This document shows positions 1 through 64,000 of a stretch of 64,000 nt of DNA, piece after piece; the stretch's first letter is position 1; every line of letters starts with the position of its first letter. The notes below the pieces were generated by a model. It saw only the letters and a list, made by a program, of their open reading frames with translations, searched no databases and had not been told where the DNA came from. A program made the translations under genes and the position numbers. Source of the stretch: Epithemia pelagica (lineage: Eukaryota > Protista > Bacillariophyta). The DNA lies in contig OX337240.1 of NCBI GenBank assembly GCA_946965045.2, forward strand, positions 2,604,001 to 2,668,000. Direction: 5' to 3'.

Positions 1-2923
1 CCATACTGTCTCTCACCACTTGCATGAACTTCGTCTTGTTGCCTTTCTTGTTTCTTGTCAAGCGTCGGAAGTATCGCTTCCCAAGACCCCATGCGTACTC
101 GATCCCTTCACCCGCCAGTTCGCAGTGGTATTTTGGTGTGACGAGGATTTCAAGGTTGCGAGAATATCGCTGCGAGAGATCAGCCGCCAGTTGTTCGAGG
201 GCTGATCTCTCATTCTTGAAGTCCTCGCACGATCCCATCAGGTAAGTCAAGGAATACTTCTTGTATTCCTCCATCTTGTCCTCACGGACCTGTCCTGAAC
301 CATCCAACCATGTCTTACTCATGTCCTTGCGGTATTCCTGGAGCTTGGTGGTGTCAATGAAACCACGCTCGCCCAGAACTTGGAAGAGACCCTTTGGTTG
401 CCCGAGCCAGCCCTGCTCCATGACAACTCGGTCTACCTCGGTTGGTAGCTGCCTTGCTGTCGAAATTGCCTGGAGCTGGTCAAGGGATTTGGAATGGTAG
501 GCTTGAAGTGCCCTGTCGCCATGTTGAGCTCCTTGTTGAATGTCATGGCGAATGAGCTCACCAATCAATTCTTTCTTGGACAGCTTGTGTTTCTTTGTTT
601 GATTGGTTGGGTGGTCGAACTTCATTCGTTGTCGTTGCTCCTCAGTGAGAGGAACACCCTTATAAGCAAATGGGCCAGGGTCCGCATCCGTGTATACCAT
701 GGATTGCTTCGACCCTGGCTGAAGACGATGAGGGTGTGGATATGGACCGATGCACTCAACAATTGTCTCATGCATTTTGGGTACCACTCCACCCCAATCC
801 TTGTTCATGGTCTTCTCGTTGAGCCCATCCTTCTGTTTTCGTCCATGACCGCTACTGTTGTCAAAGAGAAAAGCGAAATCAAAGGATGGATAGAGGACCA
901 TCAAACAATCAACCAAGTCCTCAAATTGGAGGGCCATGTGATCGTAGTTCCACCAGCCATCATTGTTGGATCCATAGTCAAAATACGTGCAGAACGCACT
1001 GGCATCCGTGATCTGCCGGATCCGCTTGCTGCTGCCACCAAGTACTTGACTGGCAGAGTCCTCGGCCAAGTACGTCTGCGCTCGACGAGATTGATTGATT
1101 GCCTCTAGCTTCTCGGGGGTGAGCAGGACAACTTCGCCTGAGTTGTCTGAATAGAACCCCCATGCGCGACTCACGAATGCACTAAGCATTAAACCGTGCC
1201 CGTCGTCTTTGGGCAAAAGAACTCCACGCCCTTTGTGGTCCCCCCAACTCTTCTTCGAGAAGGACCATTGCTTGAAAATGGCTTCATCTTGGCCAACAAG
1301 CACAACAGGACGACGCTCAGAAGGGAAACGATGCGACAAATTTCCTCCCAGCAGCTTGTTTTCATCTCTAATGTATGATGAAAACACATCAGGAAAACAA
1401 TCCACATGGTATTCTCGCATTGTTTGGTTCGTCGAAGGGTCTCGAAACTCGAAAGCCCAAACATCCTTCATGAGCTTTTCGGAGACACCCTCAATCTCCC
1501 CGTTTTCTAGTTTGATTGCTTGGTCGGATGGAATCTGAATCCATTGATGCGCAAGCTTTTCCAACTCGAAGTATTTCGAGATGAACTGCTTCCGGGCTTG
1601 AACATTGTCGGCGTCCTCGTGACGGTCCGTGTAGTATGTCTTCTTTGTTTCAGAGAATCGAAACCCAGCATATGTGAGAATCTTCCATGCCGCACCGACT
1701 GAAACACTGGGGAGATTCACTTTTTGACGGAACTCGTCCAACGTGAGCGGCTCTGTGGATGGCTCCCCATCTTCGGTGTCCGTCTGTTGCTCTTTTTTAT
1801 ATATCAATGGGATCAAACTGTCTCGAATGTACATGGCTGCCATCTCGCAGGAGAGGGTCTCCAGATGTTGGCTCGCCCACTTCTGCAGCAATGGGAGTGC
1901 TTCTGGATATTGAGCCAGAAAGCATGGGCACGGCTTCTTCCCAATCTGGATGTACCAGTTTGGATGCGGGAACTTGCCGCTGACCCGGAATGCAACGTTG
2001 GCTCTTTGCACAGTCCGCCAATTCTGCAGACCGCTTTTTGAGATTCTACTCCGTTCGGTTGCATATTTGCAACACGAAGTCCACGTGGCACCATCCTCCA
2101 TGGTGTGCAGGGCTCGCTCATACGCAAGCCTCAGCACCCGCATCCTCATAAGCATCTTTGGGACACAAGAGTTTGGCGGTGGCTCATCTTGGCCCTTGTT
2201 GACAAGAGTCAAAAAACAATCAAACCGTTGTTCCGCCATTTCAAGTGACTCAATCCACCGTTCCAGCTTCTTTCTCGTTGTCTCCTCATTCACTCTCGGA
2301 CCAAAGATTTTGCTCACAACGGGCCGGTCGAAGAAATCTACGGCAGAAGAGTCACTGGAGGCATTGGAATGCTCGTTGTTGTTGTTGTTTCCATTGTCGT
2401 TTCCTGTGCCTGTGGTTGTTGTTGTTGTGGTGGTTTCCAGTGCCTCTTCCAAAATCTGCTCTGGGCTTGGTGGTGATGACGCTGCCGTTGTGGCAGTTTC
2501 ATCATCCTTGATTGGTGTTGTGGGTTTCTTGCGTTTGTTCCTCCCTCCAATTCGAATCCGATTGTGGCTTATGAATTTAAGCCACTCGTCAATAGTGTGG
2601 TTGAATTGAGGTGGTGGATCGGTCTGACGAGCCGAAACATAGTAGAATATTTGTTTCCCACCTCGACGTCGCACCTCGTGGCGGTAGATACCCTTGGGAT
2701 TCCACTCTTGCGATAGGAAATGGAGTCGCCATTCACTACCTGAGCGCATTAAAGATCGATTCATCATTGTTGCGTCAGATAATTCCGGAATCCACTGCTT
2801 CAAGAAGACGGCAATCTCAGCGTCAATAATCCACCGGTTTGTCCAGAGGAAGCGCATTGGATGGCATCTGAAGCCAAATTCGTCGCATATGGTTGTGTAT
2901 GGCCCTGTATATGATTGAACCAT
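1..2923 (-). CDS. IS630/Tc1-mariner-related DDE transposase, 3'-truncated by the window edge (>974 aa)
   Basis: Manual translation gives an open frame from ATG 2923 (MVQSYTGPY...) to position 2, with GQDE (D codon 1288), FLFDNSSGH (D 862), GWLGQPKGLFQVLGERG and TPKYHCELAGEGIEYAWG (E 100). Absent from the ORF track, probably because there is no stop inside the window. Confidence 0.8.
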   Translation of the reverse strand, partial: MVQSYTGPYTTICDEFGFRCHPMRFLWTNRWIIDAEIAVFLKQWIPELSDATMMNRSLMRSGSEWRLHFLSQEWNPKGIYRHEVRRRGGKQIFYYVSARQTDPPPQFNHTIDEWLKFISHNRIRIGGRNKRKKPTTPIKDDETATTAASSPPSPEQILEEALETTTTTTTTGTGNDNGNNNNNEHSNASSDSSAVDFFDRPVVSKIFGPRVNEETTRKKLERWIESLEMAEQRFDCFLTLVNKGQDEPPPNSCVPKMLMRMRVLRLAYERALHTMEDGATWTSCCKYATERSRISKSGLQNWRTVQRANVAFRVSGKFPHPNWYIQIGKKPCPCFLAQYPEALPLLQKWASQHLETLSCEMAAMYIRDSLIPLIYKKEQQTDTEDGEPSTEPLTLDEFRQKVNLPSVSVGAAWKILTYAGFRFSETKKTYYTDRHEDADNVQARKQFISKYFELEKLAHQWIQIPSDQAIKLENGEIEGVSEKLMKDVWAFEFRDPSTNQTMREYHVDCFPDVFSSYIRDENKLLGGNLSHRFPSERRPVVLVGQDEAIFKQWSFSKKSWGDHKGRGVLLPKDDGHGLMLSAFVSRAWGFYSDNSGEVVLLTPEKLEAINQSRRAQTYLAEDSASQVLGGSSKRIRQITDASAFCTYFDYGSNNDGWWNYDHMALQFEDLVDCLMVLYPSFDFAFLFDNSSGHGRKQKDGLNEKTMNKDWGGVVPKMHETIVECIGPYPHPHRLQPGSKQSMVYTDADPGPFAYKGVPLTEEQRQRMKFDHPTNQTKKHKLSKKELIGELIRHDIQQGAQHGDRALQAYHSKSLDQLQAISTARQLPTEVDRVVMEQGWLGQPKGLFQVLGERGFIDTTKLQEYRKDMSKTWLDGSGQVREDKMEEYKKYSLTYLMGSCEDFKNERSALEQLAADLSQRYSRNLEILVTPKYHCELAGEGIEYAWGLGKRYFRRLTRNKKGNKTKFMQVVRDSM

Positions 2924-3884
2924 TTTGTCTGTTCGGGCACAGGCAGAGAGATGGAGGATGAGGGGACTGCCCACGATGTTCGACAGTAGCTACTTTCACT
3001 GCTCCTGGAGACTGAACCACAGGTCGAAATGCGCGACACCCCTATGATTTTCTACTACTTTTATATCTATCCTATCGATTAGGTTGGGTGGTGTTTCGCA
3101 TTTCGACCGGCGAATGGCCATCGTCGCATGAAGCGGTCACTAGTCGTTATTGCATTTTGCATTTTTCAATATGTGCGTGACAAAATGTGAGGAACACGAA
3201 AACCGTAAGTGATCCGAAACGCTGGGGAACTGTGGGCTAAAGTGTAGTATACAATTTCCCACTATGAAAAACTCATGCACTCCGCAACGTGAACCAGCTT
3301 GTAGAACCGCGCCTTGTCCCCCATTCATCCCCCATTTCCCCCCCATTTTCACTTGAATAAATTGAATACTTAAATAATTCTCATAGAATCGTGACGTACA
3401 CAGGACGCACCGACCGTTGGAGCTGAACGCCAGTCCATCAATACTCTTGAGCGTTATGAACAATTTCACATTCATACACTGTCTTAACGATTTGCACATC
3501 TGAAACGCCTTCTACTTTCGTTGGCCTACAATACGAAAGTTAGCGCCAACCCCGAAAGCTGAAAAGCAACAGTACCCGGATATAAGAGGTAAAATGATGA
3601 CGTGTCAGCTTTCAACTTTCGCTACTTTCGTAGAGGCTTAAGGGTCAGCCTCACAGACGGATGGACACGCACACGCACGGGGACCGGTCTACCAAGAAAG
3701 TCGAACTAGCAAGGCCAGGTGCAGGTGCCTTTCTTAGGAGTAGGTGCTTGTCAAGACTGCGCTCGTGCCACAATGAGAAGCAACCCAAGCCACCACGTGT
3801 CGGTCGACCTAAGACTTTATGGATTACACAACACATGTGCTTCCTGTTTACAAGCCATTTATCTGACCGGAACAGCGCCCCTAA

Positions 3885-4373
3885 GGCCGTTCCTTGATAT
3901 TCTGCAAAAACAAAAATCGACACATGACATCACCTTTTTGTAGACAATTGCGCGACACGCCGTCCTTTGGCATTTACAAAACCAAAACCTATAACCGCAC
4001 TTTTTCCCCCAAGGCCCCCAATAGTCCCCATATTCACTTTGATGATTTGAATACTACAATTATCAAAGTAAGACATTAGGAGGACGTTCCGTCTTCCTCT
4101 TCATTGAGGTTAGGGGGACCGTTGGAGTCGAACGCGCGCCGTTCAAATCCTAAACCGTCATTTTTGTTTCTGTTAGGCCCAATGTACACTAGCAAGAAGA
4201 AAGCACTATCCCTAATGTCTGTTCAGCTTTTGCCGGCCTGCAAAAGTTGGACCCAACTTTTGCAGCCTCAAAAGCTGAAACAGCGTCGAACCCGGATTTG
4301 ACGCCATATTTCCGGGTTTTTTGTGACGTGTCACCCTCCAACTTTTGTTTTTGCAGAAGATCAAGGAACGGCC
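3885..4373. mobile_element. PIF/Harbinger-type (Tourist-like) MITE, 489 bp
   Basis: 31-bp TIRs GGCCGTTCCTTGAT(A/C)TTCTGCAAAAACAAAA with 1 mismatch; TAA TSD at 3882-3884 and 4374-4376; empty site CCCTAATGCC in the paralogous segment near 7300. Confidence 0.85.
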
Positions 4374-5491
4374 TAATACCAAAGGATGCATTAGAGTGAC
4401 TCGTGTTTGTAATTCGTACCAGGGCCGAATATTGAAACTTGTCAAACGTTGTGTTGGGGATCCTCTTGTTGCGAACTCGTGAACCTGTCTCTTGGAGAGA
4501 ATACATGGTCGTATAGCGATGACAGACCCGGAATCAAGTCCCAACAAATCAGAGAGGGATGGTTGATCCTGATGCGAACAAGATAGAAGGAGACGGTAGA
4601 GCGTTAAGGAACGACATCGGTGATATGGATGTGAGGATAGCACGTACCAGATGATGAGATTGAGAACGATCGGAAGGGTAGCTATTGGTGGTAGCTGTGC
4701 GAATCCATTCGTATTTTCATCATCACCTTACAGTCGGTGACACGGCGTGATAGCTTTCCCGATATTGAAGGTACGAAAATCATGGCCAATTGGTGTTGCT
4801 GCTGGAATGAACATATCGTAGAACAGTACCAACTCAGGACGTGCACTATCATCACGAATCATGGACGATCCACGGGATTTTCACACGACCACAGAAAGGT
4901 GCCTACAGAGGGGTCTCCAGAAGAGGAACCAGCATTGATAACCCAACGGTGACCTCTAAAATGATCCAGACCAAAGAAACCATCAGTTTCTAACGCTAGT
5001 AAAACAGACATCTCTTTACACCGTCCCTCGTTCGTGATGTTGGTCACCGCTTTGACGTATCTATTCGTGGAGTCTTTTGCGGCTGGCTGATTCCGAAAAT
5101 AGAGTCAATGTAATGAAAGGGGGCTAACATCTCACATATCTGGACCACATACGCGTCGATGACGAGAAAGGTCTGTTGTCTGTTCTCTGTTTGTCGTTGA
5201 GATGTTATGTGTCTCTAGAGCTATTGAAACCACCTAAAAGTTCGCCCGGCGCGAGAGTCATTGTCATGACCAAAAATAGGAGATAAGCCCTCATTGAGTA
5301 AAATCTCGTCTTGTTTCTTGTTGACAACAATACTTTGTCAGTGCCATGACTCCCCAAAAAAATCCTAGAGGATAGAAGTACTCCTTGCAATCATATCAGA
5401 GTAGAATAACAGTTGATCTACGAGATATCGTGATGACGAGACAGAAGCGTTTCCATCGGTCAGATTGTGGCGCTGTGGTTGCGGCAGTCGA

Positions 5492-6616
5492 TTAGAGGGT
5501 GCTGCCATAAATGGCTTGTTCGGCCCACAATGGCAATACAAAAGAGGCCGTTTGGAGGCCCGGATGATAGTACTTGGTGGATATAGATCGGAACCGTTCG
5601 TAGGTGGCTTGCGTGGTGGATCGTGATTGTTCGATGGGACTCTTGTCACATAGTAAAAATCCTATTTGTCCCGTCGGATAAGAGGCAATGGACACAGAAC
5701 CATAACGACATTGAGAAAAGCCAGTGTCCATGGCCGATTTCCTCCAAGCAGCAACTCCTTCCAGATCTGAAGGAATTTGCAACATTTCGGCTTGAAAGAC
5801 AAAGATTCCATTGTCAGGCTCCAACAAACTGTAGACATGCTGCAAGTGCTGTTGCGTATACAACACACTACTGGGAAGTGCCTGTTTGCGTACATGTCCC
5901 TCTTCTTCTTCGGTGGTCGTCCAGGGGTCGGAGGAATCTTGAATAATGACATCGTACGTGACATTTCCCAAGGCAGCTTGTTTTCGACAATAGGCCGCAC
6001 CATCAGTAATGTGCAATCGGACTCGAGGGTCATCCCACTTGTTCCATTGCGGAAAATACTGTTTGCAAACACCAATCACATGACCATCCAAATCCACATG
6101 ATCTACGTGTTCCACTGAAGAGTGCTTGAGGACTTCGGACACAACATGGCCATCTCCACCACCAATCACCAAGACTCGACGAGGATGCGCATGTTGAAAC
6201 AGAGCGACATGAGCCATCATTTCATTGTAGGCTGCCGCATCGCCTTCAGCCAATTGCAAGACACCGTCCAATACCAGAATGCGACCATAATATGGCTTGG
6301 CCGATTCATAAACTTGAATTCGTTGATAGCGAGAGGTCGTATCTACCAGCTTATGCGATACTTGAATTGATTGGGAAAACCCAGTCTCTTCGATACCTTC
6401 ACCCACGGACTGGACTGGTGGGAGAGCGGTGGAGGGCGCGGGAGCAGATGTCCCAAGAATGGATGGAAGAAAGCACATGCATGACACTAGCGCCCAAAAG
6501 AGCATGACATAATGGATGGTAGACACGGCGGGGGATGGTCCTTTGGGTTGCGAGGAAATCATGAGGAGCGATTGGTCTCCTTTGTTTTCATCAGGCATGC
6601 GTTTGGAGCTGCACAT
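5492..6616 (-). CDS. Spermidine synthase-family aminopropyltransferase, copy 1 (374 aa, N-terminal hydrophobic segment)
   Basis: Motifs YGRILVLDGVLQL, YNEMMAH, VLVIGGGDG, VDLD, DVIIQDSSDP, YPTGQIGF; hydrophobic stretch HYVMLFWALVSCMCFLPSILG. Confidence 0.93.
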   Translation of the reverse strand: MCSSKRMPDENKGDQSLLMISSQPKGPSPAVSTIHYVMLFWALVSCMCFLPSILGTSAPAPSTALPPVQSVGEGIEETGFSQSIQVSHKLVDTTSRYQRIQVYESAKPYYGRILVLDGVLQLAEGDAAAYNEMMAHVALFQHAHPRRVLVIGGGDGHVVSEVLKHSSVEHVDHVDLDGHVIGVCKQYFPQWNKWDDPRVRLHITDGAAYCRKQAALGNVTYDVIIQDSSDPWTTTEEEEGHVRKQALPSSVLYTQQHLQHVYSLLEPDNGIFVFQAEMLQIPSDLEGVAAWRKSAMDTGFSQCRYGSVSIASYPTGQIGFLLCDKSPIEQSRSTTQATYERFRSISTKYYHPGLQTASFVLPLWAEQAIYGSTL

Positions 6617-8238
6617 TTTGGATGATTATATTCTTATTTCTTATTGTTCTTGATCAGAGGGAAGAAAGAAACAATGAGAAAAGACACTTTCCATTGACGC
6701 AATCGAATAATATGAGGATGTAAGATGGAAAACATAGGAGTAGATCAAATGGCGAACCACAAACCACAGCTCGCTTTACAAGTTCGAAGAGTAGCCTTTC
6801 GTTCTTGATTGGGTCTTTCCAAGCGTCTGCGCGCCTATAGGTATTTGAAAAAGACAGAGCGTTGAACGGACATGGTCACACCTCCGCGGTCTATGTTTGT
6901 TGGATTTAGATTAATATTATGGAATGTATTACCATATAGCGCTAGATTTCTATTTAAATAACGTTCGGCGTATGTGGAAGGCCCGTAGGCGTGACAGTCG
7001 CTTACAAGACACCGCCAAGCTCCCCTCAATTTTTTACTCGAAGGTCCTCGCACGGGGACCGGTCTACCAAGAAAGTCGAACTACCAAGGCAAGGTGGAGG
7101 TGCCTTTCTTAGGTGCCTGTCAAGACTGCGCTCGTGCCACAATTAGAAGCAACCCAAGCCACCACGTGTCGGTCGACCTAAGACTTTTATGTGGTTACAA
7201 TACGTTATGGGTGTGGCTATACTTTTTTGGATTACACAACACATTTGCTTTCTGTTTACAAGCCATTTATCTGACCGGAACAGCAACAACTCCGTGCCCC
7301 TAATGCCAAAGGATGCATTAGAGTGACTCGTGTTTGTAATTCGTACCAGGGCCGAATATTGAAACTTGTCAAACCTTGTGTTGGTGATCCTCTTGTTGCG
7401 AACTCGTGAACCTGTCTCTTGGAGAGAATACATGGTCGTATAGCGATGAAAGACCCGGAATCAAGTCCCAACAAATCAGAGAGGGATGGTTGATCCTGAT
7501 GGGAACGAGATAGAAGGAGACGGTAGAGCGTTAAGGAACGACATCGGTGATATGGATGTGGGGATAACACGTACCAGATGATGAGATTGAGAACGATCGG
7601 AAGGGTAGCTATTGGTGGTAGCTGTGCGAATCCATTCGTATTTTTATCATCACCTTACAGTCGGTGACACGGCGTGATAGCTTTCTCGATATTGCAGGGA
7701 CGAAAATCATGGCCAATTGGTGTTGCTGCTGGAATGAACATATCGTAGAACAGTACCAACTCAGGACGTGCACTATCATCACGAATCATGGACGATCCAC
7801 GGGATTTTCACACGACCACAGAAAGGTGCCTACAGAGGGGTCTCCAGAAGAGGAACCAGCATTGATTACCCAACGGTGACGTCTAAAATGATCTAGGTAG
7901 ACCAAAGAAACAAACAGTTTCTAACGATAGTATAACAGACATCTATTTCCACCGTCCCTCGTTCGTGATGTTGGTCACTGCTTTGACGTATCTATTCGTG
8001 GAGTCTTTTGCGGCTGGCTGATTCCGAAAAAAGATTCAAGGTTATGAAAGGGAGCTCACATCTCACATATCTGGACCACATACGCGTCGATGACGAGAAA
8101 GGTCTGTTGTCTGTTTTCTGTTTGTCGTTGAGATGTTATGATGTGTCTCTCGAGCTATTGAAACCACCTAAAAGTTCGCCCGGCGCGAGAGTCATTGTCA
8201 TGACCAAAAAAAAGGTAAGCCCTCATTAACGCCATTCG

Positions 8239-8298
8239 TAAGCGAGTAGCGTATAGCTGTCTCCCATATAAGCGAGACAGCTATACGCTACTCGCTTA
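8239..8298. repeat. Perfect 25-bp-arm subterminal hairpin at the piggyBac left end
   Basis: TAAGCGAGTAGCGTATAGCTGTCTC, 10-nt loop, GAGACAGCTATACGCTACTCGCTTA. Confidence 0.9.
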
Positions 8299-8960
8299 AC
8301 TTCGACTTTCATTAACTTCATCAAAAACCAAAGTCTGTCAAATCTGACTTCTTCGTTGGAAAGATCTTGAAATTCTGAATAACTTCATATATGATAGTCT
8401 ACAGTAAATACACAGTCATTAGCGTGATATTTTGCTTTGAAAAATTGACGATTTTCCTCAATTTTGTTCATTTCGATCATCCTTCGCCCATGGCCCAACT
8501 TTGTACTCTTATACATATCTACCATTTGGGCCGATCGTTGCAGGATTCTCCATTCCGACGGTCCATATAGTGAAGAAGACGTCCACGAAAGGCAATGTCG
8601 TCTGCAGTTGTACCTACGGAGAACGACGATCACGAGTCCTCACAGCCGAATTCGTCACAGTCACTCCTCGATGAAGATACTGATCAACCCGTCGCACCTC
8701 AAGCCCATACCTATCCAGATTCTGACCAACCTATTGGTAGAGATCATCACCAACCTCATGTTGACAATGATCAAGATGATGCTGTCGCTATTTCTGCATC
8801 ACCACAACCAATAGCGAATGCGGATGGCGAGCCACCCGTCGATGCTGAGTGACCTGTTCCACCTCCACCTCCACACCCAGTCGGAAATATTGCACAAGGA
8901 CAAGAAACAAATACCGAGACACAAGAACTATTACCCGAAGGGGAAAGTCTTCCGGCCCAT

Positions 8961-11900
8961 TTGCCCGGACGAGGTCAATCCACTAAGCCACGTTCCCGAT
9001 CTAGCTACTCGAAACGGTATCTCGTTTCACCTGACGATTTTTCGATTCATCCAAACTTCCACGAGGAATTTTGTCGTCGCTTTCGTCCCAACCCTACAAA
9101 CCGTCCTATAAATCTCGTTGGGAAAACTGCAGAGTGTCCTACGAAGAAGAATGGAAATGTATATTCCATTGTATGGGACAATTCAACACTCTCATCTCTC
9201 GAGGTTCCACAGAATTGGATCAAATCTCAATTCACCTCCAACTCTACAGTAAAAGACAAACTTCGTCAATGTATTCAAGAGTACAACCCAAGTCAACATG
9301 GCCGGGGAAACCAACCATCTCAAACACAACAATCGCAACAAACAAGCCAGTTGCAAACGCACCAACCAAACCAAACTTCTGTGGTGGTGACTCAACAGAA
9401 CAATTCTATGAACAACAACAATGCACAACCTCGTGTTGTTCAGCGTCGCGGATCAACACAACAGCCTCCACCTCCTTCCACAGCAGAGCGCGCACGACAC
9501 CGAGCCGCAATCAGGAATGTTCCAGAATCTTCTCTTAGACGCTCTCCTCGCCGTCATTCTCGTCGCAGCTCAACATCCAACCCGCCATCCACTCAAGAAA
9601 GAGCCCAAGGGCGGGCAGCTCTAATGACTGCTCCTAACGGCGGCCCTTCTCCGTCAGAAAATGGGAACGATGAAAACAACGATACTCCAACCACCCAAGT
9701 TCCAACCCGTCTTTTCGGCAGTACAAGTACTTCTGTCTCTACAAGAGCTACGGCAGCTGCACGGCGACAGCGTCGACAGGAAGAAAACACAGAAGACGAT
9801 GCATCAGAGAATGGGGAAGATTCTTCGTCTGACGAGGACGACAATGGTGGGTATGAACTGGATTTCAATGCCACAGTTGATAGGAATGTCGATCCCTTAG
9901 ATGACTATGACGACAATGATGACAATAATGAAGACGAAGAAAATGTTGTCCAAAGCGACGACTCGGAATCAACAGACGACGACGATGATCCCAACAATTC
10001 AACAAATCTGAAAGTGCTCATAGACAATCTACAATGGCACTACCGGACCGTTGATCAGTCAGACAGTGTTTTCGACTGGGTGGGACAAGAACGACACCAT
10101 CGATCAATGTTTCGAGGAAGTGACGGGTTGAAGGCCGGTGTTGCAAATTCGTTCAATACTCCCTTTGATTGTTTGCGCAATGTTGGTGGACTTTCGAAGT
10201 CTCTGATTTCGGACATGGCAGCAGCAACCAATCGTTACTTCCATCAAAAAATCCGTCCTAAGCTCATGGGTCGGCGTGGTTATTTTCACTCACAGAAGTG
10301 GAAGGATGTCACTATCCAAGAAATGACAAGGTTTCTTGGTATCATCTTGATGATGTCGTTGAGACCACTCGACAGTGGTGGTTATGCATCCTATTTCAAC
10401 ACCTCCAATCGAATGTACAGTCTTGGCACTGCCATCCCATCGGTAGAAATTCTCGACAGTACCGGCTGGGCGTCTAAGTACATGCGTTTGGCTCGGTTTC
10501 GCCAAATAAGGGGAGCCTTCCATCCCGAATCAAAAGGCGCCGCACGTGGGGGGGGACAAATGCTACCAGTTGCGTAAACTTATACAGGCAGTCAATGCAG
10601 CTTCGAAGAGGTCTTTTATCATTCCTCAAGATCTTTCGTTTGATGAAGGTGGAATTGGTTGTCGGTCTAGATACTGTCCAGTGCGTCAGTACAACAAGGA
10701 CAAACCTGCCAAATTCCGAGTTGATTTCTTTATTTTGGCGTCGTCTACAAGTTACGCTATTTTACACATGGATGTGTATCAAGGCAAAAATGCCACGAAC
10801 TCCTACATCAGGCATGAAGCACGGCGCCTTCCTACTACGATGAAGGCTGTTGTTAACGCTTGCTATGCGTTGGAGCTAAACAAGGAGACCAATGGCTTCA
10901 GGCATTTGTCTATGGATAATAGATATGCGGCACCACAACTTCTTGTGATTCTACGAGATCGCCTCAAAGTTCTTGCCACCGGAACAGTACGAGTCAACAG
11001 GGTCGGTTGGAGCAAATCACTGATGAATCTGAAAAAAACAAAAACCAACCGAGGCACAATGAAGCTTGCACATGACAAAGTAAATGGTGTTATCATTGGA
11101 CAATGGGTTGACTCCAAAGTTGTTAACTTTGCGTCGACATACGAGAACATTGGTACCAGACAAGTGCGACGTCAAGTGGGCCCAAACAAGGAAAGCTTCA
11201 ACTGCCCACAAATGCTGATTCGATACCAGACTAACATGGGTGGAATCGACAATGGTGACCAAATGAGGTGCCATATGGGCGGTTTTGCCACCCATGTCCA
11301 CTTCAAGAAATGGTATAAGAAAGCCGGTCTGGGGATCATGGACATCATGCTACTGAATTTGTTCATTGCATGGAACATGTCCGCTGGTGACAGGGTACGG
11401 TCCAGACGCACGAAGCTATCAAGGCACGAGTTCTACACAGTTGTCGCTCAGGAGATGTGCAGTTATGTGCATGCAGACGAAGTTGATGCATTGGCTCGAC
11501 GGACTGGAGAACAGAGAAACACCGCATGCGAGGATGGTCACTACCCGGTTCCCATTGATACTTCGAAACGGATGGGATGTGCCGTTTGTTTGTTGGAGCA
11601 TCGGTGGAAACGTAAGGAGATTGGAATGAAAGGTCTGTTTTCAAATGTAGGCCAATGTGCCAAGTGCGGAATTGTGGCACACCTGGTGTCATGTAAGGAC
11701 GACCGGGAGGATGGATGGAAAATTCATAAGCTACCACAATTCGCGAACCATACTTGCTTTGAAATCCTCCATTCGACACATGGCAGGGAAATGTTTATGT
11801 GTCGTTCAACAAGTGGCGAGGATGGCAGATACAAGTACACAACAAAAAAAAACCACCCTTTTATAATGGCCTTGCGAGAAAAGCATGGTTTGTCCCCAGA

Positions 11901-12048
11901 ATACACAAGGAAAAGACGACGCAGTACTGGCAGTGAAAACATGCAAGAGGACAATGAGGAAGCCAATGACAACAACGGAAACAAGAACGACAACAACGAC
12001 GACACTGAAAGCAATGAAGACGAAACCACCGATATCCATGAACTGTAA
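8961..12048 (+). CDS. piggyBac transposase, split by a +1 frameshift in a G8 run near 10548-10555
   Basis: ORFs 8961-10577 and 10546-12048 join as ...GAARGGDKCYQLR if one G is removed; catalytic LSFDEGG, LSMDNRY, GGIDNGDQ; C-terminal Cys-rich CAVC...CAKC...H domain. Confidence 0.9.
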
Positions 12049-12114
12049 AGACAATACTAATCTAAGTAAAGAAGAGAGCATTTCGTAGTTCTCAGTACAT
12101 GTTTAGTAGGCTAT

Positions 12115-12786
12115 TTAGGCATCGCCATCAGTGGGAGCAGGTCGGAAACCCACATACTGTTCATCCGTGTTTTCATTTGGAAAGTTTTCACGGACGAAAT
12201 CTACCAAACAATCCGGCAGTGGAACTCGGTTGCCACGTCCAAGGGGACCGTGAAGCTTATTCGACAAGCGTCGATATAGCTGGTATCGAATTGAACGGTT
12301 CGACTCACCTTTGTTTCTGAGATGCATGGCGATTTCATGAATGTAGCTAAGGTGTTCGACAACAACGCAAGGGTTTTGCTGGCAGATAGAGCACACGTTT
12401 TCCCAGTACATGTATCCATGCGATTTCGTGCGCGGCATGTTGTTGTTTAGCTTGTAGAGAATCTTCTCGATGCTTTCGGGGCAAGCATATTCAATGGGAA
12501 TGTACCTTGTTTCGGTAGCTTCAGAAGTCTCGTCGATGACTATTCCCTGTTCCCCAGTTACCAACACTTGCGATTTCTTGAGGGTAAAGGGAACCATCAC
12601 GCCACTGCGTGGTACACTGTTGTCGTCGAGGGTCGACTCTACGATTTCGACGGAATCAATGAGATCTGCGAAACAAGGTGAGGTGAGAATGAAGAAAAAG
12701 GACTTCATTGACTGAATTCTTGAAAGAAAAGAACTCACCGTCCATGATCTTCTGATAGGAGGTTGTAGATTGATCGTAGCCTTCAA
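12115..12786 (-). CDS. KolX / P2X7-cytoplasmic-ballast-like accessory protein, convergent with the piggyBac transposase (true start may be Met at 12438)
   Basis: CSICQQNPC ... RYQLYRRLSNKLHGPLGRGNRVPLPDCLVDFVRENFP ... YVGF matches the HGxLGxGNRxxxPxCxxxxxRxxFP...YxGF signature. Confidence 0.7.
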   Translation of the reverse strand: MKATINLQPPIRRSWTVSSFLSRIQSMKSFFFILTSPCFADLIDSVEIVESTLDDNSVPRSGVMVPFTLKKSQVLVTGEQGIVIDETSEATETRYIPIEYACPESIEKILYKLNNNMPRTKSHGYMYWENVCSICQQNPCVVVEHLSYIHEIAMHLRNKGESNRSIRYQLYRRLSNKLHGPLGRGNRVPLPDCLVDFVRENFPNENTDEQYVGFRPAPTDGDA

Positions 12787-12871
12787 TGAATGAGGGATGA
12801 ATGAGGGGAAAAAAAGATACTGTGGTCATTGCTTAACACGGTTCTGTTAGTGTTTTAAGGAGGGAGACAAC

Positions 12872-12933
12872 TAAGCGAGTAGCACGTTGTCTCCCATAAA
12901 CTTTATGGGAGACAACTATATGCTACTCGCATA
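12872..12933. repeat. Imperfect subterminal hairpin at the piggyBac right end
   Basis: GCGAGTAGCA..GTTGTCTCCCATAAA-C-TTTATGGGAGACAAC..TGCTACTCGC; shares TAAGCGAGTAGC and TGTCTCCCATA with the left hairpin. Confidence 0.85.
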
Positions 12934-13239
12934 AGCTTAACACCCGTTCTTTACGAATGGCGTTAAGTAAAATTCACATAGCAAAAGAACGCTGAGCGAA
13001 CATGCTTGCAAAATGCCCAATCTGCAAACTCTTTCCACAAAACACAAATACCACATCTCTATGCCAGCTGAAGCTTGAACGAGAAGGCCAAAAAGTTCAT
13101 AGTTTTGGAATGAGACTGGCAATGGGGTGCAATGTTCTCTTTATTGAGCCGTGCATCCTATCCAACGCATCTTGAGGTCGATCACACGAGGGAAATGTAT
13201 CAATCTTGGCTTGGTTTTTGTTGACAATAATACTTTGTC

Positions 13240-13473
13240 TGTTGGAAGATGCCCGTTGCCGCCTGGCGCATTCGGAACCAGGGGGGACATCTCCCGTGCG
13301 TATGGGGTTCCCCCATGACCCACGTCACCACTTGACACTATTCACTGACGACCCTCATTCGTCAGCACCATTTGCACCCATAGCGTAACATGACCATACC
13401 TATAATTTACTCAATCCCCTTTTACGAAACTAGTTGGCCCTTTTAATCAGCAGTGACCATGGTTAAAACAACA
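13240..13473 (+). repeat. 5' LTR, Copia A1
   Basis: Direct repeat of 19291-19524 with TG...CA ends. Confidence 0.95.
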
Positions 13474-13523
13474 CGCTTCCTCTGCACGATAACTGTGACC
13501 TTTCATAAGAAAAACTCACCGAT

Positions 13524-14957
13524 TTGTGCCGTGAACTACTTTCAACAGGAGAACAAGTGAACATGGGAGACGCAGCAGGAGCAGATGCTCAAGCACTCGT
13601 ACAGGCCCTGAACAATGCGTCCGCTGCAATCCAGAACGCAATAGCACAAGCAGCTGCCGGACCAGGAGCACCAGCTGCAGGACCGTTCCTACATTCTCCC
13701 TTGCGATCAGGGATTGCAAACACCCTGGATTTTGGCACGAAAGAAGGCAGGAAGTACTACGAGCAGGCAACGAAATCCTTATTCTCCACCGACAAGAAGT
13801 TTGATGTAGAGCCAGGCAGGTTCCAACTATTCGTAAACTTGCTCCATACGCGGGCTCGCGACCTCGGAATGCTCGAGAACGGAGCCAACTGCATGGTGAC
13901 AGTTCCAGCACCTCCAGGAGGAGTCGCACCGCCAGCTGTCAACATGATCACGGATTATGGACGCTTGACGTTGGAAGAAATCAAGGCCTACGAAACGACA
14001 TTCATTGGACAGAACAACAGGAACTCGCAGAACTCCAAGATGCTTCATGACTTAATCATGAACTCACTCTCACCAACCGGCATTCAACGTATCCAAATTT
14101 GGACGAATGATACCAAGGTGAATGGGGAAGATGCAGGAGGATGCCTCTTCAAGGTCGTGATTCGCGAGAGTTACCTGGACTCTAACGCGACTGTCACTAC
14201 GTTGCGACTGAACCTAACAAACCTCGATCGTTACATCGAGACGAACGGGTCCGATATCGTCGCATTCAACGCCTACGTGCAGAGCCAAGTTGATGGATTG
14301 GCATCCAGAGGACACACGTCACTAGACCTAATCGTTAACTTGTTTAAAGGCTACAAAGCCGTCAAGGACGACTGTTTTCAGGATTATATCCAAAAGATTG
14401 AAGACGGGCACGAAGACGGATCCAATGTCATCACGAACGCAAACGAATTGATGGTCCGCGCCGTCAACTTCTACAATAAGCAAGTGACGCGCGACGAATG
14501 GGAACAGCCAACCCAGCACCAAAAGGAAGTCCTGGCACTCCAGGCAGAGGTGCTCCACCTCAAAAAGCAGTCCAGCAAGAACAACACGGACAAGGCAAAA
14601 GGAAAGGATGGAGCCCACAAGAAAGGCACCAAAGCAAAACCTGAAAACACGAAGCAGAAGCCGGAACGCCCAGGATGGCTCAAAGACCACACCAAACCAA
14701 AGCCAGAGAGCGTAGCCAAGTACCGCACCTGGAACGGCACCAAGTGGTATTGGTGTGATGAGGCAACTGGAGGCAAGTGTGGTGGCAAGCGGAGGACCCA
14801 CAAGCCTGCGGATTGCAAGGGATACGCCAAACCAGCACCGAAGACGGACGGAAAAGAAAAAGACGACGAGAAGAAAAAGAAAGAAGCTCTGAAGATGGCC
14901 GTCGCGCACGAGACACTGGTCGAGAGCATGGAAGAGGAGGATTCGGATTACGAATGA
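13524..14957 (+). CDS. gag: Gag, Copia A1
   Basis: 477-aa ORF directly after LTR/PBS; variant zinc knuckle WYWCDEATGGKCGGKRRTHKPADC; highly similar to 51716-53155. Confidence 0.85.
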   Translation: MCRELLSTGEQVNMGDAAGADAQALVQALNNASAAIQNAIAQAAAGPGAPAAGPFLHSPLRSGIANTLDFGTKEGRKYYEQATKSLFSTDKKFDVEPGRFQLFVNLLHTRARDLGMLENGANCMVTVPAPPGGVAPPAVNMITDYGRLTLEEIKAYETTFIGQNNRNSQNSKMLHDLIMNSLSPTGIQRIQIWTNDTKVNGEDAGGCLFKVVIRESYLDSNATVTTLRLNLTNLDRYIETNGSDIVAFNAYVQSQVDGLASRGHTSLDLIVNLFKGYKAVKDDCFQDYIQKIEDGHEDGSNVITNANELMVRAVNFYNKQVTRDEWEQPTQHQKEVLALQAEVLHLKKQSSKNNTDKAKGKDGAHKKGTKAKPENTKQKPERPGWLKDHTKPKPESVAKYRTWNGTKWYWCDEATGGKCGGKRRTHKPADCKGYAKPAPKTDGKEKDDEKKKKEALKMAVAHETLVESMEEEDSDYE

Positions 14958-15005
14958 CTCCTATGGAGAGGGTGGAAAACAGTAACAACGTTAGTAACTC
15001 TGATC

Positions 15006-18000
15006 TTGTACATGTACACCACTCTCTCCCTCGAAGAAATAATCACTTACCTGTGTTTATGGACCCTTGTCCAGTTCCTCCAACGAATGACAACCATGAT
15101 AGAAGCGGCGACAAAGCTCATCATAGTCGTCCTCCACCAGGAGGAGGAACACAAGTCGATGACGAACGAGAAGGATTGGATGCACCAAGTCATCACGACA
15201 ACCAATGAGGCAGTCGAAAGCATGGCAAACTGGGCAGACACGAAACTCCTGGACAAGAAACAGAGGAAGAAAGTGAGACCATGGCGACTGAGAAGGGCGC
15301 GAAAGATGGTATGCAGTGCTGCAATCATGGCCATGGCAGCCAGATGCGCCGCGGCAACCAATTGTCACCCATTCGACTCGGACTCAACGATGATTGGCAT
15401 CGACAACAGGTGTTGGGGTTGCATCACCCACGTTCGAAGCGACATACCTGGAACCTTGAAACAGTGCAACAAGGCAATCAAAGGTTTCGGAGGTGCAAAA
15501 GCTTATGAAGTGTGGACGGGCACCATTCATTGGGACTGGGAGGACGACCAAGGGAAGATCCACACGATGGTAATTCCCAACTCGTACTATGTCCCAGAAG
15601 GTAAAGTCCGACTACTGAGCCCGCAACACTGGGCGCAGACTCGGAAAAACAGTGAAAAGCGCGGAGGGGCGGGCGAAATGACCACAGGTACAGAAGTAGT
15701 ACTATTCTGGAACGACCGTCAGTCACGAAGGACGATCCCAATAGATACACACGGCAATAATGTGGCTACGTTCCATCTCGCGAGCGGGTACAAGCAGTAC
15801 CACAACTACTGTAAGGAATGTGGGACTGAGCACGATCACTCCTACGACAAAGATCCACTGCTCCAACACCAAGCCATGCCATCGACGGTAATGTCCAACG
15901 ACGAGGAAGGCGACGATGAAACGTTCTCCACCGTCCAAGCACCGCAATGGCATCATCGAGCCATGCCGAAATAAACCAATGCCGCAGCAAACGACGCAGC
16001 AACCCAACAAACGGTCGATGCAGAACCACGCAAGTTCGACTTCGACCTTAATGGGAAAGCGACCGAGGATGAAGATCCACCTCCACCAGACATCATCCCA
16101 CACGAGGAAGAGGACCGTCCAACGGCGGAGGCGGAGTTGCTCAGGTACCACTACGACTTTGGGCACCTGCCATTCGCCAAACTACAACAAATGGCAAAGG
16201 ACGGAATACTGCCGAAACAACTGGCGAAGTGTCACGTCCCAGTGTGCTCGGCATGCAATTTCGCCAAAGCAACGAAGCGAGCATGGCGCACAAGGTCGTC
16301 GAAAGACTGGTCGAACAAGGCACCTCCAAGCAAACCAGGCATGGTTGTGTCGGTTGACCAGTTGGTATCACCCACTCCAGGACTCGTGGCACAGATGACA
16401 GGGTTCATCACGAAACAGCGCTACAACTACGCTACCGTGTATGTGGACCAAGCGACATCACTGGGTTTTGTTTTCCTACAAAAGACTTCAACCGTGAAGA
16501 AACACTGCAAGGCAAGCGAGCTTTTAAGCGCTATGCCATCAACAGAGGAGTGACAGTGCGTGCCTACCACGCCGATAACGGTATCTTCAAGGCGCACGGG
16601 TGGGTGAAGGCATGTCACGACCAAGGACAAGACCTCACGTTCGCAGCTGTTGGCGCCCACCATTCCAATGGAAAGGTGGAGCGTAGAATAAGGGAATTGC
16701 AAGGGATGGCGCGCACAATGCTTCTGCACGCGAACAAGCGATGGCCACAGGCAATCACTGCCAACTTGTGGCCTTATGCCGTACGCCACGCAAACGACTG
16801 CATCAACGCGTCCCCAAATATGCAACACAAAACGAAGCAATTGCTAATCCAACTGTTCTCCCAGACAGCCATTAACACGAACAAAAAGCACTGGAGGCCC
16901 TTTGGATGCCCAGTATACGTGCTGGATGAACGATTGCAAGGGAACAAACCACACAATAAGTGGGAGAATCGCGCCAGGGTGGGAATTTACTTGGGCCAGT
17001 CACCAATTCACAACAGGAACGTAGCACTGGTACTCAACCGACACACTGGACACGTGAGTCCGCAATTCCACGTACGATTCGACCGCAGTTTCCACACCCT
17101 CCAACAGGAGCAACTGACGGCAACGTCGCAAGTCAGCACATTCTTCGCTGATGCCAAGCGAACCGGACAACCGCAGATGGGCCAGAAAGGAAAACGACGG
17201 AGGAGGCACAAGGGGCAAGAGGGAGCCCCACAACACACTCCAACTGGCACCCCACCGGAAGACTGGCAACAACAACTGCCAAACAACACATGGCCGGATG
17301 AAGCACCCAACCAAAGTCCAACCACAGGTCCACCAGGTGGGACGCCACCACAAGCAACACAGACTGGACGAACCATGGAACGAACGCCTCCAGTGGACTC
17401 AGAGGGAGCACACGGCCAGAGGGAGCGGCAACCCCCGCAAACAACAACAACCAACCAAATGCGGACGAGATCGGGACGAATGCGAAAACCGACGCAACGC
17501 CTCATCGAAGTAATGTCCACAGAGGTAGAGGATGACACGACAATACCGGGGGAACTGTTTGCACTCTCCACCCTCACGCCGCAAGACGATATGGAGGGGG
17601 AGGACCCACTCCTAGCATACAAAGCAGCAATCTCCGACCCGGATACAATGTATCACCACGAGGCTATGAAGGAGCCGGACAGGGCGGAGTTTATAAAGGG
17701 CATGCAGAAAGAAATGGAGCGACAGATGGAAGATGGAAATCTATCCATCGTGCGCCGCGATTCAGTCCCAGCAGGCCAACGCATCTTCAAGGCGGTATGG
17801 CAAATGCGTAGAAAAAGGGACATCATGACACGCGAGATCAAAACGCACAAGGCGAGGCTCAACTTCGATGGGTCCAAGATGGAAAAGGGCATAGACTACG
17901 ACCAGACATATGCCCCAGTTGCGTCGTGGGCATCCATCAGACTGGTCCTAGCCCTGGTATCAGCATTCAATTGGCACACACAACAAATTGACTACGTCCT

Positions 18001-19249
18001 AGCGTACCCCCAGGCACCGGTCGAAAGGGAAGTCTATATGGAAATCCCAGTGGGGTACGATCTGGACGAAGGAAAGTCCAAAAGAGATTATGTCCTAAGG
18101 CTCCACGCCAACCTCTACGGGCAAAAACAAGCCGGTAGGGTGTGGTACCAACACCTGTCAAGGCGTTTGGTAGAGCAAGTGGGGTTCACAAAATCATCTG
18201 TGGACGAATGTGTGTTCTACAGGGGCAACGTGATCTACGTCCTCTACACTGACGATAGTATCATTGTGGGTCCGGATCAGGCAGAGATTGACAAAGCAAT
18301 CAACGATATCCGAGCAGCAAAGCTCAATATCACAGTGGAAGGAGATATCAAGAATTTCCTGGGTGTGAACATCAGCAAAAGCGACAATGGGGAAATAACA
18401 TTCTCCCAACCGCACCTGATCGACAAGGTGCTGAAAGGATTGCGTCTGGGATCCAACACAGTCCCAAAGGACACACCAGCAGCACCGTCCAAAATACTCC
18501 ATCGCCATCTGGAGAAGCCTATCTTCGACAACAGTTTCAATTATAGATCCATCGTCGGGATGTTGAATTACATCGAAGCAGGGTAAAGGAGTGACATAGC
18601 ATACGCCACACACCAACGCGCACGCTTTGCCTCCAACCCTCGGAAACCACATGGAGACGCAGTCCGATGGATTGGACGGTACTTACACGCAACACGAGAC
18701 AAAGGTATGATGTTCTGTCCAGACAAGGAGGCAGGCTTGGAAATATGGGTGGACGCTGACTTTGCTGGCAACTGGAAGCGCGAGGACGCAACGACAGACC
18801 GTGACACGGCAAGGTCGCGACACGGGTACATAATCCGCTATATGGGATGTCCAGTTATCTGGAAATCACAAATTCAAACGGAGATCGCCCTCAGTTCGAC
18901 GGAAAGTGAGTACACTGGGCTGTCGTACGCGCTCCGAGCAGCTATACCGATAATGCGCTTGTTGGAAGAGATGCAACAACAAGGCATCCAAATACAACAA
19001 ACACAAGCGGAGGTCCACTGTAAAGTGTTCGAGGACAACAGTGGGGCGCTCGAGATGGCCAAGGTCTACAAGTTTCGCCCCAGAACCGAACACTTAAACG
19101 TCAAGCTCCATCACTTCCGCACATACGTGGAGGACGGCAGCGTGACGATTCACAAAGTGGCAACTGAGGACCAGCTCGCCGACTATCTCACCAAACCATT
19201 GCCGCAAGATACATTGGAGCGATTGCGCAAACGAGTACTCGGGTGGTAA
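15006..19249 (+). pseudogene. pol: Pol, Copia A1, with two nonsense codons (15972, 18584) and a 1-nt deletion near 16496
   Basis: IGIDNRC protease, HYDFGH..CSAC, SVDQ/ADNG/KVERR integrase, YTDD RT, DADFAG/STESEY/LADYLTKPL RNase H; lesions inferred by comparison with the intact copy 47429-51667. Confidence 0.92.
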
Positions 19250-19290
19250 CGAGTGTCACAAATGGGTGTAAATTGAAAAGTGAGAGGGAG

Positions 19291-19524
19291 TGTTGGAAGA
19301 TCGCCGCTGCCGCCTGGCGCATTCGGAACCAGGGGGGACATCTCCCGTGCGTATGGGGTTCCCCCATGACCCACGTCACCACTTGACACTATTCACTGAC
19401 GACCCTCATTCGTCAGCACCATTTGCACCCATAGCGTAACATGACCATACCTATAATTTACTCAATCCCCTTTTACGAAACTAGTTGGCCCTTTTAATCG
19501 GCAGTGACCACGGTTAAAACAACA
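19291..19524 (+). repeat. 3' LTR, Copia A1
   Basis: Direct repeat of 13240-13473, preceded by a polypurine tract. Confidence 0.95.
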
Positions 19525-19803
19525 TTTGTCAGTGCCATGACTTACCACAAAAACTCCTAGAGGATGGAAGTACTCCTTCCAATCTAAACAGAGTAGAATA
19601 ACAGTGAATTTACTAGATATCGTGATGACGAGACAGAAGCGTTTCCATCGGTCAGAATGTGGTGCTGTGGATACGTCAGTCGGAATACAACTACTAGACA
19701 CGTGAGATTCGAAATGGATGGAAGTGCAAACGATGGTCTGATTTCGCAATAGCCTTGGGATTGGGGCATTTTAACGATGTGAATGTGGTTGCTGGGCAGT
19801 CGA

Positions 19804-20919
19804 TTAGAGGGTGCTGCCATAAATGGCTTGTTCGGCCCACAATGGCAATACAAAAGAGGCCGTTTGGAGGCCCGGATGATAGTACTTGGTGGAAATAGAT
19901 CGGAACCGTTCGTAGGTGGCTTGCGTGGTGGATCGTGATTGTTCGATGGGACTCTTGTCACATAGTAAAAATCCTATTTGTCCCGTCGGATAAGAGGCAA
20001 TGGACACAGAACCATAACGACATTGAGAAAAGCCAGTGTCCATGGCCGATTTCCTCCAAGCAGCAACTCCTTCCAGATCTGAAGGAATTTGCAACATTTC
20101 GGCTTGAAAGACAAAGGTTCCATTGTCAGGCTCCAACAAACTGTAGACATGCTGCAAGTGCTGTTGCGTATACAACACACTACTGGGAAGTGCCTGTTTG
20201 CGCACATGTCCCTCTTCTTCTTCGGTGGTCGTCCAGGGGTCGGAGGAATCTTGAATAATGACATCGTACGTGACATTTCCCAAGGCAGCTTGTTGTCGAC
20301 AATAGGCCGCACCATCAGTAATGTGCAATCGGACTCGAGGGTCATCCCACTTGTTCCATTGCGGAAAATACTGTTTGCAAACACCAATCACATGACCATC
20401 CAAATCCACATGATCTACGTGTTCCACTGAAGAGTGCTTGAGGACTTCTGACACAACATGGCCATCTCCACCACCAATCACCAAGACTCGACGAGGATGC
20501 GCATGTTGAAACAGAGCGACATGAGCCATCATTTCATTGTAGGCTGCCGCATCGCCTTCAGCCAATTGCAAGACACCGTCCAATACCAGAATGCGACCAT
20601 AATATGGCTTGGCCGATTCATAAACTTGAATTCGTTGATAGCGAGAGGTAGTATCGACCAACTTGTGCGAGACCTGAATTGATTGGGAAAACCCAGTCTC
20701 TTCGATCCCTTCACCCACGGATTGGATTGATGGGACGCTGGAGGTCGCAGCAGATGTTCCCACAATGGAGGGAAAAGAGCATCTGCATGATACCAAGGCG
20801 AGAACGAGCATGGCAAAATGGATGGTAGACACGGGGGATTGTCCTTTGGGTTGCGAGGAAATCAGGAGGAGCGATTGGTCTCGCTTGACAAGATCAGGCA
20901 TGCGTTTGGACCTACTCAT
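19804..20919 (-). CDS. Spermidine synthase-family aminopropyltransferase, copy 2 (371 aa)
   Basis: Same GGGDG/DSSDP motifs; catalytic core nearly identical to copy 1, N-terminus diverged. Confidence 0.93.
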   Translation of the reverse strand: MSRSKRMPDLVKRDQSLLLISSQPKGQSPVSTIHFAMLVLALVSCRCSFPSIVGTSAATSSVPSIQSVGEGIEETGFSQSIQVSHKLVDTTSRYQRIQVYESAKPYYGRILVLDGVLQLAEGDAAAYNEMMAHVALFQHAHPRRVLVIGGGDGHVVSEVLKHSSVEHVDHVDLDGHVIGVCKQYFPQWNKWDDPRVRLHITDGAAYCRQQAALGNVTYDVIIQDSSDPWTTTEEEEGHVRKQALPSSVLYTQQHLQHVYSLLEPDNGTFVFQAEMLQIPSDLEGVAAWRKSAMDTGFSQCRYGSVSIASYPTGQIGFLLCDKSPIEQSRSTTQATYERFRSISTKYYHPGLQTASFVLPLWAEQAIYGSTL

Positions 20920-21399
20920 TTTGGATGAATATTAAAATTTTTGACAAGAGGAAAGACATCAACAATGGCAAGGAGACACTTTTCATGGACGCAGTGAATG
21001 AGATATGAAATGGAACTGAAAGAGATCTACCGCATGGCGAACCGAAGTGCCTATTCGACAATGTCTCCAACCTCCAACTGTCCCAGAGCAAGAGCAATCT
21101 TTACTTGTTGTCGACATACTTGTGGGAGTATTAATTTTTTTGTCATCCGACACGTGGGCCATCGTCCCTTTCTAATGTGGCACGAGCCTCCAGTCCTCAC
21201 AGTCCCGGGAAGCTGCGCTCTTATCGCAGATTTTGTAGAGTCCTTAGTAATCAAGCACGTGCTTGAATGAGATAGGCAATCGCCCTTTCCTAATTGAGCA
21301 CGAGCTTAGTCTTGATAGTTCTTAATGAAGCCCCCCACCATTTTTCATTTCAGGGTCACATGGACAAACACGCAGGGCGACCCCTTCCAAAACTCTATC

Positions 21400-22550
21400 A
21401 AGAAAGCGCCGTACCTGGGATTGTGAAGACAAGGCTCGTGCCACTACTAGGAAGTAAGTAAGGCTTATGCCACCACGTGCCGATCAAGAATCAAGAAGAC
21501 TACATCATCATACATCATACGCTTTGTGGTTGTAGACAAGCGCCATGCTCTTTCACTTCCTGAAGTATGGGAGGGACGCATGACGCATGGTCGCAACTCG
21601 CAACAGGCGTTCGGAAATGTAACTTTCTTGTCAAGCGCTGTGGCCCTCATGCGAACTCAATCAATGGACACGAGAATACATTCCGGTTCGATCTTAGCGT
21701 CTGCTCAAGCGAACACAAAAAAGCCTTCTCTCCCGATGCCAATGTCAAGGATATGATGGTTCGCGTTGGAGTATCGAGTTCGCGTTGGAGTATCGAGTGT
21801 CATGCTTCTGGAACCAGTTCTTGTTCTCCTTCTCGCCTCAAGAACGAGTTCCCTTTCAGCACGGGTTTCTGATGCCGCTACTTGGGCTTTTGGGATTGGG
21901 GAAGGGAGTACAATGCGGCAAACCCAACTGTTTCTATAATTCTTCAACAACCAGTTGTTCAACGGCCGATAATAGAGACCCGGAATCATGCCACAAGAAT
22001 GCATCCGATGGATGATAAGCGTCAAGGGGACAACAGAGGAGAGATTACAAAGTACAACCACGGAGCGCATATAGTATTTGATTCACCACGTGTCGGTGGA
22101 TCAAAGACTCCATGCGCTCGGTGGTTGCACTAGGTAGCTGAATATTCTTGCACTGGGAACCTCTAGGTACTTATATCGGAGGTGGATGTAGGCCTCATGG
22201 GAACTCAATGGATACGAGGATACATTCCAGTTTGATATTACTGTCTGGGACGTTCAAGCTTTAATATAATATGCGGTATCTTCCGCTGTCAAGGATAGTG
22301 GAGTATCGAGTATTACAGGTTCATTACTTTGTTTTTTCTCGCCTCAAGAACGAGTTGCCTTTCACCACGGGTTTGTGAGATTCGCGCAGCGGCATCAAGT
22401 ATTGCTGGGCTTTGGGGAACGGAGTACATTGTCATTGTTTCTATACTTCGTCAACAACCGATAAAAGAGACCCGGGATCATGCCACAATGCATCCAGTGG
22501 ATGGTAAGCGTCAAGGGAAAATAAAGGAGATATTGTGTGGGACCACAAAA
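21400..22550 (+). repeat. Degenerate internally duplicated non-coding repeat
   Basis: TTCTCGCCTCAAGAACGAGTT near 21830 and 22336; AGAGACCCGG(A/G)ATCATGCCACAA near 21974 and 22467; weak similarity to the unit A/B flanks (GCTCGTGCCAC, AGACCCGGAATCA). Confidence 0.55.
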
Positions 22551-22569
22551 AATGCAGGTAGGGAACAAT

Positions 22570-23475
22570 CAAAGTTACTCCTACGATGAGTAGCTAGTAA
22601 AGCTACCTGATCTATGAGCCAATCTGGTCGCGCATGACACGGAGATTGCATGGACGACAGCCAAGACCTCTTTGAATGAGTATGCCTGGCAATAGAACAA
22701 CCTTTGGGCCTGCGGTATCTTCAAGAGAGTCCTACACAATTCGTTGCAGGGGCCACAGGACGGCTTCAACAGCGAGTTTGATCAGAATTGTGAACCGAAT
22801 GCCCTTGGTAAAGCATTGAAGGCACATGTTGTTAATGCCAGTAGAAGTCTTCACGCTATCCTTCGTGCAGATCTTGCTGGTGCCACTTTGATTTGTGGCT
22901 GGCTGCTATGAAATGAAGAGCAGAGGCAACGATAAAGGAGACCATACAGAAAGGTATGAGATTGGACAACCTCTCTTCCAAGTCCGTCGTATTCCGTTCT
23001 TTTTCTTCATGTTCTAAAGAATACCGCCCGGCGCGCCAGGTCTTGATCAAGACCAACATCATGATCACATTTCCATAAGTAAGAATCCAAGCCAGCCGTA
23101 TCGAGAGTAAACTGCAAGCGAGCATGCTTCGATCACTTCGAACTGTTCTCACAAAATCCAAATACCGCTCGAGAAGCATTTGTGCCAACGTAGTCTTCTA
23201 GTCGAAACTGCTCAAGCTTGAACGAGATGAGGCAGTCGAATCTCCAAAGATGCCATAATTATGTAAATGGATCCACCGATCGTGCCAAATCCACGGATTT
23301 TGGGTCTTTCATCCCAACAAACCAGCTCGAGAGGTGTCGAAATGGATTCTCCCCTTGCAACGTCACCTATACAAACGGCCCAAGAACAAAGACCAAGAGT
23401 TGCTGGCGCTCTTCTCTGAAGATACTTAAGATGCTGTTCTTGAAAATGTTGGTTCGCACGATTGTGCCGATCCAA
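22570..23475 (-). pseudogene. Possible decayed multi-pass membrane protein gene
   Basis: Hydrophobic fragments (LAWILTYGNVIMMLVLI, IPFCMVSFIVASALHFI) in broken frames; no family motif recognised. Confidence 0.25.
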
Positions 23476-23592
23476 AAGTCCTTTTTCTCATCTCCTTATG
23501 GTTGTCTTCTCATCTCCTTATGGTTGGGTCACAATTTCCAAGCTTGCCAATTTGACAACCACAACGACAAACAAAAACAACGTACATTTACA

Positions 23593-25086
23593 ATGACTTT
23601 TCGTCCCGTCCTCTCTGCCTTCCTTGCCCTTGTGGCAAGCACTGCCTCTGTCGTAGACGCGCTGGGGTCGGATTATATCGACACGGTACCTCTCACTGTC
23701 TACGAGGAGACGGATCTCTCTCCTCAAAACATGGACTTTGACCAAATCAACAATCGGGTACGTTTGACAACACTCTTGGCCACGTAGAATCTCACTGCAA
23801 TTGCATCTCATAGTCTTCGCTCACCTTGTCTCGATTCTGGTTTCTCCTATACCACCAAACATCAGTTTATTGCCCATCCCGGATGGTACCGAGACCAGGA
23901 GATTCATTACTACAAGTTTCGCATGTACACTCCCGACACGTACCCCGGTCTCATTGCACCGGGTTCTAGTGATTCGGATGTTCCGATTGGCACAGTCTGG
24001 ATGACGACCACAACGGGCGGTTTGGACGGTGTCGTGGGCAATCCCATTTGTCAATACCACACATCAGATGCCAATTTGTATTCCGACTTTGTGGAAGTCG
24101 TCTTGGTGGCGGTCGACAATACGTACGTTGCCGACACGTACAAATCGGCGGCGGACATTGCCGAATCGGGCAATCCCACAACCAACACTGGTACCATTGT
24201 CAACATGCCCGTGGTACCGACGGGATCTACCTTGCAAGATCCGGCCGACAAGGATGCGGCCGCTCCCATTTCTCCCGTGACATGCTGGTATCGTGGCAAT
24301 GCCATTGACACCTACGTGTTTGAAGTCACCTCGCAGGATGCGGTCGATTTCTTTGCCGATACCCGTGCCACAACAAGTGCCGATTATGCCATTCCCGTCA
24401 CCAACTACGCCAGTATCGATCGTGTTTCGGCCATTCCCTTGTGGCATGTGAATCAATATACGCGTGGTGTCACGGCCGGTGAAGGTGGTGGTCCCAGCCC
24501 CGATGGACATCGCAATGTGATTAATTTGGATCGTGGCGACGACGGGTATTCTCCATTGTGGGAAATTGCCTGGGTTTCCGAAGTCCCCATTAACTATTCG
24601 GCCGACGAAGCGAGTAATTCTAAAGATTTTTCCGCCGCCAATGGTTTCAAAACCTTGTTTGGCCTTCCCATGTTTGTCAATTGTCCCGACATTGGTGCTG
24701 TCGGTGCCTTGAATCTCATGCGTCGTACCGCAGAAGAATCTGAATTTGAATTGAAATTGAATTTGGATCAGGAAACCAATTGGATTTTGGGCAGTGCTGA
24801 CACTCTCATCATGACGGGAGGCGTTGAAGTCACGTTTGTTTCCGATGTGGATGGAAGTGAAATTGCCCGTACCGAAACCAATATCATGGGGGCCTACGAA
24901 TTGGAGCTCGCCTCGAGTGATGTTCCAGCCGGTACCACCAAGGTCAAGGTCATGGCGTTCGACAAGGAAATTCGTACGGTCGAAGTCAAGGATGGTTCCA
25001 CTTCTGCGGCTTTCATGACAAACAACAACCTGGCAGCTTGGATGGGTGCCACCTCTCTCTTGGTTGCGGCCTTGTTTCTCGTGTAA
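23593..25086 (+). CDS. Secreted, probably GPI-anchored protein with a YSPLW/VNCP motif; exons 23593-23757 and 23866-25086 (~461 aa)
   Basis: Signal peptide MTFRPVLSAFLALVASTASVVDA; phase-0 GT...AG intron 23758-23865 joins in frame to the 23923 ORF; motifs HPGWYRD, GYSPLWEIAWV, MFVNCP; hydrophobic C-terminal tail. Confidence 0.8.
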
Positions 25087-26192
25087 GTTATTCGGGAAAA
25101 CCTTTGGCTCTGAACTGCAACCCGAGTAGACCAGTGAATTAGAACCACTACATAATCGTCAACCCATCATGTGTTTTATATTCGCAGTCTCAAACAGAAA
25201 GATTCGACAAGGAGAATGTACATGTGCTATACGCTATACGCTATAGAACATGTCAATAGACGGAGGAAGAGAAAGGACGGTGTACCCCAAAGGCTTAGGA
25301 ATAGGAAGGCCGGAAACGCGCTTAGGTAGTAAGACTACTTCACGGTGATTCATTCCTTTAGAGGAGGGTCGCCCGGCGCGGAGGGTAGAATTACGAGAAG
25401 GGCATATGTTCGAGGAGGGCGCATGCCCGACAAGACATATGCCCGTCGAGTCATTCTCCCGACAAGCCGGGCGCCCGACGAGGAAGGAATGAGAAATCAC
25501 AGGGGAGTAATCTGCTTACTTTATATCTAGATATGTAGGTAGTGACTACCGCCCGGTCTTATTATGAGATGGGATGTCGCAGGGACATAATGTTCCTTTC
25601 GCGGTTCACCCATGATGTCGCGCGATTCGCACGATCACTACTTCCCGGCTCTACAATAAAATTCTACTGTAAAATAAAAATGTGAGACGAACTACCTGCA
25701 TAGCTAGGTATAGAGTTAGTACTCCTAGCTACTCTTGTTTGTTTCGGAATCTCCGAATCAGTGTTTATCCGAGTCTATTATTTGTAGTTCGTAGTCTCTA
25801 CTCGCAGGTAGATGGACTCGGTTCTTCTTGGAATGGAACATCGCGAAATTGCCTTTTGCGCCTGATGGTCCGCAACGTCGACAAGATGACACTCGTAGCA
25901 GTGGCTCGTAACAGGTAGAACTTTAGCTCAAACTGTTGACCTCTGTAGATACAATCAATTAGCATCCAAATAGACAACTAGAACATTCATTAGCAACCGA
26001 ATAAGATGGAGTCGCAGAGCTAGTAGCTACAGAGTTTAAAAATTTGTCCAAGACCCAAGACATAGAGTTGGTGTGAGCGACTCGGGGATCAGCACATAAA
26101 GAAGACAGAATCATTGCTAAGAAGGCTCAAGCTAAAAATTCAAACCGGGATATTAAATGGTCATGGATCAGTCCTACTTACTACGTGCTCTA

Positions 26193-26465
26193 CCGTTTAG
26201 CTCCGATCTGCCTTTTTTCTCCGATCTGCCGTTTAGCTCCGATCTGCCGTTTAGCTCCGATCTGCCGATTAGCGCCTTTCTGCCGTTTAGCGCCTTTCTG
26301 CCGTTTAGCGCCTTTCTGCCGTTTAACGCCTCCTAGTACAAAATCCTACGTGTTTTCTCGTAGCTCCTTCCGTTTAGCGCCTTTCTTCCGTTTAGCGCCT
26401 TTCTTCCGATTAGCTCCGATCTGCCGTTTAGCTCCGATCAGCCGTTTAGCTCCAATCTGCCGTTT
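26193..26465 (+). repeat. 18-bp minisatellite, about 13 units in two blocks
   Basis: Units CCGTTTAGCTCCGATCTG and CCGTTTAGCGCCTTTCT(G/T), interrupted by about 40 bp at ~26330-26370. Confidence 0.9.
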
Positions 26466-26875
26466 TGAGTTTTCAGCCTATCCTCATTATTTGGCTAGCT
26501 TCATCGTAGCTAATCCTATGTTGTGTGTGTGTCGTTTGTCTCCATCTCATTTTTTCATTCTATCAGTGCATTGGTTTGTTGTGTCACATAGCAGTGCATA
26601 GCACACGAAGGGCTGAGGATTGAGGATGCACACCGATCACCGATCACAATTAGCAATTAGCTACGTAGATAAAGAATAACATTGCCCTAAATCAATGAAC
26701 ATGGATCACACTCAATCGTAATCTTGATAGTTTCTATTATCTTATTCTAGCTAGCTTAGCAGTTTGGTTCCACATCACGGTGGGTTGGATGATTTGGGAT
26801 TTTGGTTTGCCATTTGCCATCCAATTCTCGACCCAGAACGCAAAACGCAATTTCGCGGTGTTCCAATGGAGGAAA

Positions 26876-26936
26876 ACGGTTTGACCTAAAATCCTAAACT
26901 CCTTCCCCCCTCAAATAGGATTTTAGGACAAACCGT
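26876..26936. mobile_element. 61-bp mini element made of two facing TIRs; matching TIR at 36795-36826
   Basis: ACGGTTTGACCTAAAATCCTA...TAGGATTTTAGGACAAACCGT; 36804-36826 is the exact reverse complement of the first 23 bp. No clean TSD. Confidence 0.55.
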
Positions 26937-27089
26937 GTTGACCCCCATTTTAACCTAAACTTATTCGTAGTCTGACCTTCGTAGGAGCTAGCACATCTAT
27001 GTAGGTTCCGAATGAAGTCAAGATTCAAGATACTCCTACGATTTTGGCTATGCGATGAACTAAGAACCAAACAGAAAATGTCTTGCACC

Positions 27090-27499
27090 ATGAGCAGTAC
27101 CGACATTACTACAACTCCATCGATGATGTTGTCTTCCTTGTTTTCTTCCGATAACAAAGGAGGAAGAGAAGATTGGACGGTGGTCCAAGCGTTGAGTTTG
27201 GGTGATTCCATCTATGTCCAAGAATCCTATGACGAAGCCATTACGGCCTTTTGAGCGGCCCGCGTTATCATGGTGGACAACACTACAACGAAAGATCCAA
27301 TAAAAAGAATCTTGCACTTTCGCATCTTGTTGCATTGATCGGCAGAATTGCAACGATATTCGGAAGCATTGGACGATGCCACACAAGCCAATGCTCTCCT
27401 TTCTGCTGCTACCGCAAACTCCACTTCTCCTGCGTTTGAGGGATTGCAACCTGGAGAATGGAAGGTGACAAGAACAAGAAGATTGATTGAAAGCCTCTA
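27090..27499 (+). pseudogene. TPR-domain gene fragment (SGT1-like N-terminus) with two TGA stops
   Basis: GDSIYVQESYDEAITAF*AA...HFRILLH*SAELQRYSEALDDATQA in one frame. Confidence 0.5.
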
Positions 27500-28616
27500 A
27501 GGCGGCATGGCAATATTATCAATCGGATCGAATCATTACCATTGATCAATCACGGCTGCCAATGGCAATTGATGAAAGGCTTGATAGCTAATTGATCAAA
27601 TGCTTGATTGCAAACTTCCCACACTCCGAAGCTCACGGACGGTAATTTTGTACAAATGCTGGGCTAATTGTTGAGAATTCAAGTAATCCAAATTTCGCGA
27701 AGGACGTTGAAACATGTGAACAACGTGTTGAATCGGAGGAGGATTTTGCGGAGACACGTCCGAATCTACCGTGGTATTAGTGCTGGACAACTCCAGTGGT
27801 TCCACCCCCGTCTTGCAGCGTTTCTTTTTATGTGTTGCGCAATGTTTGTAGTGTCTTCGTCGTCCATGGGTTCGTCGCCTTGTTGCCCCGGTAGCAAACG
27901 AGCTGGATCCAAGTCACGGCATGGCAAGGCCGTCCACAATTTGAACTTGCGAGCTCGGCTCTAAATTTGCGGCACACATGGACTTTTTGTAGTCAATTTC
28001 CCCACCACTTCCGTCTTTCTCGTTGGCGTCTTAGATCTTTGTCGTGCCATTCTACTCAAATCCGAGGGATTGTCCTTCACCGTAGGTAGGCATCTCGAGC
28101 GGTGGAGAACGATTCTCAGCAGTACAAAGAGCGGTTCAGGCAGCTCAAGCTTGCAACTAAGCCTTGGTCATCCAAGAATGGGAAAGAGTGCTGCCCACAT
28201 GAATTGACTTGGTACCACCGTTAGAGCGTGTGAATCGTTCTCGGTTCGAGTATCCTCGTCGACCATGAATTTCAGTGGCGTCACGGCATCCGTACCGTAC
28301 CGGGACATTCGGAGGGGGGTACTTCCATTGTCAAGGTGGCGACTCCGTTTAGTCGTTTTGCACCATCAACCATCAAGTTTTTTGTCGAAAATGAGGTCCA
28401 TTCGCAGCACGTGAACGACGAGGGAGAATGATGGTTCCAGTTTTCTTTGCCCTTGTTGGAAGAAGGTGGCAGCAACTGCAAAAGTCGAAAGTGCTTGGCT
28501 GTTTAATTGATGGATGCGATAGCAATAAGGGTCTTCTTTCGATCGGAAGACAAGAATTCGGAAGTCGACAAAAGACATGGCGAAATTTGTCGATGGGTGG
28601 AACCCAACGAACCCAT

Positions 28617-29007
28617 TGTTGAAGCGCGAGAACCGACGGACGAACGATTCGGAAGCTGGTCATTCGGAAGCAATGCCGATTACGACAAAGACCAAACTTG
28701 TCCACCAGGGAGACAAGAAGTCATACTGGAAAGTCAGCAATACAGATAGGGACACAAGTCAACCACATGATAACAAGGATAACAAGAAAGGAAAAGACAT
28801 GGCCGGATCAGACGCCGGTCTTAATGCCTTTGGAATGACCACGACAAGAAGTTACAGGGACATCCTGATCGGAGAAGGTCATGGAGCTCAAAATAAGACT
28901 AGATTAATGACGAGCTGAGAGAGCTCACTCTACAACGAAAACGAAGTTTGTAAGGAGAAACAAGCGTGCCATTGCATAGGCTGAAGGCTGAGCAATTGGT
29001 TTTAACA
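28617..29007 (+). repeat. 5' LTR, Copia B
   Basis: Direct repeat of 33853-34243. Confidence 0.95.
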
Positions 29008-29023
29008 TTTTCGTTATAGAGCG

Positions 29024-32000
29024 ATGTCAAGTGACAGTAATGCTCCCTCTCCCCCAAGAGATGGTGGAAGCAGTGGCCGTGGAAATGGCCGTCCACGCAC
29101 CGGCCGAGGTGGCAGAGGTAACCGATTCCGTACAGGCCGAAGAAATAATCAGTTTCAGAGAAGTCGCTTTGAAGGACGGGAGACGGCGTTGGCGGGCCAC
29201 ATCTACGATTACAACGGGGAGAGAACCCCCGATAAGTACATACGTACTACCAAGGAGATTGCGAACTACGTTGGAAGGACGTTTACAAAATACCCAGGCG
29301 ACTACACAGCAGCGATAGAGACGCTAGAACTCGATGACCCAGATGAACCAAATGATCCTGACCCAAATGATCAGGTGGCATTTGAACATTGGAAGTTGAA
29401 CATCAAGGATCATCGTACCAAGATGCAAGAATATGCAAACTTTCGAGCAAGTCTGTACAGCCTTGTGTTTGGACAATGTACAGACGCGATGCAGGAACGG
29501 CTTAAGTCGCATGAAGACTTTGAAGCCGCGAGCCAGGATGGGATTGCTCTACTGGTTATTGTGAGATCCCTCATCCATACGTTTGAGGAGAAGAGGAACC
29601 TAGCTGACTCGTTGTGTGACGTAAAAGAGAGCTTTTACAAACTTAGACAGGGCAAACACATGTCACTGGAGAAATATCACGAATTGTTCGTGGCTCAAGT
29701 TGCAGTCCTAGACGAGGTGGGCATTACCGTGTGGGATCAAGCACTGGTCGATAACGTTGCTGAGAGCAATGGACGAGGTGATGCACCTGAAGAAGAGGAC
29801 TATGAGGAAGCCAAACAACGCGCCTTGGCTATCCGGTTTATCCGGGGAACCAATGAGAACCATAAGGGTTACATTAAACATCTGCAAAACAGCCACTTGG
29901 ACAATCACGACAACTATCCAAAGACGGTATCCGATGCTTTCAATATTCCTCAGAGGCGTGATGAAGACACAGTGGCCATCATTCCTGAGAATGACGGAGT
30001 GGCATTTGCACAAACCTCAACTAATGGGAGAGACATGAGTCAAGTCATCTGTTACAACTGCGGAGAACCAGGTCATTACGCAAGAGACTGCCCACACCAG
30101 CAGGGTCAAGAAGGAAACGGTAACAACAACAATGATGACAACAACAACAACGGTGAGAGCACTGAAGTAAATGCTGTGACGTTCTCGTTTTCCCAATCTA
30201 ACGCTATTGTACCCAAGACGTGGATCCTTCTGGATAGTCAGTCGACGGTGGATTGTTTCAGTAACAGAGCCTTGCTCAAGAATATACGTAAGACAAATAA
30301 GAAGATTAATATCTATTGCAATGCAGGAAGACGCACAATTGACATGGTTGGAGACTTGGAAGGATATGGTGAGGTGTGGCACGACCCAAAAGGAATTGCA
30401 AATGTGCTGAGTCTCAGTCGGATCAGAAAGAAATATGGAAGGGTGGACTATGTGGCCAAGAAAAGCGGGGGCGAGTTCACTGTTTATAAGCCAGACGGAA
30501 AAAGGCATATTTTCAAGGAAGCCGAGTCGGGACTACACTACCTAGACACTTCAAGCCCAAATGATGAGATGCATGATGATGGACATATGTTGGTGGTGAA
30601 TACAGTCAGGGACAATAAATCTAAATACACCAACAACGACTACATGAGAGCCCTTAGAGCACGAGAACTTCAAATCAAGATTGGACGACCAAGTACAAGG
30701 GACTACATTAAAATTGTGGAAGGAAGTTCCCTACCAAATTGTCCAGTGACGAGGGCCGATATATTGGCTGCAGAACACATTTTTGGGCCTGACATTGGAG
30801 CGCTAAAAGGAAAGACGACTAGAAGGCGACCACCTATTGTGGACTCACCCGTAACACCTGTCCCGAATGTTATTTTGGAGAAGTACAGACGTGTGACCAT
30901 CTGTGTGGACGTGCTACATATCAACAACATCCCAATGCTAGCTAGCATTTCAAGAAACATCAAGTTTGGAACAGTCGAAGCCATAGCGAGCTTGAAAGAA
31001 GGCCCAATGTTAGAAGCAATCAAACACATCTGCCAGGCATATCGAAGAGCCGGTTTCAAGGTGGAATCGTCACTGATGGATGGCGCATTCTCGTATTTGA
31101 AGGGCGATCTAGCCGACATGGGGATCGCACTCAATGATACTTCGAGAGACGAACACGTTGGAGACGTGGAAAGATACATCAGGACGATGAAGGAGCGGAT
31201 TTGCGCAACTTACAATACACTACCGTTCAAGAAAATACCTGGGAGACTAGTCATCGAAATGGCAAAGTCGGCTGTGTTCTGGCTGAACGGGTTTCCTATT
31301 GCGAGTGGCGTATCTCAAGAGGCAAGTCCCAGAACGATCATTACAGGACAAAAGTTAGATTACAGCCGCCACTGCAAGTATCAATTTGGGGAATACTGCC
31401 AAACACACGAAGAGCACGACGACTCTATGAATCCAAGGACGATTGGGGCACTCGCACTACGACCAACCGGAAACGCCCAAGGAAGTTATTATTTTCTCAG
31501 TCTTTCAACGGGACGAGTTATCAATCGACTACACGCAACTGCTCTACCTATGCCTGACGATGTTATCGATCGGGTGCACAGGATGGCACGACAACAAAAG
31601 GCAAACCCTGGTCTTGTGTTCGGGGACAGAAACAACCTGGCAAACATTCTTGATTTGGATGATGACGACGAAGACGATGACAGCTTTATCCCCAACGACA
31701 TGGACGAAATAGACGACGATTACGACCAGTACGACGATCCAGAGGATGAGATTGCCGACAATGAGGATGAAAACCAAGGAGTGTTGCCCGTGGTGGAGGA
31801 AAACCAAGGAGTGTTGCCCGTAATGGAGGTAGCGGAAAATGAAGGAGTGCCACCAGTTGTCATGGAACAGGAGCCGGAGGATGATGCTATGGACCCTATC
31901 GATCATGACACCGACATGGATGACGTGTCGATTGAAGAAGAACAGGAAGAGAGGTCCGTGAACAATACGGACGAAAATAATGACCCGGTGATGGCTGCGG

Positions 32001-34154
32001 CTGAAGAAGGTGATGATCAGTCTCAACATGATGAGGAGGAAAGTGGCAACCGTGAGAATGAAGGAAGATACAGCTTACGAAGCCGCAGAACACGAGACTA
32101 TAGTCACAGATACAATCCTGAGGAGTTTGACACAAGCGACCGAGAAAATGATGACGAGGATGGTGCAGTCATGGCTGAAGTGGCAGGAGTTGAAGATACC
32201 GTGGAGACTCCACAAATGTCATTGAAGTTGGGGTTGAAAAAGTTCGGCGAAGAAGGATTGGACGCTGTACGGAAAGAGATGAGGCAACTGCATGACAGAA
32301 AGGTTATCAGGCCGGTCGCGCGGTATAGCTTAACACCAAAACAACGAAGAGATGCGCTGGCCTATCTTATGTTCCTAAAAAGGAAAAGAACAGGCAAAGT
32401 GAAGGGTCGCGGATGCGCGGATGGGCGCAAACAGCGCGATTATATACCCAAAGAGGATTCGACGTCACCTACAGTAAAAACAGAGTCGGTTTTACTAACA
32501 GCCGCTATCGACGCGAAAGAAAAACGAGACGTTGCAGTGGTAGATGTGCCAGGGGCCTTTATGCAGGCAGATATGGACGACATTGTTCACATCAGATTTA
32601 CTGGGGAAATGCTAGAGATGTTACTGGAAATTGACCCATGCTATGCCGGCTACATATGCTATGAACGAGGGGAGAAAGTGTTGTACGTGGTGTTGGACAA
32701 GGCCCTTTACGGTACTCTAAAGGCAGCTCGGCTATTTTGGGAGATGCTAAGCAAGCAACTGGTTGAATGGGGTTTTGTTGTGAACCCATATGATGAGTGT
32801 GTGGCGAATAAGGAGTGCAGTGGCTGGTGGCCAATTGACAGTCACCTGGCATGTGGACGATATCAAGGTTTCACACAAGTCCAGCACAGTCGTAGATCAG
32901 TTCATTCAACAAATGGAAGAAACCTTTGGGAAAGAAGGACCCCTAACCATATCACGAGGAAAAGTGCACGACTACCTCGGTATGATACTTGACTATTCAG
33001 TGGAGGGGTCAGTGATTATCAGAATGGAGAGCTACATCAACAATATGATCAATGACATGCCCGAGGACATGATAGGAGTGGCATCAACACCCGCTTCCAG
33101 CAGTTTGTTCAAAGTGAACACGAGCGGTACACCAACTTTGAATTCCAAGAAGAAGGAAATTTTTGTGCACCTTGTAATGCAAGCCCTCTATCTCAGTCAG
33201 AGGGGTCGTCCTGATATCCGTACAGCAGTGTCTTTCCTGTGCGGGCGACTAACTTGCCCTGACGAAGATGATTACAGTAAACTCAGTCGAATGATGAAGT
33301 ATCTACAAGGAACCCGGTCGCTTCCTTTAACTCTACGGGTAGAGGATGATGGAAAACTGCAATGGTGGATTGATGCTTCATATGCAGTGCACCCCAACAT
33401 GAGGGGTCATACAGGAGCAACGATGTCAATGGGTAAAGGCTCAGTATTCAGTGGATTTTGGAAACAAAAGATGGTGACTCGTAGCTCGACCGAAAGTGAG
33501 GTTGTCGGCGTGCACGATGTCCTTCCACAGATATTGTGGACCAAAATGTTCTTGGAAGCGCAAGGGTTTTCCATCGCTGCAAATGTGCTGTACCAAGATA
33601 ACTTGAGTTCTATACTTCTTGAGAAGAATGGACGTCAATCAAGCACGAAACGAACCAAACACATGCACATACGTTATTTTTATATCACCGACCAAGTGAA
33701 GAAAGGGGAAATATCAATCGAGCACTGTCCAACCAAGGACATGATAGCGGACTTTTTCACAAAGCCTCTTCAAGGACACCTGTTTCACAAGTTGCGGAAC
33801 CTTGTAATGGGAATGGATCCACCAACTGACCAGATGGAGGACCCAAGAAGTGTGTTGAAGCGCGAGAACCGACGGACGAACGATTCGGAAGCTGGTCATT
33901 CGGAAGCAATGCCGATTACGACAAAGACCAAACTTGTCCACCAGGGAGACAAGAAGTCATACTGGAAAGTCAGCAATACAGATAGGGACACAAGTCAACC
34001 ACATGATAACAAGGATAACAAGAAAGGAAAAGACATGGCCGGATCAGACGCCGGTCTTAATGCCTTTGGAATGACCACGACAAGAAGTTACAGGGACATC
34101 CTGATCGGAGAAGGTCATGGAGCTCAAAATAAGACTAGATTAATGACGAGCTGA
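29024..34154 (+). CDS. gag-pol: Gag-Pol polyprotein, Copia B, single frameshift near 32816; ORF ends inside the 3' LTR
   Basis: CYNCGEPGHYARDC; LLDSQSTVD; CVDV/MDGAF/DVERYIR integrase; RT split between ORFs 29024-32992 and 32790-34154; DASYA/STESEV/IADFFTKPL RNase H. Confidence 0.9.
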
Positions 34155-34243
34155 GAGAGCTCACTCTACAACGAAAACGAAGTTTGTAAGGAGAAACAAG
34201 CGTGCCATTGCATAGGCTGAAGGCTGAGCAATTGGTTTTAACA
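33853..34243 (+). repeat. 3' LTR, Copia B
   Basis: Direct repeat of 28617-29007. Confidence 0.95.
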
Positions 34244-34312
34244 CCCATCCTGACGACGCGTTGTGCTTGTACGCCTGTCTTCTTCTCGTAGTCTGTCGGA
34301 ACTTGCTAGATA

Positions 34313-36391
34313 CTAAGGGAGAGAGTAGTTGCAAGTTGCTGAAAGGCCCAGAGGGAAACCGAGATGGCCCTGTAATAGGATCCACCAATACCATTCTGCC
34401 AAATTGGTACATGGTGGTGGTGGTGGTGGTGTCTCGAAGCAAGTATTATCAGATCGGCGAAATACTTGGGAGTGAATCGTCGTGTACAGATTGTGTGTAC
34501 TTTTTTGCTTGAATATTTCCTTTGCCTTCTCGGTTGGTGCAGTTGGTAAGCAGGTACTTGTCGGTCCAACTTGGCCAAGGATGATCGCGTTCTGCGTATC
34601 AATCGTGAAGGATTTAAAATGGTCTTGACGGTCTTCTTGAGATTCAAGGATGTTACTCTGTTGAGTAATAGCCTGGGTCAATTGGTCGCGTTGGTCCGAG
34701 AAGGTCGTGGAAAACTGCTCAGTCATCGACTTTGTCATTTGAGTAGTAAGGAACAGGACATCTTTCGAAATCGGTGGGGAGGCAACTTGACAATCAACCG
34801 GCGAAGCGCGTCGAGTAGGTTTACGTGATTTTTCTGGGGAGAAGTTGCCCGAACGTTCAATCGCAGGTGGGCGTGGACCGCAAGTCGTTGCATACATGGG
34901 AGTCGATCGATCCGGCAGTGAGGTCTTGAAATAGAATTCAACGGCTTTGATGGCGGAACCATAATTCGCAGGGTGATCCAAGAAGATATCATCGACAATA
35001 ATCTTCCCGCGGTGGACACCCCAGAGAAAGCGAATGGTGTCTTGTAAGCGAATACAATGTGGATCAGAAGCCCGAAATTCCACAGAGGATGGACGAGTCT
35101 TGGGGTTTTCAAAAGATCGTCGCCATCTGGAAAGGATCTTCGAGAAGATGAATTCTACCAACTCCGGGATACTGCACTGAGAGCCGCGAGAGTTGCCACC
35201 ATGGTGATCGTTCTTGGAGCGACAAGAGGGGTCGAGGAACTTAATCAATTCGCCTGAAATCGATGGGGGGAGAAGGACAATACTCTTGCAATCAAGCGAA
35301 TGGTCGTGTCGATACTGTACATCAGTTGGATCATCTGACTGGGTATCGGGATATGTCAGATAAGGGTTGTAGCCAGAAAACACCGAAGCCTTCAAGGACA
35401 AGCCAGATAAGGAGTTCGAGTCTTTTTGTACGCAATCCGCCACAATCTCCGCAAAGGTCGGAATGCGCATGTAATCTATGTTCTTCAAGATTGAAGAGAG
35501 TTCGTCCGAATCAAAAGTTCCTGGGGGGATATCGAAAGAGTCTTTCGTGAAACAGAGGAAGACTGGTTCCGGAGCAAGTACAGAGCCCGAGTCAGGGGAC
35601 ACGAACATGTTGTGGATGACTACTGGATTTTTCTTTCGATCGAAACCGAGAAAGGCAAGTGGTTGGTTCTTGGAGTGTATCGAGAGGAAGGCTTGGAGTT
35701 CGTTGAGATTCGACACTTCGTCAAACTTGGAAGAAAGGGAAATCCAATTTGCGGGATCGCTTTCGATCGAAACATGGAACTTTCCACAAAAGGAGTCCGA
35801 CCAAGCATCGCTGTCGATTGCAGAAAACTTCATGAAAGTCTCCTCATCCAAAGGGAAAGGGAGAGTGTACAAGTCTAGCTTGGGACAGTCCTTGGGAGGA
35901 AGAGCGCGGGCCATGCGAGAGTAAAACTGCTTCGGGGTCTCAAAAATACGATCCCGTTCAGCCTTAGCTTGGGGGGAATCGATTGGGATCTTCTATGACT
36001 CTTCATTCGTGTCAGTATCCATCTTGGAAGGGTTCATGGGGGTCTGGGGGGCCTTCATGAGAGGGACGGGATTCGAAGACGTCTTCTTCGCAACGGTACT
36101 GGAAGAGGAATCTCGGTTCTGACTCAACTGGGAGATCACCGCCGGAGGAGACTTGGGAGACGCAGGAGGTTTCTTCGTCGAGGTCTTGGAAGCCTTCTTC
36201 AACTTCTAAGAAGGGGCTAGGGAAGGGTCAATCGAGCTCGAACGACCAGTTTCGGGATCGGGACGAGTTGCAATGCCAGGAACGGGACTCTTGTTATCGA
36301 TCACATCGGCAAGTAAGTCCAGTCCGCCCGAATCCGAACGGCGAGCTTCAGAAGCAGAGGGCAAGTCAAATGGGTTCTCGTTGAACGTCAT
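34313..36391 (-). pseudogene. Large hypothetical (probably TE-derived) ORF with two in-frame TAGs, interrupted downstream by Copia B
   Basis: ORFs 36206-36430, 35993-36202 and 34313-35914 share one frame, separated by single TAGs at 36206-36208 and 35993-35995; the sequence resumes left of 28616 after the TSD. Confidence 0.55.
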
Positions 36392-37561
36392 GATAGTAAA
36401 AGGCAGCAAAGAATAGGAACAATCAATCAAATTTTTGCTAGGCGACTACGCTAGAGACTTGCTTCCAAGTCACAACGTGGGATGGCTTGAGACTCTGCAC
36501 AAACCAAAGATTGTGAGCTCCTCTGTCTTCCGTCACATATCTTGGGGGAGGTTCGTCCGCGCCAGTAGTTGTGCGCGCCCGGACTGTGCATTGCCAGCGC
36601 CATCGCCACGCCGCGCTCGTTTAGGACTGGTAAGAGCCGTTGGATGTTCCAAATCGTTTAGGATTCGTTTAGGACTTTCGATTGCTTCCAGAAGATGACC
36701 GATCGAAACTCCTAAACAAGAGGCCTTTCAATCCTAAACAGGAGGCCAAATGCGTCTGAACGTCGTACGATTTGGAGCGATCTGATTGGCTAAGAATAGG
36801 ATTTTTAGGATTTTAGGTCAAACCGTACGAGCATTCCCTCTCCAAAATCATCGTCCCCCAGAAGCAGAAGCATTACGAGCACATCCACTCCCTTTGTGAG
36901 CGCAAGCCGATCTTCTCTCCCTTCACCACCGTCTCAGAAACCAAAATTTCACTATATACCCAAAGTGTGAGAAACCAATTTGTTAAATATAACTCCCGAT
37001 CTGGACAAAAAATCTCCAAAACCATCCGATTCATCTTAGATGCCCTTAATGAACCCATTCCCGACCCTCCAGCTCTGATGTAAGTATCCCAAATGATCCA
37101 CCGATACTTTCCCGAGTGCACTCAATAGTTACATCAGAGCCACAAGCAACAACTTGTGGTCCAATTTCCACTCCAAACCAGGACCCCGCTGTAGAATTAA
37201 AATGTGAGCAACAACCCCAATCCACACCTCGACTGTCGTACGCACCGGCACCATCAAACATTAATTTTTATCCATCTTCGAATAATATATAAAGCATCAG
37301 TCGCATATTACTCGTTGTTCAATCACTCTTTTTTTGTTTGGGCCTTTCGATTGATCGATGACTTTACCTTGCCCAAACGTCATGACAATCCTATATTTCG
37401 CTTCATACAAAGCATCAATCAAACAACCCTATTGCTGAAGTAGACATCTTACCCTGACAGAGCATCCTGTGTAAGTATTTGGTACAGCTTCGCGTGATTC
37501 ATCTGCAACAGGTCCGAGACCACCTCCAAAATCGTCCATTTGGTCTTCATCCTCTCTTCTC

Positions 37562-40500
37562 ATGCTCTCTATTTGTTCCAACAGCAATCACCACCGTCCC
37601 CACATTGTTGAAAGTGTTGTTGTATATCAACAAATAGCCCGCGACAGTTACAGGGCTTATTCTTCCATGGACGATAAGAACGACGCGTCGACTTGTCGAT
37701 CGACCTGTCTTCTGAAGAATGTTGGTGCTTCTCCGAATAAACAAACAAGGGCCACAAGGAAGAGAACTGGTATTGGAGTTTCTGATTCTTATTACGAAAG
37801 GGAGCAAGTCGCAAAGGTTTGCCGCAATTTCAAGCATCGAAAGTATAAACCTTGCTCTGTCTTTGGCTTGGATAGAGTCGAGCGATATCGAGGTGGATTT
37901 TTCTTTTGTCTGAACTGTCACTTTGCCGATACTCGTGAACAGAACGACTCGAAGCACCCGATCAACAGATTTAGTGGTCTATATAAATGCCAAGCCAAGC
38001 ATACAGATATTATTTTCCCCACCGACCGAATGATTGACAAAAAACGACGTAAGCAGACTGCCCAACCACAAGCAACGACATCTTCCGAAGCGCCAGAACC
38101 TGCCAATCCGAAACCCCCACCTCCCTTGGAAAACGATTTAGAGAAGCCTCAGCCCAAGAAGAGACGAGGCAAACTCAAGTTGACAAACAGGAAGAAGTCC
38201 AAGGTTACCAAGCCACCTCCACAAGCCTCATCTCAGTCCAACGAAACAGAGCCCGAACCCGAACCCGAAGTAGTTGACAAAGAGTCATCTGAAGAATCAG
38301 ACGACGATGACAACGACAGTAGTATTGGACAAGTAGATCCTATAACATATATTGACAAGATGACTCAGACTGACCCAGTTTCCATTTCGTCCAATAATGT
38401 GCAAACCAATGATCAAGATCTTTCCAGTCGTGAAAGTCAAGTTTCACATCAAAACCCGTCCCACAGCACAAGTACAGCAACCTCTGCAAGTGTTGAAGTG
38501 AGCAACACCAATACGCAATCCTTCACAGTAGTAACTGAAAACGGTTACATTGCACAAGTTCAAGGACTGCAAAATCGCTTGTCCAAGGAAGCATCCGAAA
38601 ATGGAAGACTACAACGTGAATTGGACAAGGTTCGGAAAAAAGCAAAGTCAAGGTATGCCCGGATTCGTACCTTGGAGAACAAATTGGCCACTCTTGACCC
38701 GACCAACAAACCAACCGTCCCTACCACTTGTTCCGATCCCGAGAACGCCGAGGCCATTGTTGAGTACATCAAGCAAGTGATCAACAACGCCGTCGAGGAT
38801 CACAATGAAAACAGTCATCGGGCGAAGACATTCTTCAATCTTCTTTTGTCGATGCTTGTACACAGTGGTCTACACTATAACAATCTACGTGATTCTATTG
38901 TGAAGGTTGTTGGACGGTATCTTCGTACCAATGTGTTCAGCCCCTACAAGCTACTACGGGAAATGGACCTAGCTGGTGGCAAGTTGAGCTATGCTGGAGT
39001 TGAAGTGCTACGCCGATGCGAGTCTAATGGAACGAAAGGGAAGAATACTATCATCCCACCCTTCGAGACTATGCTGCCTTTGTGGAGAGGTTCGCGAATA
39101 CCATCGTTCCTTACCGAATGATTCGCAACAAACATGATGGTTCGGAAGGTTTTTTTTTCCGATGTGCTGACACTATGGCTGGTGGGTTACAAATTCAAGG
39201 CTTGCTTGATGGAGAAGCAAAAGAACGGGAAGCAACTGCGTCTATGAGTATGGATGGGGCACGACTCAGCAATCATACAACTCACACTATGGGTGGTTTG
39301 AAGATGAACGACAAGTCCAACCCCTTCAAACAGAGTCATGTCGCTGTGATTCCGCAAGTCTGCGTAATACAGCAAGAAAACAAGAAGACCAGTCGAGGAC
39401 TATTCGCGATGATGCATAAAGAAAACAAAGAAGCGGCCCAAAAAGTTCTGCCCTCCAAGTATGGGATAAAGAAGGTGCTAACCCCGTTCGATGCAGATAT
39501 GTCCTGCGACTGGAAATTGTCGGACAGGGGTGGAGCAGCGAAGAATGCAACACATCCGTGCTCCAAATGTCACATCCTAAGCGCAAATCTGGCACTCCCG
39601 AATGAAGACAAAGAATTCTGCAAGTGGTGTATCAATTCCGGCTTTGCAGACGACGACGAGTGGGAATGTTTCCACCATCCGATGTGCACGGATGAGTTCC
39701 TGGCAACCAAACAGGCTGAAATAGATGAGTTCCAAAAGGATCTGCCCACAATAAGCAAGCAGCTGGATCTCTTATGGGCAGGATCCAATATCAAGATCAA
39801 GAAAGACGAAGACCCACGGGCTGCCGGTACGGACACACAGAAGAAACAGCTGAGTTCAATTCACTTCGATGTCAGGTAAGCGGATCCACAACAACGAACT
39901 TTATATTCAACAAAAGTCTGCCACGACCTTCGGATTCGGAAAATGTCTCTACAAGGATCTTTGCTCGCTAGGCAAGAGCGATTGAAAACACAACACATAC
40001 GCGAATGGCAATACATGGAAGCTTCGGCCTGTCTGAAGCAGTTCGGCAAGAACTCAGTCACGTCCGGGGTAGTTCTCCTAATGGAAGCCATTCCGTGCAT
40101 ACTGCATATGGAAATGCGCGTCGGAATCTCCATCATCACAATGCTACTCCGAGTTGGTCTCATGAACGCTAAGAACAACTTGCTTTCATGGATTCCTAGA
40201 ACCCAAAGATGATCAATAGACAAGAAGACGACTGCCTATCAGAACAAGTTGAACGTAACAATCAACACATCTCTACTTGGAAGTAACAAGTTAGCCTTCC
40301 AATGGAAAATACCATACGACAAGAAGACCAAAGAGATCGACGAATGCAAAATGAATAACACGCAAGTACGACGGATGATTGATGGCATCGAGTGTCTGAT
40401 CGACTTGTGTATTGCAGACGAATCTCACAAACCAAAGTGGAAACGAGGCATGGAGTTTTACAAGAAAGGAATGGACATAGTAAAGAGGAAAGGTGAACTG

Positions 40501-41067
40501 GCGCAACCACAAGTCCTGGAGTTCCAAAAATACATGGACATATTTTTCCAAGAGTGGGTGAATCTCTATGCGGACCAGGGTGTGACAAACTACATCCACT
40601 ACCTGGGAGCGGGTCACATTGCCGAGTATCTTCTGCACTGGAAGAACATTAGTGACCATTCGCAACAAGGTTGGGAAGCGTTCAATAACGCATTCAAATC
40701 CTATTATTACAACAGGACTCAACGTGGTGGGGCGGTGAATAAAGGAAAGGGCGAAAGATCCAGGCTCAAACCAATGGCAAGGTGGCTTCAACGACGCATG
40801 GTCTTCATGCTCGATCATACCAAAGAATCAATTGAACAGGGGATTGAGGAATTTGATGAGGCAAAGCAGAAGGAACTTGCGGAATGGGTTCAGAAACATG
40901 GTGGCACTGTCGAATATGGTGTGTCAAACGAATTGGATTTCGATGCGAACGAAGATGGGGAATTTCTCATGGACTGGGAGATGGGTCCGACCTCATTGAA
41001 CATGGAGGTCTCGAGTGATGATGACGACGATGAAGATGTTGAGCATAGCGACAAATCATCCACGTAG
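37562..41067 (+). pseudogene. RAG1/Transib-like DDE transposase (~1160 codons), one frameshift near 39058 and nonsense codons at 39877 and 40210
   Basis: SMSMDGA (D1), PFDADMSCDWKLSDRGGAAKNATHPCSKC (D2 + CxxC), CILHMEMRVG, KMNNTQVRRMI, TNYIHYLGAGHIAEY...SQQGWEAFNNAFK (two His + E). These parallel RAG1 ESCDG, GYDEK...CTLC, DALHCD, RMNGNFARKLM, TNYFHKTLAHVPE...SEGNESGNKLFR. Confidence 0.72.
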
Positions 41068-41110
41068 ATTGATAAAACAGAGTAACAAACATGCGTTTTA
41101 AATAGTCATC

Positions 41111-42865
41111 TTAAGCAAAGTCAGCAATCATTTGGGATAGCTTCTGAGCATCATTACAGTAGTGGTAAACTTGATTGTGCAAGTGCTTGTTGCTGTCGAA
41201 CAGATCTCCGTCAATTACTATGGAAACGTACCAAATTTCAGTTGATATTTCCAAAGTTCCAACCAGTTCTAGTTGTTCAATGTGCTCGTCACAGCCTTGG
41301 GGAGAATGGAAGAGGGTGTAGTCTTCTTTGTCTCTAAGAACACTAAGAATCCGATTGTTCGCCGGAATCTTGGTAACTACTTGGTACACCGAGCCTTCGA
41401 GATAAAATTGGTCTCCCAAACTGATAAGAGAGTCATCTACTGGTTGGTTCGAAGCGTAAAACGAATGATTCTTCGACATTGGTGTAAGAGAGGGACTGCC
41501 ATGCACTATTTCCTTTGGGGGAGTCACTTTGGGTGGTGCTTCATCATTCCGACACTCTTCTTCACTGTCCGAAGATTCAATGACAGCAGATTCTGCGTCT
41601 TTAATCAATGGGCAAGGGGGCATGACACCAGTGAAATTGTCTCTCTTGTACGGACGGGCTTGCAGGAGACAGGTCAAGTGCTGCGAATCAGGGGGTGTAC
41701 GTAGACTGCCATCTCGGGCAACATCATAGCGATAACGCTGAAAGGACACTACCACTTTGCATTGTAGGGCACCAAAGGTCATGTCAATTCGTTGTCGCTG
41801 GGTCCGTTTCTTGAATGGTGGTTCTTCGCGCTCACCCGAACCATTGATGAAAGTAACAAAGTGCCCGCGCTTGAGAGTCAAACCATCCTCTCCATGCTTC
41901 AATGTTGGGCGGGCTTCGCATGACCCGTAAACAGCGGAAAGACCAAGGAATCGACGTAGGATGTCAATATCTTGACAGGTCTGAAAGCGGAGTGTTGTCG
42001 TCGACAGCATCATCTTCACTTTCTTGCGTGTCAGATTCCACTCTGTGTCCTGGTAAGTTTCAGAGGTAATCTGTTGGTCGGAAGAAAGACATTTGACGTT
42101 AGAATTTGCCAGTTTGTATAAATAGTTAAAGGTTTCCATTGGAATGGAACCCAGGTTGAGCGATTGCTGGTCATATGTTTCCAATTGATGACCCCGTCTG
42201 TTTAGGATTTTTATCAATCCTTTACGGAGTAAGTACAGACCAGTCCACACATTGCAATGGAAGCAGCATGGAGTACATGCAAAGGATGATAAGAACTCCT
42301 TGGGTAGGTGGTCCATTGGGAAACAGTGAAAATCCATGAGACTCATTTCTTGTAAGGATGGAGTTGGGTCTTCGTCGCATCTGGCTGGCTGTTCGTATCG
42401 AACAAAGTAGACATTCATTAGACCGTGGGCCCAACTGTTTGCAGGGTCACTTAGTTCCTTGAGAGAAAATACAAAAGCAGGGAACCGAATCTTTATATTT
42501 TTCGTCAACAGGTTGTCTGCAACGATCCGACGATTGGACTTGTAGAGCTCCACATTCTCGCTGCCGATACCTTCAATGATCCTGCTGGCAGAGTTCGGAG
42601 GAATGTCAGGGTGGCATTTCAGCTTCTTCTTCGGAAAAAGCGGCAAGTATACGCGTAGTTGTACTTGGCCTTCCCAGGTCTTGAATAGACGACAGACAGT
42701 TGTCGTCCCATCATCTTGGTTGGGTAACTCAACATGGAGAAACGTCCCGATGTGAAACACATCGTTGAAGCTCGGAATGTAAACCGGGGCTTCCGGATCC
42801 GTTGCCGCCATTGTAGCGACTAGTATAGGAGAAATGTTGGATTGTTCAATTGTATTTCGTGGCAA
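41111..42865 (-). CDS. Partner protein of the RAG1-like transposon (584 aa, intact), N-terminal BAH-like domain
   Basis: Long intact ORF tail-to-tail with the transposase, inside the TIRs; homologue at 59464-59973; pattern FHIGTFLHV..VCRLFKTW..VQLRVYLP..ELYKSN..IRFPAFVF..VYFVRY resembles a BAH fold. Confidence 0.7.
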   Translation of the reverse strand: MPRNTIEQSNISPILVATMAATDPEAPVYIPSFNDVFHIGTFLHVELPNQDDGTTTVCRLFKTWEGQVQLRVYLPLFPKKKLKCHPDIPPNSASRIIEGIGSENVELYKSNRRIVADNLLTKNIKIRFPAFVFSLKELSDPANSWAHGLMNVYFVRYEQPARCDEDPTPSLQEMSLMDFHCFPMDHLPKEFLSSFACTPCCFHCNVWTGLYLLRKGLIKILNRRGHQLETYDQQSLNLGSIPMETFNYLYKLANSNVKCLSSDQQITSETYQDTEWNLTRKKVKMMLSTTTLRFQTCQDIDILRRFLGLSAVYGSCEARPTLKHGEDGLTLKRGHFVTFINGSGEREEPPFKKRTQRQRIDMTFGALQCKVVVSFQRYRYDVARDGSLRTPPDSQHLTCLLQARPYKRDNFTGVMPPCPLIKDAESAVIESSDSEEECRNDEAPPKVTPPKEIVHGSPSLTPMSKNHSFYASNQPVDDSLISLGDQFYLEGSVYQVVTKIPANNRILSVLRDKEDYTLFHSPQGCDEHIEQLELVGTLEISTEIWYVSIVIDGDLFDSNKHLHNQVYHYCNDAQKLSQMIADFA

Positions 42866-43540
42866 TCATCGACCTGTTTGACCATCAATCATATCTTAAT
42901 AGGTCCATTGGCATTCGACATCCAATGGCTCTTGTTTAGGTTCCGAGTTACAAGAAAAGAGTGTCGAATAAGAATATTAAGTCGTGGTGAGACAATTCTA
43001 TAGAAATTCATTTTAAATATCAAAGAAAATTGTTTGTCGTAATGGTATTGGAATTTTGGTGGATTTAAGGGCGCGAGCCGATCACGAGTGACACGTGTGG
43101 GTCTGTGCGGGCGCAAAATACACGTGCTGGCCTCTGCGATGGGAGTGGATGTGCTCGTAATGGAATGGCGCTTCTGGGAAGAACTTGTGACAACAGTTCC
43201 CGTGGCTGAGGAATGTCCTCGTAGGCACTCCTACCAATCAAGAACAAGGACATGGAGCCATGTTCGCTATCGACTCTACTATGTGAACCTCGACATTAGG
43301 ATGTGTAAATCCATGGTATGTACGAGGACGTGTGCAAGAAGGTTCCACTGCGGCATACAGGTAGACTGAGCTGTCCCAACAGAAGCAAAACACTGTGAAG
43401 AGGTCTGAACTTTTGTGAGTAACGAAGAAAGGGAAGCATCATACGCAACAATTCATGTTGCTGAAAATCGCAAGAATCGTTCCAATATGTGTGCGTCTAT
43501 GATAGGTTGTCTATGATGATATTGTCTACTAGACTAGCCT

Positions 43541-44647
43541 CTATTGTGAGAGAGTAGCGTCGGTCCGTGGTGCTTGTTGTTTACCCAGTGGACTCCATCC
43601 AAACAAGGTCAAACCTGGTTCTCCTTCCTCTGTTTCGGCGATGCTCGTCTCCGAGTCTTCTTCTTCTTCCTCCTCCTCCTCTTCTAGGAAGGAACTCATG
43701 AGTTCGGTCGTCCAAAAACTTGCACGTTCCAAAAATTCCGAAAGGAATTGCGGAGACGATGGCGTCTCGGGTGATTCTGGTGTTTCGTCTTGATTGGATT
43801 TCCCTCGAAACAATTGCGCCATGTACAATTTGCCATCCTTGCCCACGGCCGTTCCCATGCCAAACTCGGTAAACTTTTCCCCCATGATATTCTTAAAGGC
43901 CGATTGTGTGGGACGACTCATGGCTTCGGCATGCATGGCTCGCACACTCGGTCCTCGTTGAATGTTTTCTCCCGCATGGTCACTGCCCACCAATTCCTTG
44001 AGCTGCGCCGTGGTTTGGACCGAATGCATCAACACACCGTTGGAAGCACGGGCCATTTTACGAGCGTGTTCCACACACAAGTTATCCAAATACACACTGC
44101 GATGCAACCGGGCACGGCCTCGAGTCATGCGTTCGTGGTTGATCAAGGTATGAGCACTTTGAAAGCCCAACATTCCTGGAATGAGTCGATGCGTTTCATC
44201 CTCGGTCAATTCTCGTTCCGGTTCGTCTTGTTGTTGGAGAGAGGCATCCACGACACCTTGATACTTGCTCAAATCCCGAATGGAAGCTTGTCGAGGAATG
44301 CCCTGCAACATGTGACGACCACCTTGCGGTCGTGCCGTGTGCAAGGTGTCCTCGGGTTGTTCCTCTTGGTGAGTCCTTTCCTTGCGTTGAAGTATTCTCC
44401 GTGACGATCTCCAGGTTCGTTTGGAAGAAGACCGCGACGTTGCGTTCGCCGTTTCCCGCAACGTCTCTTGCAATTCGGTTCCACTGATAGTTTCCTTGCT
44501 GTGAATCGTTGTGGCCGTGGTTTCGCTGCGACCACTGCCCGTTTTGTTCGTAGTCGTACCAGCATTCGTTCGTCTCTTGTTGGTCGTCAAGCTCCGTTTG
44601 CTGGACCATGTGAGTTTCCATTGTGGCTGTGGTTGTTGAACTGTCAT
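43541..44647 (-). CDS. CAP/SCP (YkwD-like) domain protein
   Basis: LINHER...HARKMA...LMHS...AGENIQRG...KNIMGEKFTEFGMGTAVG...YMAQLF; likely start MTVQQ at 44647. Confidence 0.8.
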   Translation of the reverse strand: MTVQQPQPQWKLTWSSKRSLTTNKRRTNAGTTTNKTGSGRSETTATTIHSKETISGTELQETLRETANATSRSSSKRTWRSSRRILQRKERTHQEEQPEDTLHTARPQGGRHMLQGIPRQASIRDLSKYQGVVDASLQQQDEPERELTEDETHRLIPGMLGFQSAHTLINHERMTRGRARLHRSVYLDNLCVEHARKMARASNGVLMHSVQTTAQLKELVGSDHAGENIQRGPSVRAMHAEAMSRPTQSAFKNIMGEKFTEFGMGTAVGKDGKLYMAQLFRGKSNQDETPESPETPSSPQFLSEFLERASFWTTELMSSFLEEEEEEEEEDSETSIAETEEGEPGLTLFGWSPLGKQQAPRTDATLSQ

Positions 44648-45686
44648 GATGATGATAATCAATTGGAAAATTTGGGAAAGGAAGAGTTGTGAGAAATTAA
44701 AATGGATCGAATGCTTGTTTTGTTTTTTTGGAATTCCGCGATTTGCGATTCGTGCCGTGGTGGATGTGCGTAATGAACACGAGGGAAATCGATCTTCGCA
44801 CTTCCTTGTACTGCAACGAATGATTGTTTGTGACCCGTCTCGCATCCATAGTCCAAAGCTTGCAACTTTTGCAACTTCTCCGCGTGCACCTCACCGTACG
44901 CTTGGCGAACCAAAAAGGTGCGGAGTCTTGTTGTGTGCGCGACGGAGTCGCCTCGTCTCCTACAATCGGGCGTGCACGGGTCATTTGGGACGTGACAATG
45001 CTAGCAGCAGCCGCCCTCCTGCGAACGTTTGGAAGTGACATGAGTCCAGTGACACGACTTATACCGGATCGTGTGCATGTGTCTCCTAAGTATTCGACGA
45101 AACGAGCGCCTCGCACAATGGAAGGCTCTAAGTATTTGAAACGTTGAGGATGTCCCTGTTCTTACTTAAGAAACGGTCGATAACGGCCTCAAAATTCACA
45201 CAGGCACTCCGTGTCCAGTCCCGTAGAGCATCCGCGTGGCCGGATTGCCTTCCATTCTCTACAAGCAGAGTTCAAGCCGAATGTCAACGACGTAGCGCTT
45301 AGTAGGAAATCTACGTATTCCACGCCAGCCATCTTATGAATATAGCCCTTCTTATTAGGCCTCTCATGTGAAAAGTGCTTCCGAAACTCGACAATCTCGC
45401 GTTCCCCCAGAAAAACTTCATTTTGTACGAGACTATCGTGCGTGGGGTGCGTCCGATGATCATGTTGTTGTGGATGATGCCAACCGCATACCTTGTTGCC
45501 CCATTGGTGGCGGTCCAACAACACCCTGAGGGAGATGGATGCAGCTCGGCAACATCGTTTGCGGTTGGGATGGCCCTCCACCAAAGTCAACACAGTCGAC
45601 TGTTTTTTCGTAATTTTTGATGAAATTCTAGCGTTCGGAAGAAATCACACATAACACTAAAGATAATAAAATATTTCTTGCAACCA

Positions 45687-46536
45687 CTAGTGTCTTTTCT
45701 ACCCCGGTTTGTCCTCATATGAGGACAGCGCTTGTCCTCATATGAGGACAACCCTACTAAAACCATATCTACGTAGACCACTGTAGCTTTTGTACGAAGC
45801 TATCGACAAAAAATGTAACCCAACCATGGGAATCTGCCATTCTACCAAAAAAATGAACAACTAAAATAGAAAAGTAATAGACCACAATCAACCATTATGT
45901 TCTATGTTTATGTGGCAAGACACTACGTGTGTTGGAAAATGCATCCATCCAGTTTATGTTGGGCAAATCCAACCATTTTGTCGAGGGAGTTCAACTGTCT
46001 TCACATACATTGGCGGATTTGAGTCTCCCACTGCACTTTCCTGGTTCCCTGAAGGTGTCTGTGCTTCCTGTACATGAACTGTTGGGGTGCAGGAGGCTCA
46101 GACGCCGCATTTGACCCTGTATTGGCGTCGAATGCTGTTACGGTCTCAGAATTTTCCTCTGTGGTGATGGAGGCTTGTTTTGGCTGAATTCTCTCAATCT
46201 GATGCCTCAATCAGGCAAAGGACAACTGGTCATCATCACTAGGGATAATAACACTCATCAGGTTGATTGTCTTCTGTTTTATCCCCTCCAAACACTCAGG
46301 TTAGAAAATCACCATCGCTCCAACATGGATGAATTCTGTTTTTGATACTGTGTCGTCACTACTCATCAGAATTAAAGCATGAGAATATCATGGGGTATGT
46401 TTTCAAGTATGGAGATTACGAATCTGAACTTTAAAACCACTTAGGAGTACATGATTGATTTGATATTCTTCTTTTGAAAGTGTACTCATATGAGGATTTT
46501 GTCCTCATATGAGTACAGGGGTAGAATAGACACTAG
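45687..46536. mobile_element. Non-autonomous TIR element (MITE) with subterminal palindromes
   Basis: Ends CTAGTGTCT(T/A)TTCTACCCC inverted; TA or CTAG target; palindrome TGTCCTCATATGAGGACA twice at left (45710-45727, 45733-45750) and two variants at right (46481-46517). Confidence 0.75.
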
Positions 46537-47149
46537 GACGTCGCGTATCGGACACTAGAAACGCGAAACGCTATCGAGGATTACTCCTCTTTTACAAATT
46601 GTACAGGGGCCTACGTCGTTGATGTAAACTCTGGACTCAGCTTGTATGTCTCCGCGAGGGTGTAGTTCCGTGGAAGCTGCGGAGTCCGCACGCCAGCCCC
46701 ACTGGTCATTCGGAAGATATCGACTACCCTGTCTACCCGAATGTATGGAGACACATGCATGGCTCTCGGATCTCGGGGATTTGTATCTCGGATGTGTCAA
46801 TAGTCAACAAAAGGTATCACCAAGTCATCTTACCTACCTAGACGATGATAGACGCAACAAATAATGAACCAAACCATGTGGTAGTACACGCTGCAGATTG
46901 TCGATCCAGAAATACTTTCCAACAGCTACGTGTCCATTGGCTACCTAGTTTGGAACCACTCCCTACTCCAGATGAAGCTGCTCCAGTGCGGCCGTCCTAT
47001 AATGCAAACTGGAAGATCTCCAACATTGTTGTTTCTTCTGGATCCATGTCGATTGTATTTTTTTAGGAGTAGTATCCAATAGAGAGAGAACCATCACAAT
47101 ATATGTAGAGAGCTCTATTCTCTTGCTGCTACTCGGTCGACTCCATTGG

Positions 47150-47386
47150 TGTTGTTTTAACCGTGGTCACTGCCGATTAAAAGGGCCAACTAGTTTCGTA
47201 AAAAGGGGATTGAGTAAATTATAGGTATGGTCATGTTACGCTATGGGTGCAAATGGTGCTGACGTATGAGGGTCGTCAGTGAATAGTGTCCAGTGGTGAC
47301 GTGGGTCATGGGGGAAACCCTTACGCACGGGAGATGTCCCCCCCCTGGTTCCGAATGCGCCAGGCGGCAACGGGGATCTTCCAACA
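47150..47386 (-). repeat. 3' LTR, Copia A2
   Basis: Repeat of 53206-53441. Confidence 0.95.
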
Positions 47387-47428
47387 CTCCCTCTCACTTT
47401 TCAATTTACACCCATTTTGTGACACTCG

Positions 47429-50400
47429 TTACCATCCGAGTACTCGTTTGCGCAGTCGTTCCAATGTGTCTTGCGGCAATGGTTTGGTGAGATAGTCGGC
47501 GAGCTGGTCCTCAGTTGCCACTTTATGAATCGTTACGCTGCCATCCTCCACGTATGTTCGGAAGTGATGGAGCTTAACGTTCAGGTGTTTAGTCCTTGGG
47601 CGAAATTTGTAGACCTTGGCCATCTCGAGCGCCCCACTGTTGTCCTCGAACACTTTACAGTGGACCTCTGCTTGCGTTTGTTGTATTTGGATGCCTTGTT
47701 GTTGCATCTCCTCCAGCAAGCGCATTATTGGTATGGCTGCTCGGAGCGCGTACGACAGCCCAGTGTACTCACTTTCCGTTGAACTGAGGGCGATCTCCGT
47801 TTGAATTTGTGATTTCCAGATTACTGGGCAACCCATATAACGGATGATGTACCCATGTCGCGACCTTGCCGTATCACGGTCTGTCGTTGCGTCCTCGCGC
47901 TTCCAGTTGCCTGCGAAGTCAGCGTCCACCCATACTTCCAAACCTGCCTCCTTGTCTGGACGGAACGACATTCCTTTGTCTCGTGTCGCGTATAGGTACC
48001 GTCCAATCCATCGGACTGCATCTCCATGTGGCTTCCGAGGGTTGGAGGCAAAGCGTGCGCATTGATGTGTGGCGTACGCTATGTCGCTCCTTGACCCTGC
48101 TTCGATGTAATTCAACATTCCGACGATGGATCGATAATTAAAATTATTGTCGAAGGGTGGTTTCTCCAGGTGGCGATGGAGTATCTTGGACGGTGCTGCG
48201 GGCGTATTCTTTGGGACTGTGTCGGATCCCAGGCGCAATCCTTTCAGTACCTTGTCGATAAGGTGCGGTTGGGAGAACGTTATTTCTCCGTTGTCGCTTT
48301 TGTGGATATTTACGCCAAGGAAATCCTTGATGTTTCCTTCCACTGTAATATTGAGCTTTGCTGCTCGGATATCGTTGATTGCTTTGTCAATCTCTGCCTG
48401 ATCAGGACCCACGATGATACTATCGTCGGTGTATAGGACGTAGATCACTTGGCCCCTGTAGAATACACACTCGTCCACGGCCGACTTGGTGAACCCAACC
48501 TGCTCCACCAACCGCCTTGACAGGTGTTGGTACCATACCCTACCGGCTTGTTTTTGCCCGTAGAGGTTGGCATGGAGCTTGAGGACATAATCTCTTTTGG
48601 ACTTTCCTTTGTCCAGATCATACCCCACTGGTATCTCCATATAGACTTCCCTCTCGACCGGTGCCTGTGGGTATGCCAGGACGTAGTCAATTTGTTGTGT
48701 GTGCCAATTGAAGGCTGATACCAGAGCTAGGACCAGTCTGATGGATGCCCACGATGCAACTGGGGCATATGTCTGGTCGTAGTCTATGCCCTTTTTCATC
48801 TTGGATCCATCGAAATTTAGTCTTGCCTTGTGTGTTTTGATCTCGCGTGTCATGATGTCCCTTTTTCTGCGCATTTGCCATACTGCCTTGAAGATGCGTT
48901 GGCCTGCTGGGACTGAATTGCGGCGCACGATAGATAGATTTCCATCTTCCATCTTTCGCTCCATTTCTTTCTGCATGCCCTTTATAAACTCCGCCCTGTC
49001 CGGCTCTTTCATAGCCTCATGATGATACATTGTATCCGGGTCGGAGACTGCCGCTTTGTACGCTAGGAGTGGGTCCTCCCCCTCCATATCGTCTTGCGGC
49101 GTGAGGGTGGAGAGAGCAAATAGTTCCCCCGGTATTGTCGCGTCATCCTCTACCTCTGCGGACATTACTTCAATGAGGCGTTGCGTCGGTTTACGCAGTC
49201 GTCCCGATCTAGTCCGCGTTTGGTTGGTTGTTGTTGTTTGCGGGGGTTGCCGCTCCCTCTGGCCGTGTGCTCCCTCTGAGTCCACTGGAGGCATTCGTTC
49301 CATGGTTCGTCCAGTCCGTGTTGTTTGTGGTGGCGTCCCACCTGGTGGTCCTGTGGTTGGACTTTGGTTGGGTGCCTCATCCGGCCATGTATTGTTTGGC
49401 AATTGTTGTTGCCCTTCTTCCGGTGGAGTGCCAGTTGGAGTGTGTTGTGGGGCTCCCTCTTGCCCCTTGTGCCTCCTCCGTCGTTTTCCGTTCTGGCTCC
49501 TCTGCGGTTGTCCGGTTCGTTTGGCGTCAGCGAAGAATGTACTGACTTGCCACGTTGCCGTCAGTTGCTCCTGTTGGAGGGTATGGAAACTGCGATCGAA
49601 TCGTACGTGGAATTGTGGACTTACATGCCCAGTGTGTCGGTTGAGGACCAGTGCCACATTCCTGTTGTGGATTGGCGACTGGCCCAAGTAAATTCCCACG
49701 CGTGCTCGATTTTCCCACTTATTGTGTGGTTTGTTCCCTTGCAATCGTTCATCCAGCACGTACACTGGGCATCCAAAGGGCCTCCAGTGCTTTTTGTTCG
49801 TGTTAATGGCTGTTTGAGAGAACAGTTGGATTGGCGATTGCTTCGTTTCGTGTTGCATATTGGGGGCCGCGTTAATGCAGTCGTTTGCATGGCGCACGGC
49901 GTAAGGCCACAAATTGGCAGTGATTGCCTGTGGCCATCGCTTGTTCGCGTGCAAAAGCATTGTGCGCGCCATCCCTTGCAACTCTCTTATTCTGCGCTCC
50001 GCCTTTCCATTTGAATGGTGGGCGCCAACGGCTGCGAACGTGAGGTCTTGTCCTTGGTCATGGCAAGCCTTCACCCACCCGTGCGCTTTAAAAATACCGT
50101 TGTCGGCGTGGTAGGCACGCACTGACACTCCTCTGTTAATGGCATAGCGCTCGAAAGCTCTCTTGCCTTGCAGTGTCTCTTCAACGGTTGAAGTCTTCTG
50201 TAGGAAAACGAAGCCCAGTGACGTCGCTTGGTCCACATACACGGTAGCGTATCTGTAGCGCTGTTTCGTGATGAACCCTGTCATCTGGGCCACGACTCCT
50301 GGAGTGGGCGATACTAACTGGTCAACCGACACAACCATGCCTGGTTTGCTTGGAGGTGTCTTGTTCGACCAGTCTTTCGACGACCTTGTGCGCCATGCTC

Positions 50401-51667
50401 GCTTCGTTGCTTTGGCGAAATTGCATGCCGAGCACACTGGGACGTGACAATTCGCCAGTCGCTTCGGCAGTATTCCGTCTCTTGCCATTTGTTGTAGTTT
50501 AGCGAATGGCAGGTGCCCAAAGTCGTAGTGGTACCTGAGCAACTCTGCTTCCGCCGTTGGCCGTTCTTCCTCCTCGTGTGGGATGATGTCTGGCGGTGGA
50601 ATTTCGTCGGTGGCGGTCTTTCCATCCAGATCGAAGTCAAACTTGCGAGGCTCTGCTTCGTCCGTTTGTTGGGTTGCTGCGTCCGGCGTTGCCTTTACCG
50701 TCGGTTTTGGTATGGCCTGGTGCCATTGTTGGGCTTGGATCGGGTAGGTTGTTTCGTCGTCCTCTCCCTCGTCATCGGATATCACCATCGACGGCATGGC
50801 TTGATGTTGTAATAATGGGTCTTTGTCGTAGTCGCGGTCGCGCTCAGTCCCACATTCTTTACAGTAGGCATGGTACTGTTTGTACCCACTCGCGAGATGG
50901 AACGTAGCCACATTATTGCCGTGTGTATCTATTTGGATCGTCCTTCGTGACTGACGGTCGTTCCAGAATAGTACTACTTCTGTGCCTGTGGTCATTTCTC
51001 CCGCCCCTCCGCGCTTTTCACTACTTTTCCGAGTCTGCGCCCAGTGTTGCGGGCTCAGTAGTCGGACCCTACCTTCTGGGACATAGTACGAGTTGGGAAT
51101 CACCATCGTATGGATCTTTCCTTGGTCATCCTCCCAGTCCCAGTGAATGGTGCCCGTCCACACTTCATAAGTTTTCGCACCTCCGAAACCTTTGATTGCT
51201 TTGTTGCACTGCTTCAAGGCTCCAGGTATGTCGCTTCGAACGTGGGTGATACAACCCGAACACCTGTTGTCGATGCCAATCATCGTTGAGTCCGAGTCGA
51301 ATGGATGGCAGTTGGTTGCCGCGGCGCATCTGGCTGCCATGGCCATGATTGCGGCGCTGCATATCATCTTTCGCGCCCTTCTTCTTCGCCATGGTCTCAC
51401 TTTCTTCCTTTGTTTCGTGTCTAGGAATTTCGTGTCTGCCCAGTTTGCCATGCTTTCGACTGTCTCATTGATCATCGTGATGGCGTGGTGCATCCAATCC
51501 TTCTTGTTCGTCGTCGACTCGAGTTCCTCCCCCTGGTGGAGAACGACTATGATGAGCTTTATCGCTGCTTCTATCATGGTTGTCGTTCGTTTCAGGAATT
51601 GGACAAGGTTCCATACCCACAGGTAAGTGATTATTTCTTCGAGGGAGAGAGTGGTGTACATGTACAA
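47429..51667 (-). CDS. pol: Pol polyprotein (PR-IN-RT-RH), Copia A2, 1412 aa, intact
   Basis: IGIDNRCSGC, HYDFGH..CSAC, SVDQ/ADNG/KAERR, YTDD, DADFAG, LADYLTKPL. Confidence 0.95.
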   Translation of the reverse strand: MYMYTTLSLEEIITYLWVWNLVQFLKRTTTMIEAAIKLIIVVLHQGEELESTTNKKDWMHHAITMINETVESMANWADTKFLDTKQRKKVRPWRRRRARKMICSAAIMAMAARCAAATNCHPFDSDSTMIGIDNRCSGCITHVRSDIPGALKQCNKAIKGFGGAKTYEVWTGTIHWDWEDDQGKIHTMVIPNSYYVPEGRVRLLSPQHWAQTRKSSEKRGGAGEMTTGTEVVLFWNDRQSRRTIQIDTHGNNVATFHLASGYKQYHAYCKECGTERDRDYDKDPLLQHQAMPSMVISDDEGEDDETTYPIQAQQWHQAIPKPTVKATPDAATQQTDEAEPRKFDFDLDGKTATDEIPPPDIIPHEEEERPTAEAELLRYHYDFGHLPFAKLQQMARDGILPKRLANCHVPVCSACNFAKATKRAWRTRSSKDWSNKTPPSKPGMVVSVDQLVSPTPGVVAQMTGFITKQRYRYATVYVDQATSLGFVFLQKTSTVEETLQGKRAFERYAINRGVSVRAYHADNGIFKAHGWVKACHDQGQDLTFAAVGAHHSNGKAERRIRELQGMARTMLLHANKRWPQAITANLWPYAVRHANDCINAAPNMQHETKQSPIQLFSQTAINTNKKHWRPFGCPVYVLDERLQGNKPHNKWENRARVGIYLGQSPIHNRNVALVLNRHTGHVSPQFHVRFDRSFHTLQQEQLTATWQVSTFFADAKRTGQPQRSQNGKRRRRHKGQEGAPQHTPTGTPPEEGQQQLPNNTWPDEAPNQSPTTGPPGGTPPQTTRTGRTMERMPPVDSEGAHGQRERQPPQTTTTNQTRTRSGRLRKPTQRLIEVMSAEVEDDATIPGELFALSTLTPQDDMEGEDPLLAYKAAVSDPDTMYHHEAMKEPDRAEFIKGMQKEMERKMEDGNLSIVRRNSVPAGQRIFKAVWQMRRKRDIMTREIKTHKARLNFDGSKMKKGIDYDQTYAPVASWASIRLVLALVSAFNWHTQQIDYVLAYPQAPVEREVYMEIPVGYDLDKGKSKRDYVLKLHANLYGQKQAGRVWYQHLSRRLVEQVGFTKSAVDECVFYRGQVIYVLYTDDSIIVGPDQAEIDKAINDIRAAKLNITVEGNIKDFLGVNIHKSDNGEITFSQPHLIDKVLKGLRLGSDTVPKNTPAAPSKILHRHLEKPPFDNNFNYRSIVGMLNYIEAGSRSDIAYATHQCARFASNPRKPHGDAVRWIGRYLYATRDKGMSFRPDKEAGLEVWVDADFAGNWKREDATTDRDTARSRHGYIIRYMGCPVIWKSQIQTEIALSSTESEYTGLSYALRAAIPIMRLLEEMQQQGIQIQQTQAEVHCKVFEDNSGALEMAKVYKFRPRTKHLNVKLHHFRTYVEDGSVTIHKVATEDQLADYLTKPLPQDTLERLRKRVLGW

Positions 51668-51715
51668 GATCAGTGTTACTAACGTTGTTACTGTTTTCCA
51701 CCCTCTCCATAGGAG

Positions 51716-53155
51716 TCACGATTCGTAATCAGAGTCCTCCTGCTCGTCGTCCATGCTCTCGATCAGTGTCTCATGTGCCACTGCCATCTTTAGAGCTTCT
51801 TTCTTCTTCTTTTCTTCTTTTGCGTCCGTTTTCGACGTTTTCGGTGCTGGTTTCGCATACCCTTTGCAATCCGCCGGCTTGTGGGTCCTCCACTTGCCAC
51901 CACATTTGCCGCCTGTGGCTTCATCGCACCAGTACCACTTGGTACCATTCCATGTGCGGTACTTTGTCAGGCTTTCCTGTTTCGGCTTCGTGTGGTCCTT
52001 GAGCCAACCTGGTCGCTCGGGTTTTTGCTTGGTGTTCTCCAGCTTTGCTTTGGTGCCTTTCTTGTGGACTCCATCTTTTCCTTTTGCCTTGTCCGCGTTG
52101 TTCTTACTGGACTGCTTTTTGAGGTGGAGTACCTCGGCCTGGAGGGCTAATACCTCCTTTTGGTGCTGGGTTGGTTGCTCCCATTCGTCGCGCGTCACTT
52201 GTTTCTTGTAGAAGTTGACGGCGCGAACCATCAGTTCGTTTGCGCTCGTGATGACGTTTGAACCGTCTTCATGGCCGTCTTCAATCTTTTGGATATAATC
52301 CTGAAAACGGTCGTCCTTGACGGCTTTGTAGCCTTTAAACAAGTTAACGATTAGGTCTAGTGATGTATGTCCTCTGGATGCCAACCCATCAACTTGACTC
52401 TGCACGTAGGCGTTGAATGCGACGATATCGGACCCGTTCGTCTCGATGTAGCGATCGAGGTTCGTTAGGTTCAGTCGCAACGTAGTGACAGTCGCGTTAG
52501 AGTCAAGGTAACTCTCGCGAATCACGACCTTGAAGAGGCATCCTCCTGCATCTTCCCCATTCACCTTGGTCTCATTCGTCCAAATTTGGATACGTTGAAT
52601 ACCGGTTGGTGAGAGTGAGTTCATGATTAAGTCATGAAGCATCTTGGAGTTCTGCGAGTTCCTGGTGTTCTGTCCGATGAATGTCGTTTCGTAGGCCTTG
52701 ATTTCCTCCAACGTCAAGCGTCCATAATCCGTGATCATGTTGACAGCTGGCGGTGCGACTCCGCCTGGAGGTGCCGGAACTGTTACCATGCAGTTGGCTC
52801 CGTTCTCGAGCATTCCGAGGTCGCGAGCCCGCGTATGGAGTAGGTTCACGAATAGTTGGAACCTGCCTGGCTCTACATCAAACTTCTCGTCGGTCGAGAA
52901 TAAGGATCTCGTTGCCTGTTCGTAGTACTTCCTGCCTTCTTTCGTGCTAAAATCCAGGGTGTTTGCAATCCCAGCTCGCAAGGGAGTACGGAGGAATGGT
53001 CCTGCAGCTGGTGCTCCTGGTCCGGCAGCTGCTTGCGCTATTGCGTTCTGGATCGCAACGGATGCATTGTTCAAGGCTTGAACGAGTGCTTGGGCGTCTG
53101 CTCCAGCCGCGTCTCCCATGTTCACTTGCTCTCCTGAAAGTAGTTCACGGCACAA
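51716..53155 (-). CDS. gag: Gag, Copia A2
   Basis: 479-aa ORF, same frame as pol; variant zinc knuckle C-x7-C-x6-H-x4-C. Confidence 0.88.
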   Translation of the reverse strand: MCRELLSGEQVNMGDAAGADAQALVQALNNASVAIQNAIAQAAAGPGAPAAGPFLRTPLRAGIANTLDFSTKEGRKYYEQATRSLFSTDEKFDVEPGRFQLFVNLLHTRARDLGMLENGANCMVTVPAPPGGVAPPAVNMITDYGRLTLEEIKAYETTFIGQNTRNSQNSKMLHDLIMNSLSPTGIQRIQIWTNETKVNGEDAGGCLFKVVIRESYLDSNATVTTLRLNLTNLDRYIETNGSDIVAFNAYVQSQVDGLASRGHTSLDLIVNLFKGYKAVKDDRFQDYIQKIEDGHEDGSNVITSANELMVRAVNFYKKQVTRDEWEQPTQHQKEVLALQAEVLHLKKQSSKNNADKAKGKDGVHKKGTKAKLENTKQKPERPGWLKDHTKPKQESLTKYRTWNGTKWYWCDEATGGKCGGKWRTHKPADCKGYAKPAPKTSKTDAKEEKKKKEALKMAVAHETLIESMDDEQEDSDYES

Positions 53156-53205
53156 ATCGGTGAGTTTTTCTTATGAAAGGTCACAGTTATCGCGCAGAGG
53201 AAGCG

Positions 53206-53441
53206 TGTTGTTTTAACCGTGGTCACTGCCGATTAAAAGGGCCAACTAGTTTCGTAAAAAGGGGATTGAGTAAATTATAGGTATGGTCATGTTACGCTAT
53301 GGGTGCAAATGGTGCTGACGTATGAGGGTCGTCAGTGAATAGTGTCCAGTGGTGACGTGGGTCATGGGGGAAACCCTTACGCACGGGAGATGTCCCCCCC
53401 TGGTTCCGAATGCGCCAGGCGGCAACGGGGATCTTCCATCA
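53206..53441 (-). repeat. 5' LTR, Copia A2
   Basis: Repeat of 47150-47386; outer end reads TGATGG instead of TGTTGG on the element strand. Confidence 0.95.
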
Positions 53442-53518
53442 CATTGGACTCCATCACATTCCACTGGCCTTTTTGTGTTTTGAGTGAAAACAGCACACAC
53501 AGAGGAACCACGACCATT

Positions 53519-55455
53519 ATGAAGCAGCAGCAACCGTCAAAAAGAAGGATTCCACCATGGTCCATCGTTGCCTGGGCCGTCCTGTGGCTCGCAACAAACT
53601 TGCCTTCCTCGCACGCATTTCTTTCACCATCAACAACAACAACAACTCTACGGCCACTCCGCGTAGTAGACAGACACTTTGTGCCAACGACAACCACCAG
53701 GACCCTCGCCACAGCAGCAACAGCAAGACCCCGAAGCCTCCGTTCCACCCATTCGAGACTGTCTCGTCGGCGAGTCGGCTTGTACAATCAAGTGGATGCG
53801 ACCATCATGACAGCTGGTTCCAGCACACCATTGGAATCCATACTCCATACTGGATTCTTGGATTGGTCCAGTTTGGGTGCCCTAGGTGTGGTGATGCAAA
53901 ATCCCATTTTTTGGTCGACGGCCATCATGATCTCCATTGTCGCGCTCTTGTTTAGTTGGGAACAAGCCGTGGCTTCGGCCCGTCACGCCTTGCCGGAAAC
54001 CTTGCAACCCGTTGTGGATTCCATGTTGGTGGAAATGGGTGGTTTGGGCTTTATTGGATTGTTTCTCAGTATTACCGTTGTTGATGGTCCCCTCGGTGGT
54101 TTGGTGGGCGGTTTGTCGCAACAATTTTTGGGCAATCCGCACATTTATTGGAAAGCTTTGAATTTTTGCACGAATCCTCTTTTGAAGTCGCCGTCAGCTT
54201 TTTTCTCATTGCCGCCTTGACGGTCGTGAGTGTCGTGCAAGAGGTGGAAAGTTTGGAATTGGTCTCCCGTGCCGTCTTTGATTTGGATGGCGATGGCGAT
54301 GTCACCTTGGGTGAAATTGCCGAGGTCTTGAATGTCGACAGTATGGTGTTGGATTTGGATGGCGATGGCGAATTGAGTGCCGACGAAATTCAATATGGAT
54401 TGGAAACGGCACCGCGACCCACCTTGTGGAAGGAAGCCTTTTTCAAATCCACCAGTGACATTCAAGCAGAAGCCTTGATTGTGCGCGAACGATTGTTGCA
54501 AGAACATGCCGACACTATTACGGAAACCAGTTTTCAAATGGACACCTACTTTGTCAAGATTTTTGGACGTAATTTGCAAGAAATGGTGGAATTGTCGCCC
54601 TTGACCTGGCTGCCCCTCTTGCCCGTGGTGGCCTTGGGACAATCGATTGATTTGTCCCGCGATATTGTCAGTGCCCGGAGTACCAATGCCTTTGAATCCT
54701 GTGGTGAATTTATCACCTCACCGGGATATTTGGCTGCCCAAACCATTGCCCTTGTCTTGGCCTGTGTCTGGGGCGTGTGGAATTTTTGGAAAATGGTCCA
54801 AATCAAGGGCATGTTGTTGCCCACCCTGATCCGGACGCCACCGACCGTCCCCGACGGTCCCAGTGAAGCCGTCTTGTTGCCACCGCGGTACGAAGACGAT
54901 TACTTTTTGCAAGCCTTTGATTCCTCGCCCTTTCCCATTGGTGCCATTGAATCCCTTTTGGGCAAGAAGGGTCGACATCGTCACGAAGCCTTGTTTGGAA
55001 CGGCCGGTCGAGCGGGACCACACTTGTATCAAAATTCCATCAAATTGCACACCTGCTTTGTCGTTGCCCAACTCGTGTTTGTGCTGGGACAAATTGTCAC
55101 GCGCGATTTGGCCGCCCTCGTCACGTTGAATGGCGGTGCGGCGGGGGATGCCATGATGGTGGCCATGGGAAGACCCGAGGCCCTGCTTCCCGAATTGACC
55201 CTGTACGGCGTCTATTCCATACTCTTGGCGGGACAATTGTGGATTGTTCCCAAAACCTTTTTGGATTATTCCCTCGTGACCAGTATTGAACGACTCATTG
55301 AAGTGGACGTTTTGACCGAATCGTGCTTGTTGGATGGAGAATGCGAACTGCCAGTGACGACTACGACGACGACTACGGACAGCAACCAGTCGGTAGTACC
55401 GTCGTCGTCGGCCAATGGATCCATTCCGGCGACCGTAACGCCTGTGACGGAATAA
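53519..55455 (+). CDS. MLO-like multi-pass membrane protein with paired EF-hands and a plastid bipartite presequence; 1-nt frameshift near 54146
   Basis: Signal peptide ending SHA-FLSP; VVDSMLVEMGGLGFIGLFLS resembles MLO ELMLLGFISLLL; EF loops DLDGDGDVTLGE and DLDGDGELSADE; ORFs 53342-54220 and 54148-55455 overlap in different frames. Confidence 0.65.
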
Positions 55456-56478
55456 AAGAAAGCGCAAGGAACCAACAACGGACGTTACCAAGAATACGGA
55501 GCATTCTTACGACTCGACCACTCGTTTTTCGTTCACTTCCTGGACACACACCTAGGAATCAATCAATCCATGAACCTGAGTGCAGCAACTCGCCCACTGC
55601 TGGTTTCCTTCCCATCCATACTACATCTCATTTCCGCTCTTTTGGAAACCACTACATCCACAAGACGAAACGATGTGGTGTATTGCCACCTACTGAGGAG
55701 AGGGAGGCAACACACGAAACCAAACACGATCCACAAACTCAACAACAACCATTCCATTTCACAGTCAACAGACAAAAGCTTAAACAACCCATGCCATATC
55801 CGCGATGCGTCAACACCAGAAGTTATAGTATGACGAAGCCGACACTATGCATCATGGCATTTTTAGAGAGGATAACGACCGACAACCCAATAACATGCGC
55901 TACTTTTACTAGAGAACAACGAACGACATTTCCTCTACTTGGAGGAAGACGTAGTCTACTCCTAACATGGATATGATTATTCGTGACTGAATACGCGACT
56001 GACTTAGTGTGGAACGTGACGCCTTTGTTCTTTCTTGAGCGCCGGGGGACAACTTTTTGGTGGCGATTCGCCAAACGTTGCACTGGCCTCTCCTCCTACG
56101 GAAGACAGAGCAAACGATGCATTCTGTCAGTCAGATGGAAGAAGAGGCAGTCATATTAAAGATATTGATTCAAAATGGTTCAAACCACGGAACGCCCAAC
56201 AATCAGCTACTCTTCCTCTCGGCCTCCCACAAGAAAGACTATAGGAAAACGAGCGTTCTTTGATTTTGCTCGGAAATGGAATATGCATTGGCAATACAAG
56301 TATAGATGGTCATCCAGATGAAACTACAAAGAAGCTATGCAATGTGCAGAAAAAGGCTTTGTGTTCTAACATCGGTTTGTTTGGAAACACGACAGGTGAG
56401 CCACCATCGGGAGATTTTCCCTCATCATCGTCGTCGAATAGAGTGTTCATTTCTTGAGGCGAGATGCCCACATCAGCA

Positions 56479-57426
56479 TCAATTGTCATCATCGTCATCA
56501 TCATCGAACAGAGTGTCCATTTCTTGAGGTGACATGTCCACGTCAGGATCCATTGCGAGACAGTCTTGTAGTGTCTGCACATTACAAAACATGTCTGGGG
56601 GTGCTTGATGGTTATCCTGCTTGGTTTGAGGATGACCCTTGTGGTCGTCGTGTCGTCTCCATGTACACCATGCTGGTCGCTCCTCGTTGAGATCCATTTC
56701 GCTGTCAAATTTGTCAAAGAAACCTTGATGCGCAGAGTTACTGATGGAAGGGCAAAGAAAAGTCAAGGAATCTTCTACCATGGTTGCCGTCGCCATGACA
56801 CCCGAGGAGGTGTGACTGCAGAGAGTTTCAAGGACACCAGCAGACTGCTGCTTTGAATGTTGGTCTTGAGGAATGAGTTGGCCGTTTGTTGTAAGAAGCT
56901 CCCCAGCTGGCGATACCATTACTCTTCTTTGTTTCCTCGACTTCTTTCTTGAGACACCATCATCCACCGGACTGGGACTAGTCAAGAGATGTGAAACGTC
57001 GGCTTCCTGCGCTCTCGGGGCGGAATCTGTTGTGCGGACTTGACGGGCCTTCCACGCCTTGAGAGACTTGAGGTGTCTTGTTTTTTCTACCGAGGTGTAC
57101 TCCTCTACGAGACGTCGTGATTCAGGATCGAGCAGCTTCCATCGCTTTCCGATGGCACGCGCCAGTTCCACAAAGCCAATCTTCCCGTGAGACTTTCGAT
57201 GGACGCGTTTCTTCCCCGTTTTCCGTTGGTGCGTACAGGCTACCTCATGGATTTCCGCCCACGTAACGGGGATCCCGTTCCAATCGGTTTGGTCGTCCAA
57301 GATGCGCTTGCGCTCGAGCTGGAAATACAAGTTATAGGCACTGAGTGGAGCTTTGGGTTTGGAGGTGGTACACGACAGAGCGAGGTACCCAATCGATGGG
57401 GAGGATGAAGCGGATCTCGTATTCAT
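56479..57426 (-). CDS. HMG-box protein
   Basis: KPKAPLSAYNLYFQLERKRIL...KIGFVELARAIGKRWKLLDPESR; likely start MNTRS at 57426. Confidence 0.88.
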   Translation of the reverse strand: MNTRSASSSPSIGYLALSCTTSKPKAPLSAYNLYFQLERKRILDDQTDWNGIPVTWAEIHEVACTHQRKTGKKRVHRKSHGKIGFVELARAIGKRWKLLDPESRRLVEEYTSVEKTRHLKSLKAWKARQVRTTDSAPRAQEADVSHLLTSPSPVDDGVSRKKSRKQRRVMVSPAGELLTTNGQLIPQDQHSKQQSAGVLETLCSHTSSGVMATATMVEDSLTFLCPSISNSAHQGFFDKFDSEMDLNEERPAWCTWRRHDDHKGHPQTKQDNHQAPPDMFCNVQTLQDCLAMDPDVDMSPQEMDTLFDDDDDDDN

Positions 57427-58288
57427 TTTCACGCTCCCGTACTTGCGATATACTATTTTATGAATGATGTGGATCGTCAACCCACGCGACCTACGTTTTT
57501 TGTTCGGAGCCAACGTCAAAATCGCAATCTACTTTATCGGAATGTCCGGGCTTTGCGTGGTGACTCTGTTTTGTCTCTGTATTCTCTGCATTATTTGATT
57601 TGAGACGTCGTTCTGTTCGGATGAAAGAATGCTGCTGCGGAAGAATAAAGAACAATCATCTGCGTTGTCGTCGTTTCTGGAACGTCTATAGAATCACTCA
57701 AGAAACGAGTTTTCCATTCGGATTCCAGATTTCATACCTTACAATACGAGCTCGTACACTCAATCACCAGTCACTGTTGAGAGAGTTGATGTGAAACAAG
57801 AAACATGCTTAGAACGAGGAACGGAAATAATAATAATGACGACCAGAATGATCTGCACCTTCTACAGCATATAAGTCTGTAGTCCAAGAATCCGAGTGGT
57901 GATCTGGGTTCTGCAACGATCTAAGGTACGAATCCCGGCTTCCAATTTCCAGTCTCCACTCTCGCCCTTCAGGCCTCTCTTGGCCAGCGATCATGTATGT
58001 ATCATGAGAGAGAGAACAAATAATAATAATGGAGCTCCAGTGACCTAGTGACCATCATCTAGCCTCTCTGTTTTGTGCTTACTACGTACTTCGTTTTTCG
58101 CATTGTCTCATGGGGCATAGGGAGCATAACTCATAACAATCAGAGCAATACGATTACTCCGAGACTTATGAGCTATCCAGACTGTCTACTGTCGTCATCT
58201 CCGATTTTTCCTAGGAATACCTACCTAGGTAGTGTTACCGAATACCGCCCGGTCCAAACTCCCCCAAACCCCAACCCCCCCCCCCCCC

Positions 58289-59017
58289 CAAACCTTTTTG
58301 GATTATTCCCTCGTGACCAGTATTGAACGACTCATTGAAGTGGACTTTCTGACCGAATCGTGCTTGTTGGATGGAGAATGCGAACTGCCAGGGTTACGAC
58401 GACGACTACGGACAGCAACCAGTCGGTAGTACCGTCGTCGTCGACCAATGGATCCACTCCAGCGACCGTAACGCCTGTGACGGAATAAATCAAAGCAAGG
58501 AACCAGAATGTACTCGACCACTCGTTTCGTTCGACCGATCCATTCCGGCACGATAAGCGTCATTCGTTCCGTTCCTCTACACACACACATGCCGCCTTTT
58601 GGAATAGAGGAGTCTATCCATCCATCAATCAATCAATCGAGTGCAGCAACTACTCGCCCACTTGGCTCCTTCCCATCCATACGATACATCTCATCCCCAC
58701 TTGTTTGGAAACCACTACATCCACAAGACGAAAAGATGTGACGTATTGTACGCCTACGGGCCACCGACCAACCTACAGAGAGGGCGGCAACACACGAAAC
58801 CAAACACGATCCACATACTCAAAAGCAACCATTTCATTCCACAGGCAAAAAGACAAAAAAGCTTAAACAACCCATGCCATATCCGCGAAGCGTCAACACC
58901 AGAAGTTATAGTATGACGAAGCCAACACTATGGATTGGATTTTTAGAGAGGACACCGACCGACAGCATAATGACACAACGCTACCTTTAGAGAACAATGA
59001 ACGACATTTCCTCGACT
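58289..59017 (+). repeat. Duplicated 3' end and downstream region of the MLO-like gene (copy of ~55252-55937), preceded by a poly-C tract
   Basis: AACCTTTTTGGATTATTCCCTCGTGACCAG...GAACGACATTTCCTC shared; poly-C at 58261-58289. Confidence 0.85.
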
Positions 59018-59463
59018 TCTCCTAGAGGAACAAAACTAGCAAATGTTCCCATCATTCCATCAATCGGGGACGGAGGAAGCGAATAACATTACGAGCAGCT
59101 CCACTCCCAACTTTTTCACTCACACGTGCCTTTTGGCCCAAAACGAGCATGCCCTCCCCACCAGTGATTGGCACGCGCCCATAAATAGAGCAGACAATCA
59201 ATCCCATTCGGACAATTCTAATTTCTTAACGATTTATTAAATTCCGAAATGACATGTCTCGATCTTTTTCACATTCTTGACTGGTAGTAACCATTCGGAA
59301 GTTGAAATCACAATCTACAAGAGCCATTGGACGATGCATGCCAATGTGTTACTCTTGTCCATTGAACAACGATACCAAGACAACAGCTGACCTGAATCAA
59401 GCCACACTTGTTCCAATTACAACACAAGAACAATCAAACAATCGCTGATGCTAAGGTGCCATC

Positions 59464-59973
59464 ATGCCGCAAGAAGGGCCCATCTATGTCCCTCACTTTG
59501 ACGATGTATTTCGTATGAACACCTTTATGCACGTCAAGCTTTCCGATCAAGACAACAACACAACAACTGTTTGTCAATTGATTAAACACCAGGGAGCAGT
59601 GTGTCTGCGACTTTACTACCCGCTATTCCCAAAGCACAACCTCAAATGCCACCCATCCGTTCCCTCTCACTCATTCTCCAAGGTGATCGAGGGCCCTGGT
59701 TCGAATCACATTGAACAATACAAGTCCGACCGTTGGTTTCCTGCGCACGATCTTTTCAGACAGAATATCAAGATCAGATACCCGGCTTTTGTTTTTACCT
59801 TGGAGGAGTTCATCGATCCTGCTAATAGTTGGGCAAACGGTCTCACCAACGTTAACATATGCCGATACAAGGAACCTGCAAGCTTACTTCAAGACCCACC
59901 CAATCGATCTCTCATCCCCTTGCAGCCCAACGAAATTTGCTGCTTCCCTTTGAACTATCGTCCCGAGAACTGA
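59464..59973 (+). pseudogene. N-terminal third (BAH-like part) of the partner gene, copy 2
   Basis: PIYVPHFDDVFRMNTFMHVKL...NIKIRYPAFVF...DPANSWANGLTNV aligns with 41111-42865. Confidence 0.8.
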
Positions 59974-62304
59974 ATCGATGTCAATGCAGTCTTCTCGATT
60001 GGAGTGGCACTGAGTCTCGGGCCTTCGGTCCAATCAACTTTGATCTTGGACTTTTTCCACAAGGATTCAAGTTTCTTAGAGATCGTTGGCATCTCTTTCT
60101 TGAATTGTTTCACCTCCACCTCGAGTATACCGATGAATTCCTCGGTACACATAGAGGAATGGTAGCATTTCCAGTCCTCTAATTCGGTGTAGCCAAGCTC
60201 AATACACCATTTGCACTGCTCCATGGCGGCGTTTGGAGAGGCGAGATGCGCACTGGTGATGTTGCATTTACTACATGGGTACGTAACGTTCTTGGCGGCA
60301 CCTCCCTTGTCAGACAGTTTCCAATCGGAACACATGTCTGAATCAAAGGGAGTGCTTATCTTCTCGACCCCGTATTCTGACGAAAGCACTGTATCGCCTG
60401 CTTCCTTGTTTTCCTTATGCATCATAGCGAAAATGCCACGAGTCGTAGCCTTGGTTTCCTTGCAAAGTATGCAAACCTGGGGGTAAACAGCCATTAAAGA
60501 CTGTTTAAGAGGGTTGCTTTCATCGTTGAATTTGAAGCCGCCAAGGGTGTGAGTCAAATTATTACTTAATCTTGCGGCGGCCATCGACATCGACACCGTT
60601 CGGTTGGATTCTTGGGCCTCGTTTGCGATCATGTCTTGGGTCTCCAGTACATGGGTCATCATGTCCGCTCCACGGAAATAGAAGCCCTCAGAATGGTCTT
60701 TCAAGTTGCGGATCATCTTGAAGGGGATGAATGTGTCAGCATATGCTTCCACATGTGATGCATACGCCTTTAATGCTGCGGCCGAAGGAAGGATGGTGTG
60801 TATCCCTTTGGCGCCTTTCGTCTCGCATCGTCGTAACACCTCCACTCCAGAGTAACTCAAGCGACCACCAGCCAAGTCCATTTGCCGGAGAATTTCAAAC
60901 GGGGTGAATACATTGGCGCGCAAATATTTGCCAACTTGCTTCACAATGCAGTCTCTTAACTGGATTGAAGAATGTTGTAGCATGATGACTGTGGGTACCA
61001 TGTCGGCTAACGGCCTCTTCGATGACATCCCTGACATGCAGAACGATTGTATCCGCGTTTTCTTTTTTTGAACATGTTGTGGGAACATGCATGAGTTCCT
61101 TACTTTCTTGTCGACTGGCGCGAATTCTCTCGAGATATCGGATTCGGTCGTACCGAGACTTGCTGTTCTTCCTTTCCGACGCAAGAAGACGTTGGAGGCG
61201 GACTTTGTCGTTGTTCGCCTTCTCTAATTTGTCACGGAGAGTGGCAATTTGGTCGGTCATCTCAGCTACTGCGAACATTTGTGACGGTAAGATGGGAGGA
61301 GGACATGGAACTGGTGCAGCGAAGTTCTCTTGGCCTTCCGTATTCTGCGACGTCGTAACAGGCAAAGGCGGAGGGGGCGAGTCACAAGGGGGGGAAACAG
61401 TCTTGGTTAAATCAATAGGGTCGGTTTGACACCATTGGTCTAGGAATTGTATAACTTCTTCGTCGGATGAATCAGAGGAAGAATCTTCATCAACGTCAGC
61501 TTGTTTTTCGGATTCGGAAGGCGCTTGCTTGGATTGAGTTTCTGTTGCAGGTTCGTTGTCGGACCCGACAGAAGTTTGCTTGGATTGCAATTCTGTTGCG
61601 GATTGGTTTTCAGACTTGGAAGGAACTTGCTTTGGTTTGTTTTCCGACTCAAAAGAACTTTGCTTCGATTGAGTTTCCGTGGCAGATGATTCACCCTCAT
61701 TTTGGTACGAGACAACAGGAGGCTCGGTTTTGCGACTCTTTTTACGACGAGTACTCAATCGAAACTTGGGTTTGCGTTTCTTCTTTGGTACAGGAACTTC
61801 GAGAGGAACGTCATCCTTGTCTAGATTGACGGTCGTCGACGGCTCAGTGACGGGTTGGATGGGAGCTGTCTTCATGGCAGACTGTTTCCTTTTGTTCTTT
61901 TCTTTCTCTCTCTCTCTCTCGTCTATCATACGATCCGTAGGGTATAGAGTCGTTTGATGACGGGCTCTGCACTTGTATTGACCAGAGAAACGGTTGATCT
62001 CTCGGTCAGGGTTGGCAAGTTCTTGATTGTCAGCCATCGTACAATTGCCACAGAAGAAGAAACCACCACGAAACCTAGCAACTCGATCTTGTCCGAACAC
62101 CGAACAAGGCTTAAACTCTTCCTTCCGAAAATTTCTGCAAATGCGGGCGATTTGTTCGCGTTCATTGAAGCTTTGTTCCACCGACACACCTTTCTTGAAA
62201 CGAGTGGATCGAGTTTGTTGTTTCGGTGAAGGGGGGAGAAGCTGAATTTGCCGGTCTGAACGGCGGATAGGAGGAGGTTTCTTCTCGTCCATTGGATGAA
62301 ACAA
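59955..62304 (-). pseudogene. RAG1-like transposase, copy 2 (N-terminal two-thirds, frameshift near 60960)
   Basis: CRNF..PCSVFG..GGFFFCGNC, FSPY/FTPF..MDLAGG.LSY, PFDSDMCSDWKL..GGAAKNVTYPCSKC align with 37562-39879. Confidence 0.78.
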
Positions 62305-63033
62305 AAATCAGGCTTGCCAAAGGATCCTTCTGTATATGAAGTCAACTTCAGCAACGGGGGTTGCTGATCTGTGCAGAGACGGAGGAGTAATCCATGATAC
62401 ATTGCTCGATTGGGCAGGTTGGAGTCATCGGATGCTCCTTTCGGAAGAGAGGCCCAAACTTTGAAATGGATGATTGAACGACGAATAACCTGCGACTCAA
62501 TTGTTATGCTCTATACAATTACGTATAAAAAAATGTCCCGTAGGGTGGACGATCGAGTGAGCCGAGTGTCAGTAGTGCATCTCCCTCATATTTTGGTGTC
62601 TCAGCCAAGGGCGCTTTTGGGAGCGTAATTGAGCATCGATGAAGGTGCGCTGATGCTGATCTAACTATACAGGGCACTAGAGTTGTTATTTCTCAAGTGA
62701 ACTGGATACTTACATCAGAGTCGGAGGTTGGGCATTGCTGTCGTTAAGGCGTCCTAAGTTGGCTCGGATGGTTTTGGTCAAAAATCGGATGCTCGGGGTC
62801 TTACATTTAATGAAAAACTCTTCCACAAATTAGGGGTATAGTGAATTTTGGGTTTCTGAGATGGTGGAGATTGGTCGCTGGCGAGGCTCGCGCGTGCGTT
62901 GGGAGTGTAGCTGCTCGTAATGCAAGCAAAGTGTGCAGTGGTCGCACATAGCAGAGAAACTGGTCTAGCCTGAGCGTGTTTTTTCATGTTTCACGTTTCA
63001 CATTGCACGAACTACTTCCTTCCAACCACTCAA

Positions 63034-63040
63034 ACAACAA

Positions 63041-63071
<31 letters not shown>

Positions 63072-63072
63072 T
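63034..63072 (+). repeat. (AAC)n(AGC)n microsatellite upstream of the protease gene
   Basis: aacaacaacagcagcagcagcagcagcagcagc. Confidence 0.8.
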
Positions 63073-63162
63073 CAGAAGCAGCTCCATTAACCTTAAGCAC
63101 CAGCTCCCGCCGCAACAACTCAAGACACTGTAATTGCAGAACAGGAAACACCCGTCGACGCC

Positions 63163-63864
63163 GTGGACGGGACAGTGCCTAAAAAAAGACGATCACTGAA
63201 GACCATTGCAAACATGGACGACGATATTCCAAAGCAAGCCACCGATTCCACTCCAGCAACATCTCCGACTGAGAGCGAGGATTCGCTACTCGACCCTCCC
63301 GATTACATTCCTCCAGACCAGCAGGATATGATGCTGATGGATATCACCAGCGACATTCTGCATTCTAGCAACGGTACCGTCTCAATTGGACGGGGTGAGC
63401 CGTATTTGAGCGAGGCGGATGTATTCCCGCAGACCTGGCCGGCATATGGAACAATTTATGGCTATAACAAGCGCCTCATGATTAGCCTACCTTGCAGACG
63501 CGTACGACCCAATCGAAACCACAAAGTTTTGAACGTTTACTTTTTGGTTGATACGGGTTCCCCATGTTCCTATCTGTGTCGAGAGACATTTGACGCTCTC
63601 ATCGATAAACCAGGATGTGCCTTGCCGAAGCAGCTCCAGGTCGTTGTAAAGGACGAGTCATGCCCCATGATATTTCACATGTCCCCTCTGGGAACCCCAG
63701 AAGAACCTGGAAAGTTCCGTGATGTCAATGTTCTTGGCATGGACTTTTTGCTTCAAAGTAAGGTGACGATGGTGGTGGACTCTTTTGTAAACCGCTTTCG
63801 TCTCGTAGCTCACGAGCCGAACCTTGCCCGTATCCTTGCGGAATATCCGGATGGTGATAATTGA
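63163..63864 (+). CDS. Stand-alone retropepsin-like aspartic protease
   Basis: VYFLVDTGSPCSYL active site and NVLGMDFL flap-distal motif. Confidence 0.75.
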   Translation: MDGTVPKKRRSLKTIANMDDDIPKQATDSTPATSPTESEDSLLDPPDYIPPDQQDMMLMDITSDILHSSNGTVSIGRGEPYLSEADVFPQTWPAYGTIYGYNKRLMISLPCRRVRPNRNHKVLNVYFLVDTGSPCSYLCRETFDALIDKPGCALPKQLQVVVKDESCPMIFHMSPLGTPEEPGKFRDVNVLGMDFLLQSKVTMVVDSFVNRFRLVAHEPNLARILAEYPDGDN

Positions 63865-64000
63865 GAAGGTTTATGGCGGCGAACGCAAAATATTGTACGA
63901 CTCTATCGGATCTTTGACTTCTTATCGCTTTAGTTCCATTGAATCCTCCATACAACCCAATTTCGTCAACTTTTTGAAGCAGCCCGAAGCTTACACCAAG

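Follow-up and report, generated by a model that had tools for sequence, protein, structure and literature searches.

A diatom two-gene DNA transposon with a transposase of predicted RAG1/Transib architecture and a convergent BAH-fold partner

In the 64,000-nucleotide stretch of Epithemia pelagica DNA analyzed here (the window), two convergent genes lie between matching inverted repeats, and the locus raises the question of whether a RAG1-type transposase can travel with an accessory gene other than RAG2. RAG1 is the recombinase with which vertebrates put together their antibody genes. An earlier note, made from the sequence, had described it as a ProtoRAG-like transposon that carries a broken RAG1/Transib-type transposase gene and a non-RAG2 partner as a unit.

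Results

The element spans positions 36871 to 43162 (6,292 bp) and is bounded by perfect 22-bp terminal inverted repeats (TIRs), CATTACGAGCACATCCACTCCC at 36871-36892 on the forward strand and its exact reverse complement at 43141-43162 on the reverse strand. Four matches to this repeat with at most 3 mismatches were found in the 64-kb window, against 0 expected; the two further matches, at 59087-59108 (2 mismatches) and 62901-62922 (3 mismatches), bound a second copy (59087-62922, reverse strand) that the earlier note had correctly described as diverged and bearing related TIRs. This copy is inverted and non-autonomous, with an internal deletion that leaves the first 169 partner codons and approximately the first 880 transposase codons. 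A paralogue on an ENA contig (L004) is 98.2% identical over 36871-43162, and its alignment breaks exactly at both TIR ends, the ends that had been proposed. The flanks of this paralogue are unrelated to those of the window element, and an assembly loose end at 43162 runs into the flank of the L004 copy.

Contigs of the public read runs X2 and X3 run straight from the left flank into the right one. Filled and empty alleles are thus both present in the reads; the empty haplotype is recognizable by a linked indel, and this single empty site resembles an unoccupied allele rather than an excision footprint. Because an empty allele and a 98% paralogue exist, the element is mobile. It is very improbable that the two genes form a domesticated host locus or that their mobility is an artefact of assembly or duplication: the nearness of several copies to ordinary host genes would suit such a reading, whereas the multiple diverged related families with their own matching TIRs, the unrelated flanks of the 98% paralogue, the two alleles with their linked indel and the existence of decayed and internally deleted copies all argue against it. 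Altogether, and judging the explanation as a whole, we consider it likely that 36871-43162 inserted recently, that it is already in decay, and that it belongs to a two-gene family of cut-and-paste DNA transposons found widely among diatoms.

The insertion duplicated a single base of its target. At the filled site the element lies between two Gs (36870 and 43163), and the empty allele, read as ...CAGAAG|AATGGCG in runs X2 and X3, has one G. An identical base flanks both sides of six of the eight elements examined, and no target site duplication (TSD) of at least 2 bp was found in any of the eight. The 5-bp TSD of the RAG1/Transib superfamily in its broad sense is therefore not what the empty allele shows. 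The termini of the elements examined read CATTACG, CGTAAGG, CAATAGG, CAATAGC and CGTTACG, and none begins with a CAC(A/G)(G/T)TG-like heptamer. The target of the window element is palindromic: the left arm CCCAGAAGC (36857-36865), separated from the element by 5 nt, pairs as a 9-bp inverted repeat with the right arm GCTTCTGGG (43170-43178; shuffle p ~0.004).

The larger gene (37562-41067, forward strand) is decayed and consists of four open reading frame (ORF) pieces at 37562-39118, 39082-39876, 39943-40209 and 40249-41064, which are colinear with the intact ORFs of two related elements, L002 (1,296 aa) and L003 (1,179 aa); intact colinear transposase ORFs in related elements range from 1,115 to 1,296 aa. 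The frameshift and two stops that had been noted in this gene were located precisely. The frameshift, near 39058-39121, is a 10-bp deletion, sibling copies having 10 more bases after 39058, and the in-frame stops lie at 39877-39879 and 40210-40212. Owing to these three lesions the window copy is unable to make transposase, and its further movement would depend on intact relatives. The encoded protein is laid out as an N-terminal Cys/His-rich region, a coiled coil and a core of ~640 aa with the RAG1/Transib domain order. The N-terminal region (37847-38002, forward strand; KPC..FFFCxNC..CxAxH) is conserved in full-length relatives and may be a zinc finger; we infer its function only, since no family match was found for it. 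The coiled coil upstream of the core (38543-38686, forward strand) is predicted from a stretch that matches only coiled-coil proteins.

The ordered RAG1 motif counterparts read off earlier fit the positions that show no variation among 52 diverse members of the family, namely D159, C261, C264, H605, H611 and E631 (numbering of the core alignment; all motifs on the forward strand). The predicted first catalytic Asp, D159 (SMDG, 39253-39255), stands at the end of strand beta-1 (E153-160 in the model), and the second, D240 (DADM, 39496-39498; at least 90% conserved in the 52 sequences), just after strand beta-4 (E234-237). The candidate catalytic Glu, E631 (QQGWEAFN, 40675-40677), falls within a distal helix (H626-645), and its aligned counterpart in RAG1 is the catalytic Glu (NESGNK). 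The model thus places the three acidic residues as in an RNase H-like DDE center. A split zinc module with predicted metal binding is interleaved with it, comprising a CxxC approximately 20 residues past the second Asp (CSKC, 39559-39570; C261 and C264), the counterpart of the ZnC2 pair, and two His approximately 20 residues before the Glu (TNYIH..GAGH, 40585-40617; H605 and H611), the counterpart of the ZnH2 pair, which align with RAG1 ITNYLHKTLAH. The MNNTQVRRMI helix (40351-40380) is paired by HMMER with RAG1 MNGNYARRLM, and H441 and R445 are invariant at the PCILHME motif (40093-40113). An extra CxxC...CxH cluster (CKWC..CFH, 39619-39675), with invariant C281, C284 and C297 and with H299 conserved to at least 90%, was tied to RAG1 by no alignment; from its sequence it may likewise bind zinc.

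An AlphaFold model of the core, of moderate quality (pLDDT 72, pTM 0.53), was compared with solved structures. With Foldseek against the PDB, matches 1 to 49 were all RAG1, RAGL (BbRAGL) or HzTransib (best E = 9e-10), and the first match outside this group was Hermes, at E = 0.017. VIA-align over model residues 45 to 685 gave Z scores of 14.1 for RAG1, 13.7 for HzTransib and 12.7 for BbRAGL. A PDB-wide scan independent of Foldseek found just six chains at Z ≥8, all of them RAG1, RAGL or HzTransib; superposition on chains of these three proteins gave Z 11.7 to 14.1 over 390 to 470 aligned residues, and the next-best transposases were the P element (Z 6.9) and Hermes (Z 5.2). In the model, superposition of the whole core (DDBD-preRNH-RNH-ZnC2-ZnH2-CTD) was obtained for solved RAG1 and Transib structures only, with global TM-scores to RAG1 of only 0.4 to 0.5. 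Protein-language-model neighbors of both core halves were RAG1_RNase_H, ZnC2 and ZnH2 clusters (score 0.95; 183 and 177 shared features).

The sequence link of the transposase to RAG1 is fragile. None of the Pfam RAG1_* models matched in 67 family members scanned, and the sole PDB profile match was marginal, to zebrafish RAG1 at E = 0.044; it aligns the TNYxH..H..E..N block, in agreement with the earlier assignment of the MNNTQVRRMI and TNYIH..GH..E counterparts, but realigned sub-profiles, one of the RNase H part and one of the C-terminal part, did not recover it.

These comparisons also bear on an alternative that we regard as unlikely, in which the transposase falls within the CMC assemblage (CACTA/EnSpm, Mirage, Chapaev) rather than the RAG1/Transib line, its RAG1 likeness reflecting the absence of solved CMC structures and the second gene being the counterpart of the extra ORFs of CACTA-type elements. 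The transposase of CMC elements is a large DDE enzyme in which a CxxC follows the second Asp and His motifs precede the Glu, and these elements share with the diatom element a similar predicted shape, short TSDs and, in CACTA, extra ORFs. Consistent with this possibility, an ESM-Atlas shape search returned CACTA/EnSpm clusters (PF02992 Transposase_21 and DUF4218) at TM 0.44 to 0.50 over 400 to 480 residues, near the values of the unnamed top rows, and the nearest neighbors were DUF1280-bearing and unnamed fungal or cnidarian clusters. The RAG1 clusters of the Atlas, however, are mostly short fragments, which biases a query-normalized shape search against RAG1. Foldseek against AFDB clusters placed RAG1 at rank 21 (E = 7.7e-7), behind unnamed proteins, with no CACTA-named entry in the top 30, and neither CACTA nor any other CMC family appeared among the best 100 language-model matches of each core half. 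No match to PF02992, DUF4218, Chapa-type (Chapa/RING) or related Pfam models was found at E ≤1 in the 67 members, and the TNYxH...H...E..N..F[KR] block aligns with RAG1. The 1-bp TSD is closer to the 2 to 4 bp of CMC than to 5 bp, while the termini are not CACTA and, where CACTA elements have TnpA, the diatom element has a convergent BAH-like gene. The boundary itself is blurred, since Chapaev has been treated as a distant clade of the Transib superfamily (Kapitonov and Koonin 2015, PMC4411706). Altogether, the model supports a RAG1/Transib architecture for the core, as the earlier note had proposed, RAG1, RAGL and HzTransib alone standing on top of both searches of solved structures, and we provisionally place the element as a new two-gene variant within the RAG1/Transib assemblage in its broad sense.

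The partner gene (41111-42865, reverse strand) is open and intact, encodes 584 aa and lies tail-to-tail with the transposase gene across a 43-bp gap, in the arrangement first described; 14 homologues were found. In the modeled structure, residues ~20 to 185 (42311-42808) adopt a BAH fold, on which Foldseek against the PDB, the PDB-wide VIA scan and AFDB agree. Foldseek matched the BAH domains of EBS, SHL, AIPP3 and PBRM1 (E = 6e-5 to 1e-3), the top 18 chains of the VIA scan were all BAH domains (Z up to 9.1), and the region also resembles the BAH domains of ORC1, DNMT1 and Sir3; no Pfam BAH match was obtained. A conserved middle domain (aa ~190 to 410; 41636-42298, reverse strand) has the most invariant columns of the partner alignment (A4) and matched no fold or family in the structure and family searches, Foldseek PDB and the VIA scan among them. 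The C-terminal part (aa ~477 to 584; 41114-41437, reverse strand) is modeled at pLDDT 85 to 92 as a small beta-barrel, for which weak matches (Z 4 to 5.4) suggest a KOW/Tudor/chromo-like fold. Neither Foldseek PDB, AFDB nor the PDB-wide VIA scan returned a kelch or six-bladed propeller. RAG2 was therefore rejected as a candidate for this protein on the basis of its model, with a BAH fold, an unmatched middle domain, a small barrel and no propeller, in line with the non-RAG2 partner claimed earlier.

The two genes are strictly linked. They are convergent inside one TIR pair, the layout of RAGL/ProtoRAG, in all 12 elements examined (L001 to L005, L007 to L011 and both window copies), with a tail-to-tail gap of ~25 to 70 bp retained across up to 76% protein divergence; a conserved second gene in 12/12 elements also sets the family apart from canonical Transib, which has a single gene. 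One of the 12, L005, comes from a JGI metagenome and represents a second organism; its convergent ORF matched alignment A4 by hhalign with a probability of 99.7% (E = 1.8e-25). Pairwise distances of the two protein sequences correlate across nine elements (Mantel r = 0.955, p = 5e-5), which points to co-divergence. All 14 partner homologues are of the two-gene type, with a transposase adjacent at each locus inspected; the two genes travel as a unit, as had been suggested. At E ≤1e-3 the family takes in 3,447 library clusters, and those of its members that carry a name are annotated as hypothetical proteins, in Seminavis robusta and in a Bacillariaceae metagenome-assembled genome (MAG). Several copies lie near ordinary host genes.

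Such linkage narrows the room for another reading, namely that the partner is a long-resident passenger or a regulator (e.g., one that represses copy number or counteracts silencing) and is dispensable for the transposase. This we consider quite unlikely. BAH domains typically belong to chromatin proteins of the host, and the partner ORF remains open in decayed copies where the transposase is broken (the window element and L004). Against it stand the constancy of position, orientation and gap in two organisms, the tracking of transposase divergence by partner divergence, and the 14/14 two-gene homologues with a transposase beside each inspected locus. That selection has retained the partner speaks for a function in the life cycle of the element itself, with which a regulatory role is still compatible.

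Discussion

The label ProtoRAG-like holds for layout and fold, and it fails for the termini, which are not CAC heptamers, and for the TSD, which is 1 bp rather than 5. ProtoRAG/RAGL elements (amphioxus BbRAGL, PDB 6b40; invertebrate RAGL-A/B) likewise carry two convergent genes between TIRs, and the BbRAG1L core shares the RAG1 architecture modeled for the diatom core, which is ~90 residues longer and has the extra conserved CxxC...CxH cluster. RAG2 bears a PHD finger, and the diatom partner likewise carries a putative histone-reader module. In contrast, the ProtoRAG/RAGL partner is a six-bladed kelch propeller with a PHD finger, whereas that of the diatom element is modeled as a BAH domain, an unmatched domain and a small barrel; ProtoRAG/RAGL elements have 5-bp TSDs and CAC heptamers, whereas the diatom elements have 1-bp TSDs and CATTACG, CAATAG or CGTAAG termini; and, unlike those of ProtoRAG/RAGL, the outer TIRs of the diatom elements are symmetric, with no 12/23-like asymmetry.

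The earlier note correctly named the pelagophyte Aureococcus as a source of RAG-like elements. AanRAGL of Aureococcus anophagefferens is likewise a RAG1-type two-gene transposon of a stramenopile alga with evidence of recent mobility, but its second gene, upstream of RAG1L, is a genuine RAG2L, its TIRs are asymmetric and begin with CACACCC, and its TSDs are 5 bp, none of which holds for the diatom element (Tao et al. 2022, PMC9435367). Canonical Transib (HzTransib, PDB 6pqn/6pqx) has the same core fold as the diatom model (Z 11.7 to 13.7, 403/480 residues aligned), both having DDE, CxxC and two His, and differs in being a single gene with 5-bp GC-rich TSDs and CACGGTG-like termini; the diatom core is ~180 residues longer, and no Pfam or sequence match to Transib was found.

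Taken together, the data suggest the following mechanism. The large gene would provide the catalytic subunit, a dimer of which would bind the C-R-W-W-A-S-GAGC termini and excise the element by DDE chemistry, probably through a nick-and-hairpin route as in RAG1 and Transib. The partner, with its BAH domain, family-specific middle domain and small Tudor/KOW-like barrel, would be an accessory protein; from linkage and fold, we propose that it may act as a RAG2-like cofactor in transposition, tethering or licensing the enzyme on chromatin by reading histones or nucleosomes. By functional analogy, chromodomain-bearing Ty3/gypsy integrases (chromoviruses) and the PHD finger of RAG2 also couple a recombinase to a reader of histone marks, whereas the putative reader of the diatom element is a separate polypeptide of a different fold. 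Such a second subunit would have been gained independently of RAG2. A bolder extension, which we advance tentatively and lean against for now, is that diatoms possess a second, independently assembled two-subunit RAG-type recombinase, in which an obligate BAH/Tudor-like reader replaces the kelch-PHD RAG2 beside a RAG1-fold transposase, with an altered strand-transfer geometry (1-bp versus 5-bp duplication) and a possible preference for hairpin-forming targets.

No published description of elements that combine a RAG1-like transposase with a BAH partner was found in the literature. In earlier reports, the two-gene RAG-type elements known to date all have a RAG2 homologue (Huang 2016; Martin 2020, 2023; Tao 2022, PMC9435367), and it now seems that on more than one occasion a RAG-type enzyme was joined by a helper protein. 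Work on how V(D)J recombination arose has yet to settle how a Transib-like transposase gained RAG2 and why RAG1 needs a chromatin-reading partner. The diatom family offers a natural comparison, with the same predicted catalytic architecture and an unrelated partner that again resembles a histone reader; since a culturable alga carries intact as well as polymorphic copies, the dependence on a cofactor, the choice of target and the spacing of strand transfer can be tested directly. For genome annotators, the repertoire gains a DNA transposon with an unusual 1-bp duplication, and thousands of proteins from diatom genomes and marine metagenomes that are listed as "hypothetical" can be given a predicted fold and a likely function. 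If the bolder extension is correct, the joining of a RAG1-type enzyme to a histone-reading cofactor would be a solution reached repeatedly rather than a single event on the way to V(D)J recombination.

A two-gene element with recent mobility

The element w1 occupies window positions 36871-43162 and is bounded by a 22-bp TIR, CATTACGAGCACATCCACTCCC, at 36871-36892, whose perfect complement lies at 43141-43162. With up to three mismatches allowed, CATTACGAGCACATCCACTCCC occurs four times in the window, compared to zero expected, and the remaining two matches delimit a related element, copy 2 (59087-62922). Inside the w1 TIRs are four ORF pieces on the forward strand and one intact 584-aa ORF, encoding the partner protein, on the reverse strand. 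The earlier note held that a frameshift and two stops break up the large gene; this was confirmed, with the in-frame stops located at 39877-39879 and 40210-40212, and because contigs of sibling copies have 10 additional bases after 39058 relative to w1, the frameshift is a 10-bp deletion. The w1 copy in the window is non-autonomous. Copy 2, which is in inverted orientation, retains just the first 169 partner codons and roughly the first 880 transposase codons, and it is therefore an internal-deletion derivative.

The partner protein gave matches in contigs of one ENA assembly (ERZ21939226). The copy at one of the loci found there, L004, is 98.2% identical to window 36871-43162 by blastn; on either side the alignment runs precisely to the outer edge of the TIR, beyond which L004 and w1 have unrelated flanks. 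When Logan contigs of three public sequencing runs (X1-X3) were aligned to the w1 junctions, the L004 flank recurred among them as a loose end, and contigs of X2 and X3 revealed an empty allele in which the left flank is fused directly to the right, ...CAGAAG being joined to AATGGCGCTTCTGGG. Since a 1-base indel 16 nt away is linked to this allele, it looks like an unoccupied haplotype rather than a product of somatic excision. A search for RNA runs yielded runs of unspecified type only, which behave as DNA assemblies do. Given the L004 copy ending at the TIRs within unrelated flanks and the empty allele in X2 and X3, the reading of this locus as a host gene or an artefact was rejected; w1 is a discrete mobile unit that has moved recently.

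A sub-terminal box, ACCAAAATT[T/C]C, was also observed at 36940-36954 and 43046-43060, 69 and 102 nt from the respective w1 ends and hence at unequal distances from the two, and both copy 2 and the related locus L010 have a similar box, CAGAAACC(C)AAAATTC, at their transposase-side end. The box could serve as an additional binding site or belong to the promoter. Clear TIRs were sought at L008, L009, and L010, and none could be defined.

Conservation of the transposase

Intact ORFs at loci L002 (1,296 aa) and L003 (1,179 aa) align colinearly with the w1 pieces, so introns need not be invoked, and related elements contain additional intact transposase ORFs of 1,115-1,208 aa. Pfam scans of the window pieces, the intact relatives, and 67 family members returned nothing but coiled-coil noise, and coiled coils were likewise the sole matches when single proteins and a full-length profile were searched against PDB sequences. 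An exhaustive HMMER profile search matched 3,447 clusters at E ≤1e-3, the members that carry a name being annotated as hypothetical proteins and coming from the diatom Seminavis robusta and a Bacillariaceae MAG. Among 52 diverse members, D159, C261, C264, C281, C284, C297, H441, R445, N602, Y603, H605, H611, G629, and E631 (numbering of the core alignment) are invariant, and D240 is conserved at 90% or above.

The 52-sequence core profile gave a single, marginal match in the PDB, zebrafish RAG1 (E=0.044). In this alignment the MNN..RR helix of the family lies opposite MNGNYARRLM, and TNYIHMLGSGH...SQQGWEAxN lies opposite ITNYLHKTLAH...SEGNESGN, which suggests that the His pair of the family corresponds to the ZnH2 histidines and E631 to the catalytic Glu. 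RAG1 was not hit when the RNase H part and the C-terminal part were each realigned and searched as sub-profiles, and for this reason the proposed equivalences to D600 and D708 of RAG1 rest on fold topology and not on alignment. At the sequence level, the link between the transposase and RAG1 is fragile.

Predicted fold of the transposase core

An AlphaFold2 model of the core was built from a 15-sequence alignment (pLDDT 72, pTM 0.53). In the model, D159 is found at the end of beta-1, D240 after beta-4, and E631 within a late helix, a predicted placement that is the DDE layout of RNase H-like enzymes. When the model was compared to the PDB with Foldseek, the first 49 matches consisted entirely of RAG1, amphioxus RAGL, and HzTransib structures, with a best E of 9e-10. 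VIA-align, with spans of about residues 45-685 of the model and 459-1005 of mouse RAG1, gave Z scores of 14.1 for RAG1, 13.7 for HzTransib, and 12.7 for BbRAGL; in a scan of 48,161 chains by VIA-align without Foldseek, only six chains reached Z ≥8, all of them RAG1, HzTransib, or BbRAGL. The hAT, P, MULE, and Kolobok superfamilies were considered and rejected: Hermes appeared as Foldseek match 50 (E=0.017) with a Z of 5.2, the P element transposase had a Z of 6.9 in the 48,161-chain scan, and both were discounted because these scores are no higher than those of unrelated helical-bundle matches in the same lists. The DDE/zinc core of RAG1 architecture is under long-term selection in this family.

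To our knowledge, there is no solved structure of a CACTA, Mirage, or Chapaev transposase, and a PDB search is therefore unable to separate these from RAG1/Transib. Language-model neighbours of both core halves were RAG1_RNase_H, ZnC2, and ZnH2 clusters (score 0.95), with 183 and 177 features shared with RAG1 clusters by the N-terminal and C-terminal halves, respectively, and no CACTA family was among the 100 neighbours listed for each half. In a Foldseek search of AFDB clusters, RAG1 ranked 21st (E=7.7e-7), and the top 30 contained no entry named CACTA; most of them lack a name and are 560-1,130 aa long, and one is annotated as containing a PHD-type zinc finger. Several of these accessions we take to be from protists, fungi, and cnidarians (Naegleria, Rhizophagus, Nematostella) and from C. 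elegans, and it seems that many RAG1/Transib/Chapaev-like transposases exist that have yet to be annotated. A shape search of the ESM Atlas returned Transposase_21 (PF02992) clusters at TM 0.44-0.50, together with clusters without a name from rotifers, Mucoromycota, and cnidarians at 0.51-0.53; RAG1 clusters are penalised in this search because they are mostly short fragments. Chapaev itself has been placed as a distant clade within the Transib superfamily (Kapitonov and Koonin 2015, PMC4411706). Altogether, we assign the family to a broadly defined RAG1/Transib assemblage, though not to an exact branch of it.

A BAH-containing partner inherited with the transposase

Fourteen homologues of the partner were found, in which an acidic linker of variable sequence connects a conserved N-terminal region (~400 aa) to a C-terminal domain (~110 aa). 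In the partner model (pLDDT 71, pTM 0.60), residues of about 20-185 adopt a BAH fold: Foldseek matched EBS, SHL, AIPP3, and PBRM1 in the PDB at E=6e-5 to 1e-3, a VIA scan across the PDB ranked BAH domains in all of its first 18 places (Z up to 9.1), and AFDB results were consistent with this fold. For the middle domain (residues 190-410), no neighbour was found by language-model features or by shape, while residues 477-584 are modelled as a small barrel weakly resembling KOW, Tudor, or chromo domains (Z 4-5.4). RAG2 was rejected as the identity of the partner, since the model has no propeller and a BAH fold instead.

All loci inspected, namely, the two window copies and, from the ENA assembly, L001-L004 and L007-L011, have the partner and the large ORF in tail-to-tail arrangement. 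A JGI metagenome contig encodes a transposase only 34% identical to that of L003 and, next to it in convergent orientation, a 441-aa ORF that matched the partner alignment A4 by hhalign (probability 99.7%, E=1.8e-25), and on a second, truncated metagenome contig (L006) the convergent ORF is weakly partner-like (E=0.29). Among nine elements, the pairwise distances between partner proteins are correlated with those between transposases (Mantel r=0.955, p=5e-5). The two genes share a common history, the BAH-containing protein being co-inherited with the transposase.

Target duplication and target site

None of the eight elements with clear TIRs is flanked by a direct repeat of 2 bp or more, 5 bp included. 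The empty allele has a single G where the filled w1 site has a G on either side, and an identical single base is present on both sides of six of the eight elements (binomial probability about 0.005; the two lacking it are the most degenerate copies). Based on the single G and the base shared in six of eight, we read the target duplication as 1 bp or, less probably, 0 bp.

The w1 target is the loop of a palindrome with a 9-bp stem (shuffle p about 0.004), situated within a stretch of roughly 110 bp that is delimited by an inverted TACGAG(..)CATTCC pair (36826-36837 and 43210-43223), ~45-60 nt beyond each w1 end and unique in the window. This pair resembles the TIR core of w1's family, and w1 may have landed mid-way in a miniature relative of ~110 bp. 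The L002 element is inside a palindrome with 11-bp arms (p about 0.0005), its flanks (L002:9600-9656 and 16183-16240) being mutual inverted repeats of at least 40 nt that match exactly over an 11-bp core, GATAGCCCGTA; an additional 17-18 nt are present on one side, and the element is intact. Palindromic flanks were seen in these two of the eight elements only, with nothing comparable in the other six. Hairpin and cruciform targets strongly stimulate RAG transposition (Posey et al. 2006, PMC1618415); a preference of w1's family for such targets is a lead only.

Repeats surrounding the element

Directly left of w1, 36436-36843 is a very high-copy repeat in X1-X3, with a word depth of 1,000-6,000 compared to about 100-200 in neighbouring stretches; contigs of all three runs omit 68 nt between 36528 and 36597. 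Two ~6-kb copies of another element (13240-19524 and 47149-53400), 91-97% identical, in opposite orientation, and each with terminal direct repeats of 196-234 nt, lie on either side of the region and so resemble a large inverted repeat. Two 300-nt direct repeats (28617-28916 and 33853-34152), 100% identical and 5.2 kb apart, are probably LTRs belonging to a retrotransposon of very recent origin, and a tandem array of 18-bp period, with CTGCCGTTTAGCTCCGAT-like units in two blocks, is located at 26154-26501.

Comparison with known systems and a proposed mechanism

According to recent reviews, Transib elements encode nothing RAG2-like, and a complete RAGL element has the structure TSD-TIR-RAG1L-RAG2L-TIR-TSD. 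In the literature on Transib/RAG1-like elements in diatoms, in Aureococcus, and with BAH, we found neither a description of this diatom family nor a RAG1-type element whose partner is something other than RAG2. AanRAGL, the case known from stramenopiles, differs in having RAG2L, CAC termini, and 5-bp TSDs (Tao et al. 2022, PMC9435367).

We propose that the transposase would bind the conserved C-R-W-W-A-S-GAGC termini, perhaps via its N-terminal Cys/His region, and would dimerise, perhaps via a coiled coil. Cutting would proceed by DDE chemistry, probably through flank hairpins as in RAG1 and Transib, and because the duplication length has changed, the active sites would be spaced differently on the target DNA. 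The partner would dock on the enlarged insertion in the zinc module and couple the reaction to chromatin, a role that would be analogous to that of RAG2 with its PHD finger.
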